Positions 1-46,365 of a stretch of DNA of 46,365 bases are shown here, piece by piece. Each line of letters opens with the position of its first letter. Position 1 is the first letter of the stretch. The DNA comes from Spirochaetota bacterium (lineage in GTDB: Bacteria > Spirochaetota > Spirochaetia > SPDA01 > JAJSAL01): positions 1-46,365 of the forward strand of contig JAJSAL010000044.1 in NCBI GenBank assembly GCA_024274705.1, in the 5' to 3' direction. The notes under the pieces were generated by a model. The model was not told the DNA's origin. It saw nothing but the letters and a program-made list of their open reading frames with translations, and did not search any database. The translations under genes were made by a program, and so were the position numbers.

Positions 1-166
1 CACCCTTGGAAACGGGTGACCGCATCGCGAAGAGCGCAGCCTCAATCTGGTGGGGGTTCAGGTCAACGCAGGCATCGAAGAGAGACCTGGAGAGACGCTC
101 CACACCCTCGCCACCTTGACGAGTCAATTCGTTCGCAAAAAGACTGGCATGGTAAGGTGTGGTCAT
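1..166 (-). CDS. N-terminal ~55 codons of a putative SNF2/DEAD-like helicase-family protein; the gene continues beyond the left edge of the window.
   Basis: Minus-strand ATG at 164-166 is preceded by AAGGAAG. The translation MTTPYHASLFANELTRQGGEGVERLSRSLFDACVDLNPHQIEAALFAMRSPVSKG... contains an L-N-P-H-Q element resembling the N-terminal LxPHQ motif of SNF2-type helicases. The frame is absent from the ORF track because it is cut by the window edge. Confidence 0.3.
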   Translation of the reverse strand, partial: MTTPYHASLFANELTRQGGEGVERLSRSLFDACVDLNPHQIEAALFAMRSPVSKG

Positions 167-332
167 TCCTTGGCATCTTCCTTATTGTTTGTCTTGCTCA
201 TTTGTCGCCTCCTGTCTGCGTGCGGTTCGCCCGCACAGGCAGGCCGGACCTGTCTGCCGACATGGCAGGCAATTTCAGTTTTCCCTGCCTGATCATCTTG
301 GCGCAGAAATTGTCTAACTGGGCCTTTTACAT

Positions 333-1565
333 CTAAAACAGCGCTTCCAGCACGTAGAACATGTTCCGGTCCGTACCGAAGACCATCCAGTCCTGGGCAA
401 TTACCGGCGCACTCAGGATATTCCCTTCGATCTCCAGTTCCCACATGAGCTTTCCGGTTTTTGCGGAGAGACATACCAGTCTTGGCCCGGAGTAACTGTC
501 AGGATCGCGACTTTCGCTGATACCGAAGTAGACATAGTTACCTGCAACGGTAGGTGCGCTGGTGGTATACCCGTTGAAACGCTTTCTCCAGGCTATCAGA
601 CCGGTGTCCAGATCCAGGGCCCGAACAACGGCATCACCGCTGGTGTATATGACAAGGTCTTTCCACAGCGAAGGGGCCAGGTAGTCCAGGAGTTTCATGT
701 TATTATTGAACAATGCGTCCAGGTCATAATACCCTGCAGCCCCGAAATCGGAATACTCGGTGCTTTTCCAGAGCAGTCTGCCTGTAAGACGGTTGTAGCC
801 GTAATAATCGAAGCGCCACTCATCAATAAGATAATCCGCAGTAGAAAAATAGAGGTAATCGTCTTTCAACGCCGGAAAAGAATACCAGACCGCATCAAGC
901 ATGGCAGTGTCGATTACAAAGAGATACTCCCGGGCTTTCAGATCGTATGCACCCATGCTGTGGGGCTGCTCCACCGGACCGGGTGCAAAATAGAGAACAT
1001 TCTTGTACACCTGGAACGTAAAGTAATACCACACCGGGTTCGGCAGCTTGTACTGCTCCTGCCCGTCGGGTGAGAGGGCGAACACATGGCCGCCGTCGCT
1101 TACAAAAATGATAGAGTCGTCGGTTTTGCTTATGGTGGACTGAATCGTGCTGTCAGCCTGGTAGGACCAAATCAGGCTCCCATCCTCCCTGGATAGAGCG
1201 TAGAGATTGCCGTCATTGGATCCGATATACACGTTCTCTTCGTCGGCAAAGGGTACGGAGTTTATAGCGCCCCTGGTTTTGTATACCCACCGCATATACC
1301 CGCTTTTTATGTCCAGGGCGTACATGTTTCCATCGGTAGATCCGAAAAAGATCGTATCCTTTAATACCACCGGGTTGTTAAAAGCGTAGGCAGGTTCTTC
1401 CGATTCCTGTATTTTCAGTTTCCATTTAATTCCCAACGGCGGCCTTATAACATTCGAAGTTCCCCCCCGGCCCTGTTCACCCCGGAACATGACCCAGTCG
1501 GACCGCCTGCTGCACCCCGACAGGAGAACAGCCCAGCCGGCTATGAGAACGACGGAGGACAACAT
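333..1565 (-). CDS. PQQ-like beta-propeller repeat lipoprotein (BamB-like fold). The start is taken at the internal Met that begins a lipoprotein signal peptide.
   Basis: The signal and lipobox read MLSSVVLIAGWAVLLSGC. There are multiple PQQ-type repeats (NMYALD, GNLYALS, GHVFALS). The upstream part of the 333..1817 track ORF overlaps the preceding gene and lacks protein-like sequence, so the start is placed at 1563-1565. Confidence 0.7.
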   Translation of the reverse strand: MLSSVVLIAGWAVLLSGCSRRSDWVMFRGEQGRGGTSNVIRPPLGIKWKLKIQESEEPAYAFNNPVVLKDTIFFGSTDGNMYALDIKSGYMRWVYKTRGAINSVPFADEENVYIGSNDGNLYALSREDGSLIWSYQADSTIQSTISKTDDSIIFVSDGGHVFALSPDGQEQYKLPNPVWYYFTFQVYKNVLYFAPGPVEQPHSMGAYDLKAREYLFVIDTAMLDAVWYSFPALKDDYLYFSTADYLIDEWRFDYYGYNRLTGRLLWKSTEYSDFGAAGYYDLDALFNNNMKLLDYLAPSLWKDLVIYTSGDAVVRALDLDTGLIAWRKRFNGYTTSAPTVAGNYVYFGISESRDPDSYSGPRLVCLSAKTGKLMWELEIEGNILSAPVIAQDWMVFGTDRNMFYVLEALF

Positions 1566-1585
1566 CCGGATTTTCCCTGCGTGCT

Positions 1586-2713
1586 TCAATAGTACAGTCC
1601 CTTCAGGCTGAACACACGGACAATAAAGGAACGATCCTTTCCCTGCTCCAGAATCGTTCGATATTCTTCTTTCAATCGATGATACAAACGCTCCTTCTCT
1701 TCCCCGGCTGCCCGGTCCCTGTAACGGAGCTGTGTGTACACTACGGCGAAACCGGTAAGGGCAGGGTGTTCTTCTGCATACTCTTTTGGCGTCTTTGAGG
1801 GTTCTTTCAGAGGCCATCCCGCACTCGCGGTCTTCATGAGGAGGAGGGTGTAAAGGGCCCGCACAGCCCTGGGAGTGTATGATTTCGTTATCATCGTCAG
1901 ATAGACTTCTCTTCCGTAGCGAAGGAGGTAGAGAAAGACCACTACGCCGCCTATCACCATGAGCACTACTTTCAGTATGAACCGCCAGGGAAATGTAAAG
2001 CTGTTCAGCTCCCGGGTGTTGTCCCGTATCAGCGGGATAACCACGTCCCTGGAGTTGGGATCGAACCCCGGAGGAGGCGGAATGGCATACCCCGTTGATT
2101 CGATATCCACCCAGCCTAAGCCGGGAATGTAGTATTGCGCCCAGGAATGACGGTGAGCCGTTGTTACCAGGTAGATCTGCTCTTCAGGATACCCGGCAAG
2201 TTCTTCGATCATGGATCGCAGCTTACGCACCCCCTGCCTGTGGGCAGGAGTCTGGAGGTCCTTGCTGGCGAGATACCCGGTAACGACACGGGTGGGAATC
2301 CCGGCCAGCCTCCCCAGGATGGCGGTAGTGTTGGAAAACTCGGAACAGTCCCCGGAACGGGTAACATCAAGAAACCGCCTTAACTTGAGAACGGAAACAT
2401 CATCATTAAACCCCAGTTCGTACTGGTAGGTGGTAAAAGAGTTTAATATCCCTTCTATTTTCTCTCCGATTCCTTCCCTCCCCTCCAGGGCCTTATCCAG
2501 GTGTTTCTGAAAAACGAGCCGGGTCTCTTCGTCCAGGGGAACGGATAAGTATCGTTCCAACCCCTCAAAATCGCCGGGCGAGGGATCCTTTATGCGCTTC
2601 CAGTCCCGGAGGGTGGAGACACTCAAAAGAGAGGTTGTGTTGTAAAAATACTCAAAAGGAAAGAATTGCGGTTTCAACACCGTCGGCTCGATCGCGTAGG
2701 GCAGGTATGCCAC
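1586..2713 (-). CDS. Transglutaminase-like cysteine-protease domain segment with a C-terminal TM helix. It is in frame with the upstream membrane ORF and separated from it only by a TAA, i.e. it is the distal half of a TgpA-like protein.
   Basis: TGase core motif GDCSEFSNTTAILGRLAGIPTRVVTGY. The first codon of the track ORF is GTG at 2711-2713, only two codons after the TAA at 2720-2722 that ends the upstream ORF in the same frame. A TM helix VVLMVIGGVVVFLYLL lies near the C-terminus. Confidence 0.7.
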   Translation of the reverse strand: MAYLPYAIEPTVLKPQFFPFEYFYNTTSLLSVSTLRDWKRIKDPSPGDFEGLERYLSVPLDEETRLVFQKHLDKALEGREGIGEKIEGILNSFTTYQYELGFNDDVSVLKLRRFLDVTRSGDCSEFSNTTAILGRLAGIPTRVVTGYLASKDLQTPAHRQGVRKLRSMIEELAGYPEEQIYLVTTAHRHSWAQYYIPGLGWVDIESTGYAIPPPPGFDPNSRDVVIPLIRDNTRELNSFTFPWRFILKVVLMVIGGVVVFLYLLRYGREVYLTMITKSYTPRAVRALYTLLLMKTASAGWPLKEPSKTPKEYAEEHPALTGFAVVYTQLRYRDRAAGEEKERLYHRLKEEYRTILEQGKDRSFIVRVFSLKGLYY

Positions 2714-2719
2714 AACCCG

Positions 2720-3775
2720 TTACCGGAGGGTGGAGATATAGGCGACATTCGTGGGAAGGCGCATCGTATCTCCTTCGGGTACGTCAAAATTCGTCCATGT
2801 CTCGATAAACCGCTGGGTGGTCAAGGTATTCAACGCCCCATCCCCGACAGGGAGAAAACCCCGCACAGGATCGAGTTCCGGGAAGTAGGCATCCGCAGCG
2901 TATACCGGGTCCTTAGGTGAGATCACCAGCATTACCGCGTACTGCTTCTCCTCGCCTCCCTGACCGGAAGAAAAACTGCCCCACTGGTCCGAGGGAATGC
3001 CCTGGAGCACACCTTCCCTGCCGTTTTCCGCATCTTCACCCTGCCCTGCAGATCCCCTGCGGGGATCTGTTATGCCGTTCCTCCTCTCTTCCCATCCTTT
3101 GGCTGTATCCGTGTCATAGATGGTTTCCGGCTCCTTGTCCGGATAGAGATTGTTCAATACCACCGAATGATCAACAAAATCCCCGGGGAGCACAATGGTA
3201 AAGAGAAACACCAGCGGGACTGCCACCGCACCCAGGACAAGGACTTCAATTCTTCTCCGCTTCTTCTCCCGGCCCCTGAAGGCCGAGAAATAGAGGACAA
3301 GACCATGGACTAAGTACGTGACGATGATAAGGGCGAACACCAGTTGGGTAGCCCCTGCACTCTCCGCAGATATCGACTCGGAAGACCTGGAAAAACTTAA
3401 GAGCCGGTAGTACACGAACCCGAGGAAAACCGGTTCGACAAAAGAGATCAGACCTCCCAGTTCCCCCCCCTGAAAAACCAGAAGGGTGAGGACAAAGGCA
3501 ACACTCCCGGCCAGGAGAAATGTCAGAGATCCGGGGGAAATTCCGGCAACACCCAGGGTAGTAATAACCAGGAATACAAGGGCTGTGTACAGCTGAACCT
3601 TCCGGTTGAACCTGGGAGGACGGAGAAAATAGGCGATACCCATCTCTCCCGGAACGAGGAAGAACCAGAGCCACCAACCGGATACATCATAGGGAACAAC
3701 AATGGCCGGATGGATTATGGGAATAAGGACTGCCAGATAATAGAGGGCAAGCCTGGTAAAAAAGAGTAGAATCAT
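2720..3775 (-). CDS. Polytopic membrane segment (DUF3488-like) that forms the N-terminal half of a TgpA-like transglutaminase membrane protein. It ends at an in-frame TAA.
   Basis: Six or more hydrophobic helices. The start is taken at the internal Met (MILLFFTRLALYY...) at 3773-3775, directly after the DUF58 stop at 3777. The stop TAA at 2720-2722 is followed in frame by CGG GTT GTG and then the TGase domain. Confidence 0.65.
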   Translation of the reverse strand: MILLFFTRLALYYLAVLIPIIHPAIVVPYDVSGWWLWFFLVPGEMGIAYFLRPPRFNRKVQLYTALVFLVITTLGVAGISPGSLTFLLAGSVAFVLTLLVFQGGELGGLISFVEPVFLGFVYYRLLSFSRSSESISAESAGATQLVFALIIVTYLVHGLVLYFSAFRGREKKRRRIEVLVLGAVAVPLVFLFTIVLPGDFVDHSVVLNNLYPDKEPETIYDTDTAKGWEERRNGITDPRRGSAGQGEDAENGREGVLQGIPSDQWGSFSSGQGGEEKQYAVMLVISPKDPVYAADAYFPELDPVRGFLPVGDGALNTLTTQRFIETWTNFDVPEGDTMRLPTNVAYISTLR

Positions 3776-3776
3776 A

Positions 3777-5063
3777 TCACACCACCTTGATACCCAGCCG
3801 TTCCTCCCTGCCCCCGGGAGGAACCGGTACTGTTCCGTTCCTGAGCCTTCGTTCTTTCCGTAAGGCCCAGGACCCGGGTAAAAACATCCCCTTCTTTCCA
3901 AATACCGGGAGTGTTCGCGTTTCAGCTCCGCCCCTGCCGGGGAACCCTGTACGGAACATGTGTATTTTCATGCCTCCGTATTTCTGAAGAACCCTCCCCA
4001 GGGTCACATCAAAAGGTGTGGAAAAAATGTACACTTCATCGGTTTCGCCGTATTCATGAGAACACCCGGGATCCGGGTGAAAAAACATGGTCCCTATCTT
4101 AAACCCCAGCTTAAGAATATCCTCTTCCTTCTCCAAGAGGGCCCTGCCGTTTCCTGTTACGATGTCGAAGAGAAAATCCGGGTTGTCCCTCTTGGTGCTC
4201 CAGAGAAAGGACATGAGCCACCGCTTCAGAAAATCCATGTGAAACACCCGCTCCCGGTTCTCTTTTACCCCTGAGCTTCCAGGTGCATCCGGGGCGAAAT
4301 GGCGGAAATCGATGTAGAGAATCTTTGTCCTTTCCTGGCTTACCGGAGAAATGCGGGTAAATACTTCTATACTCCGGCTGGAGGCCTTCCAGTTAATGTC
4401 CCGCATCCTGTCACCGGGAATGTATTCCCGCATATAGTACTTCTCTTCATCGGCATTCTTCTGCCTGGTCTTCGTTTCCATCCCGCCTTCCGCCTGTACT
4501 TCCGCAAGTTTATCCGGCAGAAGGGCCGGGAGGGCGACGGTCTTGCTCTTAAGCCTGCTGAGGAAACGGGACCGTGTGAGTCCGAAGATGTCGCCGATCC
4601 GAAACCGGACCATCAAGGTCCCGTACCCCGACAGGGGAAACCGGAGGGGCAGGAAAAGCGTTCCTTCCCCGGTGAAAGATCCCTCCCGGTACAGTCGAAG
4701 GAAGGAAGCAGCACCCACCTTTTCCCTGATAGAGAGGTGAACATGAATCCGGTAGAAGAGAAAACTTTTTGCATTACCGGTATCCACTTGAATCCCCCGG
4801 TCTGACCTCTCTGCGTAAGTATAGGGCGGTACTACCAGGGAAACTTCTCTCCGGCTGAAACGGACCGCCTGGATCCTGCCTATCACCGCCAGGACCAGGA
4901 GAACCGCCAGGGCGGTAAACGAAAGGAACAGGGCGGTGAAATTCTTTTCCGCATACCCTCTTCCCAGGAGATAGAGGGAGATCCCCAGGAGCAAGGAACC
5001 CCCAAGGGTGAATGGATAATAATAGAATACAGGTGATTCCCTAGGTGAACGGTCTTCCCTCAT
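3777..5063 (-). CDS. DUF58 family protein (vWA-like partner of MoxR) with N-terminal TM helices.
   Basis: Signature YMREYIPGDRMRDINWKASSRS, matching the DUF58 REYxxGDDxRxIDWKAxAR motif. It sits between the MoxR ATPase and the TgpA-like gene, which is the canonical arrangement. ATG confirmed at 5061-5063. Confidence 0.75.
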   Translation of the reverse strand: MREDRSPRESPVFYYYPFTLGGSLLLGISLYLLGRGYAEKNFTALFLSFTALAVLLVLAVIGRIQAVRFSRREVSLVVPPYTYAERSDRGIQVDTGNAKSFLFYRIHVHLSIREKVGAASFLRLYREGSFTGEGTLFLPLRFPLSGYGTLMVRFRIGDIFGLTRSRFLSRLKSKTVALPALLPDKLAEVQAEGGMETKTRQKNADEEKYYMREYIPGDRMRDINWKASSRSIEVFTRISPVSQERTKILYIDFRHFAPDAPGSSGVKENRERVFHMDFLKRWLMSFLWSTKRDNPDFLFDIVTGNGRALLEKEEDILKLGFKIGTMFFHPDPGCSHEYGETDEVYIFSTPFDVTLGRVLQKYGGMKIHMFRTGFPGRGGAETRTLPVFGKKGMFLPGSWALRKERRLRNGTVPVPPGGREERLGIKVV

Positions 5064-5072
5064 ACCAGGCTG

Positions 5073-6080
5073 TTATCGTTTTCCCTCCACCGGAACAGAT
5101 TCCAGCACCTCCGATAAAAACTCCGCTGCGGAACGGGTCGAATCCTGCATGACCAGGCGGTGGGCAACCGCCGGAATAAAAATCTCTTTTACCATATCAA
5201 GAGGAACATAATCCAGACCACGCACAAGAGCCAGGGCCCGGGCCAGGCGGGAAACCTTTATTCCGGCCCTGGGGCTGGCACCCATGTTCACTTCCGGGTT
5301 GTCCCTGGTCCTCCGCATACAGCTGACGATGTAGCTCACAATATCAGGATGAATTTCAATCCTGTCTACCAGTTTCTGCCAGGAGAGAAGCTCCTTTGGA
5401 GTAATGACAGGTTTAAAGCCGTCCCAGGCATTGTCCATACCGTGTTTCACTATGATTCTCGCCTCAGTTTCGGGTTCCGGGAACCCGATGGATATCTGCA
5501 GCATAAACCGGTCCAGCTGGGGAGCAGGAAGGGGAAAGAGATGAACCCCTTCAAGGTTCATGGTAGCGATGATGAAAAACGGGTCCGGGAGGACATAAGT
5601 CTTCCCTTCAATGGTGACGATCTGCTCCTGCATTGCCTGGAAAAAACTTCCCTGGGTCTTCGGCGTCAGCAGATTGATCTCATCACACAGGATAAAATGG
5701 GCGAATAAGGGCCCCTCGGTGAATATCATTTCATCAGACCTGCTTAAAAAGCGGGTGTACCCCAGAATATCCTGGGGCAGAAGGTCTACGGTACACTGAA
5801 TACGGCTGAAATCCCGTATTTTCACCCCGCCGGACGAGGCATCCATTTCAGACCACTTAATGGATCCTGCAAGCGCCCGGGCCAGTGAAGTCTTCCCTAC
5901 TCCGTGGAAATCGGCGAGGATCACGTGTCCTCCGGCGATTTTCGAAGCAATCAGGTATTCCAGCTTTCTCTGGTCTATGTAGATGATCGATTGTATGTTG
6001 TCGATAAGACTATCGATCCCGTTTTTTATCTTCTCCAGTTCCTTTGAATCCGGTATTGTTTCGAGCATAACATCCTTCAT
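5073..6080 (-). CDS. MoxR-family AAA+ ATPase.
   Basis: Walker A GVGKTSLARALAG. Walker B / sensor region ILCDEINLLTPKTQGSFFQAMQE matches the MoxR LLxDEINRAxPKTQSALLEAM signature. A possible alternative start is Met5, which has an AAGGA Shine-Dalgarno. Confidence 0.85.
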   Translation of the reverse strand: MKDVMLETIPDSKELEKIKNGIDSLIDNIQSIIYIDQRKLEYLIASKIAGGHVILADFHGVGKTSLARALAGSIKWSEMDASSGGVKIRDFSRIQCTVDLLPQDILGYTRFLSRSDEMIFTEGPLFAHFILCDEINLLTPKTQGSFFQAMQEQIVTIEGKTYVLPDPFFIIATMNLEGVHLFPLPAPQLDRFMLQISIGFPEPETEARIIVKHGMDNAWDGFKPVITPKELLSWQKLVDRIEIHPDIVSYIVSCMRRTRDNPEVNMGASPRAGIKVSRLARALALVRGLDYVPLDMVKEIFIPAVAHRLVMQDSTRSAAEFLSEVLESVPVEGKR

Positions 6081-6128
6081 TATAGCACTATCTTACTTAA
6101 TTTACGGTTAAAAGGAAAGTTAAAGAAT

Positions 6129-7250
6129 TCATGAAGACGGTTCAATGCTTACAGGTACCAAGCCGAAATACTCCCTGTATGCATTTACCATAGCAAGGTA
6201 ATTCTCAAGAGGGACACTGGCAGTGACGGCATTACTGGCGGTAAAGATGTGACCTCCCCGGCCTTTCCCGGCTTCGATATTATCCTGTGTCAGCCGTACA
6301 ATTTCTTCCGGAGTTGAAAATGTCAGGATCGAACCGCAGTCCATACTCCCGATGAACGTGATGGTTTCTCCATACCGTTGTTTGAGCTCCTTCAGATCCA
6401 TACCGGCATTCATATCTATTTCCAGGTACCCATCCACTCCGCACCGGGTCAAAAAATCATCGATCACCGGCCATATATTCCCATCTGTGGCATTGACGGA
6501 GAACTTTCCCGCTTTGCGTATCACATCAGCGCATTTTCTCACTTCCGGAACGATAAATCTACGGTAGCATTCCGCAGAAATAAGGAGCCTGTTTCCGGCG
6601 AAATCCCCTCCGATCCCGATAAGCTCAATATTGAGCTCCACATAATCTTTGATAACGGTGAAGGCCCTTTCTGTAGCCAGAGAGAAGTGTTCCTCAGCCA
6701 CGTCCGGATCCAGCAGCATTACCTGCATCAGGTCCGCATCGGTCCAGATCCCGTGAAAATAGGCGGGAGCGAGTATCGGCATATCGATCCCCCTCCGTTC
6801 CATCTCCCTTCTCATAGTAATATAGACAAGGTACGATGACTCCGGAAATTTCCCGGTAAGCATCTCGCCAATCCGCCCATTTCTTTCCTTAAGACGCTCC
6901 ACGGGGTCACCGTTGCCGGTCACATTGAACCGGGACCCGATGTCCTTGAGCGGATCGTAATAGTACTGCTCCCGGGGAACCGGATTCGGGCTTACAAAAA
7001 GCATATCATGCCCGAGAATCTGCGCCAGGTCCAGCCTGGCGGCAGCGTATGTACTGACTGCATTCTCGAAGCCGGTCTCCTCCGCTTCCTCCAGCCACAC
7101 CGATGAATCCTCCAAATACTCGACATGGTTTCTCTTAAGAATCTTTTCTGCAAGCGCCGGGTGCAGGATGTACTCGAAGAGAGGAGTCCTGTCAGGCTCC
7201 TGGTGATTCAAAGCGGCGGTTATACGTTCCCGGGAAGACATAACGTGCAT
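6129..7250 (-). CDS. Uroporphyrinogen-decarboxylase (URO-D) fold family protein of unknown substrate. It lacks the His-x-Cys zinc motif found in its two paralogues.
   Basis: The N-terminus ERITAALNHQEPDRTPLFEY is typical of the URO-D / MtaA family. Length is 373 aa. At the position where the paralogues carry HICG it has NATDG. Confidence 0.6.
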   Translation of the reverse strand: MHVMSSRERITAALNHQEPDRTPLFEYILHPALAEKILKRNHVEYLEDSSVWLEEAEETGFENAVSTYAAARLDLAQILGHDMLFVSPNPVPREQYYYDPLKDIGSRFNVTGNGDPVERLKERNGRIGEMLTGKFPESSYLVYITMRREMERRGIDMPILAPAYFHGIWTDADLMQVMLLDPDVAEEHFSLATERAFTVIKDYVELNIELIGIGGDFAGNRLLISAECYRRFIVPEVRKCADVIRKAGKFSVNATDGNIWPVIDDFLTRCGVDGYLEIDMNAGMDLKELKQRYGETITFIGSMDCGSILTFSTPEEIVRLTQDNIEAGKGRGGHIFTASNAVTASVPLENYLAMVNAYREYFGLVPVSIEPSS

Positions 7251-7266
7251 GTCCGGATCCTCCAGC

Positions 7267-8478
7267 CTATTCGTGATAGAAATAATTGATAAGTATGTAA
7301 CTCCCGATACCCCGGAACCGGGTATCCTCCTGCCGTTCGGAAAATAACACTTTTAATGATTTGGCAACAGGCCGTAAGGTAAGATTCATGATCTCCCGTT
7401 CTATCGATTCGAAAAGGACCCTGTTCCCGTCGATCAATTCTCCCCGGAGAATGATCATCTCCGGGTTGAAGATATTGGCAACATCGGCCAGTTTACTGCC
7501 GAGGTTCGTTCCGATCCGGGTGAACAGATTGCGGGCGAAATTGTCACCGTTATTGGCAGCCGTTATGATATGATCCATCTTCAGCTTTTCCAGGTCATGA
7601 TCGCAGTGCTTCAGGATTTCACTGTGGACCCCTTTACCCAGCCCTTCCCTGGCAAGATTTATTACATACTGTTTTGAACTCACCGTCTCCAGGCAGCCGG
7701 TATGTCCGCAGTAGCAGAGTCCCCCGGCGCCAGCAATATGAGTGTGTCCCAGTTCGCCGGCATAGAAACTGCTTCCCATATAGATTTCTCCGTTGACAAC
7801 GATTCCCATACCGATCCCTTCGGAGAGCATCACGCAGAGAAAGTGGTCCACCCCGACTCCCATGCCGTAGTACTTTTCCATGAGAGCCATGGCATTGGCG
7901 TCATTCACCAGGAAGCAGGGTCGTTTATATTTCTCCTCGATAATCTGCCGGAGCGGAACATCGTACCATCCGCCGGCAAAGAGGTACTCGTGGGAAATTC
8001 CCTTATCCGGGTCGATAAAACCTCCGATGCCGATACCGATACCGAACACATTCCTCTTCATCTCCCGTGCCCGCTTCATAAGGGTATCTATACATTCATC
8101 GAGCAGCCTGAGAAGCTCCTCCTTCTGAATGCCCTGGTATGTAGCCACGGAATACTTCTCAACTTCCTCTCCCAGGATATCGATGAGGAGCGCATCCATC
8201 GAGGAAAGGCTTAAGTCAACGGCAATATTGACACCAGCCTCGGGATTCAACTCAAGGTAGACGGACTTTCTGCCTCCCGTGGAAATTCCCTGCCCGGTCT
8301 CCCGGATAAACCCCAGATCGATGAGAGCCTTTACATATTTTACGATGGACGAAAGGCTTAACTCGAGTTCCCTACACAGCCTGGACCGGGTTATCCGCTT
8401 GTGATTCAGTATTGCTTTCAGGATGGAACGCATCCTGGTTTTTTTAATACTGGAAAAACGAGAGCTGGATGAAAACAT
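7267..8478 (-). CDS. ROK-family transcriptional regulator (NagC/XylR-like).
   Basis: N-terminal wHTH followed by a ROK sugar-kinase-like domain with the zinc motif GHTHIAGAGGLCYCGHTGCLE. An alternative start is Met16 at 8431-8433. Confidence 0.8.
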   Translation of the reverse strand: MFSSSSRFSSIKKTRMRSILKAILNHKRITRSRLCRELELSLSSIVKYVKALIDLGFIRETGQGISTGGRKSVYLELNPEAGVNIAVDLSLSSMDALLIDILGEEVEKYSVATYQGIQKEELLRLLDECIDTLMKRAREMKRNVFGIGIGIGGFIDPDKGISHEYLFAGGWYDVPLRQIIEEKYKRPCFLVNDANAMALMEKYYGMGVGVDHFLCVMLSEGIGMGIVVNGEIYMGSSFYAGELGHTHIAGAGGLCYCGHTGCLETVSSKQYVINLAREGLGKGVHSEILKHCDHDLEKLKMDHIITAANNGDNFARNLFTRIGTNLGSKLADVANIFNPEMIILRGELIDGNRVLFESIEREIMNLTLRPVAKSLKVLFSERQEDTRFRGIGSYILINYFYHE

Positions 8479-8491
8479 GCTTAAGCAACCG

Positions 8492-9361
8492 TTATCCTTT
8501 TAAAGCTCCGGCGGAAATTCCGCTGATAAAATCTCTCTGCATCAGCCACATGACCAGCAGCACCGGGAAAACCACGACGCACCCCATTGCGGCCATGGGA
8601 CCCCAGATAAGTCCTTTATCCGTTATAAATCCGGCAATGATGACTGTCAGCGGCTTTGCCTTGTTTACCGTGAGAATTACAGCATAGAGAAATTCATTCC
8701 AGCTGTAAACAAAGGTAAGCATAGCCGTGGCAACCAGGCCCGCTTTTACCATGGGGGTGGTAACAAAAATAAACCGCTGAAGAAGCGAACAGCCGTCCAG
8801 CATGCTCTGCTCTTCCACCTCGTAAGGAGCTTCCGCATAAAATCCTATCATCAACAGTATGACCAGGGGCAGATTGAAGCTGGCATTCATGATGATGAGG
8901 GCGAATACACTGTCCATGAGCCGGATAGAACGTATTATGTAGAAAACCGGAACAGCTACGACCACGGCGGGATACATTTTCTGTATCAGGAACCAGCCCG
9001 CCAGGATCTGCTTGAACCGCTTCGGCAGGGCCCCGTTGATCAGGGTATATGCAGCCATACTGCCAAAGAGCGTCGTGACAATGGTAGTGCCGGCGGCAAT
9101 GAAAATTGAGTTCATCAGCCCTTTGAGCATCCCGTATTTTACTACTGCATCGGTAAAATTCTGAAATGTAATCCGTGTCGGGAATATTACAGGAGGATCC
9201 GCAAAGTACTCCTGCTCCACCTTAAAAGCGTTGGTGACAAGCCAGTAAAAAGGAAACAGAATCACAATAAAAAGAAGGATCATGACGATCACCCTGACGG
9301 GGAAGCTGAGGAAATTACTCAGATAATTGCCGCTTTTCATCAATCGTGCATCTCTTCCCAT
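8492..9361 (-). CDS. Carbohydrate ABC transporter permease (MalG-like).
   Basis: Six-TM permease with an EAA-like loop (AKPLTVIIAGFITDKG). Its start overlaps the stop of the upstream permease gene by 1 nt. Confidence 0.8.
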   Translation of the reverse strand: MGRDARLMKSGNYLSNFLSFPVRVIVMILLFIVILFPFYWLVTNAFKVEQEYFADPPVIFPTRITFQNFTDAVVKYGMLKGLMNSIFIAAGTTIVTTLFGSMAAYTLINGALPKRFKQILAGWFLIQKMYPAVVVAVPVFYIIRSIRLMDSVFALIIMNASFNLPLVILLMIGFYAEAPYEVEEQSMLDGCSLLQRFIFVTTPMVKAGLVATAMLTFVYSWNEFLYAVILTVNKAKPLTVIIAGFITDKGLIWGPMAAMGCVVVFPVLLVMWLMQRDFISGISAGALKG

Positions 9362-10278
9362 TATCCCAACCTCTTCAGCTGCCGTGTCCGTAACCGGATA
9401 AATCCCATTGCTATCAGCGACATGGAAAGAATGAAGAGGATGGCTGCCGCTGACGAGTAGCCGACCCTCAGAAACTTGATTCCCTGCCTGTAAATGTAGG
9501 TAGGCAGCATTTCCGTAGCATTACCCGGGCCCCCCTGGGTCATGACGAAAATAGTATCGAAAATCTTGAACGCATCGATAAACCTGATCATGGCAACGAT
9601 AATGATAACCGGCGCCGTAATAGGAAAAACAACCATCCTGAAAACGTTCCATGACGAAGCACCGTCAACCCTCGCGGCATCGAGAAAGCTCTTCGGTATT
9701 GCTTTTATAGATGAAAGGACAAGAATTGCGACGAAAGGAACGAACTGCCAGCAGTCAACAAAAATAATCGTATATATGGCGATCCGGTAGTCACCGAGCC
9801 AGGAAACATCGGGAAGCCCGACAATATTGAGAAGATAATTAATGATTCCATATGTCCGGTCCAGCATCATTCTCCACAATGTACCGGAAGCAACAGGAGC
9901 GATAATCATGGGTATGAGGAGGACCGTTATGAGCAGGCGGGACAATTTGTTATCATCGGATAGCATCATGGCAATGATTATTCCAACGACAACCTGGATC
10001 GATACCGAAAGGACTGCAAAAAACACGTTATTCCTGAGTGCCTGGAGAAAAAGTTCGTCCTGAAACATTCCGATATAATTCTGGAGCCCGATAAAAATGG
10101 GCCGGGGCTGCAGATTGAGCTTGTATTTGAAAAAACTCAGCACAAAACCGTACCCGAGAGGAATAAAGGCAGCCACAAGAAGGATTACGAACACCGGGAC
10201 CAGAAAGAGCCATGAATAGAGTATATCTGTTCGATCCTGGGCGATGGTACGCGAAATCAACATGAAAAGGACCTCCAA
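9361..10278 (-). CDS. Carbohydrate ABC transporter permease (MalF-like).
   Basis: Polytopic membrane protein with a permease EAA motif region (LDAARVDGASSWNVFRMVVFP). Confidence 0.8.
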   Translation of the reverse strand: MEVLFMLISRTIAQDRTDILYSWLFLVPVFVILLVAAFIPLGYGFVLSFFKYKLNLQPRPIFIGLQNYIGMFQDELFLQALRNNVFFAVLSVSIQVVVGIIIAMMLSDDNKLSRLLITVLLIPMIIAPVASGTLWRMMLDRTYGIINYLLNIVGLPDVSWLGDYRIAIYTIIFVDCWQFVPFVAILVLSSIKAIPKSFLDAARVDGASSWNVFRMVVFPITAPVIIIVAMIRFIDAFKIFDTIFVMTQGGPGNATEMLPTYIYRQGIKFLRVGYSSAAAILFILSMSLIAMGFIRLRTRQLKRLG

Positions 10279-10346
10279 AAAAGGGGTCAGACCACTCTAT
10301 TATGAACAGTCCAACCCCACAATATCAATGACAGCAGGCGCTCTCT

Positions 10347-11645
10347 CTACCTGCCGGTATTCTTGACCCCCTGGGGCGGCGGATAATCCGAAAGGATTTT
10401 ACCTAAACCGTCCGCCATGAAGGATACCGCTTTATCCATGTTCCACTGACCGGTTACGAAGTTAGCTACGGAATCCCGGATAACCGCTTCGGCCATTGTT
10501 CCGGCAGGAATTCTCCACCAGATGATCGCTCCCCTCTCTGAAGCTTCTTTGTGGGGATACAGCTTGCTGTTTTTTACCTCAGGCTTATTCCATACGGAGA
10601 TTCTCGACGGAAGTATGGAGTAGTCCACAAAGTTCTGCAGCTGCTTTTCCTTGCTTGTATAGAATTTTATCCATTCCCATGCAGCGTCCTTATTCTTTGC
10701 TGCTTTCGGTATCCCCATGTCCCAGGAAGAAAGCACGGTAACGCCGTTTTTTGCGAAAGGAATCGGTGCAATCGCCCATTTCCCTACAACCTTGGATTTC
10801 TCAGGGTCATCCCCGTTGGGAGCAATGGTAAGGGTCGGCCAGGAAAATGCAATGGCTGCGTTGCCCTGAAGGAAAGCGGCATCGGACTCAGGCAGTCCCC
10901 ATGACGGAGCAGCCGGATCGGCATAATCGAACCACTTCTTCACGATAGTGAGGGCTTCCCTGGTCTCCGGGGAGTCGATGGTCAGGTTCCAGTTTTCGTC
11001 GGCCCACCTGCCGCCCAATGACCATTGTACCATCATCCAGAGTCCGCTCAACTGCTCCTTCACACCGGGAATAGCAACAGCGTAGAACTTATTGACGGGA
11101 TCGTGGAGGCTGTCACAAATTGCGAAGAACTCGTCCCATGTCTGGGGAAACGTATCGATTAAATCGGTCCGGTACGCCAGTGTTTGCGGGGTGTTTGAGA
11201 ATGGAATTCCCATAATCTTGCCGGCCCACTTCCCGGACTGCTCCCAGAGCCCCGGGAGAATATCCCCGGAATCCCAGTTATCACGTTCTATATACGGTTT
11301 TAAATCAACCATATAGGGTTCGAACTCACCGTCCCATTGGCATGCGGGGGTCACCACATCATAGGTGGAATCTCCCGTGGACAGGGCAAGACCCATTTTC
11401 TCATACAGGGTGATGTACGGAAAATCCACAACCTCAAGCTCTATTCCTGTCTTATCCTTGAACTCGGATGCATACTCTTTCGCCGCATCTGCATACGTCG
11501 CTGAAAAATACAACACCGTCACCTTCTGGCCTGCATAGGGTTTCCCCTCTTCCGCTGCAGCAGGGGCTTCCTTTTGCCCTCCCGCAAAAACACCGAACAC
11601 TGCCGAAGTAAGCAGCACCAGGGTCAGTAGCCCAATCTTCTTCAT
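10347..11645 (-). CDS. ABC transporter extracellular solute-binding protein (sugar-binding family 1).
   Basis: Signal peptide MKKIGLLTLVLLTSAVFGVFAGG. It is ~430 aa and sits in an operon with two permeases. Confidence 0.8.
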   Translation of the reverse strand: MKKIGLLTLVLLTSAVFGVFAGGQKEAPAAAEEGKPYAGQKVTVLYFSATYADAAKEYASEFKDKTGIELEVVDFPYITLYEKMGLALSTGDSTYDVVTPACQWDGEFEPYMVDLKPYIERDNWDSGDILPGLWEQSGKWAGKIMGIPFSNTPQTLAYRTDLIDTFPQTWDEFFAICDSLHDPVNKFYAVAIPGVKEQLSGLWMMVQWSLGGRWADENWNLTIDSPETREALTIVKKWFDYADPAAPSWGLPESDAAFLQGNAAIAFSWPTLTIAPNGDDPEKSKVVGKWAIAPIPFAKNGVTVLSSWDMGIPKAAKNKDAAWEWIKFYTSKEKQLQNFVDYSILPSRISVWNKPEVKNSKLYPHKEASERGAIIWWRIPAGTMAEAVIRDSVANFVTGQWNMDKAVSFMADGLGKILSDYPPPQGVKNTGR

Positions 11646-11700
11646 TTTTCACTCCTTTTATTATAGCGCTGGAATGGTGCGATTATACAGTAGCCCCTTG

Positions 11701-11713
11701 CTCTTGTCAAGAG
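11701..11713. promoter_or_regulatory. Perfect palindrome CTCTTG-T-CAAGAG in the divergent intergenic region, a candidate operator (possibly for the ROK regulator).
   Basis: Read directly from the sequence. It lies between the divergently transcribed SBP gene and the URO-D/AGE operon. Confidence 0.3.
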
Positions 11714-11758
11714 TTAATGTAAATATTACATAATGTTAAGATGTGAAGGTCTATATTA

Positions 11759-11787
11759 TTGACATATTACTAAATATGACCAATAAT
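11759..11787 (+). promoter_or_regulatory. Candidate sigma70 promoter TTGACA-17-AATAAT for the URO-D-fragment / AGE / URO-D operon.
   Basis: Hexamers read directly. They lie ~40 nt upstream of the ATG at 11827, which has an AAGAGGAAG Shine-Dalgarno. Confidence 0.35.
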
Positions 11788-11826
11788 ATACAATCTTACC
11801 ATAATAATATTATCAAGAGGAAGTAC

Positions 11827-12447
11827 ATGGGTGACACGGGATTCATTCGTATCGAAAACGCTCTGTTAAAGAAACCGAACTACCGTATCCCCTGCTTTCC
11901 CCTGATAGATGCGGCCTTCGCATCATCCTGCAGCGCAGGGATCAGGTTTGCCTGGATCGGGGAAGGGTTAGGTTCCGGAAGTCTTATTTCACCGGAACAG
12001 TACAAGGAGTTTGTTCTCCCCTTCGAGAAGATAATAGCTGATCGTTTTCGCAGCCAAGGTGTGTTAACCTTTCTCCATATTTGCGGCAACACTACGAACG
12101 CCCCTACATATATCGCCCGTTCCGGTGTTGACGGTTTCGATCTGGATTATCCTGTCGATATAACCGTGGCTGTCGATGCCCTCTACCCGGAAATCACGAT
12201 CAAAGGGAATATCAATCCCGGTTTATTCCTGCCCGGCAGATCAGAGGAGTTGGAACGTGCATGCAGAGACACTATTGCAGTTGCGAAAAATCTGAACAAC
12301 TTTATCTTTTCAACAGGCTGTCTCGTGCCCAGAGATTCCTCGAAGGAAGCCTTTTACACGATGCAGGATCATGTAGTTTACAATAGAAGGAGTAGGTCTT
12401 ATGGATATCAAGCGAATAGAAGAGTTGACGACCCGGTTTTACCGTGA
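11827..12447 (+). CDS. Truncated URO-D/MtaA-like protein. Only the C-terminal ~200 residues of the fold are present; it retains the zinc-ligand-like HICG and GC motifs.
   Basis: LTFLHICGNT and FSTGCLVP correspond to the MtaA/CmuA His-x-Cys...Cys zinc motif. The N-terminal ~130 residues of the fold have no counterpart upstream, where the sequence is an AT-rich promoter. A good Shine-Dalgarno precedes the ATG at 11827. Confidence 0.55.
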   Translation: MGDTGFIRIENALLKKPNYRIPCFPLIDAAFASSCSAGIRFAWIGEGLGSGSLISPEQYKEFVLPFEKIIADRFRSQGVLTFLHICGNTTNAPTYIARSGVDGFDLDYPVDITVAVDALYPEITIKGNINPGLFLPGRSEELERACRDTIAVAKNLNNFIFSTGCLVPRDSSKEAFYTMQDHVVYNRRSRSYGYQANRRVDDPVLP

Positions 12448-13645
12448 TCTGGTGGAGGACACACTTCCTTTCTGGATAAAAAACGGAATTGACCGCACCT
12501 ACGGCGGTTATACGACCTTCCTGGACAGGAAGGGGGAGATGTTGAGTACTCATAAGCCTATGTGGGTGATGGGCCGGTTCGCATGGCTCCTCGCCAGGTT
12601 ATACAATACTCTCGAAGCACGGGAGGAGTGGCTGGAGCTGGCACAACACGGAATAGCCTTTATCCGTAAATACGGGTTCGATAATGACGGCCGGATGTTT
12701 TATGCAGTCGAACAGGACGGAAGACCTATCCGAAAAAGAAGATACCTGTTCACGGAAACCTTCGGCGTCATCGCCCTGGCAGAATACGCCAGGGCTGCAG
12801 GAGATAAAGATGCATTTGCTTTGGCTGAAAAAACGATGGGACTGATCCTGGAATTCTACAACGATCCCTCCAGGCTCGAAGCGAAATTCCTTCCGGATAA
12901 TTACTCGGTGAGAGATCACTCCACGGCCATGATTCAAATCAACACTCTGCAGGTTCTCAGAAGCGCTGCAATAGCTCTGGAAGAGAACGTTGAAATCGAA
13001 GGGTACGGCGATTATCAAAGTCTCATAGATCATGCAATTGATGAGATATTTTCCTATTTCGTAAAGCCTGAAAAAAAAGCAGTGCTGGAAACTGTCGGTC
13101 TCCAGGGGGAGTACTTAGGCTCAATCCCCGAAGGGCGCTGCATCAACCCCGGGCATCCCATAGAAACCGCATGGTTCATCATGGAAGAGGGAAAACACAG
13201 AAACGATGCCGAACTGATCAGGAAAGCTCTCCCCCTCCTCGAATGGTCCCTGGACCGGGGGTGGGATACGGAATACGGCGGTTTATTCTACTTCGTCGAT
13301 ATCGAAGGCCGGCAGCCGGTACAACTGGAGTGGGATATGAAATTATGGTGGCCTCACAATGAAGCGATATACGCCACCATTCTCGCATATTCCTTAACAG
13401 GTGAGGACAAGTTCGAAAAATGGTTCGAAAAACTCTATGAGTGGTCCCTCACACGGTTTCCGGACAGGGAATATGGTGAATGGATCGGATATCTTCACCG
13501 GGATGGAAGCCCTGCACTGGATATGAAAGGTAATTACTTTAAAGGCCCCTTCCACCTTCCCAGGCAGCAGCTTAACTGCTGCCTTCTGATGAAAGGAATG
13601 CAGGAAAAGGGAGGGAGAGAGCCCGGCTTGAGAACCGAAACATGA
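12401..13645 (+). CDS. N-acylglucosamine 2-epimerase (AGE) family protein, covering the cellobiose/mannose/sulfoquinovose epimerase-isomerase family.
   Basis: The motifs YGGYTTFLDRKGE...KPMWVMGRFAWLLARLYN are typical of the AGE family (alpha6/alpha6 barrel). The Shine-Dalgarno is GAAGGAG. Confidence 0.8.
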   Translation: MDIKRIEELTTRFYRDLVEDTLPFWIKNGIDRTYGGYTTFLDRKGEMLSTHKPMWVMGRFAWLLARLYNTLEAREEWLELAQHGIAFIRKYGFDNDGRMFYAVEQDGRPIRKRRYLFTETFGVIALAEYARAAGDKDAFALAEKTMGLILEFYNDPSRLEAKFLPDNYSVRDHSTAMIQINTLQVLRSAAIALEENVEIEGYGDYQSLIDHAIDEIFSYFVKPEKKAVLETVGLQGEYLGSIPEGRCINPGHPIETAWFIMEEGKHRNDAELIRKALPLLEWSLDRGWDTEYGGLFYFVDIEGRQPVQLEWDMKLWWPHNEAIYATILAYSLTGEDKFEKWFEKLYEWSLTRFPDREYGEWIGYLHRDGSPALDMKGNYFKGPFHLPRQQLNCCLLMKGMQEKGGREPGLRTET

Positions 13646-14658
13646 CTTCCCTGGAACGCACCAGGAGGGCCATCAGAGGCGAACCGGTAGATCACATACC
13701 TTTTTTCCCCATTTCTCTTGCAAGCACCTGCCGGATCATGGGAGTTAAACAGCGATGCTTCTCCCTCGAACCGGAGGTCATGGCTGAAACCCTTATCAGG
13801 TTCCGCGAGAGGATCGGCTGCGACGGTATTTATGTCTCCAGGGATAACTGGGTGTACCACCAGGCCCTGGGAGGCGAAGTGGTATTTCCCGAAGATGCCG
13901 AATCCTTTGCGGAAGAGACTGTTCTGCAGCGGATAGGAGGGTTTAACAAGCTTTCCATCCCCGAACCATGGAACTCGCCGGGGATGAATACGGTGCTCAC
14001 CGCCGCCCGGATGGTCGTGGATGCCCTGGGTGATAGTTATTACATCCAGGCGAATATAGATACCGGTCCATTCAGTCTAGGAGGTGTTCTTCTTGGTGCG
14101 GAGAGGTTCCTTCATACTATCGTATCCGAAAAGGAAGCTGAGGTTCAAAAGTTTCTGGAATTCTGTACAGATGTCGTAGTTGCGTATGGAAAGGCGATGA
14201 TTGAAACCGGGGTACACGGTATCCAGTTCGGAGACTCCCTTGCCAGCTTGTTAGGAGCGGAACACTTTAAACAATTTGCACTTCCATGGGAACAGGAAGC
14301 GGCAAACAGGCTTGGGAATCGTAATTGTGACATATGGATTCATATTTGCGGTAAAACCGACCAGTTTCTGCACCTTCTTCGGAAGGTAAACATACAGGGA
14401 TTCGAAGTTGATGCGAAAGTTCCCATGACGCTTGCCAGAGAACTCCTGGGAAAGGAAATCGCCCTTAAAGGGAACTTGGATACCACGTTTCTCCTCCAGG
14501 CAACGTCACAAGCAGTGTACAAGACTGCGCTGGATATATTACGCAGCGGCGGGTTCAAAACAGGTGTCATTATGTCTCCAGGATGCGGAGTACCACGTAT
14601 GACCCCAACGGAAAATCTCCTTGCTATCCGGCAGGCATGTAAAGACTACACGGTATAA
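13642..14658 (+). CDS. URO-D/MtaA-like protein (methyltransferase-fold, zinc-motif-containing), full length.
   Basis: N-terminus RTRRAIRGEPVDHIPFFP, plus IWIHICGKT (H-x-C) and a C-terminal SPGCGVP, as in corrinoid:CoM methyltransferase MtaA/MtbA. Its start overlaps the AGE stop (ATGA). Confidence 0.7.
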   Translation: MTSLERTRRAIRGEPVDHIPFFPISLASTCRIMGVKQRCFSLEPEVMAETLIRFRERIGCDGIYVSRDNWVYHQALGGEVVFPEDAESFAEETVLQRIGGFNKLSIPEPWNSPGMNTVLTAARMVVDALGDSYYIQANIDTGPFSLGGVLLGAERFLHTIVSEKEAEVQKFLEFCTDVVVAYGKAMIETGVHGIQFGDSLASLLGAEHFKQFALPWEQEAANRLGNRNCDIWIHICGKTDQFLHLLRKVNIQGFEVDAKVPMTLARELLGKEIALKGNLDTTFLLQATSQAVYKTALDILRSGGFKTGVIMSPGCGVPRMTPTENLLAIRQACKDYTV

Positions 14659-14708
14659 ACTTGGTACTCTCAACAGGAAAAAGGTAGGTGTTTTGAACGG
14701 GAAATTGT

Positions 14709-14736
14709 TTGACTTTATCAGGTAACCATGTATAAT
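14709..14736 (+). promoter_or_regulatory. Strong sigma70 promoter TTGACT-16-TATAAT for the secreted repeat protein gene.
   Basis: The -35 hexamer is at 14709-14714 and a perfect TATAAT is at 14731-14736, ~80 nt upstream of the ATG at 14819. Confidence 0.6.
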
Positions 14737-14818
14737 CAAAAAAGAGGTCGGATCTATTACCGATCCTGAAAGACATTAAGAAAAATGAAATCACATACGT
14801 TGTAACGAGGGGATTAAT

Positions 14819-15715
14819 ATGAGAAAAACACTTCTGATTACTGTAATCGTCTTTCTGACCATCTCCGGTCTGGTATTCGGCCAGCAGAAAAAAATCTACA
14901 ACGACGGAGAAATCGATTATGTCCCTATGTCTGCAAAATTCGTCCTGGATGCCCAGGATGACGAATCTTCTCTCAAGGAGATCCAGTATTCTGTGGACGG
15001 CGGACCGATCAAGACGTACACAGAACCCATCTCTTTTTCCACAGAAGGGCGCCATGTTATCGCTTACAGAGCCATCGATCAAACGGGAAACATCTCGAAC
15101 GAAACCTTCTACTCATGTATTGTCGACGCAACTCCACCGATTATCAGCGTATCCGCCAACGGGCCTGCATATGTGCTGAATGACAAGGCATATTTAACCA
15201 GTAAAACCTCGATCATTCTTTCAGCGGAAGACGATCTTTCCGGACTGTCCGCAATCTATGTCAGCCTTGACGGCGGCAGCTATATCCGGTACACCGGTGC
15301 CGCGTTTATCACCGAGGAGGGAGTGCATATCGGGAAAGCCTATGCCATGGACAATGTAGGGAACAAAACGAAAACATACATCGTGGAGGGGGTTATCGAC
15401 AACACGCCTCCCCGTGTATCGATCATGCCGAAAGAACGTCTTATCAATATGCAGGGCAGTAAATACACCAGTTCCACCAATCAGTTCTCCATCAGTGCAT
15501 CCGACGTAACTTCCGGGGTCAAGGAAATCCTGGTTTCCATAGACAGGGGGGAATACTTCACCTATGTGGAACCCTTCAAGATCCAGAAACCCGGTTTTCA
15601 TTCTATCCGCGCAAAAGCGTCGGACTACCTGGATAATGTATCCAGCGTTACCGAGCTTACCTTCAATGTAGATGTAAACAAGCCGAAAGCAAATCTGCAG
15701 ACGGTTATCGAATAA
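14819..15715 (+). CDS. Secreted protein with three tandem ~70-aa Ig-like beta-sandwich repeats (CHB_HEX_C-like / OmpL47-type).
   Basis: Signal peptide MRKTLLITVIVFLTISGLVFGQ. The three repeats share the pattern Y-S/V-[LV]DGG...Y...[FI].....G.H.....A.D..GN (IQYSVDGGPIKTY.., IYVSLDGGSYIRY.., ILVSIDRGEYFTY..). Confidence 0.7.
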   Translation: MRKTLLITVIVFLTISGLVFGQQKKIYNDGEIDYVPMSAKFVLDAQDDESSLKEIQYSVDGGPIKTYTEPISFSTEGRHVIAYRAIDQTGNISNETFYSCIVDATPPIISVSANGPAYVLNDKAYLTSKTSIILSAEDDLSGLSAIYVSLDGGSYIRYTGAAFITEEGVHIGKAYAMDNVGNKTKTYIVEGVIDNTPPRVSIMPKERLINMQGSKYTSSTNQFSISASDVTSGVKEILVSIDRGEYFTYVEPFKIQKPGFHSIRAKASDYLDNVSSVTELTFNVDVNKPKANLQTVIE

Positions 15716-15746
15716 CAGTCCACCATTCCATCCGTCATCCAGGCCC

Positions 15747-15789
15747 GGCTTTCCGGTCACGATTCTTTTGTGACGGGAAAGCCTTTTTT
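15747..15789 (+). terminator. Rho-independent terminator after the secreted repeat protein gene.
   Basis: GGCTTTCCGGTCAC-(9 nt loop)-GTGACGGGAAAGCC forms a 14-bp stem with one mismatch, followed by TTTTTT. Confidence 0.75.
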
Positions 15790-15799
15790 AATGAATAAA

Positions 15800-15811
15800 T
15801 GGCACTTGCCA
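15800..15811. promoter_or_regulatory. Palindrome TGGCA-CT-TGCCA upstream of the SPFH operon, a candidate regulator-binding site. A possible -10 TATACT lies at 15837-15842.
   Basis: Read directly. It is not a sigma54 promoter, because the -24 and -12 spacing is wrong. Confidence 0.25.
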
Positions 15812-15876
15812 TCTGTATTTTCAATGCAATCAGTTCTATACTATGATTAGTGATACCGTGTAAACAGGAGGAATAT

Positions 15877-16893
15877 ATGGGTTTGTGGGATAAAGTCAAA
15901 GGTCAGCTTCGTTCGGTCATTCAATGGGAAAACCCATCACCGGATGCCTTGTTCGAACGGTGGACAGACCGTGGTGACGAGATAAAAAACGCTTCAAAAC
16001 TGATCGTAGGCCCCGGGCAGGGGTGTATCTTTATATATGAAGGGAGGGTGGAAGCCATCCTGATGGAAGAAGGTATCACCGACCTTTCCACCGAGAATAT
16101 ACCCTTCTGGACCACCATCTCCAATTTCATGCAGGCCTTCGAAAGTGAACATAAAGTAGGAATCTACTTTTTCCGGCGGACCAAATTCCTGGACCAGAAG
16201 TGGGGAACCCCTTCGGTAGTCAAGTACGAAGATCCGAAGTACAAATTTCCCGTTGGTCTTCGGAGCTTCGGCAACTATACCTTCAGGATAACCGAACCGG
16301 GAGCTTTTTTCGTGAATGTAGTCGGCGGGAGTACCGTATTTTCAGTCGGCGACCTTCGTCAGGTGCTGAATGCCAGGATCATCCAGAATCTTACCGACTA
16401 TATCGCCGAAGCGAAATTCAGCTACGCGGACATCGACGCGAACCGTGAAGAGCTTGCCGCAGGGATTCATGCGAAGATCGCTCCGGAATTTGTAAAACTC
16501 GGCTTTGAAATAAACGACTTCCGTATAGAAGGAACGAGCTTCGACGAAGACACCATGAAGAGGATCAACCGGATTGCGGATATGTCCGCAGAAGCCCAGG
16601 CCGCCCGTGCGGTGGGCCTCGACTATGCACAGATGCAGCAGTTGGAAGCTATGCGGGATGCGGCAAAGAACGAAGGCGGTGCCGCCGGCATGGGCATGTC
16701 CATGGGGGCCGGTCTCCAGTTCGGCCAGATGATGGCTGGATCCATGGCAGGCACACCCCAGCAGTCCCAGGGGAAGGGTTCCGCGCCGGATCCCGTGGAA
16801 AAGCTTAAGAAACTTAAAGTTATGCTGGACTCGGACCTGATCAGCCAGGCGGAGTACGATGAGAAGAAAAAAGAGATCTTAGGCTCGATGTAG
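15877..16893 (+). CDS. Soluble SPFH (band-7/stomatin-like) domain protein with a C-terminal SHOCT domain.
   Basis: Start taken at MGLWDKV, which follows an AGGAGG Shine-Dalgarno. The SPFH-like core is followed by a Gly/Met/Ala-rich linker and the C-terminal KLKKLKVMLDSDLISQAEYDEKKKEIL, which matches the SHOCT motif. Confidence 0.75.
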   Translation: MGLWDKVKGQLRSVIQWENPSPDALFERWTDRGDEIKNASKLIVGPGQGCIFIYEGRVEAILMEEGITDLSTENIPFWTTISNFMQAFESEHKVGIYFFRRTKFLDQKWGTPSVVKYEDPKYKFPVGLRSFGNYTFRITEPGAFFVNVVGGSTVFSVGDLRQVLNARIIQNLTDYIAEAKFSYADIDANREELAAGIHAKIAPEFVKLGFEINDFRIEGTSFDEDTMKRINRIADMSAEAQAARAVGLDYAQMQQLEAMRDAAKNEGGAAGMGMSMGAGLQFGQMMAGSMAGTPQQSQGKGSAPDPVEKLKKLKVMLDSDLISQAEYDEKKKEILGSM

Positions 16894-16913
16894 TCATCGC
16901 AGAGGTAAAAACC

Positions 16914-18725
16914 ATGATTAAACCCGGTAAACTCAAAAAGCTTTTCATAGTTCTCCTTATTCTCCTTTTCATATTCGGCACCGTATATGTATTCGCCCGG
17001 GCCGGTGGAGCCGGCGGAGGCAGAAGCAGCGGAGGAAGCGGCGGAGGTGATGGAGGCGCTGTCATCTTCTGGGTAATCATGCTGATGGTTCAAACTATCG
17101 GCCCCATCCCCACTGCCATCGTCGTTATCGTTGCCCTCATCCTTTTATCGGTCTTCGGTAAAAAGATGAAAGCCCAGTCACCTATGAAAAACCTGCACAT
17201 ACCTGAAAAACCGGCGGCCCAGGTGCGGGGGTACAAGGATTTTATCCGGTACAATCCCGGCTTTGACGAGGATGCATTTAAAAAGAAAGTGTCCTCCGCC
17301 TTTACCGCCATTCAGAACGCATGGTCCACCATGAACCTTTCCGGGGTACGACGTTACATATCAGACGGTGTATACCAGCGGTTCACTACCCAGTTCACCA
17401 TGATGAAACTGCTGAAGCAGCGGAATCCCATCGACAACATCAGGATTCACAGTGTAACTATAGTTAAATTCGAGACCGACGGAAGGTACGACAGCGTTGA
17501 CGTTGCGATAAAGGCGACTATGCGGGACAAATTCGTATGTGAAACCAATCATTCACTGGATTCTCCGGGAGGTGACGAGACATTTACCGAATTCTGGTCT
17601 TTCTTAAAGAAACGGGGTATAGAGGAAAAAGATATCTATTCGTCAAATTCCTGTCCCAACTGCTCTGCCCCTCTCCAGGAAGATATGGGTGAAATCGGGA
17701 AATGCGGCTATTGCGGCGTCATGGTCAACAGCGGTGAGTTCGACTGGGTGCTGTCGGAGATCACCCAGGCTGACGACTACTTCAAAGGAACAGCCCTGCA
17801 GAAAGCACAGAACCTCCATGGAAAGATACAGGCCCTTATCGAGGAGTACGAAGATTTCTCCGTCCAGCTCCTGGAAGACAAGGCAAGCAACGGGTATCTC
17901 CAGATACAGACTGCAATGGTACAACAGGACCCCGCCGTTATGAGGAGGTTTGTCACCGATGAAGCGTACGAAAAACTGAAAAGCCGGATTCCCGACAGGC
18001 CCATCGTATTCAACCGCCTGTTCTTAAACGATGTTTCCCTTATCGGGGCCAGTAAAGAAGAGAACCGGAGCATCCTCTTAGTGTCGGTGACACTCTCGTA
18101 CCAGCGGGTACTCCTTAAAGAAAACGGTAAAGCCGATATCATCGACCCATCAATCATTTCCCGGCCGGAGGTAATGGTCCTCCAGCGGGAAGCATACGCC
18201 GGCGAAACCAAGGGTTCTCTTTACAGTCACACCTGCCCGAGTTGCGGCGGGTCCGTACAGGATTCCCTGGATTTAAACTGTACATTCTGCGGAGTTCCCC
18301 TTAACAGCGAAAAAAGCGAGTGGATCATTGCGGACATCATGTCCATGGTTGAATACAGAAGCTATTTTCAGGAGAAGCGCAAAGGGCTGGATATAAAGGT
18401 CAGCCCGGACCTGATGGACAGCCTTTTTGAAGTGAAAGATTATGCTCTGAACAACGTGATGGTTATGATAGGTGCAGACGGCATCTTCGCGGAAGAAGAG
18501 AAAAGCTTTGCCCGGAGTATGGCCCGGAAATGGGGGTTCAACGCCGCACGGATTACTCCCCTCTTCGATCTTGCAAAAAGCGGCAGGCTCTCCATAAAGA
18601 TGCCTTCGGATCCGAACAAGAGGAGGGCGATCTACAAGCTCATGGTCAAGGCGGCAGAGGCGGACCAGGACGTCTCCCGGGAGGAAAAAGACCTTCTCGC
18701 ATTCGTAGAAAAAGAGTACCTTTAG
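16914..18725 (+). CDS. Membrane-anchored multidomain protein with two N-terminal TM helices flanking a Gly-rich loop, then two tandem units of (Tim44-like/NTF2-like domain + C4 zinc ribbon), then a C-terminal TerB-like domain.
   Basis: TM helices LFIVLLILLFIFGTVYVF and PIPTAIVVIVALILLSVF. Zinc ribbons CPNCSAPL...CGYCG and CPSCGG...CTFCG. The C-terminal MVMIGADGIFAEEEKSFARSMA...AIYKLMVKAAEADQDVSREEKDLL resembles the TerB helical repeats. The Tim44-like assignment is tentative. Confidence 0.6.
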   Translation: MIKPGKLKKLFIVLLILLFIFGTVYVFARAGGAGGGRSSGGSGGGDGGAVIFWVIMLMVQTIGPIPTAIVVIVALILLSVFGKKMKAQSPMKNLHIPEKPAAQVRGYKDFIRYNPGFDEDAFKKKVSSAFTAIQNAWSTMNLSGVRRYISDGVYQRFTTQFTMMKLLKQRNPIDNIRIHSVTIVKFETDGRYDSVDVAIKATMRDKFVCETNHSLDSPGGDETFTEFWSFLKKRGIEEKDIYSSNSCPNCSAPLQEDMGEIGKCGYCGVMVNSGEFDWVLSEITQADDYFKGTALQKAQNLHGKIQALIEEYEDFSVQLLEDKASNGYLQIQTAMVQQDPAVMRRFVTDEAYEKLKSRIPDRPIVFNRLFLNDVSLIGASKEENRSILLVSVTLSYQRVLLKENGKADIIDPSIISRPEVMVLQREAYAGETKGSLYSHTCPSCGGSVQDSLDLNCTFCGVPLNSEKSEWIIADIMSMVEYRSYFQEKRKGLDIKVSPDLMDSLFEVKDYALNNVMVMIGADGIFAEEEKSFARSMARKWGFNAARITPLFDLAKSGRLSIKMPSDPNKRRAIYKLMVKAAEADQDVSREEKDLLAFVEKEYL

Positions 18726-19250
18726 GAGGACAGGGACCGAATCTACCAGGCAATGTTACCCTGTATCGTTCGATTATACTGTCGTTCGTCAGAAGAGATA
18801 GTCTTTCATTTCTGGATTGATCGATCAGAATACGATCGAAAGGGTCATGGTGAATATCCGGAAGGTTTATAATCCGAACACTCGAGGCGGTGTAACCGGA
18901 AGCATTTCAGAACCGAGTGTCCATTAAAGAAAGATACATGTATCTAAAAGACACCTCATCTAAGAAATTCCTTTAGTATTTCTTCGGGTAAAGAATCATT
19001 AAAATTCTCACTTATCGAACCCTTATTTTCATTCCTGCCGGGCTTGCGGGAACGCCTTGGTTCCTTCAATGCAGTTATTGCAGGGGTTTTTCGGTGAACG
19101 CCGGCAGGGCGGAACCAGCAGGTCATCTCTTTCTTCAACGCTGGTTACTGGGCTTCTACGCTCCTGCTGTTGCTGATAACAGCAGTATAGCAAAAACAGT
19201 CGTCATACGGTAATCTTACAATCATTTTCATCAAAAAGGCAGATTCACCT

Positions 19251-22200
19251 ATGAGAAAATTGGGAATCGACATCGGGTCCATGTACCTCGGGGCCGTTCT
19301 CCTGGACACTGAGAGGGGAGTCCTCCATTGCTCCTACGGGGAGCACAAGGGGAATATCCTGGAATCTTTTGAGGCTGTACTTACAGATTCCCGTTTCAAT
19401 GAATTCGATACTATAGGCATAACCGGTCACCTTCGCCCCCACCAAGGCCTGGTATTCGATACTATCCTCTCCCTGGCCAGGGGAATCCAGTACCTGGTAC
19501 CGGGAAACAGTAATACCGTATCCATCGGCGGCGAGAGCTTCTGCCTTATCCTCTTCGATGAACATGGTACATACAAGGAGCATATCCTCAATCCTCCATG
19601 TGCCGCAGGTACGGGTAGTTTTCTTCAGCAGCAGGCGGAGAGGCTGGGCCTTTCGATTTCACAGTTCGCCGAAACGGCACGAGAATTCACCGGCAGGGCT
19701 CCTTCCATAGCCACACGGTGTTCGGTATTCGCAAAAACAGACATCATCCACGCCATGCAGGAAGGGTATTCCAGGGACTCTGTGAGTGCAGGACTGTGTG
19801 AAGGTATTGCAAGGAACATCATCGATTCCCTGATAAAAGGGAGGGAGCTGCACCCGCCCCTCGCGCTCACCGGCGGGGTTGCGCTGAACAAAAAAGTTAC
19901 GGCTTCTCTTTCTTCTCTATCCGGTGTGGAGATTACCGTCCCTGAACATGCCCATCTGGCAGGAGCTATCGGCGCCGCCCTGATAGGTTCAGCGGAATCA
20001 TGTACTCCCTCCAGCCTTATAGACGAGGAAAAACAGCACCGCCGGGTTCGTCCGGTAATCACGATGAATGGCAGTCATTATCCCGATTTCGCATCAGTAT
20101 TCTTTAACGATGAGGACGGGGTTGAAATCATGACATCCAGGGAGCAGATATACGAACTCACCGACCTCTACTTAGGGATAGATATCGGCTCAACAAGTAC
20201 CAAGGCCGCCCTGATAACAGGAACCGGCGATTTCGTAGCCGGCTTTTACACCGCTACAGGGGGTAAACCTGTCGACGCAACAGCTTCGATACTCAATACG
20301 GCCAGGAAAACCCTCAACACCGGTGTACTGCAGGCTGCGGCTGTTGCCGTTACCGGTTCCGGCAGAAAGATGATCGGGGAGCTCTTTTCCGCAGACCTGG
20401 TAATCGACGAAATAACGGCACACGCCAGGGCGGCGGTGTTCCTGGAACCGAAAGCGGACACAATCATCGAAATCGGCGGACAGGACTCCAAATTCACCCG
20501 CATTCGGAACGGAAATGTGTACTACTCCACGATGAATTACGTGTGTGCAGCCGGTACGGGCAGCTTTATCGAAGAACAGGCAAAAAAACTGGGGGTTCCC
20601 CTATCTGAGTTCTCCGATCTTGCCATGGGAAGCGAGTCCCCTTACTTAAGTGACCGGTGTACGGTGTATATGGAAAGGGATTTAGGTGTTCTGTTAGGTG
20701 AAGGATGGAAACGTTCCGGCCTTGCTGCTTCCACCCTTTTTTCGGTGCGGGACAACTATCTTTCGAAAGTAGTGGGGAAATCACCCTTAGGAGATTACAT
20801 CGTGTTCCAGGGAGCCACAGCAAGGAACAAAGCCCTGATAGCCTGTTTCGAAGAACTCTTACAAAAGCCGATCCATGTATCCGAATACTGTCATCTTACC
20901 GGTGCCATCGGCGCAGCTCTTCTGGCTGTGGATAAAAAGATTACCCGTTCCGTGTTCTCTTTCTCCTTAAGTGCTCACGCATCACGGGAAGAAACCTGTG
21001 CGGTCTGTTCCAACAACTGCCGTCTTACCGTGATCGAGGCGGATGGGAAAACAGCCGGATGGGGGATGAAGTGCGGGTCCGATTACGAAAGCCGGAAGCC
21101 CAGGAAGAAGGTCATTTCCGCACCGGAAAAACGTTACCGCCGGGCCATGGCCCACATGTACGAAACTCCCGGTGATCCGGGAGGGAATGGTATTACTGTG
21201 GCTGTTCCCGATTTTCTCTATAACTCAGGGTATGCCCCCTTGTGGTACAGTCTCTTCACCCGCATAGGATGCCGGGTGGTCCTGCCGAAACCCGGGAGGA
21301 ACCTGATGGACCAGGGAAAAAAACTGGTGAACTCCGATTTCTGTGCGCCCATGATCTATGCCCACGGCATGACGGAACAGCTCTTTGCCGAAAAACCGGA
21401 TTTTCTCTTCTCGCCTGTGGTGATCAACGATAACAACCCGGGCCAGGAGGAGTTTCTATTCAAGAAAAAAACCGAGGACGCCTATTTCTGTTACTACTCA
21501 CAGTACCTTCCGACGATAACCGAGCACTGTACATCCCTATCGGGAAAAGGGAACATAGCTTCCCCGGTTATCATGTTCAACGAAATGAGCCTTCAGGAGG
21601 TGGGAAATGCCATATTCTCAGGTACCGAACGATTCATTCCCGGACTGGTACTAAGGGACGTACATACGGCACTGGAGCAGGCTTACCTGGATTATCAAAA
21701 CTGTCTGGATACATGGAAAGAATCAGCCGAAGCCGCCGGGAACCCTTCCGGTGAACCGGAAATCGTCATCCTGGGCAGGCCTTACGTGATGTTCAATCCG
21801 GCCATGAACTTAAGTATTCCTGAAAAATTCGAGTCCCTCGGTGCCGGCGTCTACTGGATGGAAGAACTGGACCTTGCCGGTTTCCAGCCGGCGTTCAGCG
21901 CCCAATTTCTATCGAGGATGCACTGGCACTACGGAAAGGCGATCCTTAAGGCCGCTGAGTATGCGGCACAGAAAGATACCATGTTTCCCGTATTCCTCAC
22001 CTGCTTCAGGTGCAGTCCCGATGCATTCCTCTTAAGTTATGTGAAGGACATTCTGGAGCATTACGATAAACCGTTTCTCGTTCTTCAACTGGATGAACAC
22101 AGCTCAGACGTGGGATACGAAACCCGGATCGAAGCCGGACTCCACTCGTTCCGCAATTTCATTCGCGACCATGGAGACGAAAGAAAGACCGAAGCCCCTT

Positions 22201-23372
22201 CCCGGGTGAAGGACGATCCCCTCCTTGAAGGAGACACAGTGCTCATCCCCTACATGGACGGACTGATCAGCCGGTTCTGGGCTGCCTGTTTCAACAAGGC
22301 CGGTTATTCCAGCGTACTCCTGAATGCAGACGAAGTGTCCCTCAATACAGGGTACCGCTTTGCAAGCGGTGGGGAATGCATGCCCCTCGTATCAATTGCG
22401 GGCGGTGTTATCGAAGCAATGAAAGATAAAAACCTGGTACCGGAAAAGACCTACCTCTACCTTCCTACCCTGTGCCTGGCGTGTAACTTTCCCCAGTTTC
22501 CCGTTTTTTCCGCTATGGCGTTCCGGAACGCCGGCCTGGAAAAACTTAAAATCGGGCTGGTGAACATCATGTCCCCGGGAGACGTTCTCCCACACATCTT
22601 ATCGTTCCGCATCCTGGAATCCAACATCCTGGGGAGCCTGTTGTACAAACTCTATTTTCGGGTTAAACCCTATGAAATTGAAGCCGGCGGCACAGACAGG
22701 GTGTTCAAACAAAGTACCGGGAAGATTCTTTCCGGTATTTCCGGTGGGGAAGATCTGAAAAAAATCCTGAAAGATATCGTTGCCGATTTCAGCAGTATCG
22801 AAAGGGATGAGTCGGGAGGCAGGAAACCCCGCCTGGGCCTCTTAGGCGACCTCTATGTCAAGTTCAACGAAGTGGTTAATCAGAACCTCGTCGGCGTGGT
22901 TGATGAACTTGGGGGAGAACTTATCGTTCCTTCCCTTACGGAATATCCCTTTCACTTCTATGATGCAGACGTGCGCATCCACAACGACAATCCCAGGCCG
23001 TACCGCCTTCTCAAAGTAATCGAAGAACGGTACGAAAAAATCACCGAGGACCTTCTGGACGGATTATTGGAGCCTGATTTCAAGGAGTGTCTTACCCTGC
23101 TGGAAGAATACGGAATACGCCATTATATTGCCGGGGAAACGTCGATCAACCTTGGACGGGCACTGTACTGGATAAAGAACGGGCTGGTAGACGCGATTAT
23201 CCACGTGAATCCCATGTTCTGCTGCCCCGGGGTGGTAAGTGCATCGGTGTTCAGGAAGATTCAGGAAGATTTCCGTGTACCTATAATCGATATCTTTTAC
23301 GACGGAACAGGAGACCGGAACAGGGTACTGGTTCCCCACACCCATTTTCTCCGGGCGGCACGGGAACATTAA
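19251..23372 (+). CDS. Giant fusion protein carrying two BadF/BadG/BcrA/BcrD-type ATPase (CoA-substrate-specific enzyme activase) domains and 2-hydroxyacyl-CoA-dehydratase D-component-like (DUF2229) domains.
   Basis: Two ASKHA-type ATPase starts (LGIDIGSMYLGAVLLD and LGIDIGSTSTKAALI), Cys-containing dehydratase-like regions (CAVCSNNC, CLACNFPQ, C-terminal MFCCPGV), and a length of 1373 aa, typical of this uncharacterized family in anaerobes. Confidence 0.85.
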   Translation: MRKLGIDIGSMYLGAVLLDTERGVLHCSYGEHKGNILESFEAVLTDSRFNEFDTIGITGHLRPHQGLVFDTILSLARGIQYLVPGNSNTVSIGGESFCLILFDEHGTYKEHILNPPCAAGTGSFLQQQAERLGLSISQFAETAREFTGRAPSIATRCSVFAKTDIIHAMQEGYSRDSVSAGLCEGIARNIIDSLIKGRELHPPLALTGGVALNKKVTASLSSLSGVEITVPEHAHLAGAIGAALIGSAESCTPSSLIDEEKQHRRVRPVITMNGSHYPDFASVFFNDEDGVEIMTSREQIYELTDLYLGIDIGSTSTKAALITGTGDFVAGFYTATGGKPVDATASILNTARKTLNTGVLQAAAVAVTGSGRKMIGELFSADLVIDEITAHARAAVFLEPKADTIIEIGGQDSKFTRIRNGNVYYSTMNYVCAAGTGSFIEEQAKKLGVPLSEFSDLAMGSESPYLSDRCTVYMERDLGVLLGEGWKRSGLAASTLFSVRDNYLSKVVGKSPLGDYIVFQGATARNKALIACFEELLQKPIHVSEYCHLTGAIGAALLAVDKKITRSVFSFSLSAHASREETCAVCSNNCRLTVIEADGKTAGWGMKCGSDYESRKPRKKVISAPEKRYRRAMAHMYETPGDPGGNGITVAVPDFLYNSGYAPLWYSLFTRIGCRVVLPKPGRNLMDQGKKLVNSDFCAPMIYAHGMTEQLFAEKPDFLFSPVVINDNNPGQEEFLFKKKTEDAYFCYYSQYLPTITEHCTSLSGKGNIASPVIMFNEMSLQEVGNAIFSGTERFIPGLVLRDVHTALEQAYLDYQNCLDTWKESAEAAGNPSGEPEIVILGRPYVMFNPAMNLSIPEKFESLGAGVYWMEELDLAGFQPAFSAQFLSRMHWHYGKAILKAAEYAAQKDTMFPVFLTCFRCSPDAFLLSYVKDILEHYDKPFLVLQLDEHSSDVGYETRIEAGLHSFRNFIRDHGDERKTEAPSRVKDDPLLEGDTVLIPYMDGLISRFWAACFNKAGYSSVLLNADEVSLNTGYRFASGGECMPLVSIAGGVIEAMKDKNLVPEKTYLYLPTLCLACNFPQFPVFSAMAFRNAGLEKLKIGLVNIMSPGDVLPHILSFRILESNILGSLLYKLYFRVKPYEIEAGGTDRVFKQSTGKILSGISGGEDLKKILKDIVADFSSIERDESGGRKPRLGLLGDLYVKFNEVVNQNLVGVVDELGGELIVPSLTEYPFHFYDADVRIHNDNPRPYRLLKVIEERYEKITEDLLDGLLEPDFKECLTLLEEYGIRHYIAGETSINLGRALYWIKNGLVDAIIHVNPMFCCPGVVSASVFRKIQEDFRVPIIDIFYDGTGDRNRVLVPHTHFLRAAREH

Positions 23373-23496
23373 AAATACGAATTAATACCCATCTTGATGC
23401 CGAAACCGCTTCCTATCTATTCTCATCCTGATCTCTTCTTATCCGTTTATCCGAAACTCAAAAGATGTAGAGAAACCCGGGTTGATTGCAGATTCT

Positions 23497-25521
23497 TCAG
23501 CTCCGGCCGAGAATTTTCAGCATGTAAAGCTCGATGTACTGTTTGAACTCATCTTTATGTTTTATTTTTTCAAACGCCTTGTTGCCGGCAAGCCTCTCTG
23601 CCATGGACCTGATTCCGTTGGCATCAGGCGGTTTGATCAGAATGCCCCTTTTAAGGCCACGGATGAAATCCCGGATCATGCTGTTCACATCTTCTATCAG
23701 GTCTTTCCGGGCTTTTTCATCGAAGAGAGGATTCCACCGGGTCGTGAGTTCCTTCATACTTTTATCCAGGGATCCATCGGGTCCGACAAATTCCAGGGTA
23801 AGGGCTGCTATGTGCTTCCGGAAAACAACCATTTTTGCTTTAGCAGTCTGGCCGGAAGATGGTGCATCCCCTGCCGGGGCTGATGGTTTTTCCCGGGCTT
23901 CCTGGGTAGACACTTTTTTAAACCCGGCCCTCGGTTTATACGAAGGAGCGGTGGAAATGAAACCTCTCTTACTGCTTTGCTCTCGCTCCTTCCCTTTCTT
24001 CTTCCCTGAACCCCGGAGCAGCCTTTTCACTAAAACGAAGAGGGGGCCGAATACAGGCATCACCTGCCACATGGGCAGCCGTCTCCTGGCGTCCGTAAGC
24101 AGTTCGTTTCGATCGAGTTTCAGAATTTCATCCAGGGGAATCAGTGACTTTTGATTCACGTCAAAAAGACGGTTGATATTGAACTCCACCTGCTTTGATA
24201 GTGTTACTTCGTCTTTCGTCAGATAAAGAAGTTCATAGTTGAGCAGGACATGGAGAAGAGGGTCTTCCTGCTTCAGCCGGTCCTCCAGGGTTTTTAAGAA
24301 CCGGTCGTCATCGTTCATCACGCTGGAAGATTTCAGGTCCTTCATCTGCTCCGCCCATTCATCCACGAAACTCTGGCGGTAGGCGGAAGACGCTTTGAAA
24401 ATCTTCTTTACACACAGCGGAAGCACTGCATCTTTATGAATATAGTATTGTTTCTTCTCCGGTGTATTCAGACGCAGGACTTCAGGAATCGCTTTATCCT
24501 GCTCAGGACGGGTTCTCCGTTCGAGATAGGAATTAAGCTCCTCCCGGGAAACCTTTTTCGTTAACAGGATCCCTTTAGGGTCTTTGAAATTATAAATATC
24601 GGATACTGAAAAGAAATAAGGTTCTCTTTTAAGGGATTTTTCCACATACCTGAATGCCTCATGGCTATCTTTTTCCTTCCGGATAAGCCCTTTGTGAAAC
24701 ACGGCATAGAAACCGATGAGAAACGATGCCTGACAGAAACTCGTCTCCTCTGCAAGTTTATTCGTTTTCGGCCGGTACTCCTGGATGATGAGGTTAGCCA
24801 GAGTAGTCCAGAAACGGAAGGAAAACTCTGTGGGCTTAAGTATCTGCTCCAGGCTTTTTCCTGTTTTCACCATGATATCGTCGATGGTATCTTTCAGTAC
24901 AATATCCTTTTTACCCAGCACACCCTGCAGCTTATTGAAAATGTAGTTCGCGTTTCTCCGGGTCCCCATATATACCTTGATCTTGCCCAGGGAAAGTTCC
25001 AACAGATTTTTTTTGAGAACATTCCCTGGAATTATCATGGAATTGAACCCCTCAGGAAACGTAAGAAGTACGATGGAGGTATCCGGTGTTGCCTCCTTCT
25101 CTTTCAGCCAATCCACAAATTCACTTTTTACATTAATGACGGTCAGCAGTTCCTGGGGAATCTTCAAATTCAGCGTTTCTTCCGTGGGAAACGGGATTTC
25201 GGGGTTGCCTTCGATCCTCCTGTACTCATCCTGAAGGGTATCCCCAAAAAAATCAGGATACAGAACACGATGAATGAGTGTATCTTCGTATTCGAGTTTT
25301 ATTCTTTTTTCCGATGCCAGGCTTTCCAATTCAGCAGTAAGCACTGTCGCAGGATTTTCAAGAAACATTTTCAGTTCCGGATGTTTTTCCTTATATTTTT
25401 CAGCGTAATTCTGCACAAAGGTTTCGAAAGGTGCATACATCAGGCTAGGACTTTTCTTTTTCGCAGCATAGTACCTTATAATTTTTAATACTTCATTACT
25501 CTCTGACATACTTAAGCCCAT
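23497..25521 (-). CDS. Large Lys/Glu-rich hypothetical protein with a single central TM segment. No recognizable domain.
   Basis: Long ORF with protein-like composition. The start is set at an internal Met to avoid a 14-nt overlap with the upstream DUF456 gene. TM segment MWQVMPVFGPLFVLVKRLL. Confidence 0.5.
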   Translation of the reverse strand: MGLSMSESNEVLKIIRYYAAKKKSPSLMYAPFETFVQNYAEKYKEKHPELKMFLENPATVLTAELESLASEKRIKLEYEDTLIHRVLYPDFFGDTLQDEYRRIEGNPEIPFPTEETLNLKIPQELLTVINVKSEFVDWLKEKEATPDTSIVLLTFPEGFNSMIIPGNVLKKNLLELSLGKIKVYMGTRRNANYIFNKLQGVLGKKDIVLKDTIDDIMVKTGKSLEQILKPTEFSFRFWTTLANLIIQEYRPKTNKLAEETSFCQASFLIGFYAVFHKGLIRKEKDSHEAFRYVEKSLKREPYFFSVSDIYNFKDPKGILLTKKVSREELNSYLERRTRPEQDKAIPEVLRLNTPEKKQYYIHKDAVLPLCVKKIFKASSAYRQSFVDEWAEQMKDLKSSSVMNDDDRFLKTLEDRLKQEDPLLHVLLNYELLYLTKDEVTLSKQVEFNINRLFDVNQKSLIPLDEILKLDRNELLTDARRRLPMWQVMPVFGPLFVLVKRLLRGSGKKKGKEREQSSKRGFISTAPSYKPRAGFKKVSTQEAREKPSAPAGDAPSSGQTAKAKMVVFRKHIAALTLEFVGPDGSLDKSMKELTTRWNPLFDEKARKDLIEDVNSMIRDFIRGLKRGILIKPPDANGIRSMAERLAGNKAFEKIKHKDEFKQYIELYMLKILGRS

Positions 25522-25558
25522 CTTAATATCGGGTATATGTTGTGTCAAGGAAAGGAGA

Positions 25559-26050
25559 TTATCCTGCCCCAAGGGCTTTTACAAAGAAATAGAAAATCGT
25601 GCCGGAAACAGCCAGTTTAAGGATGATTGCAAGCATGGTACCGAGAAAAACGCCCCACCCGGCCCTGAGGGCGTTTCTTTTATCCTTACTGAAGATCATC
25701 TCCCCGGCAACGGCCCCGAGAAAGGTAAAGATAAGCATACCGAAAGGGGGCAGGACAAAAATACCCACAATCATGCCGATTATCGAGCCCCGGATACCGG
25801 CTTTTGAAGCTCCCTTTTTCTTCGAAGTGATCACAGGAAGGAAATAATCGAGAAGGGTCACCACAGCGGTGATAACGGCCATGATAATCAGGAACACCGG
25901 AGAAAAAGCTTCCCAGTCCCGCATAATGGAAACGAGAATAAGAGCTATGTAGCTCAACGCCGGCCCGGGAATGATAGGCAGAACACACCCGATAAACCCG
26001 ACGATAACCGAAGCAAAGCCTAAGGCAATAAGCAGAATATCCAGTACCAT
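25559..26050 (-). CDS. DUF456-family small membrane protein.
   Basis: GFIGCVLPIIPGP motif and four TM helices, ~160 aa. Confidence 0.65.
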   Translation of the reverse strand: MVLDILLIALGFASVIVGFIGCVLPIIPGPALSYIALILVSIMRDWEAFSPVFLIIMAVITAVVTLLDYFLPVITSKKKGASKAGIRGSIIGMIVGIFVLPPFGMLIFTFLGAVAGEMIFSKDKRNALRAGWGVFLGTMLAIILKLAVSGTIFYFFVKALGAG

Positions 26051-26126
26051 GAGTGTTATTATGATTTGTTTTTCCGGGTTTTACAATATTTACGCTGCAG
26101 AAACGTGAAGTGCGGCTTTTACTCCT

Positions 26127-28055
26127 CTACCTTTTCTTTTTCGTCTTTTTTGATACGAACCTGGCGGATTTTATCTCCCTGGTACTTAAACGCACCCCCT
26201 GGGCCTTTACACTTTTCACCAGGAACGCATCCACATCGAAAGACTCCTCCAGAATACGCACCATGGGCTTCGGTTTATACGTAACTTCCAGCATCGCGTT
26301 TTCCCGGTCCATAAGTTTAAGAATCGTCGATTTTTCCGGTATGATGGAATAGCCCTTGTCCAGGATGTACTGTTCAATGGTGCACCGTTTGATATATCCA
26401 TACCCGGAGGCATTGTCCCGGTATACGATGGTAAACACTACCTCTGGGAGGATGTCCTTGTCTGCAAGACCGCAATAGTGCATCCCCTTGTCGACGAATT
26501 TTTTCTCCGGCACACTGTGGACGGCATACGTACCGTTCTTCCGGATAACCAGAACCCGGTCGTAATCAGACACATCGAAAAGAGCGCGACCCGATGTTAA
26601 TCCATACCCTAAGTACCCGGTACCGTTGTCATAGCGAAGAGTAAGGTTTTTCTGGGCTGCTTCCCGGACATCCACTTTTTCGAAACTGGTGATAACCGTT
26701 TTCCTCTTATACTTACCTTTTTCCTGCTTGACGATGCCTTTCAGGAACTCCACGGCATACCCGACGGTATTGGAAAGGTATTCACCTATTTTAGTAAGCC
26801 GTGCCCGGATTTCCTGCATTTCCTTTTTAGCCTTGTTTATATCGTACAGGGAGATCCTTCGGATCGGTATTTTCAGAAGGTGTTCCACATCCTCTTCCGT
26901 CACTTTTCGCCGGATTTTCGAGGCAAAGGGTTTGAATCCCTCCAGTACCGACTGTATCACCGTTTCCTGTGTTTCCATCTCCTCTATTTCTTTATAGATG
27001 CGTTCTTCAATAAAGATCCGCTCCAGTGTCCGGGCGTGGAGACGGTCCTTCAGATGGCCTTCCTCCAGTTTGAGTTCCCTGGTAAGAATGTCCACCAGGC
27101 GGTCCGCATGATACCGTATAACTTCCGGTATGGTCATGGTAACAGGTCTGCCGTCCTGTATCACCAGCAGATTGACTGCAATGGATTTTTCACAATCGGT
27201 AAACGCGTACAGGGCATCCACCACATCCTTCGTGTGTATTCCCCGGGCAAGTTTAATCTCGATTTCAGCCTTTTCAGTGGTAAAATCACTGATGCCGGAT
27301 ATTTTAATCTTGCTTTTCCTGGCTGCCGATTCAATGGAGTTTATAAGCGATTCCGTGGTGGAACCGAAAGGGAGTTCCCGGATAACGATTTTTTTAGGAT
27401 CTTTAGTATCGAATTGCGCCCGGACTAAAACCTTCCCCATTCCCTCTTCGTAATCAGTGACATCCACGATTCCCCCGGTGGAGAAATCCGGGTAGAGATC
27501 GAAATAATCACCTTTCAGGCACGCCCGTACCGCCTCCAGCACTTCCACGAAGTTGTGAGGAAGGATCCGGGTGGACATACCTACGGCGATCCCTTCAGCA
27601 CCCTGGATGAGCACCGTCGGAATTTTTGCAGGGAATACAACAGGTTCCCTGTTCCGTCCGTCGTATGAATCGTCATACTCCGTGAGTTCCGGGTTGTAGA
27701 GGACCTGTTTTGCCAGGGGCAGAATCCTGCACTCTATATACCGGGCTGCGGAAGCTTCGTCTCCTGTGAGTTCGTTTCCGAAATTTCCCTGTTTTTCGAT
27801 AAACAGGTCTTTGTTGGCCAGGACTACCAGGGCGGAGTAGATGGAAGCATCTCCGTGGGGATGATACTTCATGCAGTGGCCGACAACATTCGCCACCTTG
27901 TGAAGCTTGCCGTCATCCATCTCCAGGAGAGAATGCAGGATTCTCCTCTGCACCGGTTTGAACCCGTCATCCAGGTGGGGGATCGCCCTGTCCTTGATAA
28001 CGTATGATGCGTATTCCAGAAAGTTAGTATTGAAAAGATGTTTGACATACGCCAT
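26127..28055 (-). CDS. parC: Type IIA topoisomerase A subunit lacking the C-terminal beta-pinwheel domain (topoisomerase IV ParC-like).
   Basis: HLDDGFKPVQRRILHSL, the catalytic Tyr context AARYIECRI, and the YHPHGDASIY motif. At only 642 aa it lacks the GyrA/ParC CTD, as in spirochete ParC. Confidence 0.8.
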   Translation of the reverse strand: MAYVKHLFNTNFLEYASYVIKDRAIPHLDDGFKPVQRRILHSLLEMDDGKLHKVANVVGHCMKYHPHGDASIYSALVVLANKDLFIEKQGNFGNELTGDEASAARYIECRILPLAKQVLYNPELTEYDDSYDGRNREPVVFPAKIPTVLIQGAEGIAVGMSTRILPHNFVEVLEAVRACLKGDYFDLYPDFSTGGIVDVTDYEEGMGKVLVRAQFDTKDPKKIVIRELPFGSTTESLINSIESAARKSKIKISGISDFTTEKAEIEIKLARGIHTKDVVDALYAFTDCEKSIAVNLLVIQDGRPVTMTIPEVIRYHADRLVDILTRELKLEEGHLKDRLHARTLERIFIEERIYKEIEEMETQETVIQSVLEGFKPFASKIRRKVTEEDVEHLLKIPIRRISLYDINKAKKEMQEIRARLTKIGEYLSNTVGYAVEFLKGIVKQEKGKYKRKTVITSFEKVDVREAAQKNLTLRYDNGTGYLGYGLTSGRALFDVSDYDRVLVIRKNGTYAVHSVPEKKFVDKGMHYCGLADKDILPEVVFTIVYRDNASGYGYIKRCTIEQYILDKGYSIIPEKSTILKLMDRENAMLEVTYKPKPMVRILEESFDVDAFLVKSVKAQGVRLSTREIKSARFVSKKTKKKR

Positions 28056-29929
28056 CAGACGAGGTTCTCCATGATAAAGTCCCGCCGTTTCGGCGTGTTC
28101 TTTCCCATGTAGAAATCCAGGGTTTCCCGGATATACTTGATGGACCGGATATTGACTTCGATAAGACGAATATCTTCCCCGATGAACTGACCGAACTCTT
28201 TCGGGGATATTTCACCCAACCCTTTGAACCGGGTTATCTCGGGACCCCGGATCTCCTGCAGGGCGTGGTCCCGCTCCTTGTTGGTGTAACAGTAACGGGT
28301 CTCCTTCTTGTTGCGCACACGGAACAAGGGGGTCTCCAGGATATAGAGCCTCCCGGCCACAACCAACTCTTCGAAATAATTGAGAAAGAAGGTAAGGAGA
28401 AGATTCCTGATGTGATAGCCGTCATAATCCGCATCTGTTGCGATAACGATTCTCCCGTAACGGAGATTTTCGATATCATTTTCGATACCTAGGGCCATCA
28501 TCATGTTGTAGAGTTCTTCGTTTTTGTAGATATCGGTCTTCTTCCTTCCATATACGTTCTGAGGCTTCCCCCGTAGAGAGAAGATCGCCTGGGTGTACAC
28601 ATCCCGGCAGGATACCATGGATCCGGAAGCCGACTGGCCTTCAGTAATGAAAATCGTCGAGAGTTCACCCCTGCCGTTGCTGTCGAACAGGTGATACTTG
28701 CAGTCCTTCAGGTTGGGAATTTTAAGAGCTATTTTTTTTGCAGCTTCTTTGGCTTCCTTTCGGACCGTGTTGAGTTCTTTCCTGAGCTTCTCGTTGTTCA
28801 CGATTTTTTCTTCCAGCCGTTTGGCAGTCCCATGGTTCCGGTGGAGAAAATCAACCACCGCGGATTTCACTTCGCTGACGATATCACTCCGGATTTCCGT
28901 ATTGCCCAGGTTGTTCTTCGTCTGGCTTTCGAATACCGGGCTTTTCAGTTTAACGGATACGACGCCCGCAATACCTTCCCGGACGTCCTGGCCCGCGTAG
29001 TTTTTCTTAAAGTACTCATTAACCCCTTTGAGGATTCCCTCCCTGAAGGCAGCCTGATGAGTACCGCCATCGCTGGTGTACTGGCCGTTTACAAAGGAAA
29101 AATACGTTTCACCGTAATTTGCGGTGTGAGTAAAGGCAAACTCCAGGTAGTTGCCTTTGTAATGGCAGATATCATATATCGTTGTATTCCCAACCTCGGA
29201 AAAAAGGAGGTCATACAGGCCCCGTTTCGATTCGAACTTCTGCTTGTTGAAGTAGAGGGTAAGCCCGGCGTTCAAATAGGCATAGTTCCACAACCTCTGT
29301 TCCACATACTCAGGATTAAATGTGAAATTTTCGAATATCTCTTCATCAGGTTCGAATTCCACGTAGGTGCCGTTCGGTTCCTTTGCCGTGGGTCCCTCTT
29401 TTTTCGATTTCAATACACCCCGGCTGAAAACCCCTTCGAAATACCTGCCCTCCCGGAAAGAAACCACCCGGAATAGAGATGAAAGGGCATTTACCGCCTT
29501 TGTTCCCACCCCGTTGAGCCCCACGCTGAACTGAAACACATCGTCGTTGTATTTCGCCCCGGTATTGATGATCGAAACACACTCGATCACCTTACCTAAG
29601 GGAATTCCCCTTCCGTAATCACGCACCTTTACACGGGACCCTTTGATCTCGATAACGATTTTATTACCATGGTTCATGATAAACTCGTCGATACTGTTGT
29701 CCACCACCTCTTTCAACAACACATAAATTCCGTCGTCGAGATTACTCCCGTCACCGAGCCTGCCTATATACATCCCGGTACGAAGACGGATGTGTTCCAG
29801 GGAGCTTAACGTTTTTATCTTACTTTCATCGTATTCATGGGCAGGAGAGGAACTCCCCTTTTTTACGGGAGCCTTTTTTGGAGATTTACGGGTTTTACCT
29901 GTACGTTTCTCTGTGCCTGCCGGTGCCAT
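28055..29929 (-). CDS. parE: Type IIA topoisomerase B subunit (topoisomerase IV ParE-like) with a Lys-rich N-terminal extension.
   Basis: GHKL ATPase motifs EVVDNSIDE and GLNGVGTKAVNALS. TOPRIM ITEGQSASGS and IATDADYDGYHI. It overlaps the parC start by 1 nt. Confidence 0.8.
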   Translation of the reverse strand: MAPAGTEKRTGKTRKSPKKAPVKKGSSSPAHEYDESKIKTLSSLEHIRLRTGMYIGRLGDGSNLDDGIYVLLKEVVDNSIDEFIMNHGNKIVIEIKGSRVKVRDYGRGIPLGKVIECVSIINTGAKYNDDVFQFSVGLNGVGTKAVNALSSLFRVVSFREGRYFEGVFSRGVLKSKKEGPTAKEPNGTYVEFEPDEEIFENFTFNPEYVEQRLWNYAYLNAGLTLYFNKQKFESKRGLYDLLFSEVGNTTIYDICHYKGNYLEFAFTHTANYGETYFSFVNGQYTSDGGTHQAAFREGILKGVNEYFKKNYAGQDVREGIAGVVSVKLKSPVFESQTKNNLGNTEIRSDIVSEVKSAVVDFLHRNHGTAKRLEEKIVNNEKLRKELNTVRKEAKEAAKKIALKIPNLKDCKYHLFDSNGRGELSTIFITEGQSASGSMVSCRDVYTQAIFSLRGKPQNVYGRKKTDIYKNEELYNMMMALGIENDIENLRYGRIVIATDADYDGYHIRNLLLTFFLNYFEELVVAGRLYILETPLFRVRNKKETRYCYTNKERDHALQEIRGPEITRFKGLGEISPKEFGQFIGEDIRLIEVNIRSIKYIRETLDFYMGKNTPKRRDFIMENLV

Positions 29930-29974
29930 TTCTAAACCTGATAATCAGTGTGAATGAGTGTTGAACGTGGGAAC

Positions 29975-30137
29975 TTCAGTCTTTCCAGTTGACCGTAATC
30001 TTTTCGTTCCCCAGTTTCTCTTTAATGATGTCCGCAAGGGACAAAAGTTCTTCTTTACAACAGTCTATCGTTTTTCCCTTGTTAAGCCTTACTTTAAGCT
30101 CATCCGCAAATTCAGAAAGAGTGATCTCTTTTTTCAT
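29975..30137 (-). CDS. Small hypothetical protein (53 aa): MKKEITLSEFADELKVRLNKGKTIDCCKEELLSLADIIKEKLGNEKITVNWKD.
   Basis: ATG at 30135-30137 preceded by a GGGGGGG Shine-Dalgarno-like run; stop at 29975-29977. It is below the ORF-track size cut-off. Confidence 0.35.
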
Positions 30138-30161
30138 GATTCCCCCCCATCAGGATACTAT

Positions 30162-30527
30162 TTAGATATAGTATAACAAGTTGTACGGTTTTAGATCAAG
30201 ATCTCTGTTGACGCTTCTCCATACCGGTAATGAGTCTCCCGATGACGTCCAGTTCCCACCGGAACAGTGAAGCCTGCCGGCGAAATCCAGCACCCGCTGC
30301 TGGAGGGCTGTGTACCCAGGCTCCCCTGTATGCAGCGAAGCCTGGAGATACGCGTAGGTCTCAAGCTTGCCGGCGAGTTCAGCACTACCGGGAACGCTGC
30401 CCCGGCGGGATTCCCTCTCCAGTTCAGCGATATCGTTTACCAGTTCAGGGTCATCTATCGAGTCATAGAGTTCGGAAAGATCCCACCTGGGGATCAGGGG
30501 AGCCCCCTCGAAATCGAAATAGCGGCA
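30162..30527 (-). pseudogene. Coding-like open frame of ~120 codons with no ATG/GTG/TTG start in its first ~80 codons. It may be a gene remnant or a non-canonically initiated gene.
   Basis: The translation ...LSELYDSIDDPELVNDIAELERESRRGSVPGSAELAGKLETYAYLQASLHTGEPGYTALQQRVLDFAGRLHCSGGNWTSSGDSLPVWRSVNRDLDLKPYNLLYYI has protein-like composition. The frame opens just after a TGA inside the 3' end of the TrxR gene. Confidence 0.25.
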
Positions 30528-31777
30528 ATGGTGCCGTCAGCTACCGCTGTAGTGATTTGCCGGTACGTCTTGGTCCTCACATCACCTGCTGCATACACCC
30601 CTTCGATATTTGTCTGCATTTCCCCGTCTGTTACCAGGTACCCCCACTGATCCTTCGACAGGCGGGGGTCAAAACCGCTTAAGTTTGGAATAAATCCGAC
30701 AAATACGAACACCCCGTTGGTACGGAGGCTCTTTCTCCCGCCGGTTTTAAGATCTTCCACCACCACTTCCATGTCCATGGTACCGTGTTTCCTGAATGCC
30801 CGGGGTTCGTGCTCGAACATGAAGGTGATCCTGTTATCGGCAAAGGCTTTTTCCTGGGCCTCCTTGTTTGCCTGCAGTTCAGCAAACTGGTGGACGATGG
30901 TGATGCTGCGTGCGAATTTCGCTATGAACAGCGCTTCCTCGATGGCGGAATTCCCACCTCCAATGACAATGACATCCTTTCCTTCGTAGTATTTAGCGTC
31001 ACAGGTTGCACAGTAGGAAATACCGTTTCCCGCAAACTCCTTCTCCCCTTCCAGTCCCAGCGGCCTGGGAGAGGAACCTGTCGCGATAATGATCTTCCGG
31101 GCCTTTATCGTTTCGAATCCGTCAATGAGAACTTCCTTTTTATCCAGGTCCACCGAGGTCACATCAACAGCGGCCCGGTATGCAACTCCCGCTGCTTTAG
31201 TCTGCTCGCTCATATAATGGGCTAGCATAACACCCTGCTGGGGCTCGATAAAACCGGGGTAGTTGGAGACCTGGTGAGTCCTGGAGACATAACCGCCGGG
31301 AAGGGCGGTATCCACCAGGATTGTATCGACCCGGGCCTGAGCCAGGTAGAGTCCCGCCGTAAGGCCCGCGGGTCCTCCGCCGAGGATGAGAGCCTGGCAC
31401 CCGGTTTTCACCGGTTGTATGCTCTCACGGATCTCTTTTGCCCTGGCTTCCGGAAGCAAGCAGTCCAGCCGGTCCGTAAGGTCCGAACGCCTGATGCCCC
31501 CTGAAAGGCGGGAACCTGTTTCTTTCCCGTTCTTATAGAATATCAGGGTCGGAGAAGCGGTAACACCTAAGGACTCGGCGAACTCCCGGTTTTCCTGGCG
31601 GAATATCTTGAAAAACGAAATATCGTCCCCGTAGAGCTCGCTCACCGGTTCGTATTTAGCAGCCAGGGCTTCACAGGGGGGGCATTCTGTCGAGTAAAAA
31701 TCGAGCACTGCCCGCTCTGCACCCAGTACGTGTTCTTCGTAATCCTTTGCTTCTATTTCCGTTATTTTTCCAGCCAT
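30494..31777 (-). CDS. Thioredoxin - thioredoxin reductase fusion protein (N-terminal Trx domain, C-terminal FAD/NADPH TrxR).
   Basis: Start at MAGKITE, with an AAGGAG Shine-Dalgarno 7 nt upstream. Trx active site STECPPCE. TrxR motifs GGGPAGLTAG (FAD), CATCD (redox disulfide) and GGGNSA (NADPH). Confidence 0.8.
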   Translation of the reverse strand: MAGKITEIEAKDYEEHVLGAERAVLDFYSTECPPCEALAAKYEPVSELYGDDISFFKIFRQENREFAESLGVTASPTLIFYKNGKETGSRLSGGIRRSDLTDRLDCLLPEARAKEIRESIQPVKTGCQALILGGGPAGLTAGLYLAQARVDTILVDTALPGGYVSRTHQVSNYPGFIEPQQGVMLAHYMSEQTKAAGVAYRAAVDVTSVDLDKKEVLIDGFETIKARKIIIATGSSPRPLGLEGEKEFAGNGISYCATCDAKYYEGKDVIVIGGGNSAIEEALFIAKFARSITIVHQFAELQANKEAQEKAFADNRITFMFEHEPRAFRKHGTMDMEVVVEDLKTGGRKSLRTNGVFVFVGFIPNLSGFDPRLSKDQWGYLVTDGEMQTNIEGVYAAGDVRTKTYRQITTAVADGTIAAISISRGLP

Positions 31778-31787
31778 GATCAACTCC

Positions 31788-33026
31788 TTATGAATAGAGG
31801 GGAATACCCATCTCCAGCAGTTCCCTGACAGGCCTGCAGTCAGGCGCACGAATCGTTCCTTCCCGGTTTTTCGAGACGGCTCCGCACCCCCCGCCGCAGG
31901 CGAGCTGGAGATTGCACGTCCTGCACCCCGGAATCGTTGTAACATCCCTCTCTTCCCACTCTTCGATAGCTTCCCTCTTTTTACTCACCTCCGGAAAGAA
32001 GGTCCCCAATGATTCCCCTTCTTTACCCACCGTGGCAGTACAGGAATAGATTCTGCCTGTGTAATCGAAGGCCCATTCCGTCTTGCACCCGGGGCAGGAA
32101 TCGAAGAGGGGTCCCGGGAGTTCCCCGTTTTCGAAGAGAAACCGGGAAACTGAAAAAGCGGGCCGGTGAAAATCGAGAACTTCCGGATGTTGTTTTATGA
32201 GTTCGTAGAGGTCCCGGTACATCTCCACCCTGTCGTAGAGAATCCCGCTGTTTTTCTGGCAGGTATGCAGTTCGTAGTTCCTCCCCAGCTGGGTTTTAAA
32301 GTTGGGATCCCGGGTCCATCCCCTTTCCTTCGCGAACAGCGCCATCCCGGGCAGATCAGCAAGATTCCCCCTGTCCAGGACGATCCGGAGATTGACCGGG
32401 TACCCTGCGCCAAGGGCTGCGTCGATTCCCCGGACCACCTTCCCAAAGGTGCTTCCTCCCCCTAAGAGGGGGCGCCGTTTGTCATGAACATCCCCGACAC
32501 CGTCCAGGGTCACCTGGATTTCCCTGATTTCGATATCCTTACATTCCGGCAGGTACTCCTCCAGGTGATACCCGTTTGTAACCACCGCGACCCCCAGATT
32601 CCTCCGTGCCGCCCCCTGTAATAACCGGCGGATACGGTCCTTCGCCGTATTGCCCGGCAGGAGGGGCTCTCCCCCGAACAGGGTAAGGTACTTTTTCCTT
32701 CCGGAGAATTCGCCGTCGATGTATGTATAAAACGCATCGATTACAGCAGGATCCAGGGAGAGCTCTTTTCCGCTGTATTCCTGCTGGTAACAGTAGGCAC
32801 ATCCGAAGTTGCACCCGTACCAGGGTACGAAAAATATCTGTATCTCCCCTTCATCCCGGGCATCCAGGAAATCGAGATACGCTTTTTTATACAGGCGGGA
32901 CTCTTCTCCTTCGTCGAGGACATACCCTTTTTCCCGGTAAGGTGCGGGATCGGGAACCCTGCCCTTCCGGACATCTTCCGCTTCCTGTTTCGACAGGATA
33001 TCCGCATTTGCGGTAAGGATATTCAT
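31788..33026 (-). CDS. Radical SAM enzyme with a C-terminal SPASM domain (anSME/peptide-maturase-like).
   Basis: CNFGCAYC (CxxxCxxC) radical SAM cluster motif. SPASM cysteines CPGCKTEW...YSC and CRTCNLQLACGGGCGA. The start is set at Met66 (33024-33026), because the upstream part of the track ORF runs through an intrinsic terminator and is Cys/Arg/Trp-rich nonsense. Confidence 0.75.
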   Translation of the reverse strand: MNILTANADILSKQEAEDVRKGRVPDPAPYREKGYVLDEGEESRLYKKAYLDFLDARDEGEIQIFFVPWYGCNFGCAYCYQQEYSGKELSLDPAVIDAFYTYIDGEFSGRKKYLTLFGGEPLLPGNTAKDRIRRLLQGAARRNLGVAVVTNGYHLEEYLPECKDIEIREIQVTLDGVGDVHDKRRPLLGGGSTFGKVVRGIDAALGAGYPVNLRIVLDRGNLADLPGMALFAKERGWTRDPNFKTQLGRNYELHTCQKNSGILYDRVEMYRDLYELIKQHPEVLDFHRPAFSVSRFLFENGELPGPLFDSCPGCKTEWAFDYTGRIYSCTATVGKEGESLGTFFPEVSKKREAIEEWEERDVTTIPGCRTCNLQLACGGGCGAVSKNREGTIRAPDCRPVRELLEMGIPLYS

Positions 33027-33101
33027 GAGAAGGTACTCATCGGAATCCGCTAAGGGGGTCAATATATTATACGCCGAAAAACGCACACCATCCTCCAGGA
33101 T

Positions 33102-33147
33102 AAAAAAAGCGTGCCGCTTGATCGTCGATTGACCATGCAAGCGGCAC
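33102..33147 (-). terminator. Rho-independent terminator (minus strand) ending the MarR-methyltransferase operon.
   Basis: Perfect 10-bp stem GTGCCGCTTG/CAAGCGGCAC with a 17-nt loop, followed on the minus strand by TTTTTTT (AAAAAAA at 33102-33108 on plus). Confidence 0.65.
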
Positions 33148-33294
33148 AACAGGAACCAGTTGGCTTCACACCATCCTAGTCGTGGCAGCCTGCGACAACA
33201 GAAGAAATTTTTGCACAGCATTGGGCTGTTTTCTTCTTATCAGCTGCTTTTTTGCGAATGAGTGTCTTCATTAGAAGCTCCTTTCTCACCGGTT

Positions 33295-33954
33295 TTACTT
33301 AGCTTTACAGCACCCCGCCGGTTTTGTTCCCGCCAGGGTGATGCTGGCAACAACAATATTACCCTTGTCGTAGGGTTTACTTTCTTCGATTACAGTGAGT
33401 TCTTTGAATCCCGTATTCTTAAGGGTTTCCATGTACACTTCCCGGGTTACGGCACCGGCCCAGCATTCTGCGATTGCTTCCGCGTCGGAAGCGTATTCTT
33501 CCGGTACAGTCTCAAGGGAATAGATGTCACTGACAACAAACCTGCCCCCTTTTTTCAAAACACGGTAAATCTCGTCCCACACTTTCTGTTTTTCCCCGGC
33601 GTGGTTTATGGTGCAGTTGGAAATAACCAGGTCAACCGTACTATCTTCAAGGGGTATATTCTCCAGTTCGGTGTGAAAGAACTTCACATTTTTTACCCCC
33701 AGCCGGGCGGCGGTTTTTTCAGCTTTTTCCACCATTCCGTCGGCAATGTCCACACCGTAGACAAATCCCTCACTGCCTACTTTTTCCGCCATGCGGATCA
33801 CATCCGTTCCCCGGCCGCTTCCCAGGTCCAGGCACACCTCTCCTTGAGCGGGCTCTCCCTGATCCAGGGCCCCTCCGCAGGAAAGACAGCAGGTGCTTTC
33901 CGCCAGGTGAGTATAACGCTCACTTATCGCTTCAATGTTGTTTCGTTCCGCCAC
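33295..33954 (-). CDS. Class I SAM-dependent methyltransferase with ArsM-like conserved cysteines.
   Basis: SAM-binding LDLGSGRGTDV. VISNCTINH resembles the ArsM VVSNCVLNL motif. Cys pairs at the N-terminus (STCCLSCGG) and C-terminus (GCCKAK). Confidence 0.65.
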   Translation of the reverse strand: MAERNNIEAISERYTHLAESTCCLSCGGALDQGEPAQGEVCLDLGSGRGTDVIRMAEKVGSEGFVYGVDIADGMVEKAEKTAARLGVKNVKFFHTELENIPLEDSTVDLVISNCTINHAGEKQKVWDEIYRVLKKGGRFVVSDIYSLETVPEEYASDAEAIAECWAGAVTREVYMETLKNTGFKELTVIEESKPYDKGNIVVASITLAGTKPAGCCKAK

Positions 33955-33962
33955 AATTCCTC

Positions 33963-34370
33963 CTACAATACCGAAACCAGGGTCATAATATGCCGGGATA
34001 TCTCTTCCGCCTGATCAGCGTCCAACCGCTCCAGCAGCCGGGCCTCACACAGGGACTTCTGCCGTTCTATCCCTTTCAGGCACTCGGTTCCTTCTCCGCT
34101 CAAGGAGATCATCACGTACCGTTTGTCATCCTTATGATGGGCCAGGTCGAGATACCCCTTTTCATGAAGCCCGCCGATCACCCGGCTCCCCCTGGAAGGC
34201 GAGAGACCAAGACACAGGGAAAGCTCCGATGCAGACAGGGTTTCACCATCCCTTAAAGCGAAGATGCACGAAATCTGCCTGGGGGTAAGATCATGGGCAC
34301 TCCCGATCTCTTCCTCTATGCGGCACTTCTGTTTCAGCTTCAGTATTGCATCAATAATAGATTCAGACAT
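33963..34370 (-). CDS. MarR-family transcriptional regulator.
   Basis: wHTH region LTPRQISCIFALRDGETLSASELSLCLGLSPSRGSRVIGGLHEKGYL, ~135 aa. Confidence 0.8.
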   Translation of the reverse strand: MSESIIDAILKLKQKCRIEEEIGSAHDLTPRQISCIFALRDGETLSASELSLCLGLSPSRGSRVIGGLHEKGYLDLAHHKDDKRYVMISLSGEGTECLKGIERQKSLCEARLLERLDADQAEEISRHIMTLVSVL

Positions 34371-34386
34371 AATAACTCATAAATAG

Positions 34387-34399
34387 TTGCTATTAGCAA
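34387..34399. promoter_or_regulatory. Perfect palindrome TTGCTA-T-TAGCAA 17 nt upstream of the marR-like gene start, a candidate autoregulatory operator.
   Basis: Read directly from the sequence. Confidence 0.35.
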
Positions 34400-34542
34400 T
34401 CATCTCCCATAATATCGTGTTTTTTGAATATATTGTCAAGCGTTTGTTGGATTTTTAGGACCGAACCGGTGTCCTTTCCACTATGCGGTTAAGGTGCTGA
34501 ATTTCCGGGTTCCGGGCCACTGCTGTTCTTCAGCTCGACCAG

Positions 34543-34821
34543 GTGATCCAGCAGAACGCTTCGGCTTCGGAGGAATTGGCATCCACATCGGAAGAGCTCT
34601 CATCCCAGGCGGAACAGCTCCAGTCGGCTATCTCCTATTTTCGCGTGGATACCAACGGTAGCAGAAAAAAACGGAAGCAGCTCGTAACCGCCGGCGCCGG
34701 AGAAAAGACAGGTATCACTCTGCACCCGGAACCGACCCCCGGTAAAAAAGCAGAAAAACCTGAATTGCAGGAACCTGAACTGAAAATGGATGTGAATGAT
34801 TCCGATTTCGAGGAATTTTAA
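34543..34821 (+). pseudogene. 3' remnant of a methyl-accepting chemotaxis protein gene (C-terminal ~90 codons only).
   Basis: QNASASEELASTSEELSSQAEQLQSAISYFRVD is the conserved extreme C-terminus of MCP signalling domains. The frame begins at a GTG, with no upstream MCP body (the marR promoter region lies there). Confidence 0.6.
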
Positions 34822-34856
34822 AAAACAGCCTTGTTAAACAGGCATCTCTATAAAAA

Positions 34857-34890
34857 GCCCTTCCGGGATAATCCTGGAAGGGCTTTTTTT
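34857..34890 (+). terminator. Rho-independent terminator.
   Basis: GCCCTTCCGGGA-taa-TCCTGGAAGGGC forms a 12-bp stem with one G-U, followed by TTTTTTT. Confidence 0.75.
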
Positions 34891-35013
34891 ACTACTTGGT
34901 TCCATACCGCGAGAATCGGAATCAGAACTCTTCGAAATCTTCTTCACCTGCGAGAAGGTTTGCAGAGACCTTTTTCGGTTTTTATGCTACAATTCCAGCA
35001 TAGGAAGCTTTGT

Positions 35014-35553
35014 ATGGACCTGAAACACACGGCTATTCCGCCGGAATTCCTTAAAATACTGCCGGCAGGCATTAAGTTTCTTCATAAAAAAGGAAAAGAA
35101 TTCCTCGTTGTAGAGAAAGTGCACTGTTCAAAAGGACACAGCCTCATTGTGGATTCCGTCCGCATCCACGGAGAGCCGGCTATTGAGCTCGATGTCCTTA
35201 TTGAAGATCAGGAAGGGTCGTTTTTTATCGATGCGTTCTGGGGGAGTCATGCGAAACTGTATAACTTCATGCCCCGGCTGAAACAGTCGTCGCCTCTGGT
35301 ACAGGCTTTTTGCCCGGTATGCAAAGCATCTCTCGTTGTTAACCGGGAGTGTCCGATGGAGGGGTGCGATACGGACAAACACATCGTTCTCTACCTCCCG
35401 GGTGAAGGAAACCGGATCTTTGTGTGCGCACGCCTCGGCTGTCCCGGCCACTACCTGAGTGTGAGAAACCTTCCTCAGGGTATTTCGGAAAGCGTGAGCA
35501 ATATCAATTACTTCGGTACCCAGGTGGACGAAGACCTGTTTCAGGGCATCTAG
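35014..35553 (+). CDS. Cys/His-rich hypothetical protein (putative metal-binding), the first gene of the 2-oxoacid oxidoreductase operon.
   Basis: Start at MDLKHTA with an AGGAAG Shine-Dalgarno; the upstream part of the track ORF contains the terminator hairpin. Motifs HCSKGH, CPVC, CPMEGC and CARLGCPGH. It ends 7 nt before the ferredoxin gene. Confidence 0.5.
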   Translation: MDLKHTAIPPEFLKILPAGIKFLHKKGKEFLVVEKVHCSKGHSLIVDSVRIHGEPAIELDVLIEDQEGSFFIDAFWGSHAKLYNFMPRLKQSSPLVQAFCPVCKASLVVNRECPMEGCDTDKHIVLYLPGEGNRIFVCARLGCPGHYLSVRNLPQGISESVSNINYFGTQVDEDLFQGI

Positions 35554-35559
35554 AGGATA

Positions 35560-35793
35560 TTGATGATGAACTATGTTGTCATCGACTCCACCCAGTGTAA
35601 AGGGTGCCGGCTCTGCATCGAGACCTGTCCCAGGCACTGTATCTCTTTAGGATCATCCCTGAACTCCATGGGTTTCCAGTACGCCTGTTTTCAGAGCTCA
35701 GAATGTACTGTTTGCGGTTTCTGCTACTACATCTGCCCTGAACCCGGGGCGATTACGGTACACAAAGGGGAACCCGAAGGAACCGCCTCATGA
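35560..35793 (+). CDS. 2-oxoacid:ferredoxin oxidoreductase delta subunit (2x[4Fe-4S] ferredoxin).
   Basis: CKGCRLCIETCP and CTVCGFCYYICP motifs, 77 aa. Confidence 0.8.
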   Translation: MMMNYVVIDSTQCKGCRLCIETCPRHCISLGSSLNSMGFQYACFQSSECTVCGFCYYICPEPGAITVHKGEPEGTAS

Positions 35794-36836
35794 ACAGGCA
35801 GCTGATGAAAGGAAACGAAGCCGTCGTATACGGTGCACTCCTGGGCGGGAGCACCCACTTTTTCGGATATCCCATCACTCCGGCCAGCGAAATCGCCCAT
35901 GCAGCGGCCTCCCTGTTCTCACAGACTGGTCGTGTGTTTCTCCAGGCGGAAGGTGAGGTGAATGCCATCAACATGGTGTACGGTGCGGCCGCGGCAGGAG
36001 CACGGGTGATGACAGCGACTTCCGGTCCCGGTCTTTCCCTGATGGCGGAAGGCATCTCGTATATCGCTGCCTGCGAGCTTCCCTGTGTGATCATCGATGT
36101 TCAGCGTGCCGGACCAGGCCTGGGAAATATCTGGCCGGAACAGAGCGACTACCACGCAGTTGTAAAAGGCGGGGGTCATGGTAATTATAAAAACATTGTC
36201 CTTGCTCCTAACTCCGCCCAGGAGATGTGTGATTTCACTTACAAAGCGTTTGGGCTTGCGGAAGAGTACAGGATGTCCGTCATTATCCTGTCCGACGCGT
36301 ACATTGGGCAGATGATGGAACCTGTGCAGCTGCCGGCAGAGATGAAGGCACCACACCGCCGGGAGTGGGCACTGTACGCAGATAGAGAGAGCAGGAACAA
36401 CCTGATCAATTCCATCTTCATGAATACCCGCCTCTCAGAGGAACACAACCTTCACCTTCAGGTTAAATATGCAGGGCTCCAGGGAACTGCGGAGTGGGAA
36501 GAATCATTTATCGATGACGCAGAGGTCCTGTTTGTCAGTTTCGGTATCGCCGCCCGTGTGTGCCTTTCAGCGGTATCGGACCTTCGCAGCCGGGGGGTAA
36601 AGGCGGGACTCCTCCGGCCGAAAACCTTGTACCCGTTCCCGGAAAGCCGTCTTAAGGAACTTGCGGTCCGGGCAAACCGGATAATAGTGGTAGAGCTGAA
36701 CAACGGGATGATGGCCGAGGATGTGGAACGCCTCTGCAGCGGTTCAACAGAGGTGGAGCGGTACAACTGGCTTGGCGGAACTGTACCTGCGTCCAGGATC
36801 ATCGTGGATAGGGTATTGGGAGAGAGCCATGATTAA
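35790..36836 (+). CDS. 2-oxoacid:ferredoxin oxidoreductase alpha subunit.
   Basis: MKGNEAVVYGALLGGSTHFFGYPITPASEI is a typical KorA/PorA/VorA N-terminus, ~350 aa. Confidence 0.85.
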   Translation: MNRQLMKGNEAVVYGALLGGSTHFFGYPITPASEIAHAAASLFSQTGRVFLQAEGEVNAINMVYGAAAAGARVMTATSGPGLSLMAEGISYIAACELPCVIIDVQRAGPGLGNIWPEQSDYHAVVKGGGHGNYKNIVLAPNSAQEMCDFTYKAFGLAEEYRMSVIILSDAYIGQMMEPVQLPAEMKAPHRREWALYADRESRNNLINSIFMNTRLSEEHNLHLQVKYAGLQGTAEWEESFIDDAEVLFVSFGIAARVCLSAVSDLRSRGVKAGLLRPKTLYPFPESRLKELAVRANRIIVVELNNGMMAEDVERLCSGSTEVERYNWLGGTVPASRIIVDRVLGESHD

Positions 36837-38244
36837 ATACTCAAAACCCGGGGCATTCTATGACCTTTTTACCCGAAAAGGAACGGAACAGCAGAACACC
36901 CACTATTGTCCCGGCTGCGGCCACGGTAACGCTCATAAGCTGATCGCAGAAGTAATCGACGAGCTGGACATCCAGAACCGGGTGATCTTCATCTCTCCTG
37001 TGGGATGCAGCGTATTCGGCTACTACTATTTTGACACGGGAAACATCCAGGCCGCCCACGGACGTGCACCCGCTGTAGCCACAGGACTGCGCAGGGCTTT
37101 AGACGACGCAATCATCATATCCTACCAGGGTGACGGCGACCTTGCGGGTATCGGCCTGGGAGGGATCATTCATGCGGCCAACCGGGGAGAGAACATCACC
37201 GTGTTTTTCATCAATAATGCGATCTACGGTATGACCGGCGGGCAGATGGCCCCAACTACCCTTCTCGGGCAGAAAACCCTGACAACACCCTTCGGGCGGG
37301 AGGCAGGAAAGGACGGGAGCCCCATAGGTATGGCGGAGCTGATGAATGCCCTTTCACCCCCTGTGTTCATCGAGCGGGTTTCCCTTGCAACGGCACCCAA
37401 GATCCTGAAAGCGAAAAAGGCCTTTAAAACCGCACTGGTAAACCAGGTGGAGAAAAAAGGATTTTCCTTCGTCGAGGTGCTGTCCCCCTGCCCGGTCAAC
37501 TGGAAGATGAATGCTGTTGATTCCCGAAAGTGGATCGAAGATCAGCTCGAGCCGGTGTTCCCGGTGAATAACTTCAGGAACAGGGAGGACGCTGAATCTC
37601 AGAGTTTTATTCAACAGCCGATGGATGATGAGCGGGTGCTGGCCCTTTTGCATTCAAAAAAAGAGATTGAGCTTCCTAAGCACGCTAAGAAGGTAGAGGA
37701 TCAATTCATCAAGATAGCCGGGTTCGGTGGTCAGGGGGTAATGTCCGCCGGGATTCTGATAGCAAACTGTGCCAACGTGGAAGGTCGGCATACCACGTGG
37801 CTGCCCTCCTACGGCCCTGAAATGCGGGGCGGTACTGCAAACGCTTCGGTCATCATATCCGGCAGGCGGATAGGTACTCCTCTGGTAGATGAACCGAATG
37901 TACTCATCGCCATGAATACACCCTCCCTGGACACCTTCGAGGAGCAGGTTAAACCCGGCGGACTGATCATCGTAAACACTTCCATTGTAAAAAGAGCGGT
38001 AAAACGGAAAGATGTACAGGTATACACCATTCCGGCAACTGATCTGGCAAAAAAAGAAGGGGTGCTCGCTGCGGCAAATGTGGCAATTACCGCTGCATAT
38101 ACACTCCTCACAGGTGCAGTCCAAATTGCTACATTGAAACAGGTGCTTCCCCTCTCCATCAAACGAAAGGATATAATCGATATCAACCTGAAGGTAATGG
38201 CTGCTGCAGAACGCTACGTCCGGGACCATCCGATTCAGGCATAA
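36829..38244 (+). CDS. 2-oxoacid:ferredoxin oxidoreductase fused beta (TPP-binding) and gamma subunits.
   Basis: Beta: CPGCGHG and the GDGD TPP motif. After a linker, the gamma domain KIAGFGGQGVMSAGILIANCA...YGPEMRGGTA. The start overlaps the alpha stop (ATGATTAA). Confidence 0.85.
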   Translation: MIKYSKPGAFYDLFTRKGTEQQNTHYCPGCGHGNAHKLIAEVIDELDIQNRVIFISPVGCSVFGYYYFDTGNIQAAHGRAPAVATGLRRALDDAIIISYQGDGDLAGIGLGGIIHAANRGENITVFFINNAIYGMTGGQMAPTTLLGQKTLTTPFGREAGKDGSPIGMAELMNALSPPVFIERVSLATAPKILKAKKAFKTALVNQVEKKGFSFVEVLSPCPVNWKMNAVDSRKWIEDQLEPVFPVNNFRNREDAESQSFIQQPMDDERVLALLHSKKEIELPKHAKKVEDQFIKIAGFGGQGVMSAGILIANCANVEGRHTTWLPSYGPEMRGGTANASVIISGRRIGTPLVDEPNVLIAMNTPSLDTFEEQVKPGGLIIVNTSIVKRAVKRKDVQVYTIPATDLAKKEGVLAAANVAITAAYTLLTGAVQIATLKQVLPLSIKRKDIIDINLKVMAAAERYVRDHPIQA

Positions 38245-38292
38245 AATAATTCGAAAAACATCTAACTATTTATCAAAGTATTTAGAAATTTA

Positions 38293-38326
38293 TTGACATA
38301 TGTAGAATCCTTTCGGATAGTATATT
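38293..38326 (+). promoter_or_regulatory. Candidate sigma70 promoter TTGACA followed by -10-like TAGTAT/TATATT upstream of the MFS remnant.
   Basis: -35 consensus hexamer read directly. The -10 is ambiguous, with a 17-22 nt spacer depending on the choice. Confidence 0.3.
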
Positions 38327-38370
38327 AGAAATATTTCTCATTCCTTCGGGATTTCATTATCAAAAAACTA

Positions 38371-38631
38371 GTGGCAAAGTATACAGCACATCAGACACTC
38401 CATTGGCTGTTTGTGGGCATTATCGTTCTTGTTTTTACCCTGCTTATACAGGAGCGGGGTCTTTCTCTTTTCCAGGTGGGACTTTCCTTTGCCCTGTATT
38501 CCGGAGCGGTCCTGGCCCTGGAACTTTCCACGGGAGGGCTCGCGAATGCCGGGGGCAGGAGAAAAGTGTATGTCATTTCCCCGGGCAGCCTTGCCGCAAT
38601 CCAGCGGCGTTTTTCAGGAACTACTTGTTGA
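38371..38631 (+). pseudogene. 5' remnant of an MFS transporter gene (first two TM helices and the loop-2/3 GxLaDrxGrR-like motif only).
   Basis: TM1 WLFVGIIVLVFTLLI, TM2 LSFALYSGAVLALELSTGGLANAGGRRKVYV. The frame then degenerates and stops. No continuation is found in other frames before the next gene. Confidence 0.45.
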
Positions 38632-38747
38632 TCGATTTAAAGAAAAAACTGGTGGACAAAGAATCCATCACGATTTTCATCTCTCACTATCCGGATTATG
38701 ACTTTATCCATTTTGAAGGACCCCGTCCTACCTCGACGGCCTGAGCA

Positions 38748-39293
38748 TTAGGATCCGTTCAGCAGGTCGAACCCTTTTTTCATGGCCAGCAGATTTATCG
38801 CGTTAAGTGCTTTGTTCCTGGAAGATACAGCCTCGTCAAGGGCTTTCAGCGCCGTATCCAGGCTGGTCAGGTACGGACGGAGTTTGAATAGTACGCCCAG
38901 GGTTACCATGTTGGCGGATCTTAAGGAACCTGCACCTGCGGCTATATCGTTTGCCTTGACAGGTACGATTTCAATGTCCGACCTTTCGGGTTCCACATCG
39001 ATAAGGGAAGTATTGTAGATGAGAAGTCCCCCGGGGAGAACAGCCGGTTCGAACCGCAGCAGGGACGGTTTATTCATGATTACGCAAATTGACGGCTTCC
39101 GGATGACCGGTGACGCTACCTCATCATCGGTCACCACGACAGAACAGTTTGCCGTTCCTCCACGCATCTCGGCCCCGTAGGATGGAAGATGGGACACCGC
39201 CTTCCCTTCCCGCATGGCCGCTATACAAAGGATCCTCCCGGAAAGAAGTACTCCCTGTCCGCCAAACCCGGCGAAAATAATTTCTTCTGTCAT
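38748..39293 (-). CDS. 2-oxoacid:ferredoxin oxidoreductase gamma subunit (second operon).
   Basis: FAGFGGQGVLLSGRILCIAAMREG...YGAEMRGGTA, 181 aa. Confidence 0.8.
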   Translation of the reverse strand: MTEEIIFAGFGGQGVLLSGRILCIAAMREGKAVSHLPSYGAEMRGGTANCSVVVTDDEVASPVIRKPSICVIMNKPSLLRFEPAVLPGGLLIYNTSLIDVEPERSDIEIVPVKANDIAAGAGSLRSANMVTLGVLFKLRPYLTSLDTALKALDEAVSSRNKALNAINLLAMKKGFDLLNGS

Positions 39294-39304
39294 AGTACCT
39301 GTCC

Positions 39305-40060
39305 TTACCTGTCTCTGAAATTCTTGATCGGATAATAGGGAGTCATCACATTCTCCACCCAGTCCGCGGCGTCAGGTGTGGTCATTCCCCACCCGGTGGG
39401 GCACATGGAAAGAAACTCCACGAACGAGTATCCCTTCCCATTCACCTGGTTTTCCAGGGCTTTTTTAACAGCTTTTTTTGCCCTCAGGATGTTCTTTACA
39501 CTGTTAACGGAACACCGTTCGATAAACACCGGAGCTTCCAGAGTATTGATCAATTCGCAGGCACGGATGGGGAAACCCGCTTCAACAGGGTCCCGCCCGT
39601 ACGGCGAGGTCTGAGTTTTCTGACCTTCCATGGAGGTAGGAGCCATCTGCCCGCCGGTCATACCGTAGATGGCATTGTTTACATAGAATACGGTGATTTT
39701 CTCTCCACGGTTGGCGGCGTGGATGGATTCCCCTGTTCCTATGGCAAGGAGGTCCCCGTCCCCCTGGTATGCTATGATCGTTTTGTCCGGAAGGGCCCTT
39801 TTCAAACCGGTTGCCACGGCCTGGGCCCTGCCGTGAGCAGATTCGATGCCGTCAGCCAGGATGTAGTAGTAGATAAATACACTGCATCCTACAGGCGAAA
39901 CGACGATGGTTTGATCCTGTATACCGAGCTCATCGATTGCAGATGCCATCAATTTATGTATCGTTCCATGACCGCAGCCCGGGCAGTAATGGGTCGGCTT
40001 TTCCGTATGGGATTGAGGCCTGGAATAGACCAGTTTCATCTCTTCTTTTGTATCAATCAT
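39305..40060 (-). CDS. 2-oxoacid:ferredoxin oxidoreductase beta subunit (TPP-binding).
   Basis: CPGCGHG and GDGD motifs. It is paralogous (~55-60% identity by eye) to the beta part of the 36829..38244 gene. Confidence 0.85.
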   Translation of the reverse strand: MIDTKEEMKLVYSRPQSHTEKPTHYCPGCGHGTIHKLMASAIDELGIQDQTIVVSPVGCSVFIYYYILADGIESAHGRAQAVATGLKRALPDKTIIAYQGDGDLLAIGTGESIHAANRGEKITVFYVNNAIYGMTGGQMAPTSMEGQKTQTSPYGRDPVEAGFPIRACELINTLEAPVFIERCSVNSVKNILRAKKAVKKALENQVNGKGYSFVEFLSMCPTGWGMTTPDAADWVENVMTPYYPIKNFRDR

Positions 40061-41105
40061 GCTGTTCTACCCTCTTCATGATTTCTTCCACGTCAGGTAC
40101 GGTTCCTCCGGATCTGCCGTAGAAAGTGATGGGCCTTTTTCTGCCCAGCGCGAGTTTTACGTCCTCGATCATCTGTCCTTCATTCATCTCTACGACGAGC
40201 ACCCGTTCCGCATGGGAACAGTCCCGGGCCAGTTGTTCATACGGAAAGGGCCACAGGGTAATCGGCCTGAAAAGCCCCGCTTTGATCCCTTTTTTCCGCA
40301 GTCCGTTTATTGCGGCCTTACAGATCCGTGCAGAAATACCGAAGGCGGCTATCACGATATCCGCGTCTTCTACGTTATAGGTTTCGTACCGTATTTCCCC
40401 GGCTTCTATTTCCCGGTATCGTCCCTGGAGCATCTTGTTGTGTTCCTCCAGTTTTATTTCCGGCTTCAATCTTAAGGAACGGACGACCCGGGGTTCCCGT
40501 CCTTTACACCCTGTAACAGTCCATCCGGATTTATCGAAGGTTTTCCCGCTGGGTTCCGGCAGGACAAGGGGTTCAGACATCTGCCCCAGGTAGCCGTCGC
40601 CCAGGATCATCGCTACCACCCTGTACCGGTCAGCCAGATCAAAAGCGAGGACCGTAAGGTCTGCCGACTCCTGTACAGTACTCGGAGCCAGCACGATGGT
40701 ACGGTAATCCCCATGGCCCCCGCCCCGGGTGGCCTGGAAATAATCGGATTGGGCTCCGGATATATTGCCCAGTCCGGGACCTCCCCGCATCATATTCACT
40801 ACCACAGCCGGCAGCTCCGCCCCGGACATGTAGGAAATGCCTTCCTGTTTCAAACTGATACCCGGGGAAGACGATGAAGTCATCACCCTCTTTCCCGTGG
40901 CGGAGGTACCGAATACCATATTGATCGAAGCAATTTCACTTTCCGCCTGCACAAAAACTCCCTCCACCTGGGGAAGTCTCATGGACATGTAAGCAGGAAT
41001 TTCATTCTGCGGGGTGATAGGATAAGCGTAGTAGTATCTGCACCCGGCTATGATTGCCGCTTCCGCGATAGCTTCATTCCCTTTCATTAAAACTGTGGTG
41101 CTCAT
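40053..41105 (-). CDS. 2-oxoacid:ferredoxin oxidoreductase alpha subunit.
   Basis: MKGNEAIAEAAIIAGCRYYYAYPITPQNEI, 350 aa. Confidence 0.85.
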   Translation of the reverse strand: MSTTVLMKGNEAIAEAAIIAGCRYYYAYPITPQNEIPAYMSMRLPQVEGVFVQAESEIASINMVFGTSATGKRVMTSSSSPGISLKQEGISYMSGAELPAVVVNMMRGGPGLGNISGAQSDYFQATRGGGHGDYRTIVLAPSTVQESADLTVLAFDLADRYRVVAMILGDGYLGQMSEPLVLPEPSGKTFDKSGWTVTGCKGREPRVVRSLRLKPEIKLEEHNKMLQGRYREIEAGEIRYETYNVEDADIVIAAFGISARICKAAINGLRKKGIKAGLFRPITLWPFPYEQLARDCSHAERVLVVEMNEGQMIEDVKLALGRKRPITFYGRSGGTVPDVEEIMKRVEQHD

Positions 41106-41344
41106 TTCTTACCCTCACCTACGGTTTCTTTCCTGTATTTCCACACACGTACCACCAGATCGGGACAGATAATTGCACAGAATGTGCAGGCTGTACATTT
41201 ATCCGGATCGATGCATTCCGGGTACCGGTGTCCCTGACTGTTATATATTTCTGTCATAGCCAGAATATGTTCCGGACAGGCTCCGATGCAGAGTTCACAC
41301 CCTTTGCACCGCTCTATGTCGAATTCGGGTTTACCCTTTGCCAC
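41102..41344 (-). CDS. 2-oxoacid:ferredoxin oxidoreductase delta subunit (2x[4Fe-4S] ferredoxin).
   Basis: CKGCELCIGACP and CTACTFCAIICP motifs. Confidence 0.8.
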   Translation of the reverse strand: MAKGKPEFDIERCKGCELCIGACPEHILAMTEIYNSQGHRYPECIDPDKCTACTFCAIICPDLVVRVWKYRKETVGEGKK

Positions 41345-41361
41345 ACTTCTCTCCTGAACTG

Positions 41362-42237
41362 TTATTTTTTCAGCGACTGTTTCAACTCTTCTACAGCTTC
41401 TTCTTTCATACTAAACGACTGATCATCCCCGGGAAAAGTTGCATCCTCAATATCCCGGATGAACTCTTTTACAGCATTCAACTGGGTAGTATATACATCA
41501 GCATACACCTTAACGAATTTCGGTGTGAACCGTCTGAACAGGCCCACCATATCGTGAAGAACCAGGACCTGACCATCACAATAAACACCGCCACCGATCC
41601 CGATGGTGGGAATCGAGACTTTTTCGGTGATCAACTGGGACAGCTGTTTGGGTATCGCCTCCAGAATCAGGGCGAAGGCACCTGCATCCTCCAGCGCAAA
41701 AGCGTCATCCATCACTTTTTTCGCATTATCCAGGGACCTTCCCTGAACTTTAAACCCTCCCATAAGAGCTGCGGTCTGGGGAGTAAGACCGATATGGCCG
41801 AAGACGGGTATTCCGGCTTTATGGATAGCGGCAACCTTGTCCGCCATTTCCATCCCCCCTTCGAGTTTCACCGAATCGGCGCCTCCGTCTTTATACAGAA
41901 TCCCCGCATTGGTAACGGCCTGCTCTACAGAGATATTGTACGACATAAACGGCATGTCACCCACTACATGAGCCCGTGCAACCGCCCGTACAACCGCCCG
42001 GGTATGATGGAGCATTTCGGCCATGGTGACCGGGACCGTATCTTTGTATCCCAGCTCCACCATACCCAGGGAATCCCCCACCAGGATGATATCGATGCCT
42101 GCTTCGTCCACTATAAGACCCTGGGGATATGAATAGGCGGTAATCATGGAAATTTTCTTGCCTTCCCCTTTCATATTCAACAGATCGGAAATAAGCACTT
42201 TGTTAACCGGTTCCGGATGAACACTCATTGTCGGCAC
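41362..42237 (-). CDS. panB: 3-methyl-2-oxobutanoate hydroxymethyltransferase (ketopantoate hydroxymethyltransferase).
   Basis: KISMITAYSYPQGLIVDEAGIDIILVGDSLGMV matches the PanB signature. It lies 18 nt upstream of, and on the same strand as, the second oxidoreductase operon. Confidence 0.85.
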   Translation of the reverse strand: MPTMSVHPEPVNKVLISDLLNMKGEGKKISMITAYSYPQGLIVDEAGIDIILVGDSLGMVELGYKDTVPVTMAEMLHHTRAVVRAVARAHVVGDMPFMSYNISVEQAVTNAGILYKDGGADSVKLEGGMEMADKVAAIHKAGIPVFGHIGLTPQTAALMGGFKVQGRSLDNAKKVMDDAFALEDAGAFALILEAIPKQLSQLITEKVSIPTIGIGGGVYCDGQVLVLHDMVGLFRRFTPKFVKVYADVYTTQLNAVKEFIRDIEDATFPGDDQSFSMKEEAVEELKQSLKK

Positions 42238-42285
42238 TCCTCAACATTGATGATATTTCTGTATTATTCACCAAATTCCCGTTTG

Positions 42286-42315
42286 TTGACAATCCCTCGA
42301 AGGCTATTCTATTCT
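42286..42315 (+). promoter_or_regulatory. Candidate sigma70 promoter TTGACA-18-TATTCT for the peptidase-panE-M20-coaX operon.
   Basis: Hexamers read directly. It lies in the divergent region shared with panB. Confidence 0.3.
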
Positions 42316-42363
42316 GTAACAATACAGGGAAAGTGATTCCCCTGAAAACTGCCGGGTTGTAGG

Positions 42364-43362
42364 ATGGAAAGAATGAAAGATGCAATTGTAGATGTACCGG
42401 GAATACTGGTCGGTCATGCACAGGACCTGCAGGCGGGAACGGGCTGTACTGTTGTGACCTGCAAGCAGGGCGCTGTGACCGGTGTGGACTGCAGGGGCGG
42501 AGCACCCGGAACCAGGGAGCTTACCCTTCTTAATCCGGAAAATGTTGTTCCCGTTGCCCACGCCGTATATATAGGAGGCGGGAGCGCCTTCGGCCTGGCA
42601 GGGGCCGATGGGGTGATGCAGTACCTTGAAGAGAGGAAGATCGGGTTTGACACCGGTTTCGCTCACGTTCCCATTGTTCCCGGCGCAATTCTGTTCGATC
42701 TGCTCATCGGTGATGCCAAACGACGCCCGGACAAACAGATGGGATATGATGCCTGTCTCAACATGAGCGATTCCAATACGGAACAGGGAACCGTCGGTGC
42801 AGGAACCGGTGCCGTGGTAGGAATAGCCGGCGGAGGCTCTGCAGTGATGAAAGGAGGAATCGGTACAGCCGGTATCAACCGAAACGGCTTGATCCTAGGG
42901 GCTCTTATCGCGGTAAACAGCATAGGAAACGTGGTCGACCCGGTATCAGGCGAAATCATAGCCGGGGCCTTAGGTCCGGAGGGTACATCCTTTCTTTCAA
43001 TTCTCGATATTCTTTCCAGGCACCCGGAAAAAGCAGCGGATGATTTCATCAAGCACACAACCATCGGGGTGGTAGCCACTAATGCAAAACTGACAAAAGC
43101 ACAGGCGAAACGGGTGGCAATGGTTGCCCACGACGGTATGGCAAGAACGATCATCCCCTCCCACACTCTGACAGACGGGGACACCCTGTTCTGCATGTCT
43201 GCGGGGTCTATCGAGGCATCGTTAAATGCGGTATGCATCCTTGCGGCCGAAGCAGTATCCCGGGCTATTCTGAAGGCTGTCAAATCGGCGACATCCATCT
43301 GTGGTGTAACAAGTTATACAGAACTATCCAAAGGGAAATCGGATCAGGTGCCCGGGTCATGA
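42364..43362 (+). CDS. DmpA/BapA-family (peptidase S58 / P1) aminopeptidase-amidase.
   Basis: DVPGILVGHAQD...AGTGCTVVTC at the N-terminus and a Gly-rich autoprocessing region. An alternative start is MKDAIV at 42373, which has a better Shine-Dalgarno. Confidence 0.75.
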   Translation: MERMKDAIVDVPGILVGHAQDLQAGTGCTVVTCKQGAVTGVDCRGGAPGTRELTLLNPENVVPVAHAVYIGGGSAFGLAGADGVMQYLEERKIGFDTGFAHVPIVPGAILFDLLIGDAKRRPDKQMGYDACLNMSDSNTEQGTVGAGTGAVVGIAGGGSAVMKGGIGTAGINRNGLILGALIAVNSIGNVVDPVSGEIIAGALGPEGTSFLSILDILSRHPEKAADDFIKHTTIGVVATNAKLTKAQAKRVAMVAHDGMARTIIPSHTLTDGDTLFCMSAGSIEASLNAVCILAAEAVSRAILKAVKSATSICGVTSYTELSKGKSDQVPGS

Positions 43363-44291
43363 ACATAGCAGTGATAGGCGCCGGGGCCATGGGCTCTCTC
43401 TACGGAGGTTATTTACATGCAGCCGGATGCGACGTGCTGCTTTACGATATCTATCATGAACACGTAGACGCAATTAATGCCAAGGGGCTGGTTATCGAAG
43501 AGCCGGCTGAAAACAGGGAAGAGCGGGTTCACCCTTTCGCGACAACCGATCCGGCGGGAATCGCTGATGCGGACGTTCTTATCGTGTTTGTAAAGTCCAC
43601 GGCCACCGAGTCGGTTGCCCGGCAGTTTAAAACGACGGTATCCCGGGATGCCGTTGTGGTAACCCTGCAGAACGGGTATGGAAACGAGGAGATCCTGAGA
43701 AATGTGTTCGGAAAAGAGCGTACGGCAGCAGGGGTAACCTCGGAAGGGGCGACCTTCCTGGGTCCCGGCCGTATACGTCACGCCGGAAGGGGACCTACAT
43801 ACTTAAGCATGTCCGACATGAACAACGAAAAGCTTAAACCCTTTATACGATGTCTCGAACAGGCTGGATTCGAAGCACATATCGAAAAACGGATACACGA
43901 TCTTATCTGGAGCAAACTCATCATCAATGTGGGGATCAACGCCCTTACCGCACTCACCGGTCTGAAAAACGGAGAGCTCCTTGATTTCGAAGAGACCCGG
44001 AGCCTGGTAAGGGAACTCGTGGAGGAGGCGGTATCTGTAGCCGGCGCCATGGGTGTGCACCTGACATACGATGATCCGGTGGCAGCGGTGTTCGATGTCG
44101 CCGGGAAAACAGCCCTTAACCGCTCTTCCATGCTTCAGGATTTCGACAGGAAAAGAACCTCGGAAATTCAGTTCATCAACGGTGCAATACTACGGGAAGC
44201 AGAGCGGGCGGGGATCCCTGTACCGGTAAACACGACCATCACCCGGCTGGTATCCACGGCGGATGCGGTACACCGGCGGGGAACATCATGA
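43359..44291 (+). CDS. panE: 2-dehydropantoate 2-reductase (ketopantoate reductase, ApbA/PanE family).
   Basis: The Rossmann N-terminus MNIAVIGAGAMGSLYGGYL and the ApbA-family C-terminal domain. Its start overlaps the peptidase stop (ATGA). Confidence 0.75.
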   Translation: MNIAVIGAGAMGSLYGGYLHAAGCDVLLYDIYHEHVDAINAKGLVIEEPAENREERVHPFATTDPAGIADADVLIVFVKSTATESVARQFKTTVSRDAVVVTLQNGYGNEEILRNVFGKERTAAGVTSEGATFLGPGRIRHAGRGPTYLSMSDMNNEKLKPFIRCLEQAGFEAHIEKRIHDLIWSKLIINVGINALTALTGLKNGELLDFEETRSLVRELVEEAVSVAGAMGVHLTYDDPVAAVFDVAGKTALNRSSMLQDFDRKRTSEIQFINGAILREAERAGIPVPVNTTITRLVSTADAVHRRGTS

Positions 44292-45523
44292 TCAGTTCCG
44301 AAGAAAAGATTCTTATTGAAGCTGTTGACCGGGATGAACTGATCGAACTAACCAGGAACCTGGTGCGAATCGATTCGGTTATCCGGCCGGAAACGGGGAA
44401 CACCGAAAAAGAGACGGTTCGGTTTATCGCGGAATGGATCGAAGAGGAGTTGGGTGTTCCCGCGGTTGTCGAAGAAGTGGAACCGGGACGGGAGAATGTC
44501 AGTGCTCTCATTGACTCCGGCAGACAAGGCAGATGTCTCCTCCTGGAAGGACATACCGATGTGGTTTCCGAGGGGGATCATTCTCTGTGGAAACACCCTC
44601 CATTCGAAGCTGTCATGGAACATGGAAGAATATACGGCCGGGGTTCCTGCGACATGAAAGGAGGCCTTGCGGTGAACCTTATCACAGGGAAAGCCCTCCT
44701 TCGGAGTGGTGTCCCCTTTTCCGGAAAACTAAAACTTGCCATTGTCTGCGATGAAGAAGGCATGATGATCGGTATTAAGGACTACATCCGGAAAGGCCAC
44801 GCAGATGGGGTGGATGCAGCCCTGCTGTCCGAACCGGAGGAAAACCAGCTCTGCCTGAGCATGAAAGGGGCCATCCGGGCCCTGGTGAGGGTCAATGGGA
44901 GAATGGCCCACGGAGCCATGCCCAGGACAGGCATCAATCCCGCCACCAGGCTGGCGCGAATCATCCTGGCATACGAACGCTACGAGACAGAGGAAATATC
45001 CCGCTGCGGTGAAGACCCGTTTTTAGGATTTCCTTCTATCACCTTTACCGTCATTCACGCACCTCCCCCTGGAGAACCGGCCCAGCTCAATGTGATGCCC
45101 GGTACAGCTACAGGATATCTGGATATACGTACCGTACCCGCCCAGAATCACCACGATATCCGAACACGGCTCAAGGAAATTCTCACAGAACTCGCAGAGA
45201 GCGATCCTGATTTTTCGGCGGAAATTGATTTTATCGAAGACCGGCCCGTTGTCTCTATGGAAAAAACAGAACCCATAGTACAGTATGCGAAAGGAGCCTA
45301 CAGGGACATAACAGGTAAAGCGCCTGTTTACAACGGGGTCCCCGGTGCTACGGACGGAACCTTTTTACGGGCATGGAGAGGGATTCCTTCCCTGGTAAAC
45401 GGACCGGGTCCGCGGCATATGCCCCACCGGACGGATGAATATATCGATACCGATGAATTATACGAAGCGGCCTGTATCTATGTTCTTACCGCTTACCGGT
45501 TCTTGAGCGGGGATTCGGCATAA
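44288..45523 (+). CDS. M20-family metallo-amidohydrolase (ArgE/DapE/carnosinase/beta-alanine-synthase family).
   Basis: LLLEGHTDVV and DMKGGLA metal-ligand motifs. Its start overlaps the panE stop (ATGA). Confidence 0.75.
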   Translation: MISSEEKILIEAVDRDELIELTRNLVRIDSVIRPETGNTEKETVRFIAEWIEEELGVPAVVEEVEPGRENVSALIDSGRQGRCLLLEGHTDVVSEGDHSLWKHPPFEAVMEHGRIYGRGSCDMKGGLAVNLITGKALLRSGVPFSGKLKLAIVCDEEGMMIGIKDYIRKGHADGVDAALLSEPEENQLCLSMKGAIRALVRVNGRMAHGAMPRTGINPATRLARIILAYERYETEEISRCGEDPFLGFPSITFTVIHAPPPGEPAQLNVMPGTATGYLDIRTVPAQNHHDIRTRLKEILTELAESDPDFSAEIDFIEDRPVVSMEKTEPIVQYAKGAYRDITGKAPVYNGVPGATDGTFLRAWRGIPSLVNGPGPRHMPHRTDEYIDTDELYEAACIYVLTAYRFLSGDSA

Positions 45524-45531
45524 ACAAGGAG

Positions 45532-46308
45532 TTGATCATGCTGTTAGCGGTTGATATCGGGAATACCAATATCGTCATAGGCATCTATGACCAGGGCACA
45601 TGGAAGCATCATTGGCGTATCCGTACTGTCCAGGAAAAGATGCCCGACGAGTACCGGGTTCTGTTTCGTCATTTCCTGCACGAAGCCGGCCTGGAACTTG
45701 ATTCTCCGGATCAGGTGTATATTTCCAGCGTTGTCCCTCCCCTTACCGGTGGGATAAGTCAGATGCTGGGAGAACAGACAAAAAACGTTCCGGTTATCAT
45801 CAACCATACAATCAATACGGGTCTCTCCTTTGCCGTAGATAATCCGGCGGAGGTGGGACCGGACCTGATAGCAGACGCTGTGGCTGCCCATTCCCGGTTC
45901 AACGATGCATGCATCATCGTCGACTTCGGAACCGCTACGACCCTTACGGCGGTAACCGGGAAGCTCGAGTTCTTAGGTGTAGCCATAGCACCGGGAATGG
46001 GACTCTCCGCAGCCGCCCTTGCAGGCAACACGGCCCAGCTTCCCAACATCGACATATCACCTCCGGCGAAATGCATCGGCAGGAATACGCCGGAATCCAT
46101 TCAATCCGGGATCGTTCTTGGCAACCTGAGCATGGTGGAAGGAATGATAGACAGGATGCGGAAAGAGATGGGCACCGAAGCTAAAGCTATTGCTACAGGC
46201 GGACTTGCGCCACTGATGGCTCCCCTTACTGATTACTTCTCGGCAATCGATCCATGGCTTACCCTGGAAGGGATACGCCTGATAGCTCTGAAAAACCGAC
46301 GAGGATAA
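45532..46308 (+). CDS. coaX: Type III pantothenate kinase.
   Basis: MLLAVDIGNTNIVIGIY is the CoaX/Baf signature N-terminus, ~255 aa. Confidence 0.85.
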   Translation: MIMLLAVDIGNTNIVIGIYDQGTWKHHWRIRTVQEKMPDEYRVLFRHFLHEAGLELDSPDQVYISSVVPPLTGGISQMLGEQTKNVPVIINHTINTGLSFAVDNPAEVGPDLIADAVAAHSRFNDACIIVDFGTATTLTAVTGKLEFLGVAIAPGMGLSAAALAGNTAQLPNIDISPPAKCIGRNTPESIQSGIVLGNLSMVEGMIDRMRKEMGTEAKAIATGGLAPLMAPLTDYFSAIDPWLTLEGIRLIALKNRRG

Positions 46309-46365
46309 CAGCGGGGGCGGGACGCCATACCCATAACTATCCAGGGAGCGTTATTCCGTCAGACA

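Follow-up and report, generated by a model that had tools for sequence, protein, structure and literature searches.

A pantothenate/CoA operon with two embedded amidohydrolases in a Spirochaetota bacterium: a possible precursor-scavenging module

Introduction

What do two amidohydrolases do inside an operon for pantothenate and coenzyme A (CoA) synthesis? The question is raised by a 46,365-bp contig of a Spirochaetota bacterium, analyzed here at its full length (the window), in which the genes of an S58 peptidase, panE, an M20 hydrolase and coaX form one plus-strand operon. We tentatively regard this operon as a module that recovers precursors of the pantothenate pathway from amide-linked compounds, a role that we hold to be possible rather than probable.

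Results

Organization of the operon and its control region

The features of the locus are as follows.

38748..41344, minus strand: four-subunit 2-oxoacid:ferredoxin oxidoreductase (ORFs, Pfam, synteny)
38748-39293, minus strand: its gamma subunit (Pfam POR gamma)
39305-40060, minus strand: its beta subunit (synteny of L002 with POR_N/TPP_enzyme_C)
40053-41105, minus strand: its alpha subunit (synteny of L002 with POR_N/TPP_enzyme_C)
41102-41344, minus strand: its delta ferredoxin subunit (Pfam Fer4)
41362..42237, minus strand: panB, ketopantoate hydroxymethyltransferase (PF02548, TIGR00222)
42238..42363, no strand: divergent control region, 126 nt, with back-to-back promoter-like sites
42364..43362, plus strand: S58/P1 self-processing Ntn amidohydrolase of the ThnT/Nyl50/TvgC branch, 332 aa (PF03576)
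43359..44291, plus strand: panE, 2-dehydropantoate 2-reductase (TIGR00745, PF02558, PF08546)
44288..45523, plus strand: M20A metallo-deacylase of ArgE/DapE type (TIGR01910, metal and catalytic positions)
45538..46308, plus strand: coaX, type III pantothenate kinase (NF009855, PF03309)

The S58 stop codon is overlapped by the panE start in an ATGA at 43359-43362, and the panE stop by the M20 start in an ATGA at 44288-44291. The coaX start is free of overlap: the M20 stop TAA (45521-45523) is followed by AAGGAG, by a TTG at 45532, where the mechanical coaX ORF begins, and by an ATG at 45538, 6 nt past AAGGAG. Because this ATG has a proper Shine-Dalgarno spacing and the NCBIfam alignment starts from residue 3, coaX most likely spans 45538-46308. 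For S58, an alternative ATG at 42373 agrees with the N-termini of relatives.

panB lies divergently from S58 across a 126-nt gap that carries a promoter-like pair on each strand, TTGACA (42286) and TATTCT (ending at 42315) with an 18-nt spacer on the plus strand, and TTGTCA (42292) and AATAAT (ending at 42263) on the minus strand. A TTGACA(A) box 5′ of S58 or ackA was common to most related spacers, and the 126-nt spacer matched no Rfam family. A tblastn search of the 46,365-bp contig with E. coli PanC and PanD gave no match at E≤1e-3. Thus, the four-gene operon with its two overlaps, the divergent panB and the absence of panD from the contig, all described by the first-pass annotation, were recovered.

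The pathway enzymes scored above their family cut-offs, with PanE at 281.5 bits on TIGR00745 (cut-off 141.35) and also matching PF02558 and PF08546, CoaX at 267 bits on NF009855 (cut-off 233) and 211 bits on PF03309, and PanB at 318 bits on TIGR00222 (cut-off 207.55) and 364 bits on PF02548. Directly downstream of panB and on the same strand lie the oxidoreductase genes, a pairing also found in L002, L016, L018, L020 and L051; the oxidoreductase may supply or consume 2-ketoisovalerate.

S58 belongs to the ThnT and nylonase branch

The S58 protein matched Pfam PF03576 with 152 bits and no NCBIfam model. By sequence comparison, it groups with ThnT and the nylonases Nyl50 and TvgC, and the DmpA/BapA branch is excluded. 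In detail, its identity to ThnT was 42% by BLASTP across 306 aligned columns (38–39% in the fold match), and both have the motif RGG(A/G)PGTRE, while its best fold matches were ThnT, labeled 'a pantetheine hydrolase' in the PDB, and Nyl50. In a neighbor-joining tree, ThnT and Nyl50 branched from within the CoA-linked S58 proteins. Thr232 is the predicted nucleophile, and processing there would give fragments of 23.3 and 10.3 kDa; the residue before it is His231, at a position occupied by Asn in 17 of 18 relatives. Against DmpA and BapA, the identity in the fold match was 16–17% and the nucleophile is Thr rather than Ser, and a PDB sequence search recovered neither of them even at E≤10, so the earlier assignment as a DmpA/BapA-type beta-aminopeptidase does not hold. 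S58 genes also occur in fusions, namely SSS-transporter-S58, S58-GNAT, and S58 with NAD(P)HX dehydratase, a repair enzyme.

M20 is an ArgE/DapE-type deacylase

The M20 protein passed TIGR01910 (ArgE/DapE) with 231.5 bits (cut-off 217.6) and kept all metal and catalytic positions (H89, D122, E156, E157, E182 and H380), by which it is assigned as an ArgE/DapE-type deacylase (M20A). Di-metal deacylases of this type require a free carboxylate beside the scissile amide. The nearest solved structure was the probable DapE 7UOI (E=2e-42), and the protein fell below every DapE or ArgE equivalog threshold, e.g., 212.7 bits vs. 289 for NF006365. The affinity to carnosinase or beta-ureidopropionase proposed earlier did not hold: carnosinase matched only at E=2e-3 and within the metal motif, and beta-alanine synthase was absent from the matches. 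The pan-linked M20s were dispersed over the M20 tree; a sister clade adjoins D-Glu cyclase, a class-III aminotransferase and a peptide ABC transporter, a context that indicates general peptide chemistry, and in L088 the M20 stands on its own.

The hydrolases are linked to pantothenate and CoA genes across phyla

Among 80 S58-anchored genome loci, 35 carried PanB, PanE, CoaX, CoaBC or PanC within the examined flanks; where 10 kb or more of sequence was available (48 loci), 24 had a CoA-pathway gene near S58. The S58 orthologues beside CoA genes were 48–69% identical, and the gene order varied among Spirochaetota, Atribacterota, Thermovenabulum, Chloroflexota, Dehalococcoidia and other Firmicutes. 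In detail, the orders were PanB<>S58>PanE>M20(>CoaX) in Spirochaetota, ABC>M20>S58>PanE>PanB in Atribacterota, CoaX>CoaBC>S58 (L068, L082 and L085) or CoaBC>S58 (L073 and L084) in Chloroflexota, S58>CoaX in L069, BirA>S58>ECF S-component>CoaX in L066, and S58>PanG>PanB>PanC, lacking PanD, in L072. A module of PanB, PanE, M20 and S58 with neither PanC nor PanD recurs in Spirochaetota, Atribacterota, Thermovenabulum and metagenome lineages. M20 accompanies PanE, PanB and S58 in several lineages, mostly beside an importer, and four kinds of importer adjoin S58 or M20 depending on the lineage (LIV-type ABC, Dpp-type ABC, OPT and ECF S-components). The module of L016, L062 and L074 also includes a class-III aminotransferase. 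PanC was present in only two of more than 40 module loci (L072 and L082), both lacking M20, and in none of the loci pairing M20 with PanB or PanE.

Many S58 orthologues have unrelated neighbors, and many of the Atribacterota ones have no CoA genes near them. Nevertheless, as the arrangement recurs in many genomes, it is far from chance, and as the linkage is conserved well beyond close relatives, both hydrolases almost certainly serve the pantothenate pathway as accessories, not passengers. S58 directly adjoins CoaX or CoaBC without M20 in some loci and lies beside a complete panB-E-C-D set in L082, indicating that it is not a simple substitute of PanD.

Discussion

A possible role in precursor scavenging

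As a scavenging module, the operon would join the de novo synthesis of pantoate by panB and panE, and the phosphorylation of pantothenate by coaX, with two accessory amidohydrolases acting on peptide-like amides, probably imported CoA breakdown products. S58, predicted to self-process at Thr232, would cleave an N-acyl-beta-alanyl amide. Pantetheine is the foremost candidate and would yield pantothenate and cysteamine, of which the pantothenate would pass to CoaX, a type III kinase unable to phosphorylate pantetheine. The CoaX of B. subtilis lacks pantetheine kinase activity (PMC11487621), so that a CoaX-only organism would need a hydrolase for using pantetheine. ThnT cleaves a pantetheinyl group to cysteamine, its reported substrate being carbapenem-bound, and in the same thienamycin cluster the GNAT protein ThnF is proposed to form N-acetylated thienamycin derivatives (PMC6097109). 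The S58-GNAT fusions of other genomes parallel this ThnT/ThnF pair, and by analogy the fused GNAT could acetylate the amine freed by S58. Because the family includes promiscuous members, the nylonases Nyl50 and TvgC (PMC11601465, PMC11720373), the specificity of S58 is not transferable from a 42% identity. For M20, we would guess that beta-alanine or pantothenate is freed from a carboxylate-bearing conjugate, candidates being N-acyl- or N-carbamoyl-beta-alanine, a beta-alanyl dipeptide and pantothenoyl-cysteine.

Several observations speak against salvage. It is not evident why a salvage enzyme with finished pantothenate as its product should be tied to panB and panE in many lineages, or should head the PanG-PanB-PanC operon lacking PanD in L072, and both arrangements fit better with a supply of beta-alanine. 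The general peptide context of the M20 sister clade, the His231 of the window S58, which may affect its processing, and the many Atribacterota orthologues far from CoA genes count against it as well. In either case, the occurrence of S58 and M20 next to pantothenate/CoA genes in several bacterial groups that are not related points to an undescribed scavenging of vitamin B5 or its beta-alanine half.

Alternative explanations

The role proposed by the first-pass annotation, that S58 and/or M20 make free beta-alanine for PanC in organisms lacking aspartate decarboxylase, from imported beta-alanyl amides or peptides or from N-acyl/N-carbamoyl-beta-alanine, stood in part and stays a serious competitor, although we consider it rather unlikely. 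The adjoining importers, L072 and the recurring module devoid of PanC and PanD agree with it, the aminotransferase of L016, L062 and L074 could interconvert beta-alanine and malonate semialdehyde, and a beta-alanyl carbonyl is already the target of ThnT chemistry. The source of beta-alanine is a recognized gap in 95 of the analyzed gut strains (PMC6593275), and an alpha-proteobacterial M20-type beta-alanine synthase feeds pantothenate synthesis (PMC7142369). However, the subfamily reasoning failed, as S58 falls outside the beta-aminopeptidase branch and M20 outside the beta-ureidopropionase and carnosinase branches, Chloroflexota and Firmicutes have S58 with CoaX/CoaBC but without PanC, L082 pairs it with PanD, and the beta-alanine consumer PanC is rare in the module loci. 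In a variant, S58 might open dihydrouracil, in which the amide to be cut likewise has an N-acyl-beta-alanyl carbonyl, and M20 then remove the carbamoyl group, but no dihydropyrimidine dehydrogenase was seen. The mutual exclusion of M20 and PanC would agree with a complete PanC-independent route, in which PanB-PanE-M20-S58 is a non-orthologous displacement of PanC, with or without PanD: a reversible M20 would condense pantoate and beta-alanine, drawn by CoaX phosphorylation, or S58 would serve as an acyl transferase like ArgJ. The gene order PanE-M20-CoaX is the pathway order, and S58 and ornithine acetyltransferase have the DmpA/OAT fold in common. Even so, this route is highly improbable, given that amide synthesis without ATP is strongly unfavorable (a rough estimate gives nanomolar pantothenate at millimolar substrates), that PanC could be encoded elsewhere in these genomes, and that the sister clades of M20 resemble ordinary hydrolases.

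Other readings place the hydrolases outside pantothenate synthesis. As general peptidases, they could serve the ordinary peptide and amino-acid catabolism of an anaerobe that ferments peptides, with the LIV-type ABC importing branched-chain amino acids and the pan genes present only through the nearby valine/2-ketoisovalerate metabolism (oxidoreductase, ackA, ptb). The neighborhood, with the oxidoreductase, ackA (which passes TIGR00016), phosphate butyryltransferase and LIV-like ABC genes, is in line with this, as are the unrelated neighbors of many S58 orthologues and the lone M20 of L088. Nevertheless, we judge it improbable, as S58-CoaX/CoaBC and M20-PanE adjacency occurs in unrelated phyla in varied orders and with translational coupling, and the substrate-binding protein is only remotely related to LivJ/LivK (E about 1e-15 to 1e-10; 54.7 bits vs. 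a cut-off of 477). Quite improbable, too, is a catabolic or proofreading role, in which pantetheine or pantothenate would be burnt for energy through S58, M20 as a pantothenase, reversed PanE and PanB, the oxidoreductase, Ptb and Ack, or in which wrong pantoyl- or pantothenoyl-amides, mistakenly made or imported, would be hydrolyzed. In its favor, M20 deacylases take substrates of the kind that pantothenate represents, an N-acyl-beta-amino acid whose carboxylate is free. Moreover, panB is read in the same direction as the oxidoreductase genes and, in relatives, as FolD and FTHFS, the adjacent genes include ackA and ptb, and the dehydratase fused to S58 is a repair enzyme. However, the presence of coaX in the operon speaks for CoA synthesis, vitamins occur in amounts too small for an energy source, and no precedent was found.

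Comparison with known systems

The closest parallel of S58 is ThnT of thienamycin biosynthesis in Streptomyces cattleya (PDB 3TM1, 3S3U), which has the same fold, the motifs RGGxPGTRE and DGDT, and Thr282 aligned with Thr232, the N|T self-processing site being counted as the same. With 419 aa and insertions, ThnT is the longer protein; it has Asn instead of His before the nucleophile and belongs to a secondary-metabolite cluster, whereas the S58 of the window lies in a primary pantothenate/CoA operon. Nyl50 (PDB 9CXR) is 43% identical to S58, its nucleophile Thr227 aligning with Thr232. The S58 of the Thermovenabulum pan cluster (L074; 325 aa, 33.86 kDa, Thr234, fragments of 24.3 and 9.6 kDa) matches the values published for TvgC (PMC11720373). 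The hydrolysis of nylon is a promiscuous activity that is not native to these enzymes, and the papers are silent on the native function (PMC11601465, PMC11720373); the identity of S58 to NylC proper is only about 23%. DmpA and BapA (MEROPS S58) have PF03576, the alpha-beta-beta-alpha Ntn fold and self-processing in common with S58, but use Ser as the nucleophile.

Like ArgE and DapE (M20A), the M20 of the window exceeds the TIGR01910 cut-off and conserves the metal and catalytic residues; unlike them, it has no arg or dap genes nearby, its conserved partners being PanE, PanB, S58 and importers. Pantothenate synthesis without PanD is solved by known alternative beta-alanine routes, namely the M20-type beta-alanine synthase AmaB of alpha-proteobacteria (PMC7142369), the PLP-dependent aspartate decarboxylases PanP/DVU0867 (PMC10102598), and a promiscuous 1,3-diaminopropane route in Acinetobacter (PMC9213253). 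AmaB is of the M20 family too, in a branch other than that of the window M20, and no decarboxylase or pyrimidine-degradation genes were found in the window cluster. The reaction proposed for S58, pantetheine to pantothenate and cysteamine, is catalyzed by the animal Vanin pantetheinases, whose fold is an unrelated one of the nitrilase superfamily. Among microbes, ThnT is the only known pantetheine hydrolase according to a 2026 review (PMC13602198).

Organization of the pantothenate/CoA operon

The four plus-strand ORFs were found exactly at the positions given in the first-pass annotation, with panB divergent from them.

Genes of the pantothenate/CoA operon
41362–42237, minus strand: panB, divergent, 126 nt upstream of the S58 gene
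42364–43362, plus strand: S58 self-processing amidohydrolase gene; an alternative ATG at 42373 agrees with the N-termini of relatives
from 43359, plus strand: panE, start within the ATGA at 43359–43362
from 44288, stop codon 45521–45523, plus strand: M20 deacylase gene, start within the ATGA at 44288–44291
from 45538 (ATG) or 45532 (TTG), plus strand: coaX, no overlap with the M20 gene; AAGGAG precedes both starts

The stop/start overlaps proposed for the operon held at the S58/panE and panE/M20 junctions, both ATGA, but not at coaX, for which ATG 45538 is the better start. PanB, PanE and CoaX were identified unambiguously by profile score (PanE, TIGR00745, 281.5 bits vs. a cut-off of 141.35, with panB adjoining; CoaX, the equivalog NF009855, 267.2 bits vs. 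233). PanB was 72–82% identical to Spirochaetales MAG loci, and the closest M20 homologues bear Spirochaetales names, which marks the source as a Spirochaetota MAG; the window makes up one complete contig of 46,365 bp. Escherichia coli PanC and PanD used as queries matched nothing within the window, consistent with the earlier statement that the stretch carries no panD.

The 126-nt spacer between panB and the S58 gene carried back-to-back sigma-70-like sites. The leader was also considered as a site for a riboswitch or another known RNA, but this was rejected, as no Rfam family matched anywhere in the window and related spacers have only a −35-like TTGACA in common. The panB/S58 spacer of one related locus (L037, ~7700–7990) carried hairpin-like GGGGTTGCCTTCGGCAACTCAA units of ~22 nt in tandem, with part of the array masked as N.

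Several further genes were observed around the operon. A four-subunit 2-oxoacid:ferredoxin oxidoreductase follows panB on the same strand (38748–41344, minus strand), likewise in five homologous loci (L002, L016, L018, L020, and L051), and FolD and formate-THF ligase also adjoin panB in L001, L051, L055, and L064; these enzymes could carboxylate isobutyryl-CoA reductively, so furnishing PanB with 2-ketoisovalerate, and could also provide it with methylene-THF. Other genes observed in the window were as follows.

Other genes observed in the window
35790–38244, plus strand: a second oxidoreductase set
19251–23372: 1373-aa fusion of BcrAD/BadFG ATPase domains and DUF2229, of the CoA-enzyme activase type
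23497–25572: 690-aa ORF matching no Pfam family
30494–31945: fusion of thioredoxin and a pyridine-nucleotide disulfide oxidoreductase

The S58 protein is nearest to ThnT and Nyl50

The S58 protein matched Pfam PF03576 (MEROPS P1) with 152.4 bits over residues 6–315 (profile positions 1–302 of 307), while no NCBIfam model was matched. A sequence search of the PDB returned Nyl50 (9CXR), an unnamed L-aminopeptidase/D-esterase (9YYS), ThnT, which the PDB describes as "a pantetheine hydrolase," and NylC, and by BLASTP the protein was 43% identical to Nyl50 and 42% to ThnT (E = 3e-42 for ThnT). An RGG(A/G)PGTRE motif is common to the S58 protein and ThnT, but not found in Nyl50. An AlphaFold model of moderate confidence (pLDDT 68.6, pTM 0.78) served fold matching alone, not pocket analysis; Foldseek placed ThnT at the top (E = 6e-26) with Nyl50 equally close, and NylC followed at 23% identity. 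Judged by sequence and predicted fold, ThnT is thus the nearest characterised enzyme, with Nyl50 as close.

The first-pass annotation had assigned this protein to the DmpA/BapA branch of β-aminopeptidases. This assignment was abandoned, because neither enzyme appeared in the PDB sequence search even at E ≤ 10, their Foldseek identities were 16–17%, and both use a Ser nucleophile in contrast to the Thr predicted here. The predicted nucleophile, Thr232, aligned with Thr282 of ThnT and Thr227 of Nyl50, and D271-G-D273-T, N185, and K163 were invariant in 18 relatives. Residue 231 is His (CAC, 43054–43056), a position occupied by Asn in 17 of the 18 relatives and in both ThnT and Nyl50. Autoproteolysis is predicted to yield fragments of 23.3 and 10.3 kDa.

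The M20 protein is an ArgE/DapE-family deacylase

The sole model passed by the M20 protein was TIGR01910 of the ArgE/DapE family (231.5 bits vs. a cut-off of 217.6). Among solved structures, a probable DapE came closest (E = 2e-42), and the metal/catalytic positions H89, D122, E156, E157, E182, and H380, which we take to correspond to the DapE ligands, were kept in 12 orthologues. DapE or ArgE proper was nevertheless rejected, since the protein fell under every DapE/ArgE equivalog cut-off (NF006365, 212.7 vs. 289; TIGR01892, 147 vs. 298; TIGR01246, 111 vs. 362) and no arg or dap genes were present in the annotated part of the window (11.7–46.4 kb) or in related loci. A carnosinase/β-ureidopropionase type, as suggested at first reading, did not withstand comparison either, nor did membership of the PepV group: carnosinase 3DLJ (E = 2e-3) and PepV (E = 5.5e-9) aligned at the metal motif alone, and β-alanine synthase was absent among the matches at E ≤ 0.01.

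Both hydrolases are linked to pantothenate/CoA genes

To evaluate the contexts of S58, one genome per species was scanned, giving 80 loci of 48–62% identity whose neighbours were identified by tblastn and ORF clustering. At least one of PanB, PanE, CoaX, CoaBC, and PanC occurred in 35 of the 80 loci, and a CoA-pathway gene in half (24/48) of those with ≥10 kb of sequence; as a rough estimate, a random gene would be expected to show such linkage ~5% of the time. The linkage of hydrolase and pantothenate genes, a premise of the first-pass annotation, is therefore conserved in several phyla and in differing gene orders, although most Atribacterota S58 orthologues had no pan genes nearby. A metagenome scan added further M20-anchored contexts (L096, L097, L098, L130, L123, L103, and L092) to those of L088, L089, and L090.

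Gene orders in homologous loci (>, same direction; <, reverse; <>, divergent pair)
L002, L003 (closest relatives): PanB<>AckA>S58>PanE>M20>CoaX
L001 (closest relatives): PanB<>AckA>S58>PanE
Spirochaete-type loci: PanB<>[AckA]S58>PanE>[M20], often followed by a convergent LIV-type ABC transporter
L037, L044, L062, L070: PanB<>S58; downstream ABC<M20<PanE<
L016, L020 (Atribacterota): ABC>M20>S58>PanE>PanB, single direction
L074 (Thermovenabulum): M20>class-III aminotransferase>PanB>OPT transporter>S58>PanE>aldehyde:ferredoxin oxidoreductase
L068, L082, L085 (Chloroflexota): CoaX>CoaBC>S58
L073, L084 (Chloroflexota): CoaBC>S58
L069: S58>CoaX, gap of 13 nt
L066: BirA>S58>ECF S-component>CoaX
L072 (Dehalococcoidia), 7995–11808: S58>DUF2520/Rossmann PanG-type ketopantoate reductase>PanB>PanC; PanD absent
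L089, L090: PanE>M20 (ATGA overlap) with a LIV-type ABC transporter; no S58, no PanB
L088: M20 alone
L096: PanB..PanE>M20
L097: PanE>M20
L098, L130: S58>M20
L123: M20>PanE>PanB
L103: Dpp-type permeases>M20>S58>PanB>PanE
L092, 16680–19912: PanB<LarA-like<S58<Dpp-type ABC; M20 divergent; PanE not detected

PanC was found in two S58 loci only, L072 and L082, and PanD in L082 only, where a full PanB-PanE-PanC-PanD-CoaX-CoaBC-S58 array is present. In L072, S58 stands where PanD usually does. The LIV-type binding protein is a distant relative of LivJ. The LarA homologue of L092, from the nickel-pincer 2-hydroxyacid racemase family, could act on pantoate, a 2-hydroxy acid. Divergent beside S58>CoaX of L069, a Thermoanaerobacteraceae MAG locus, lies an Orn/DAP/Arg-decarboxylase-family gene (6510–7787).

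In eight spirochaete-type loci (L001–L003, L024, L030, L054, L055, and L064), panB and S58 are separated by an ackA-type kinase gene, which is reduced to a remnant of the first ~20 codons in L023 (1305–1547) and has been lost completely from the window. It was rejected as a pantoate-activating kinase, as it passed the ackA model (421 bits vs. 293), was confined to spirochaete-type loci, and is absent from the window.

The conserved neighbours of a sister M20 clade (43–46% identity; L104–L118; for example, L115, 3603–11266) were a Dpp-type peptide ABC transporter and the genes of a D-glutamate cyclase and a class-III aminotransferase; the same aminotransferase type also occurs in the pan modules of L016, L062, and L074.

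Family trees, family size, and fusions

In a neighbor-joining tree of M20, pan-linked members were dispersed across the family, and in the S58 tree, a crude one (BLOSUM distances, midpoint rooting), CoA-linked contexts occurred in almost all major clades. ThnT clustered with the S58s of L092 and L130, and Nyl50 with that of L103, so that both characterised enzymes lie inside the CoA-linked S58 set. Of 1.84 billion 50%-identity representatives, 7,200 matched S58 at E ≤ 1e-3, and the stricter limit of E ≤ 1e-30 was reached by 1,127. Fusion proteins (P0311, P0251, P0280, P0272, P0336, and P0289) joined S58 to an SSS (sodium:solute symporter) transporter, a GNAT acetyltransferase (two cases), the folate-pathway enzyme HPPK, the repair enzyme NAD(P)HX dehydratase, and LysM. 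An identification of the SSS half specifically as PanF was not supported (29 bits vs. a cut-off of 328).

Proposed roles of the two hydrolases

Very probably, the S58 and M20 enzymes are accessories dedicated to supplying precursors for pantothenate/CoA, and act on something imported. M20 deacylases require a free carboxylate beside the scissile bond, so the M20 enzyme would take a complementary, carboxylate-bearing substrate such as an N-acyl- or N-carbamoyl-β-alanine, a β-Ala dipeptide, or pantothenoyl-cysteine. For S58, we favour hydrolysis of a pantothenoyl amide, with pantetheine as the prime candidate substrate; CoA fragments would be the only ubiquitous β-alanine-containing compounds in necromass. 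This role is favoured because of the ThnT precedent, the direct S58–CoaX/CoaBC operons without M20 and PanC, and the coexistence of S58 and PanD in L082, and also because pantetheine is not phosphorylated by CoaX (PMC11487621), so that a CoaX-only cell would need a pantetheine hydrolase; a Bacillus subtilis panC coaA double mutant is unable to use pantethine (PMC11487621). Cleavage of the pantothenoyl-cysteamine amide by S58 is thus a candidate reaction, which the linkage to CoaX, CoaBC, PanB, and PanE supports indirectly.

The main rival is the model of the first-pass annotation, in which S58 and M20 together supply β-alanine. Both the recurring PanB, PanE, M20, and S58 module without PanD and the arrangement in L072 suit this model better than they suit pantetheine hydrolysis, while the S58–PanD coexistence and the M20-less operons argue for the latter. 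It is also conceivable, though we give it very little credence, that PanB-PanE-M20-S58 replaces panBCDE in anaerobes of several phyla, with M20 and S58 in the PanC and PanD roles of an ATP-independent, PanC-free route. M20 would then reversibly condense pantoate and β-alanine, drawn forward by CoaX, or S58 would serve as an ArgJ-like acyl transferase; no M20-containing locus has PanC, as such a route would have it, but thermodynamics make the route unattractive. Lesser rivals are proofreading and the catabolism of pantothenate or of peptides in general.

To our knowledge, pantothenate/CoA biosynthesis is regarded as fully mapped, and the Nyl50/TvgC enzyme family is studied now only for its accidental nylon-degrading activity. 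The enzyme families themselves are already known; our literature search found no paper mentioning their conserved place in pantothenate/CoA operons, and nothing relevant tying S58, DmpA, or L-aminopeptidase to pantothenate. The β-alanine source of many panD-less bacteria is unknown (PMC6593275), and no microbial pantetheine hydrolase of primary metabolism is known (PMC13602198); the operon and its relatives point to two concrete candidate genes plus a conserved importer. If the role is established, a likely native role for the Nyl50/TvgC family would follow, and vitamin auxotrophy predictions would sharpen for uncultured anaerobes of the Spirochaetota, Atribacterota, Chloroflexota, and Caldisericota.

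Comparison with known systems

The S58 protein of L074 (8001–8975; 325 aa, 33.86 kDa, Thr234, fragments of 24.3 and 9.6 kDa) has values that match those published for TvgC, a nylonase of Thermovenabulum gondwanense (PMC11720373). Thus, self-processing and cleavage of linear aliphatic amides appear to have been demonstrated for at least one member of the pan clusters, and TvgC, an enzyme of biotechnological use, appears to come natively from a cluster of pantothenate genes. ThnT, which releases cysteamine by cleaving a pantetheinyl amide (PMC6097109), is the sole microbial pantetheine hydrolase known according to a 2026 review (PMC13602198). The S58 protein of the window is like ThnT in predicted fold, in the RGG(A/G)PGTRE motif, and in predicted nucleophile position, but unlike it in His231, where ThnT has Asn. 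The S58–GNAT fusions echo the pairing of ThnT with ThnF in the thienamycin cluster (PMC6097109).
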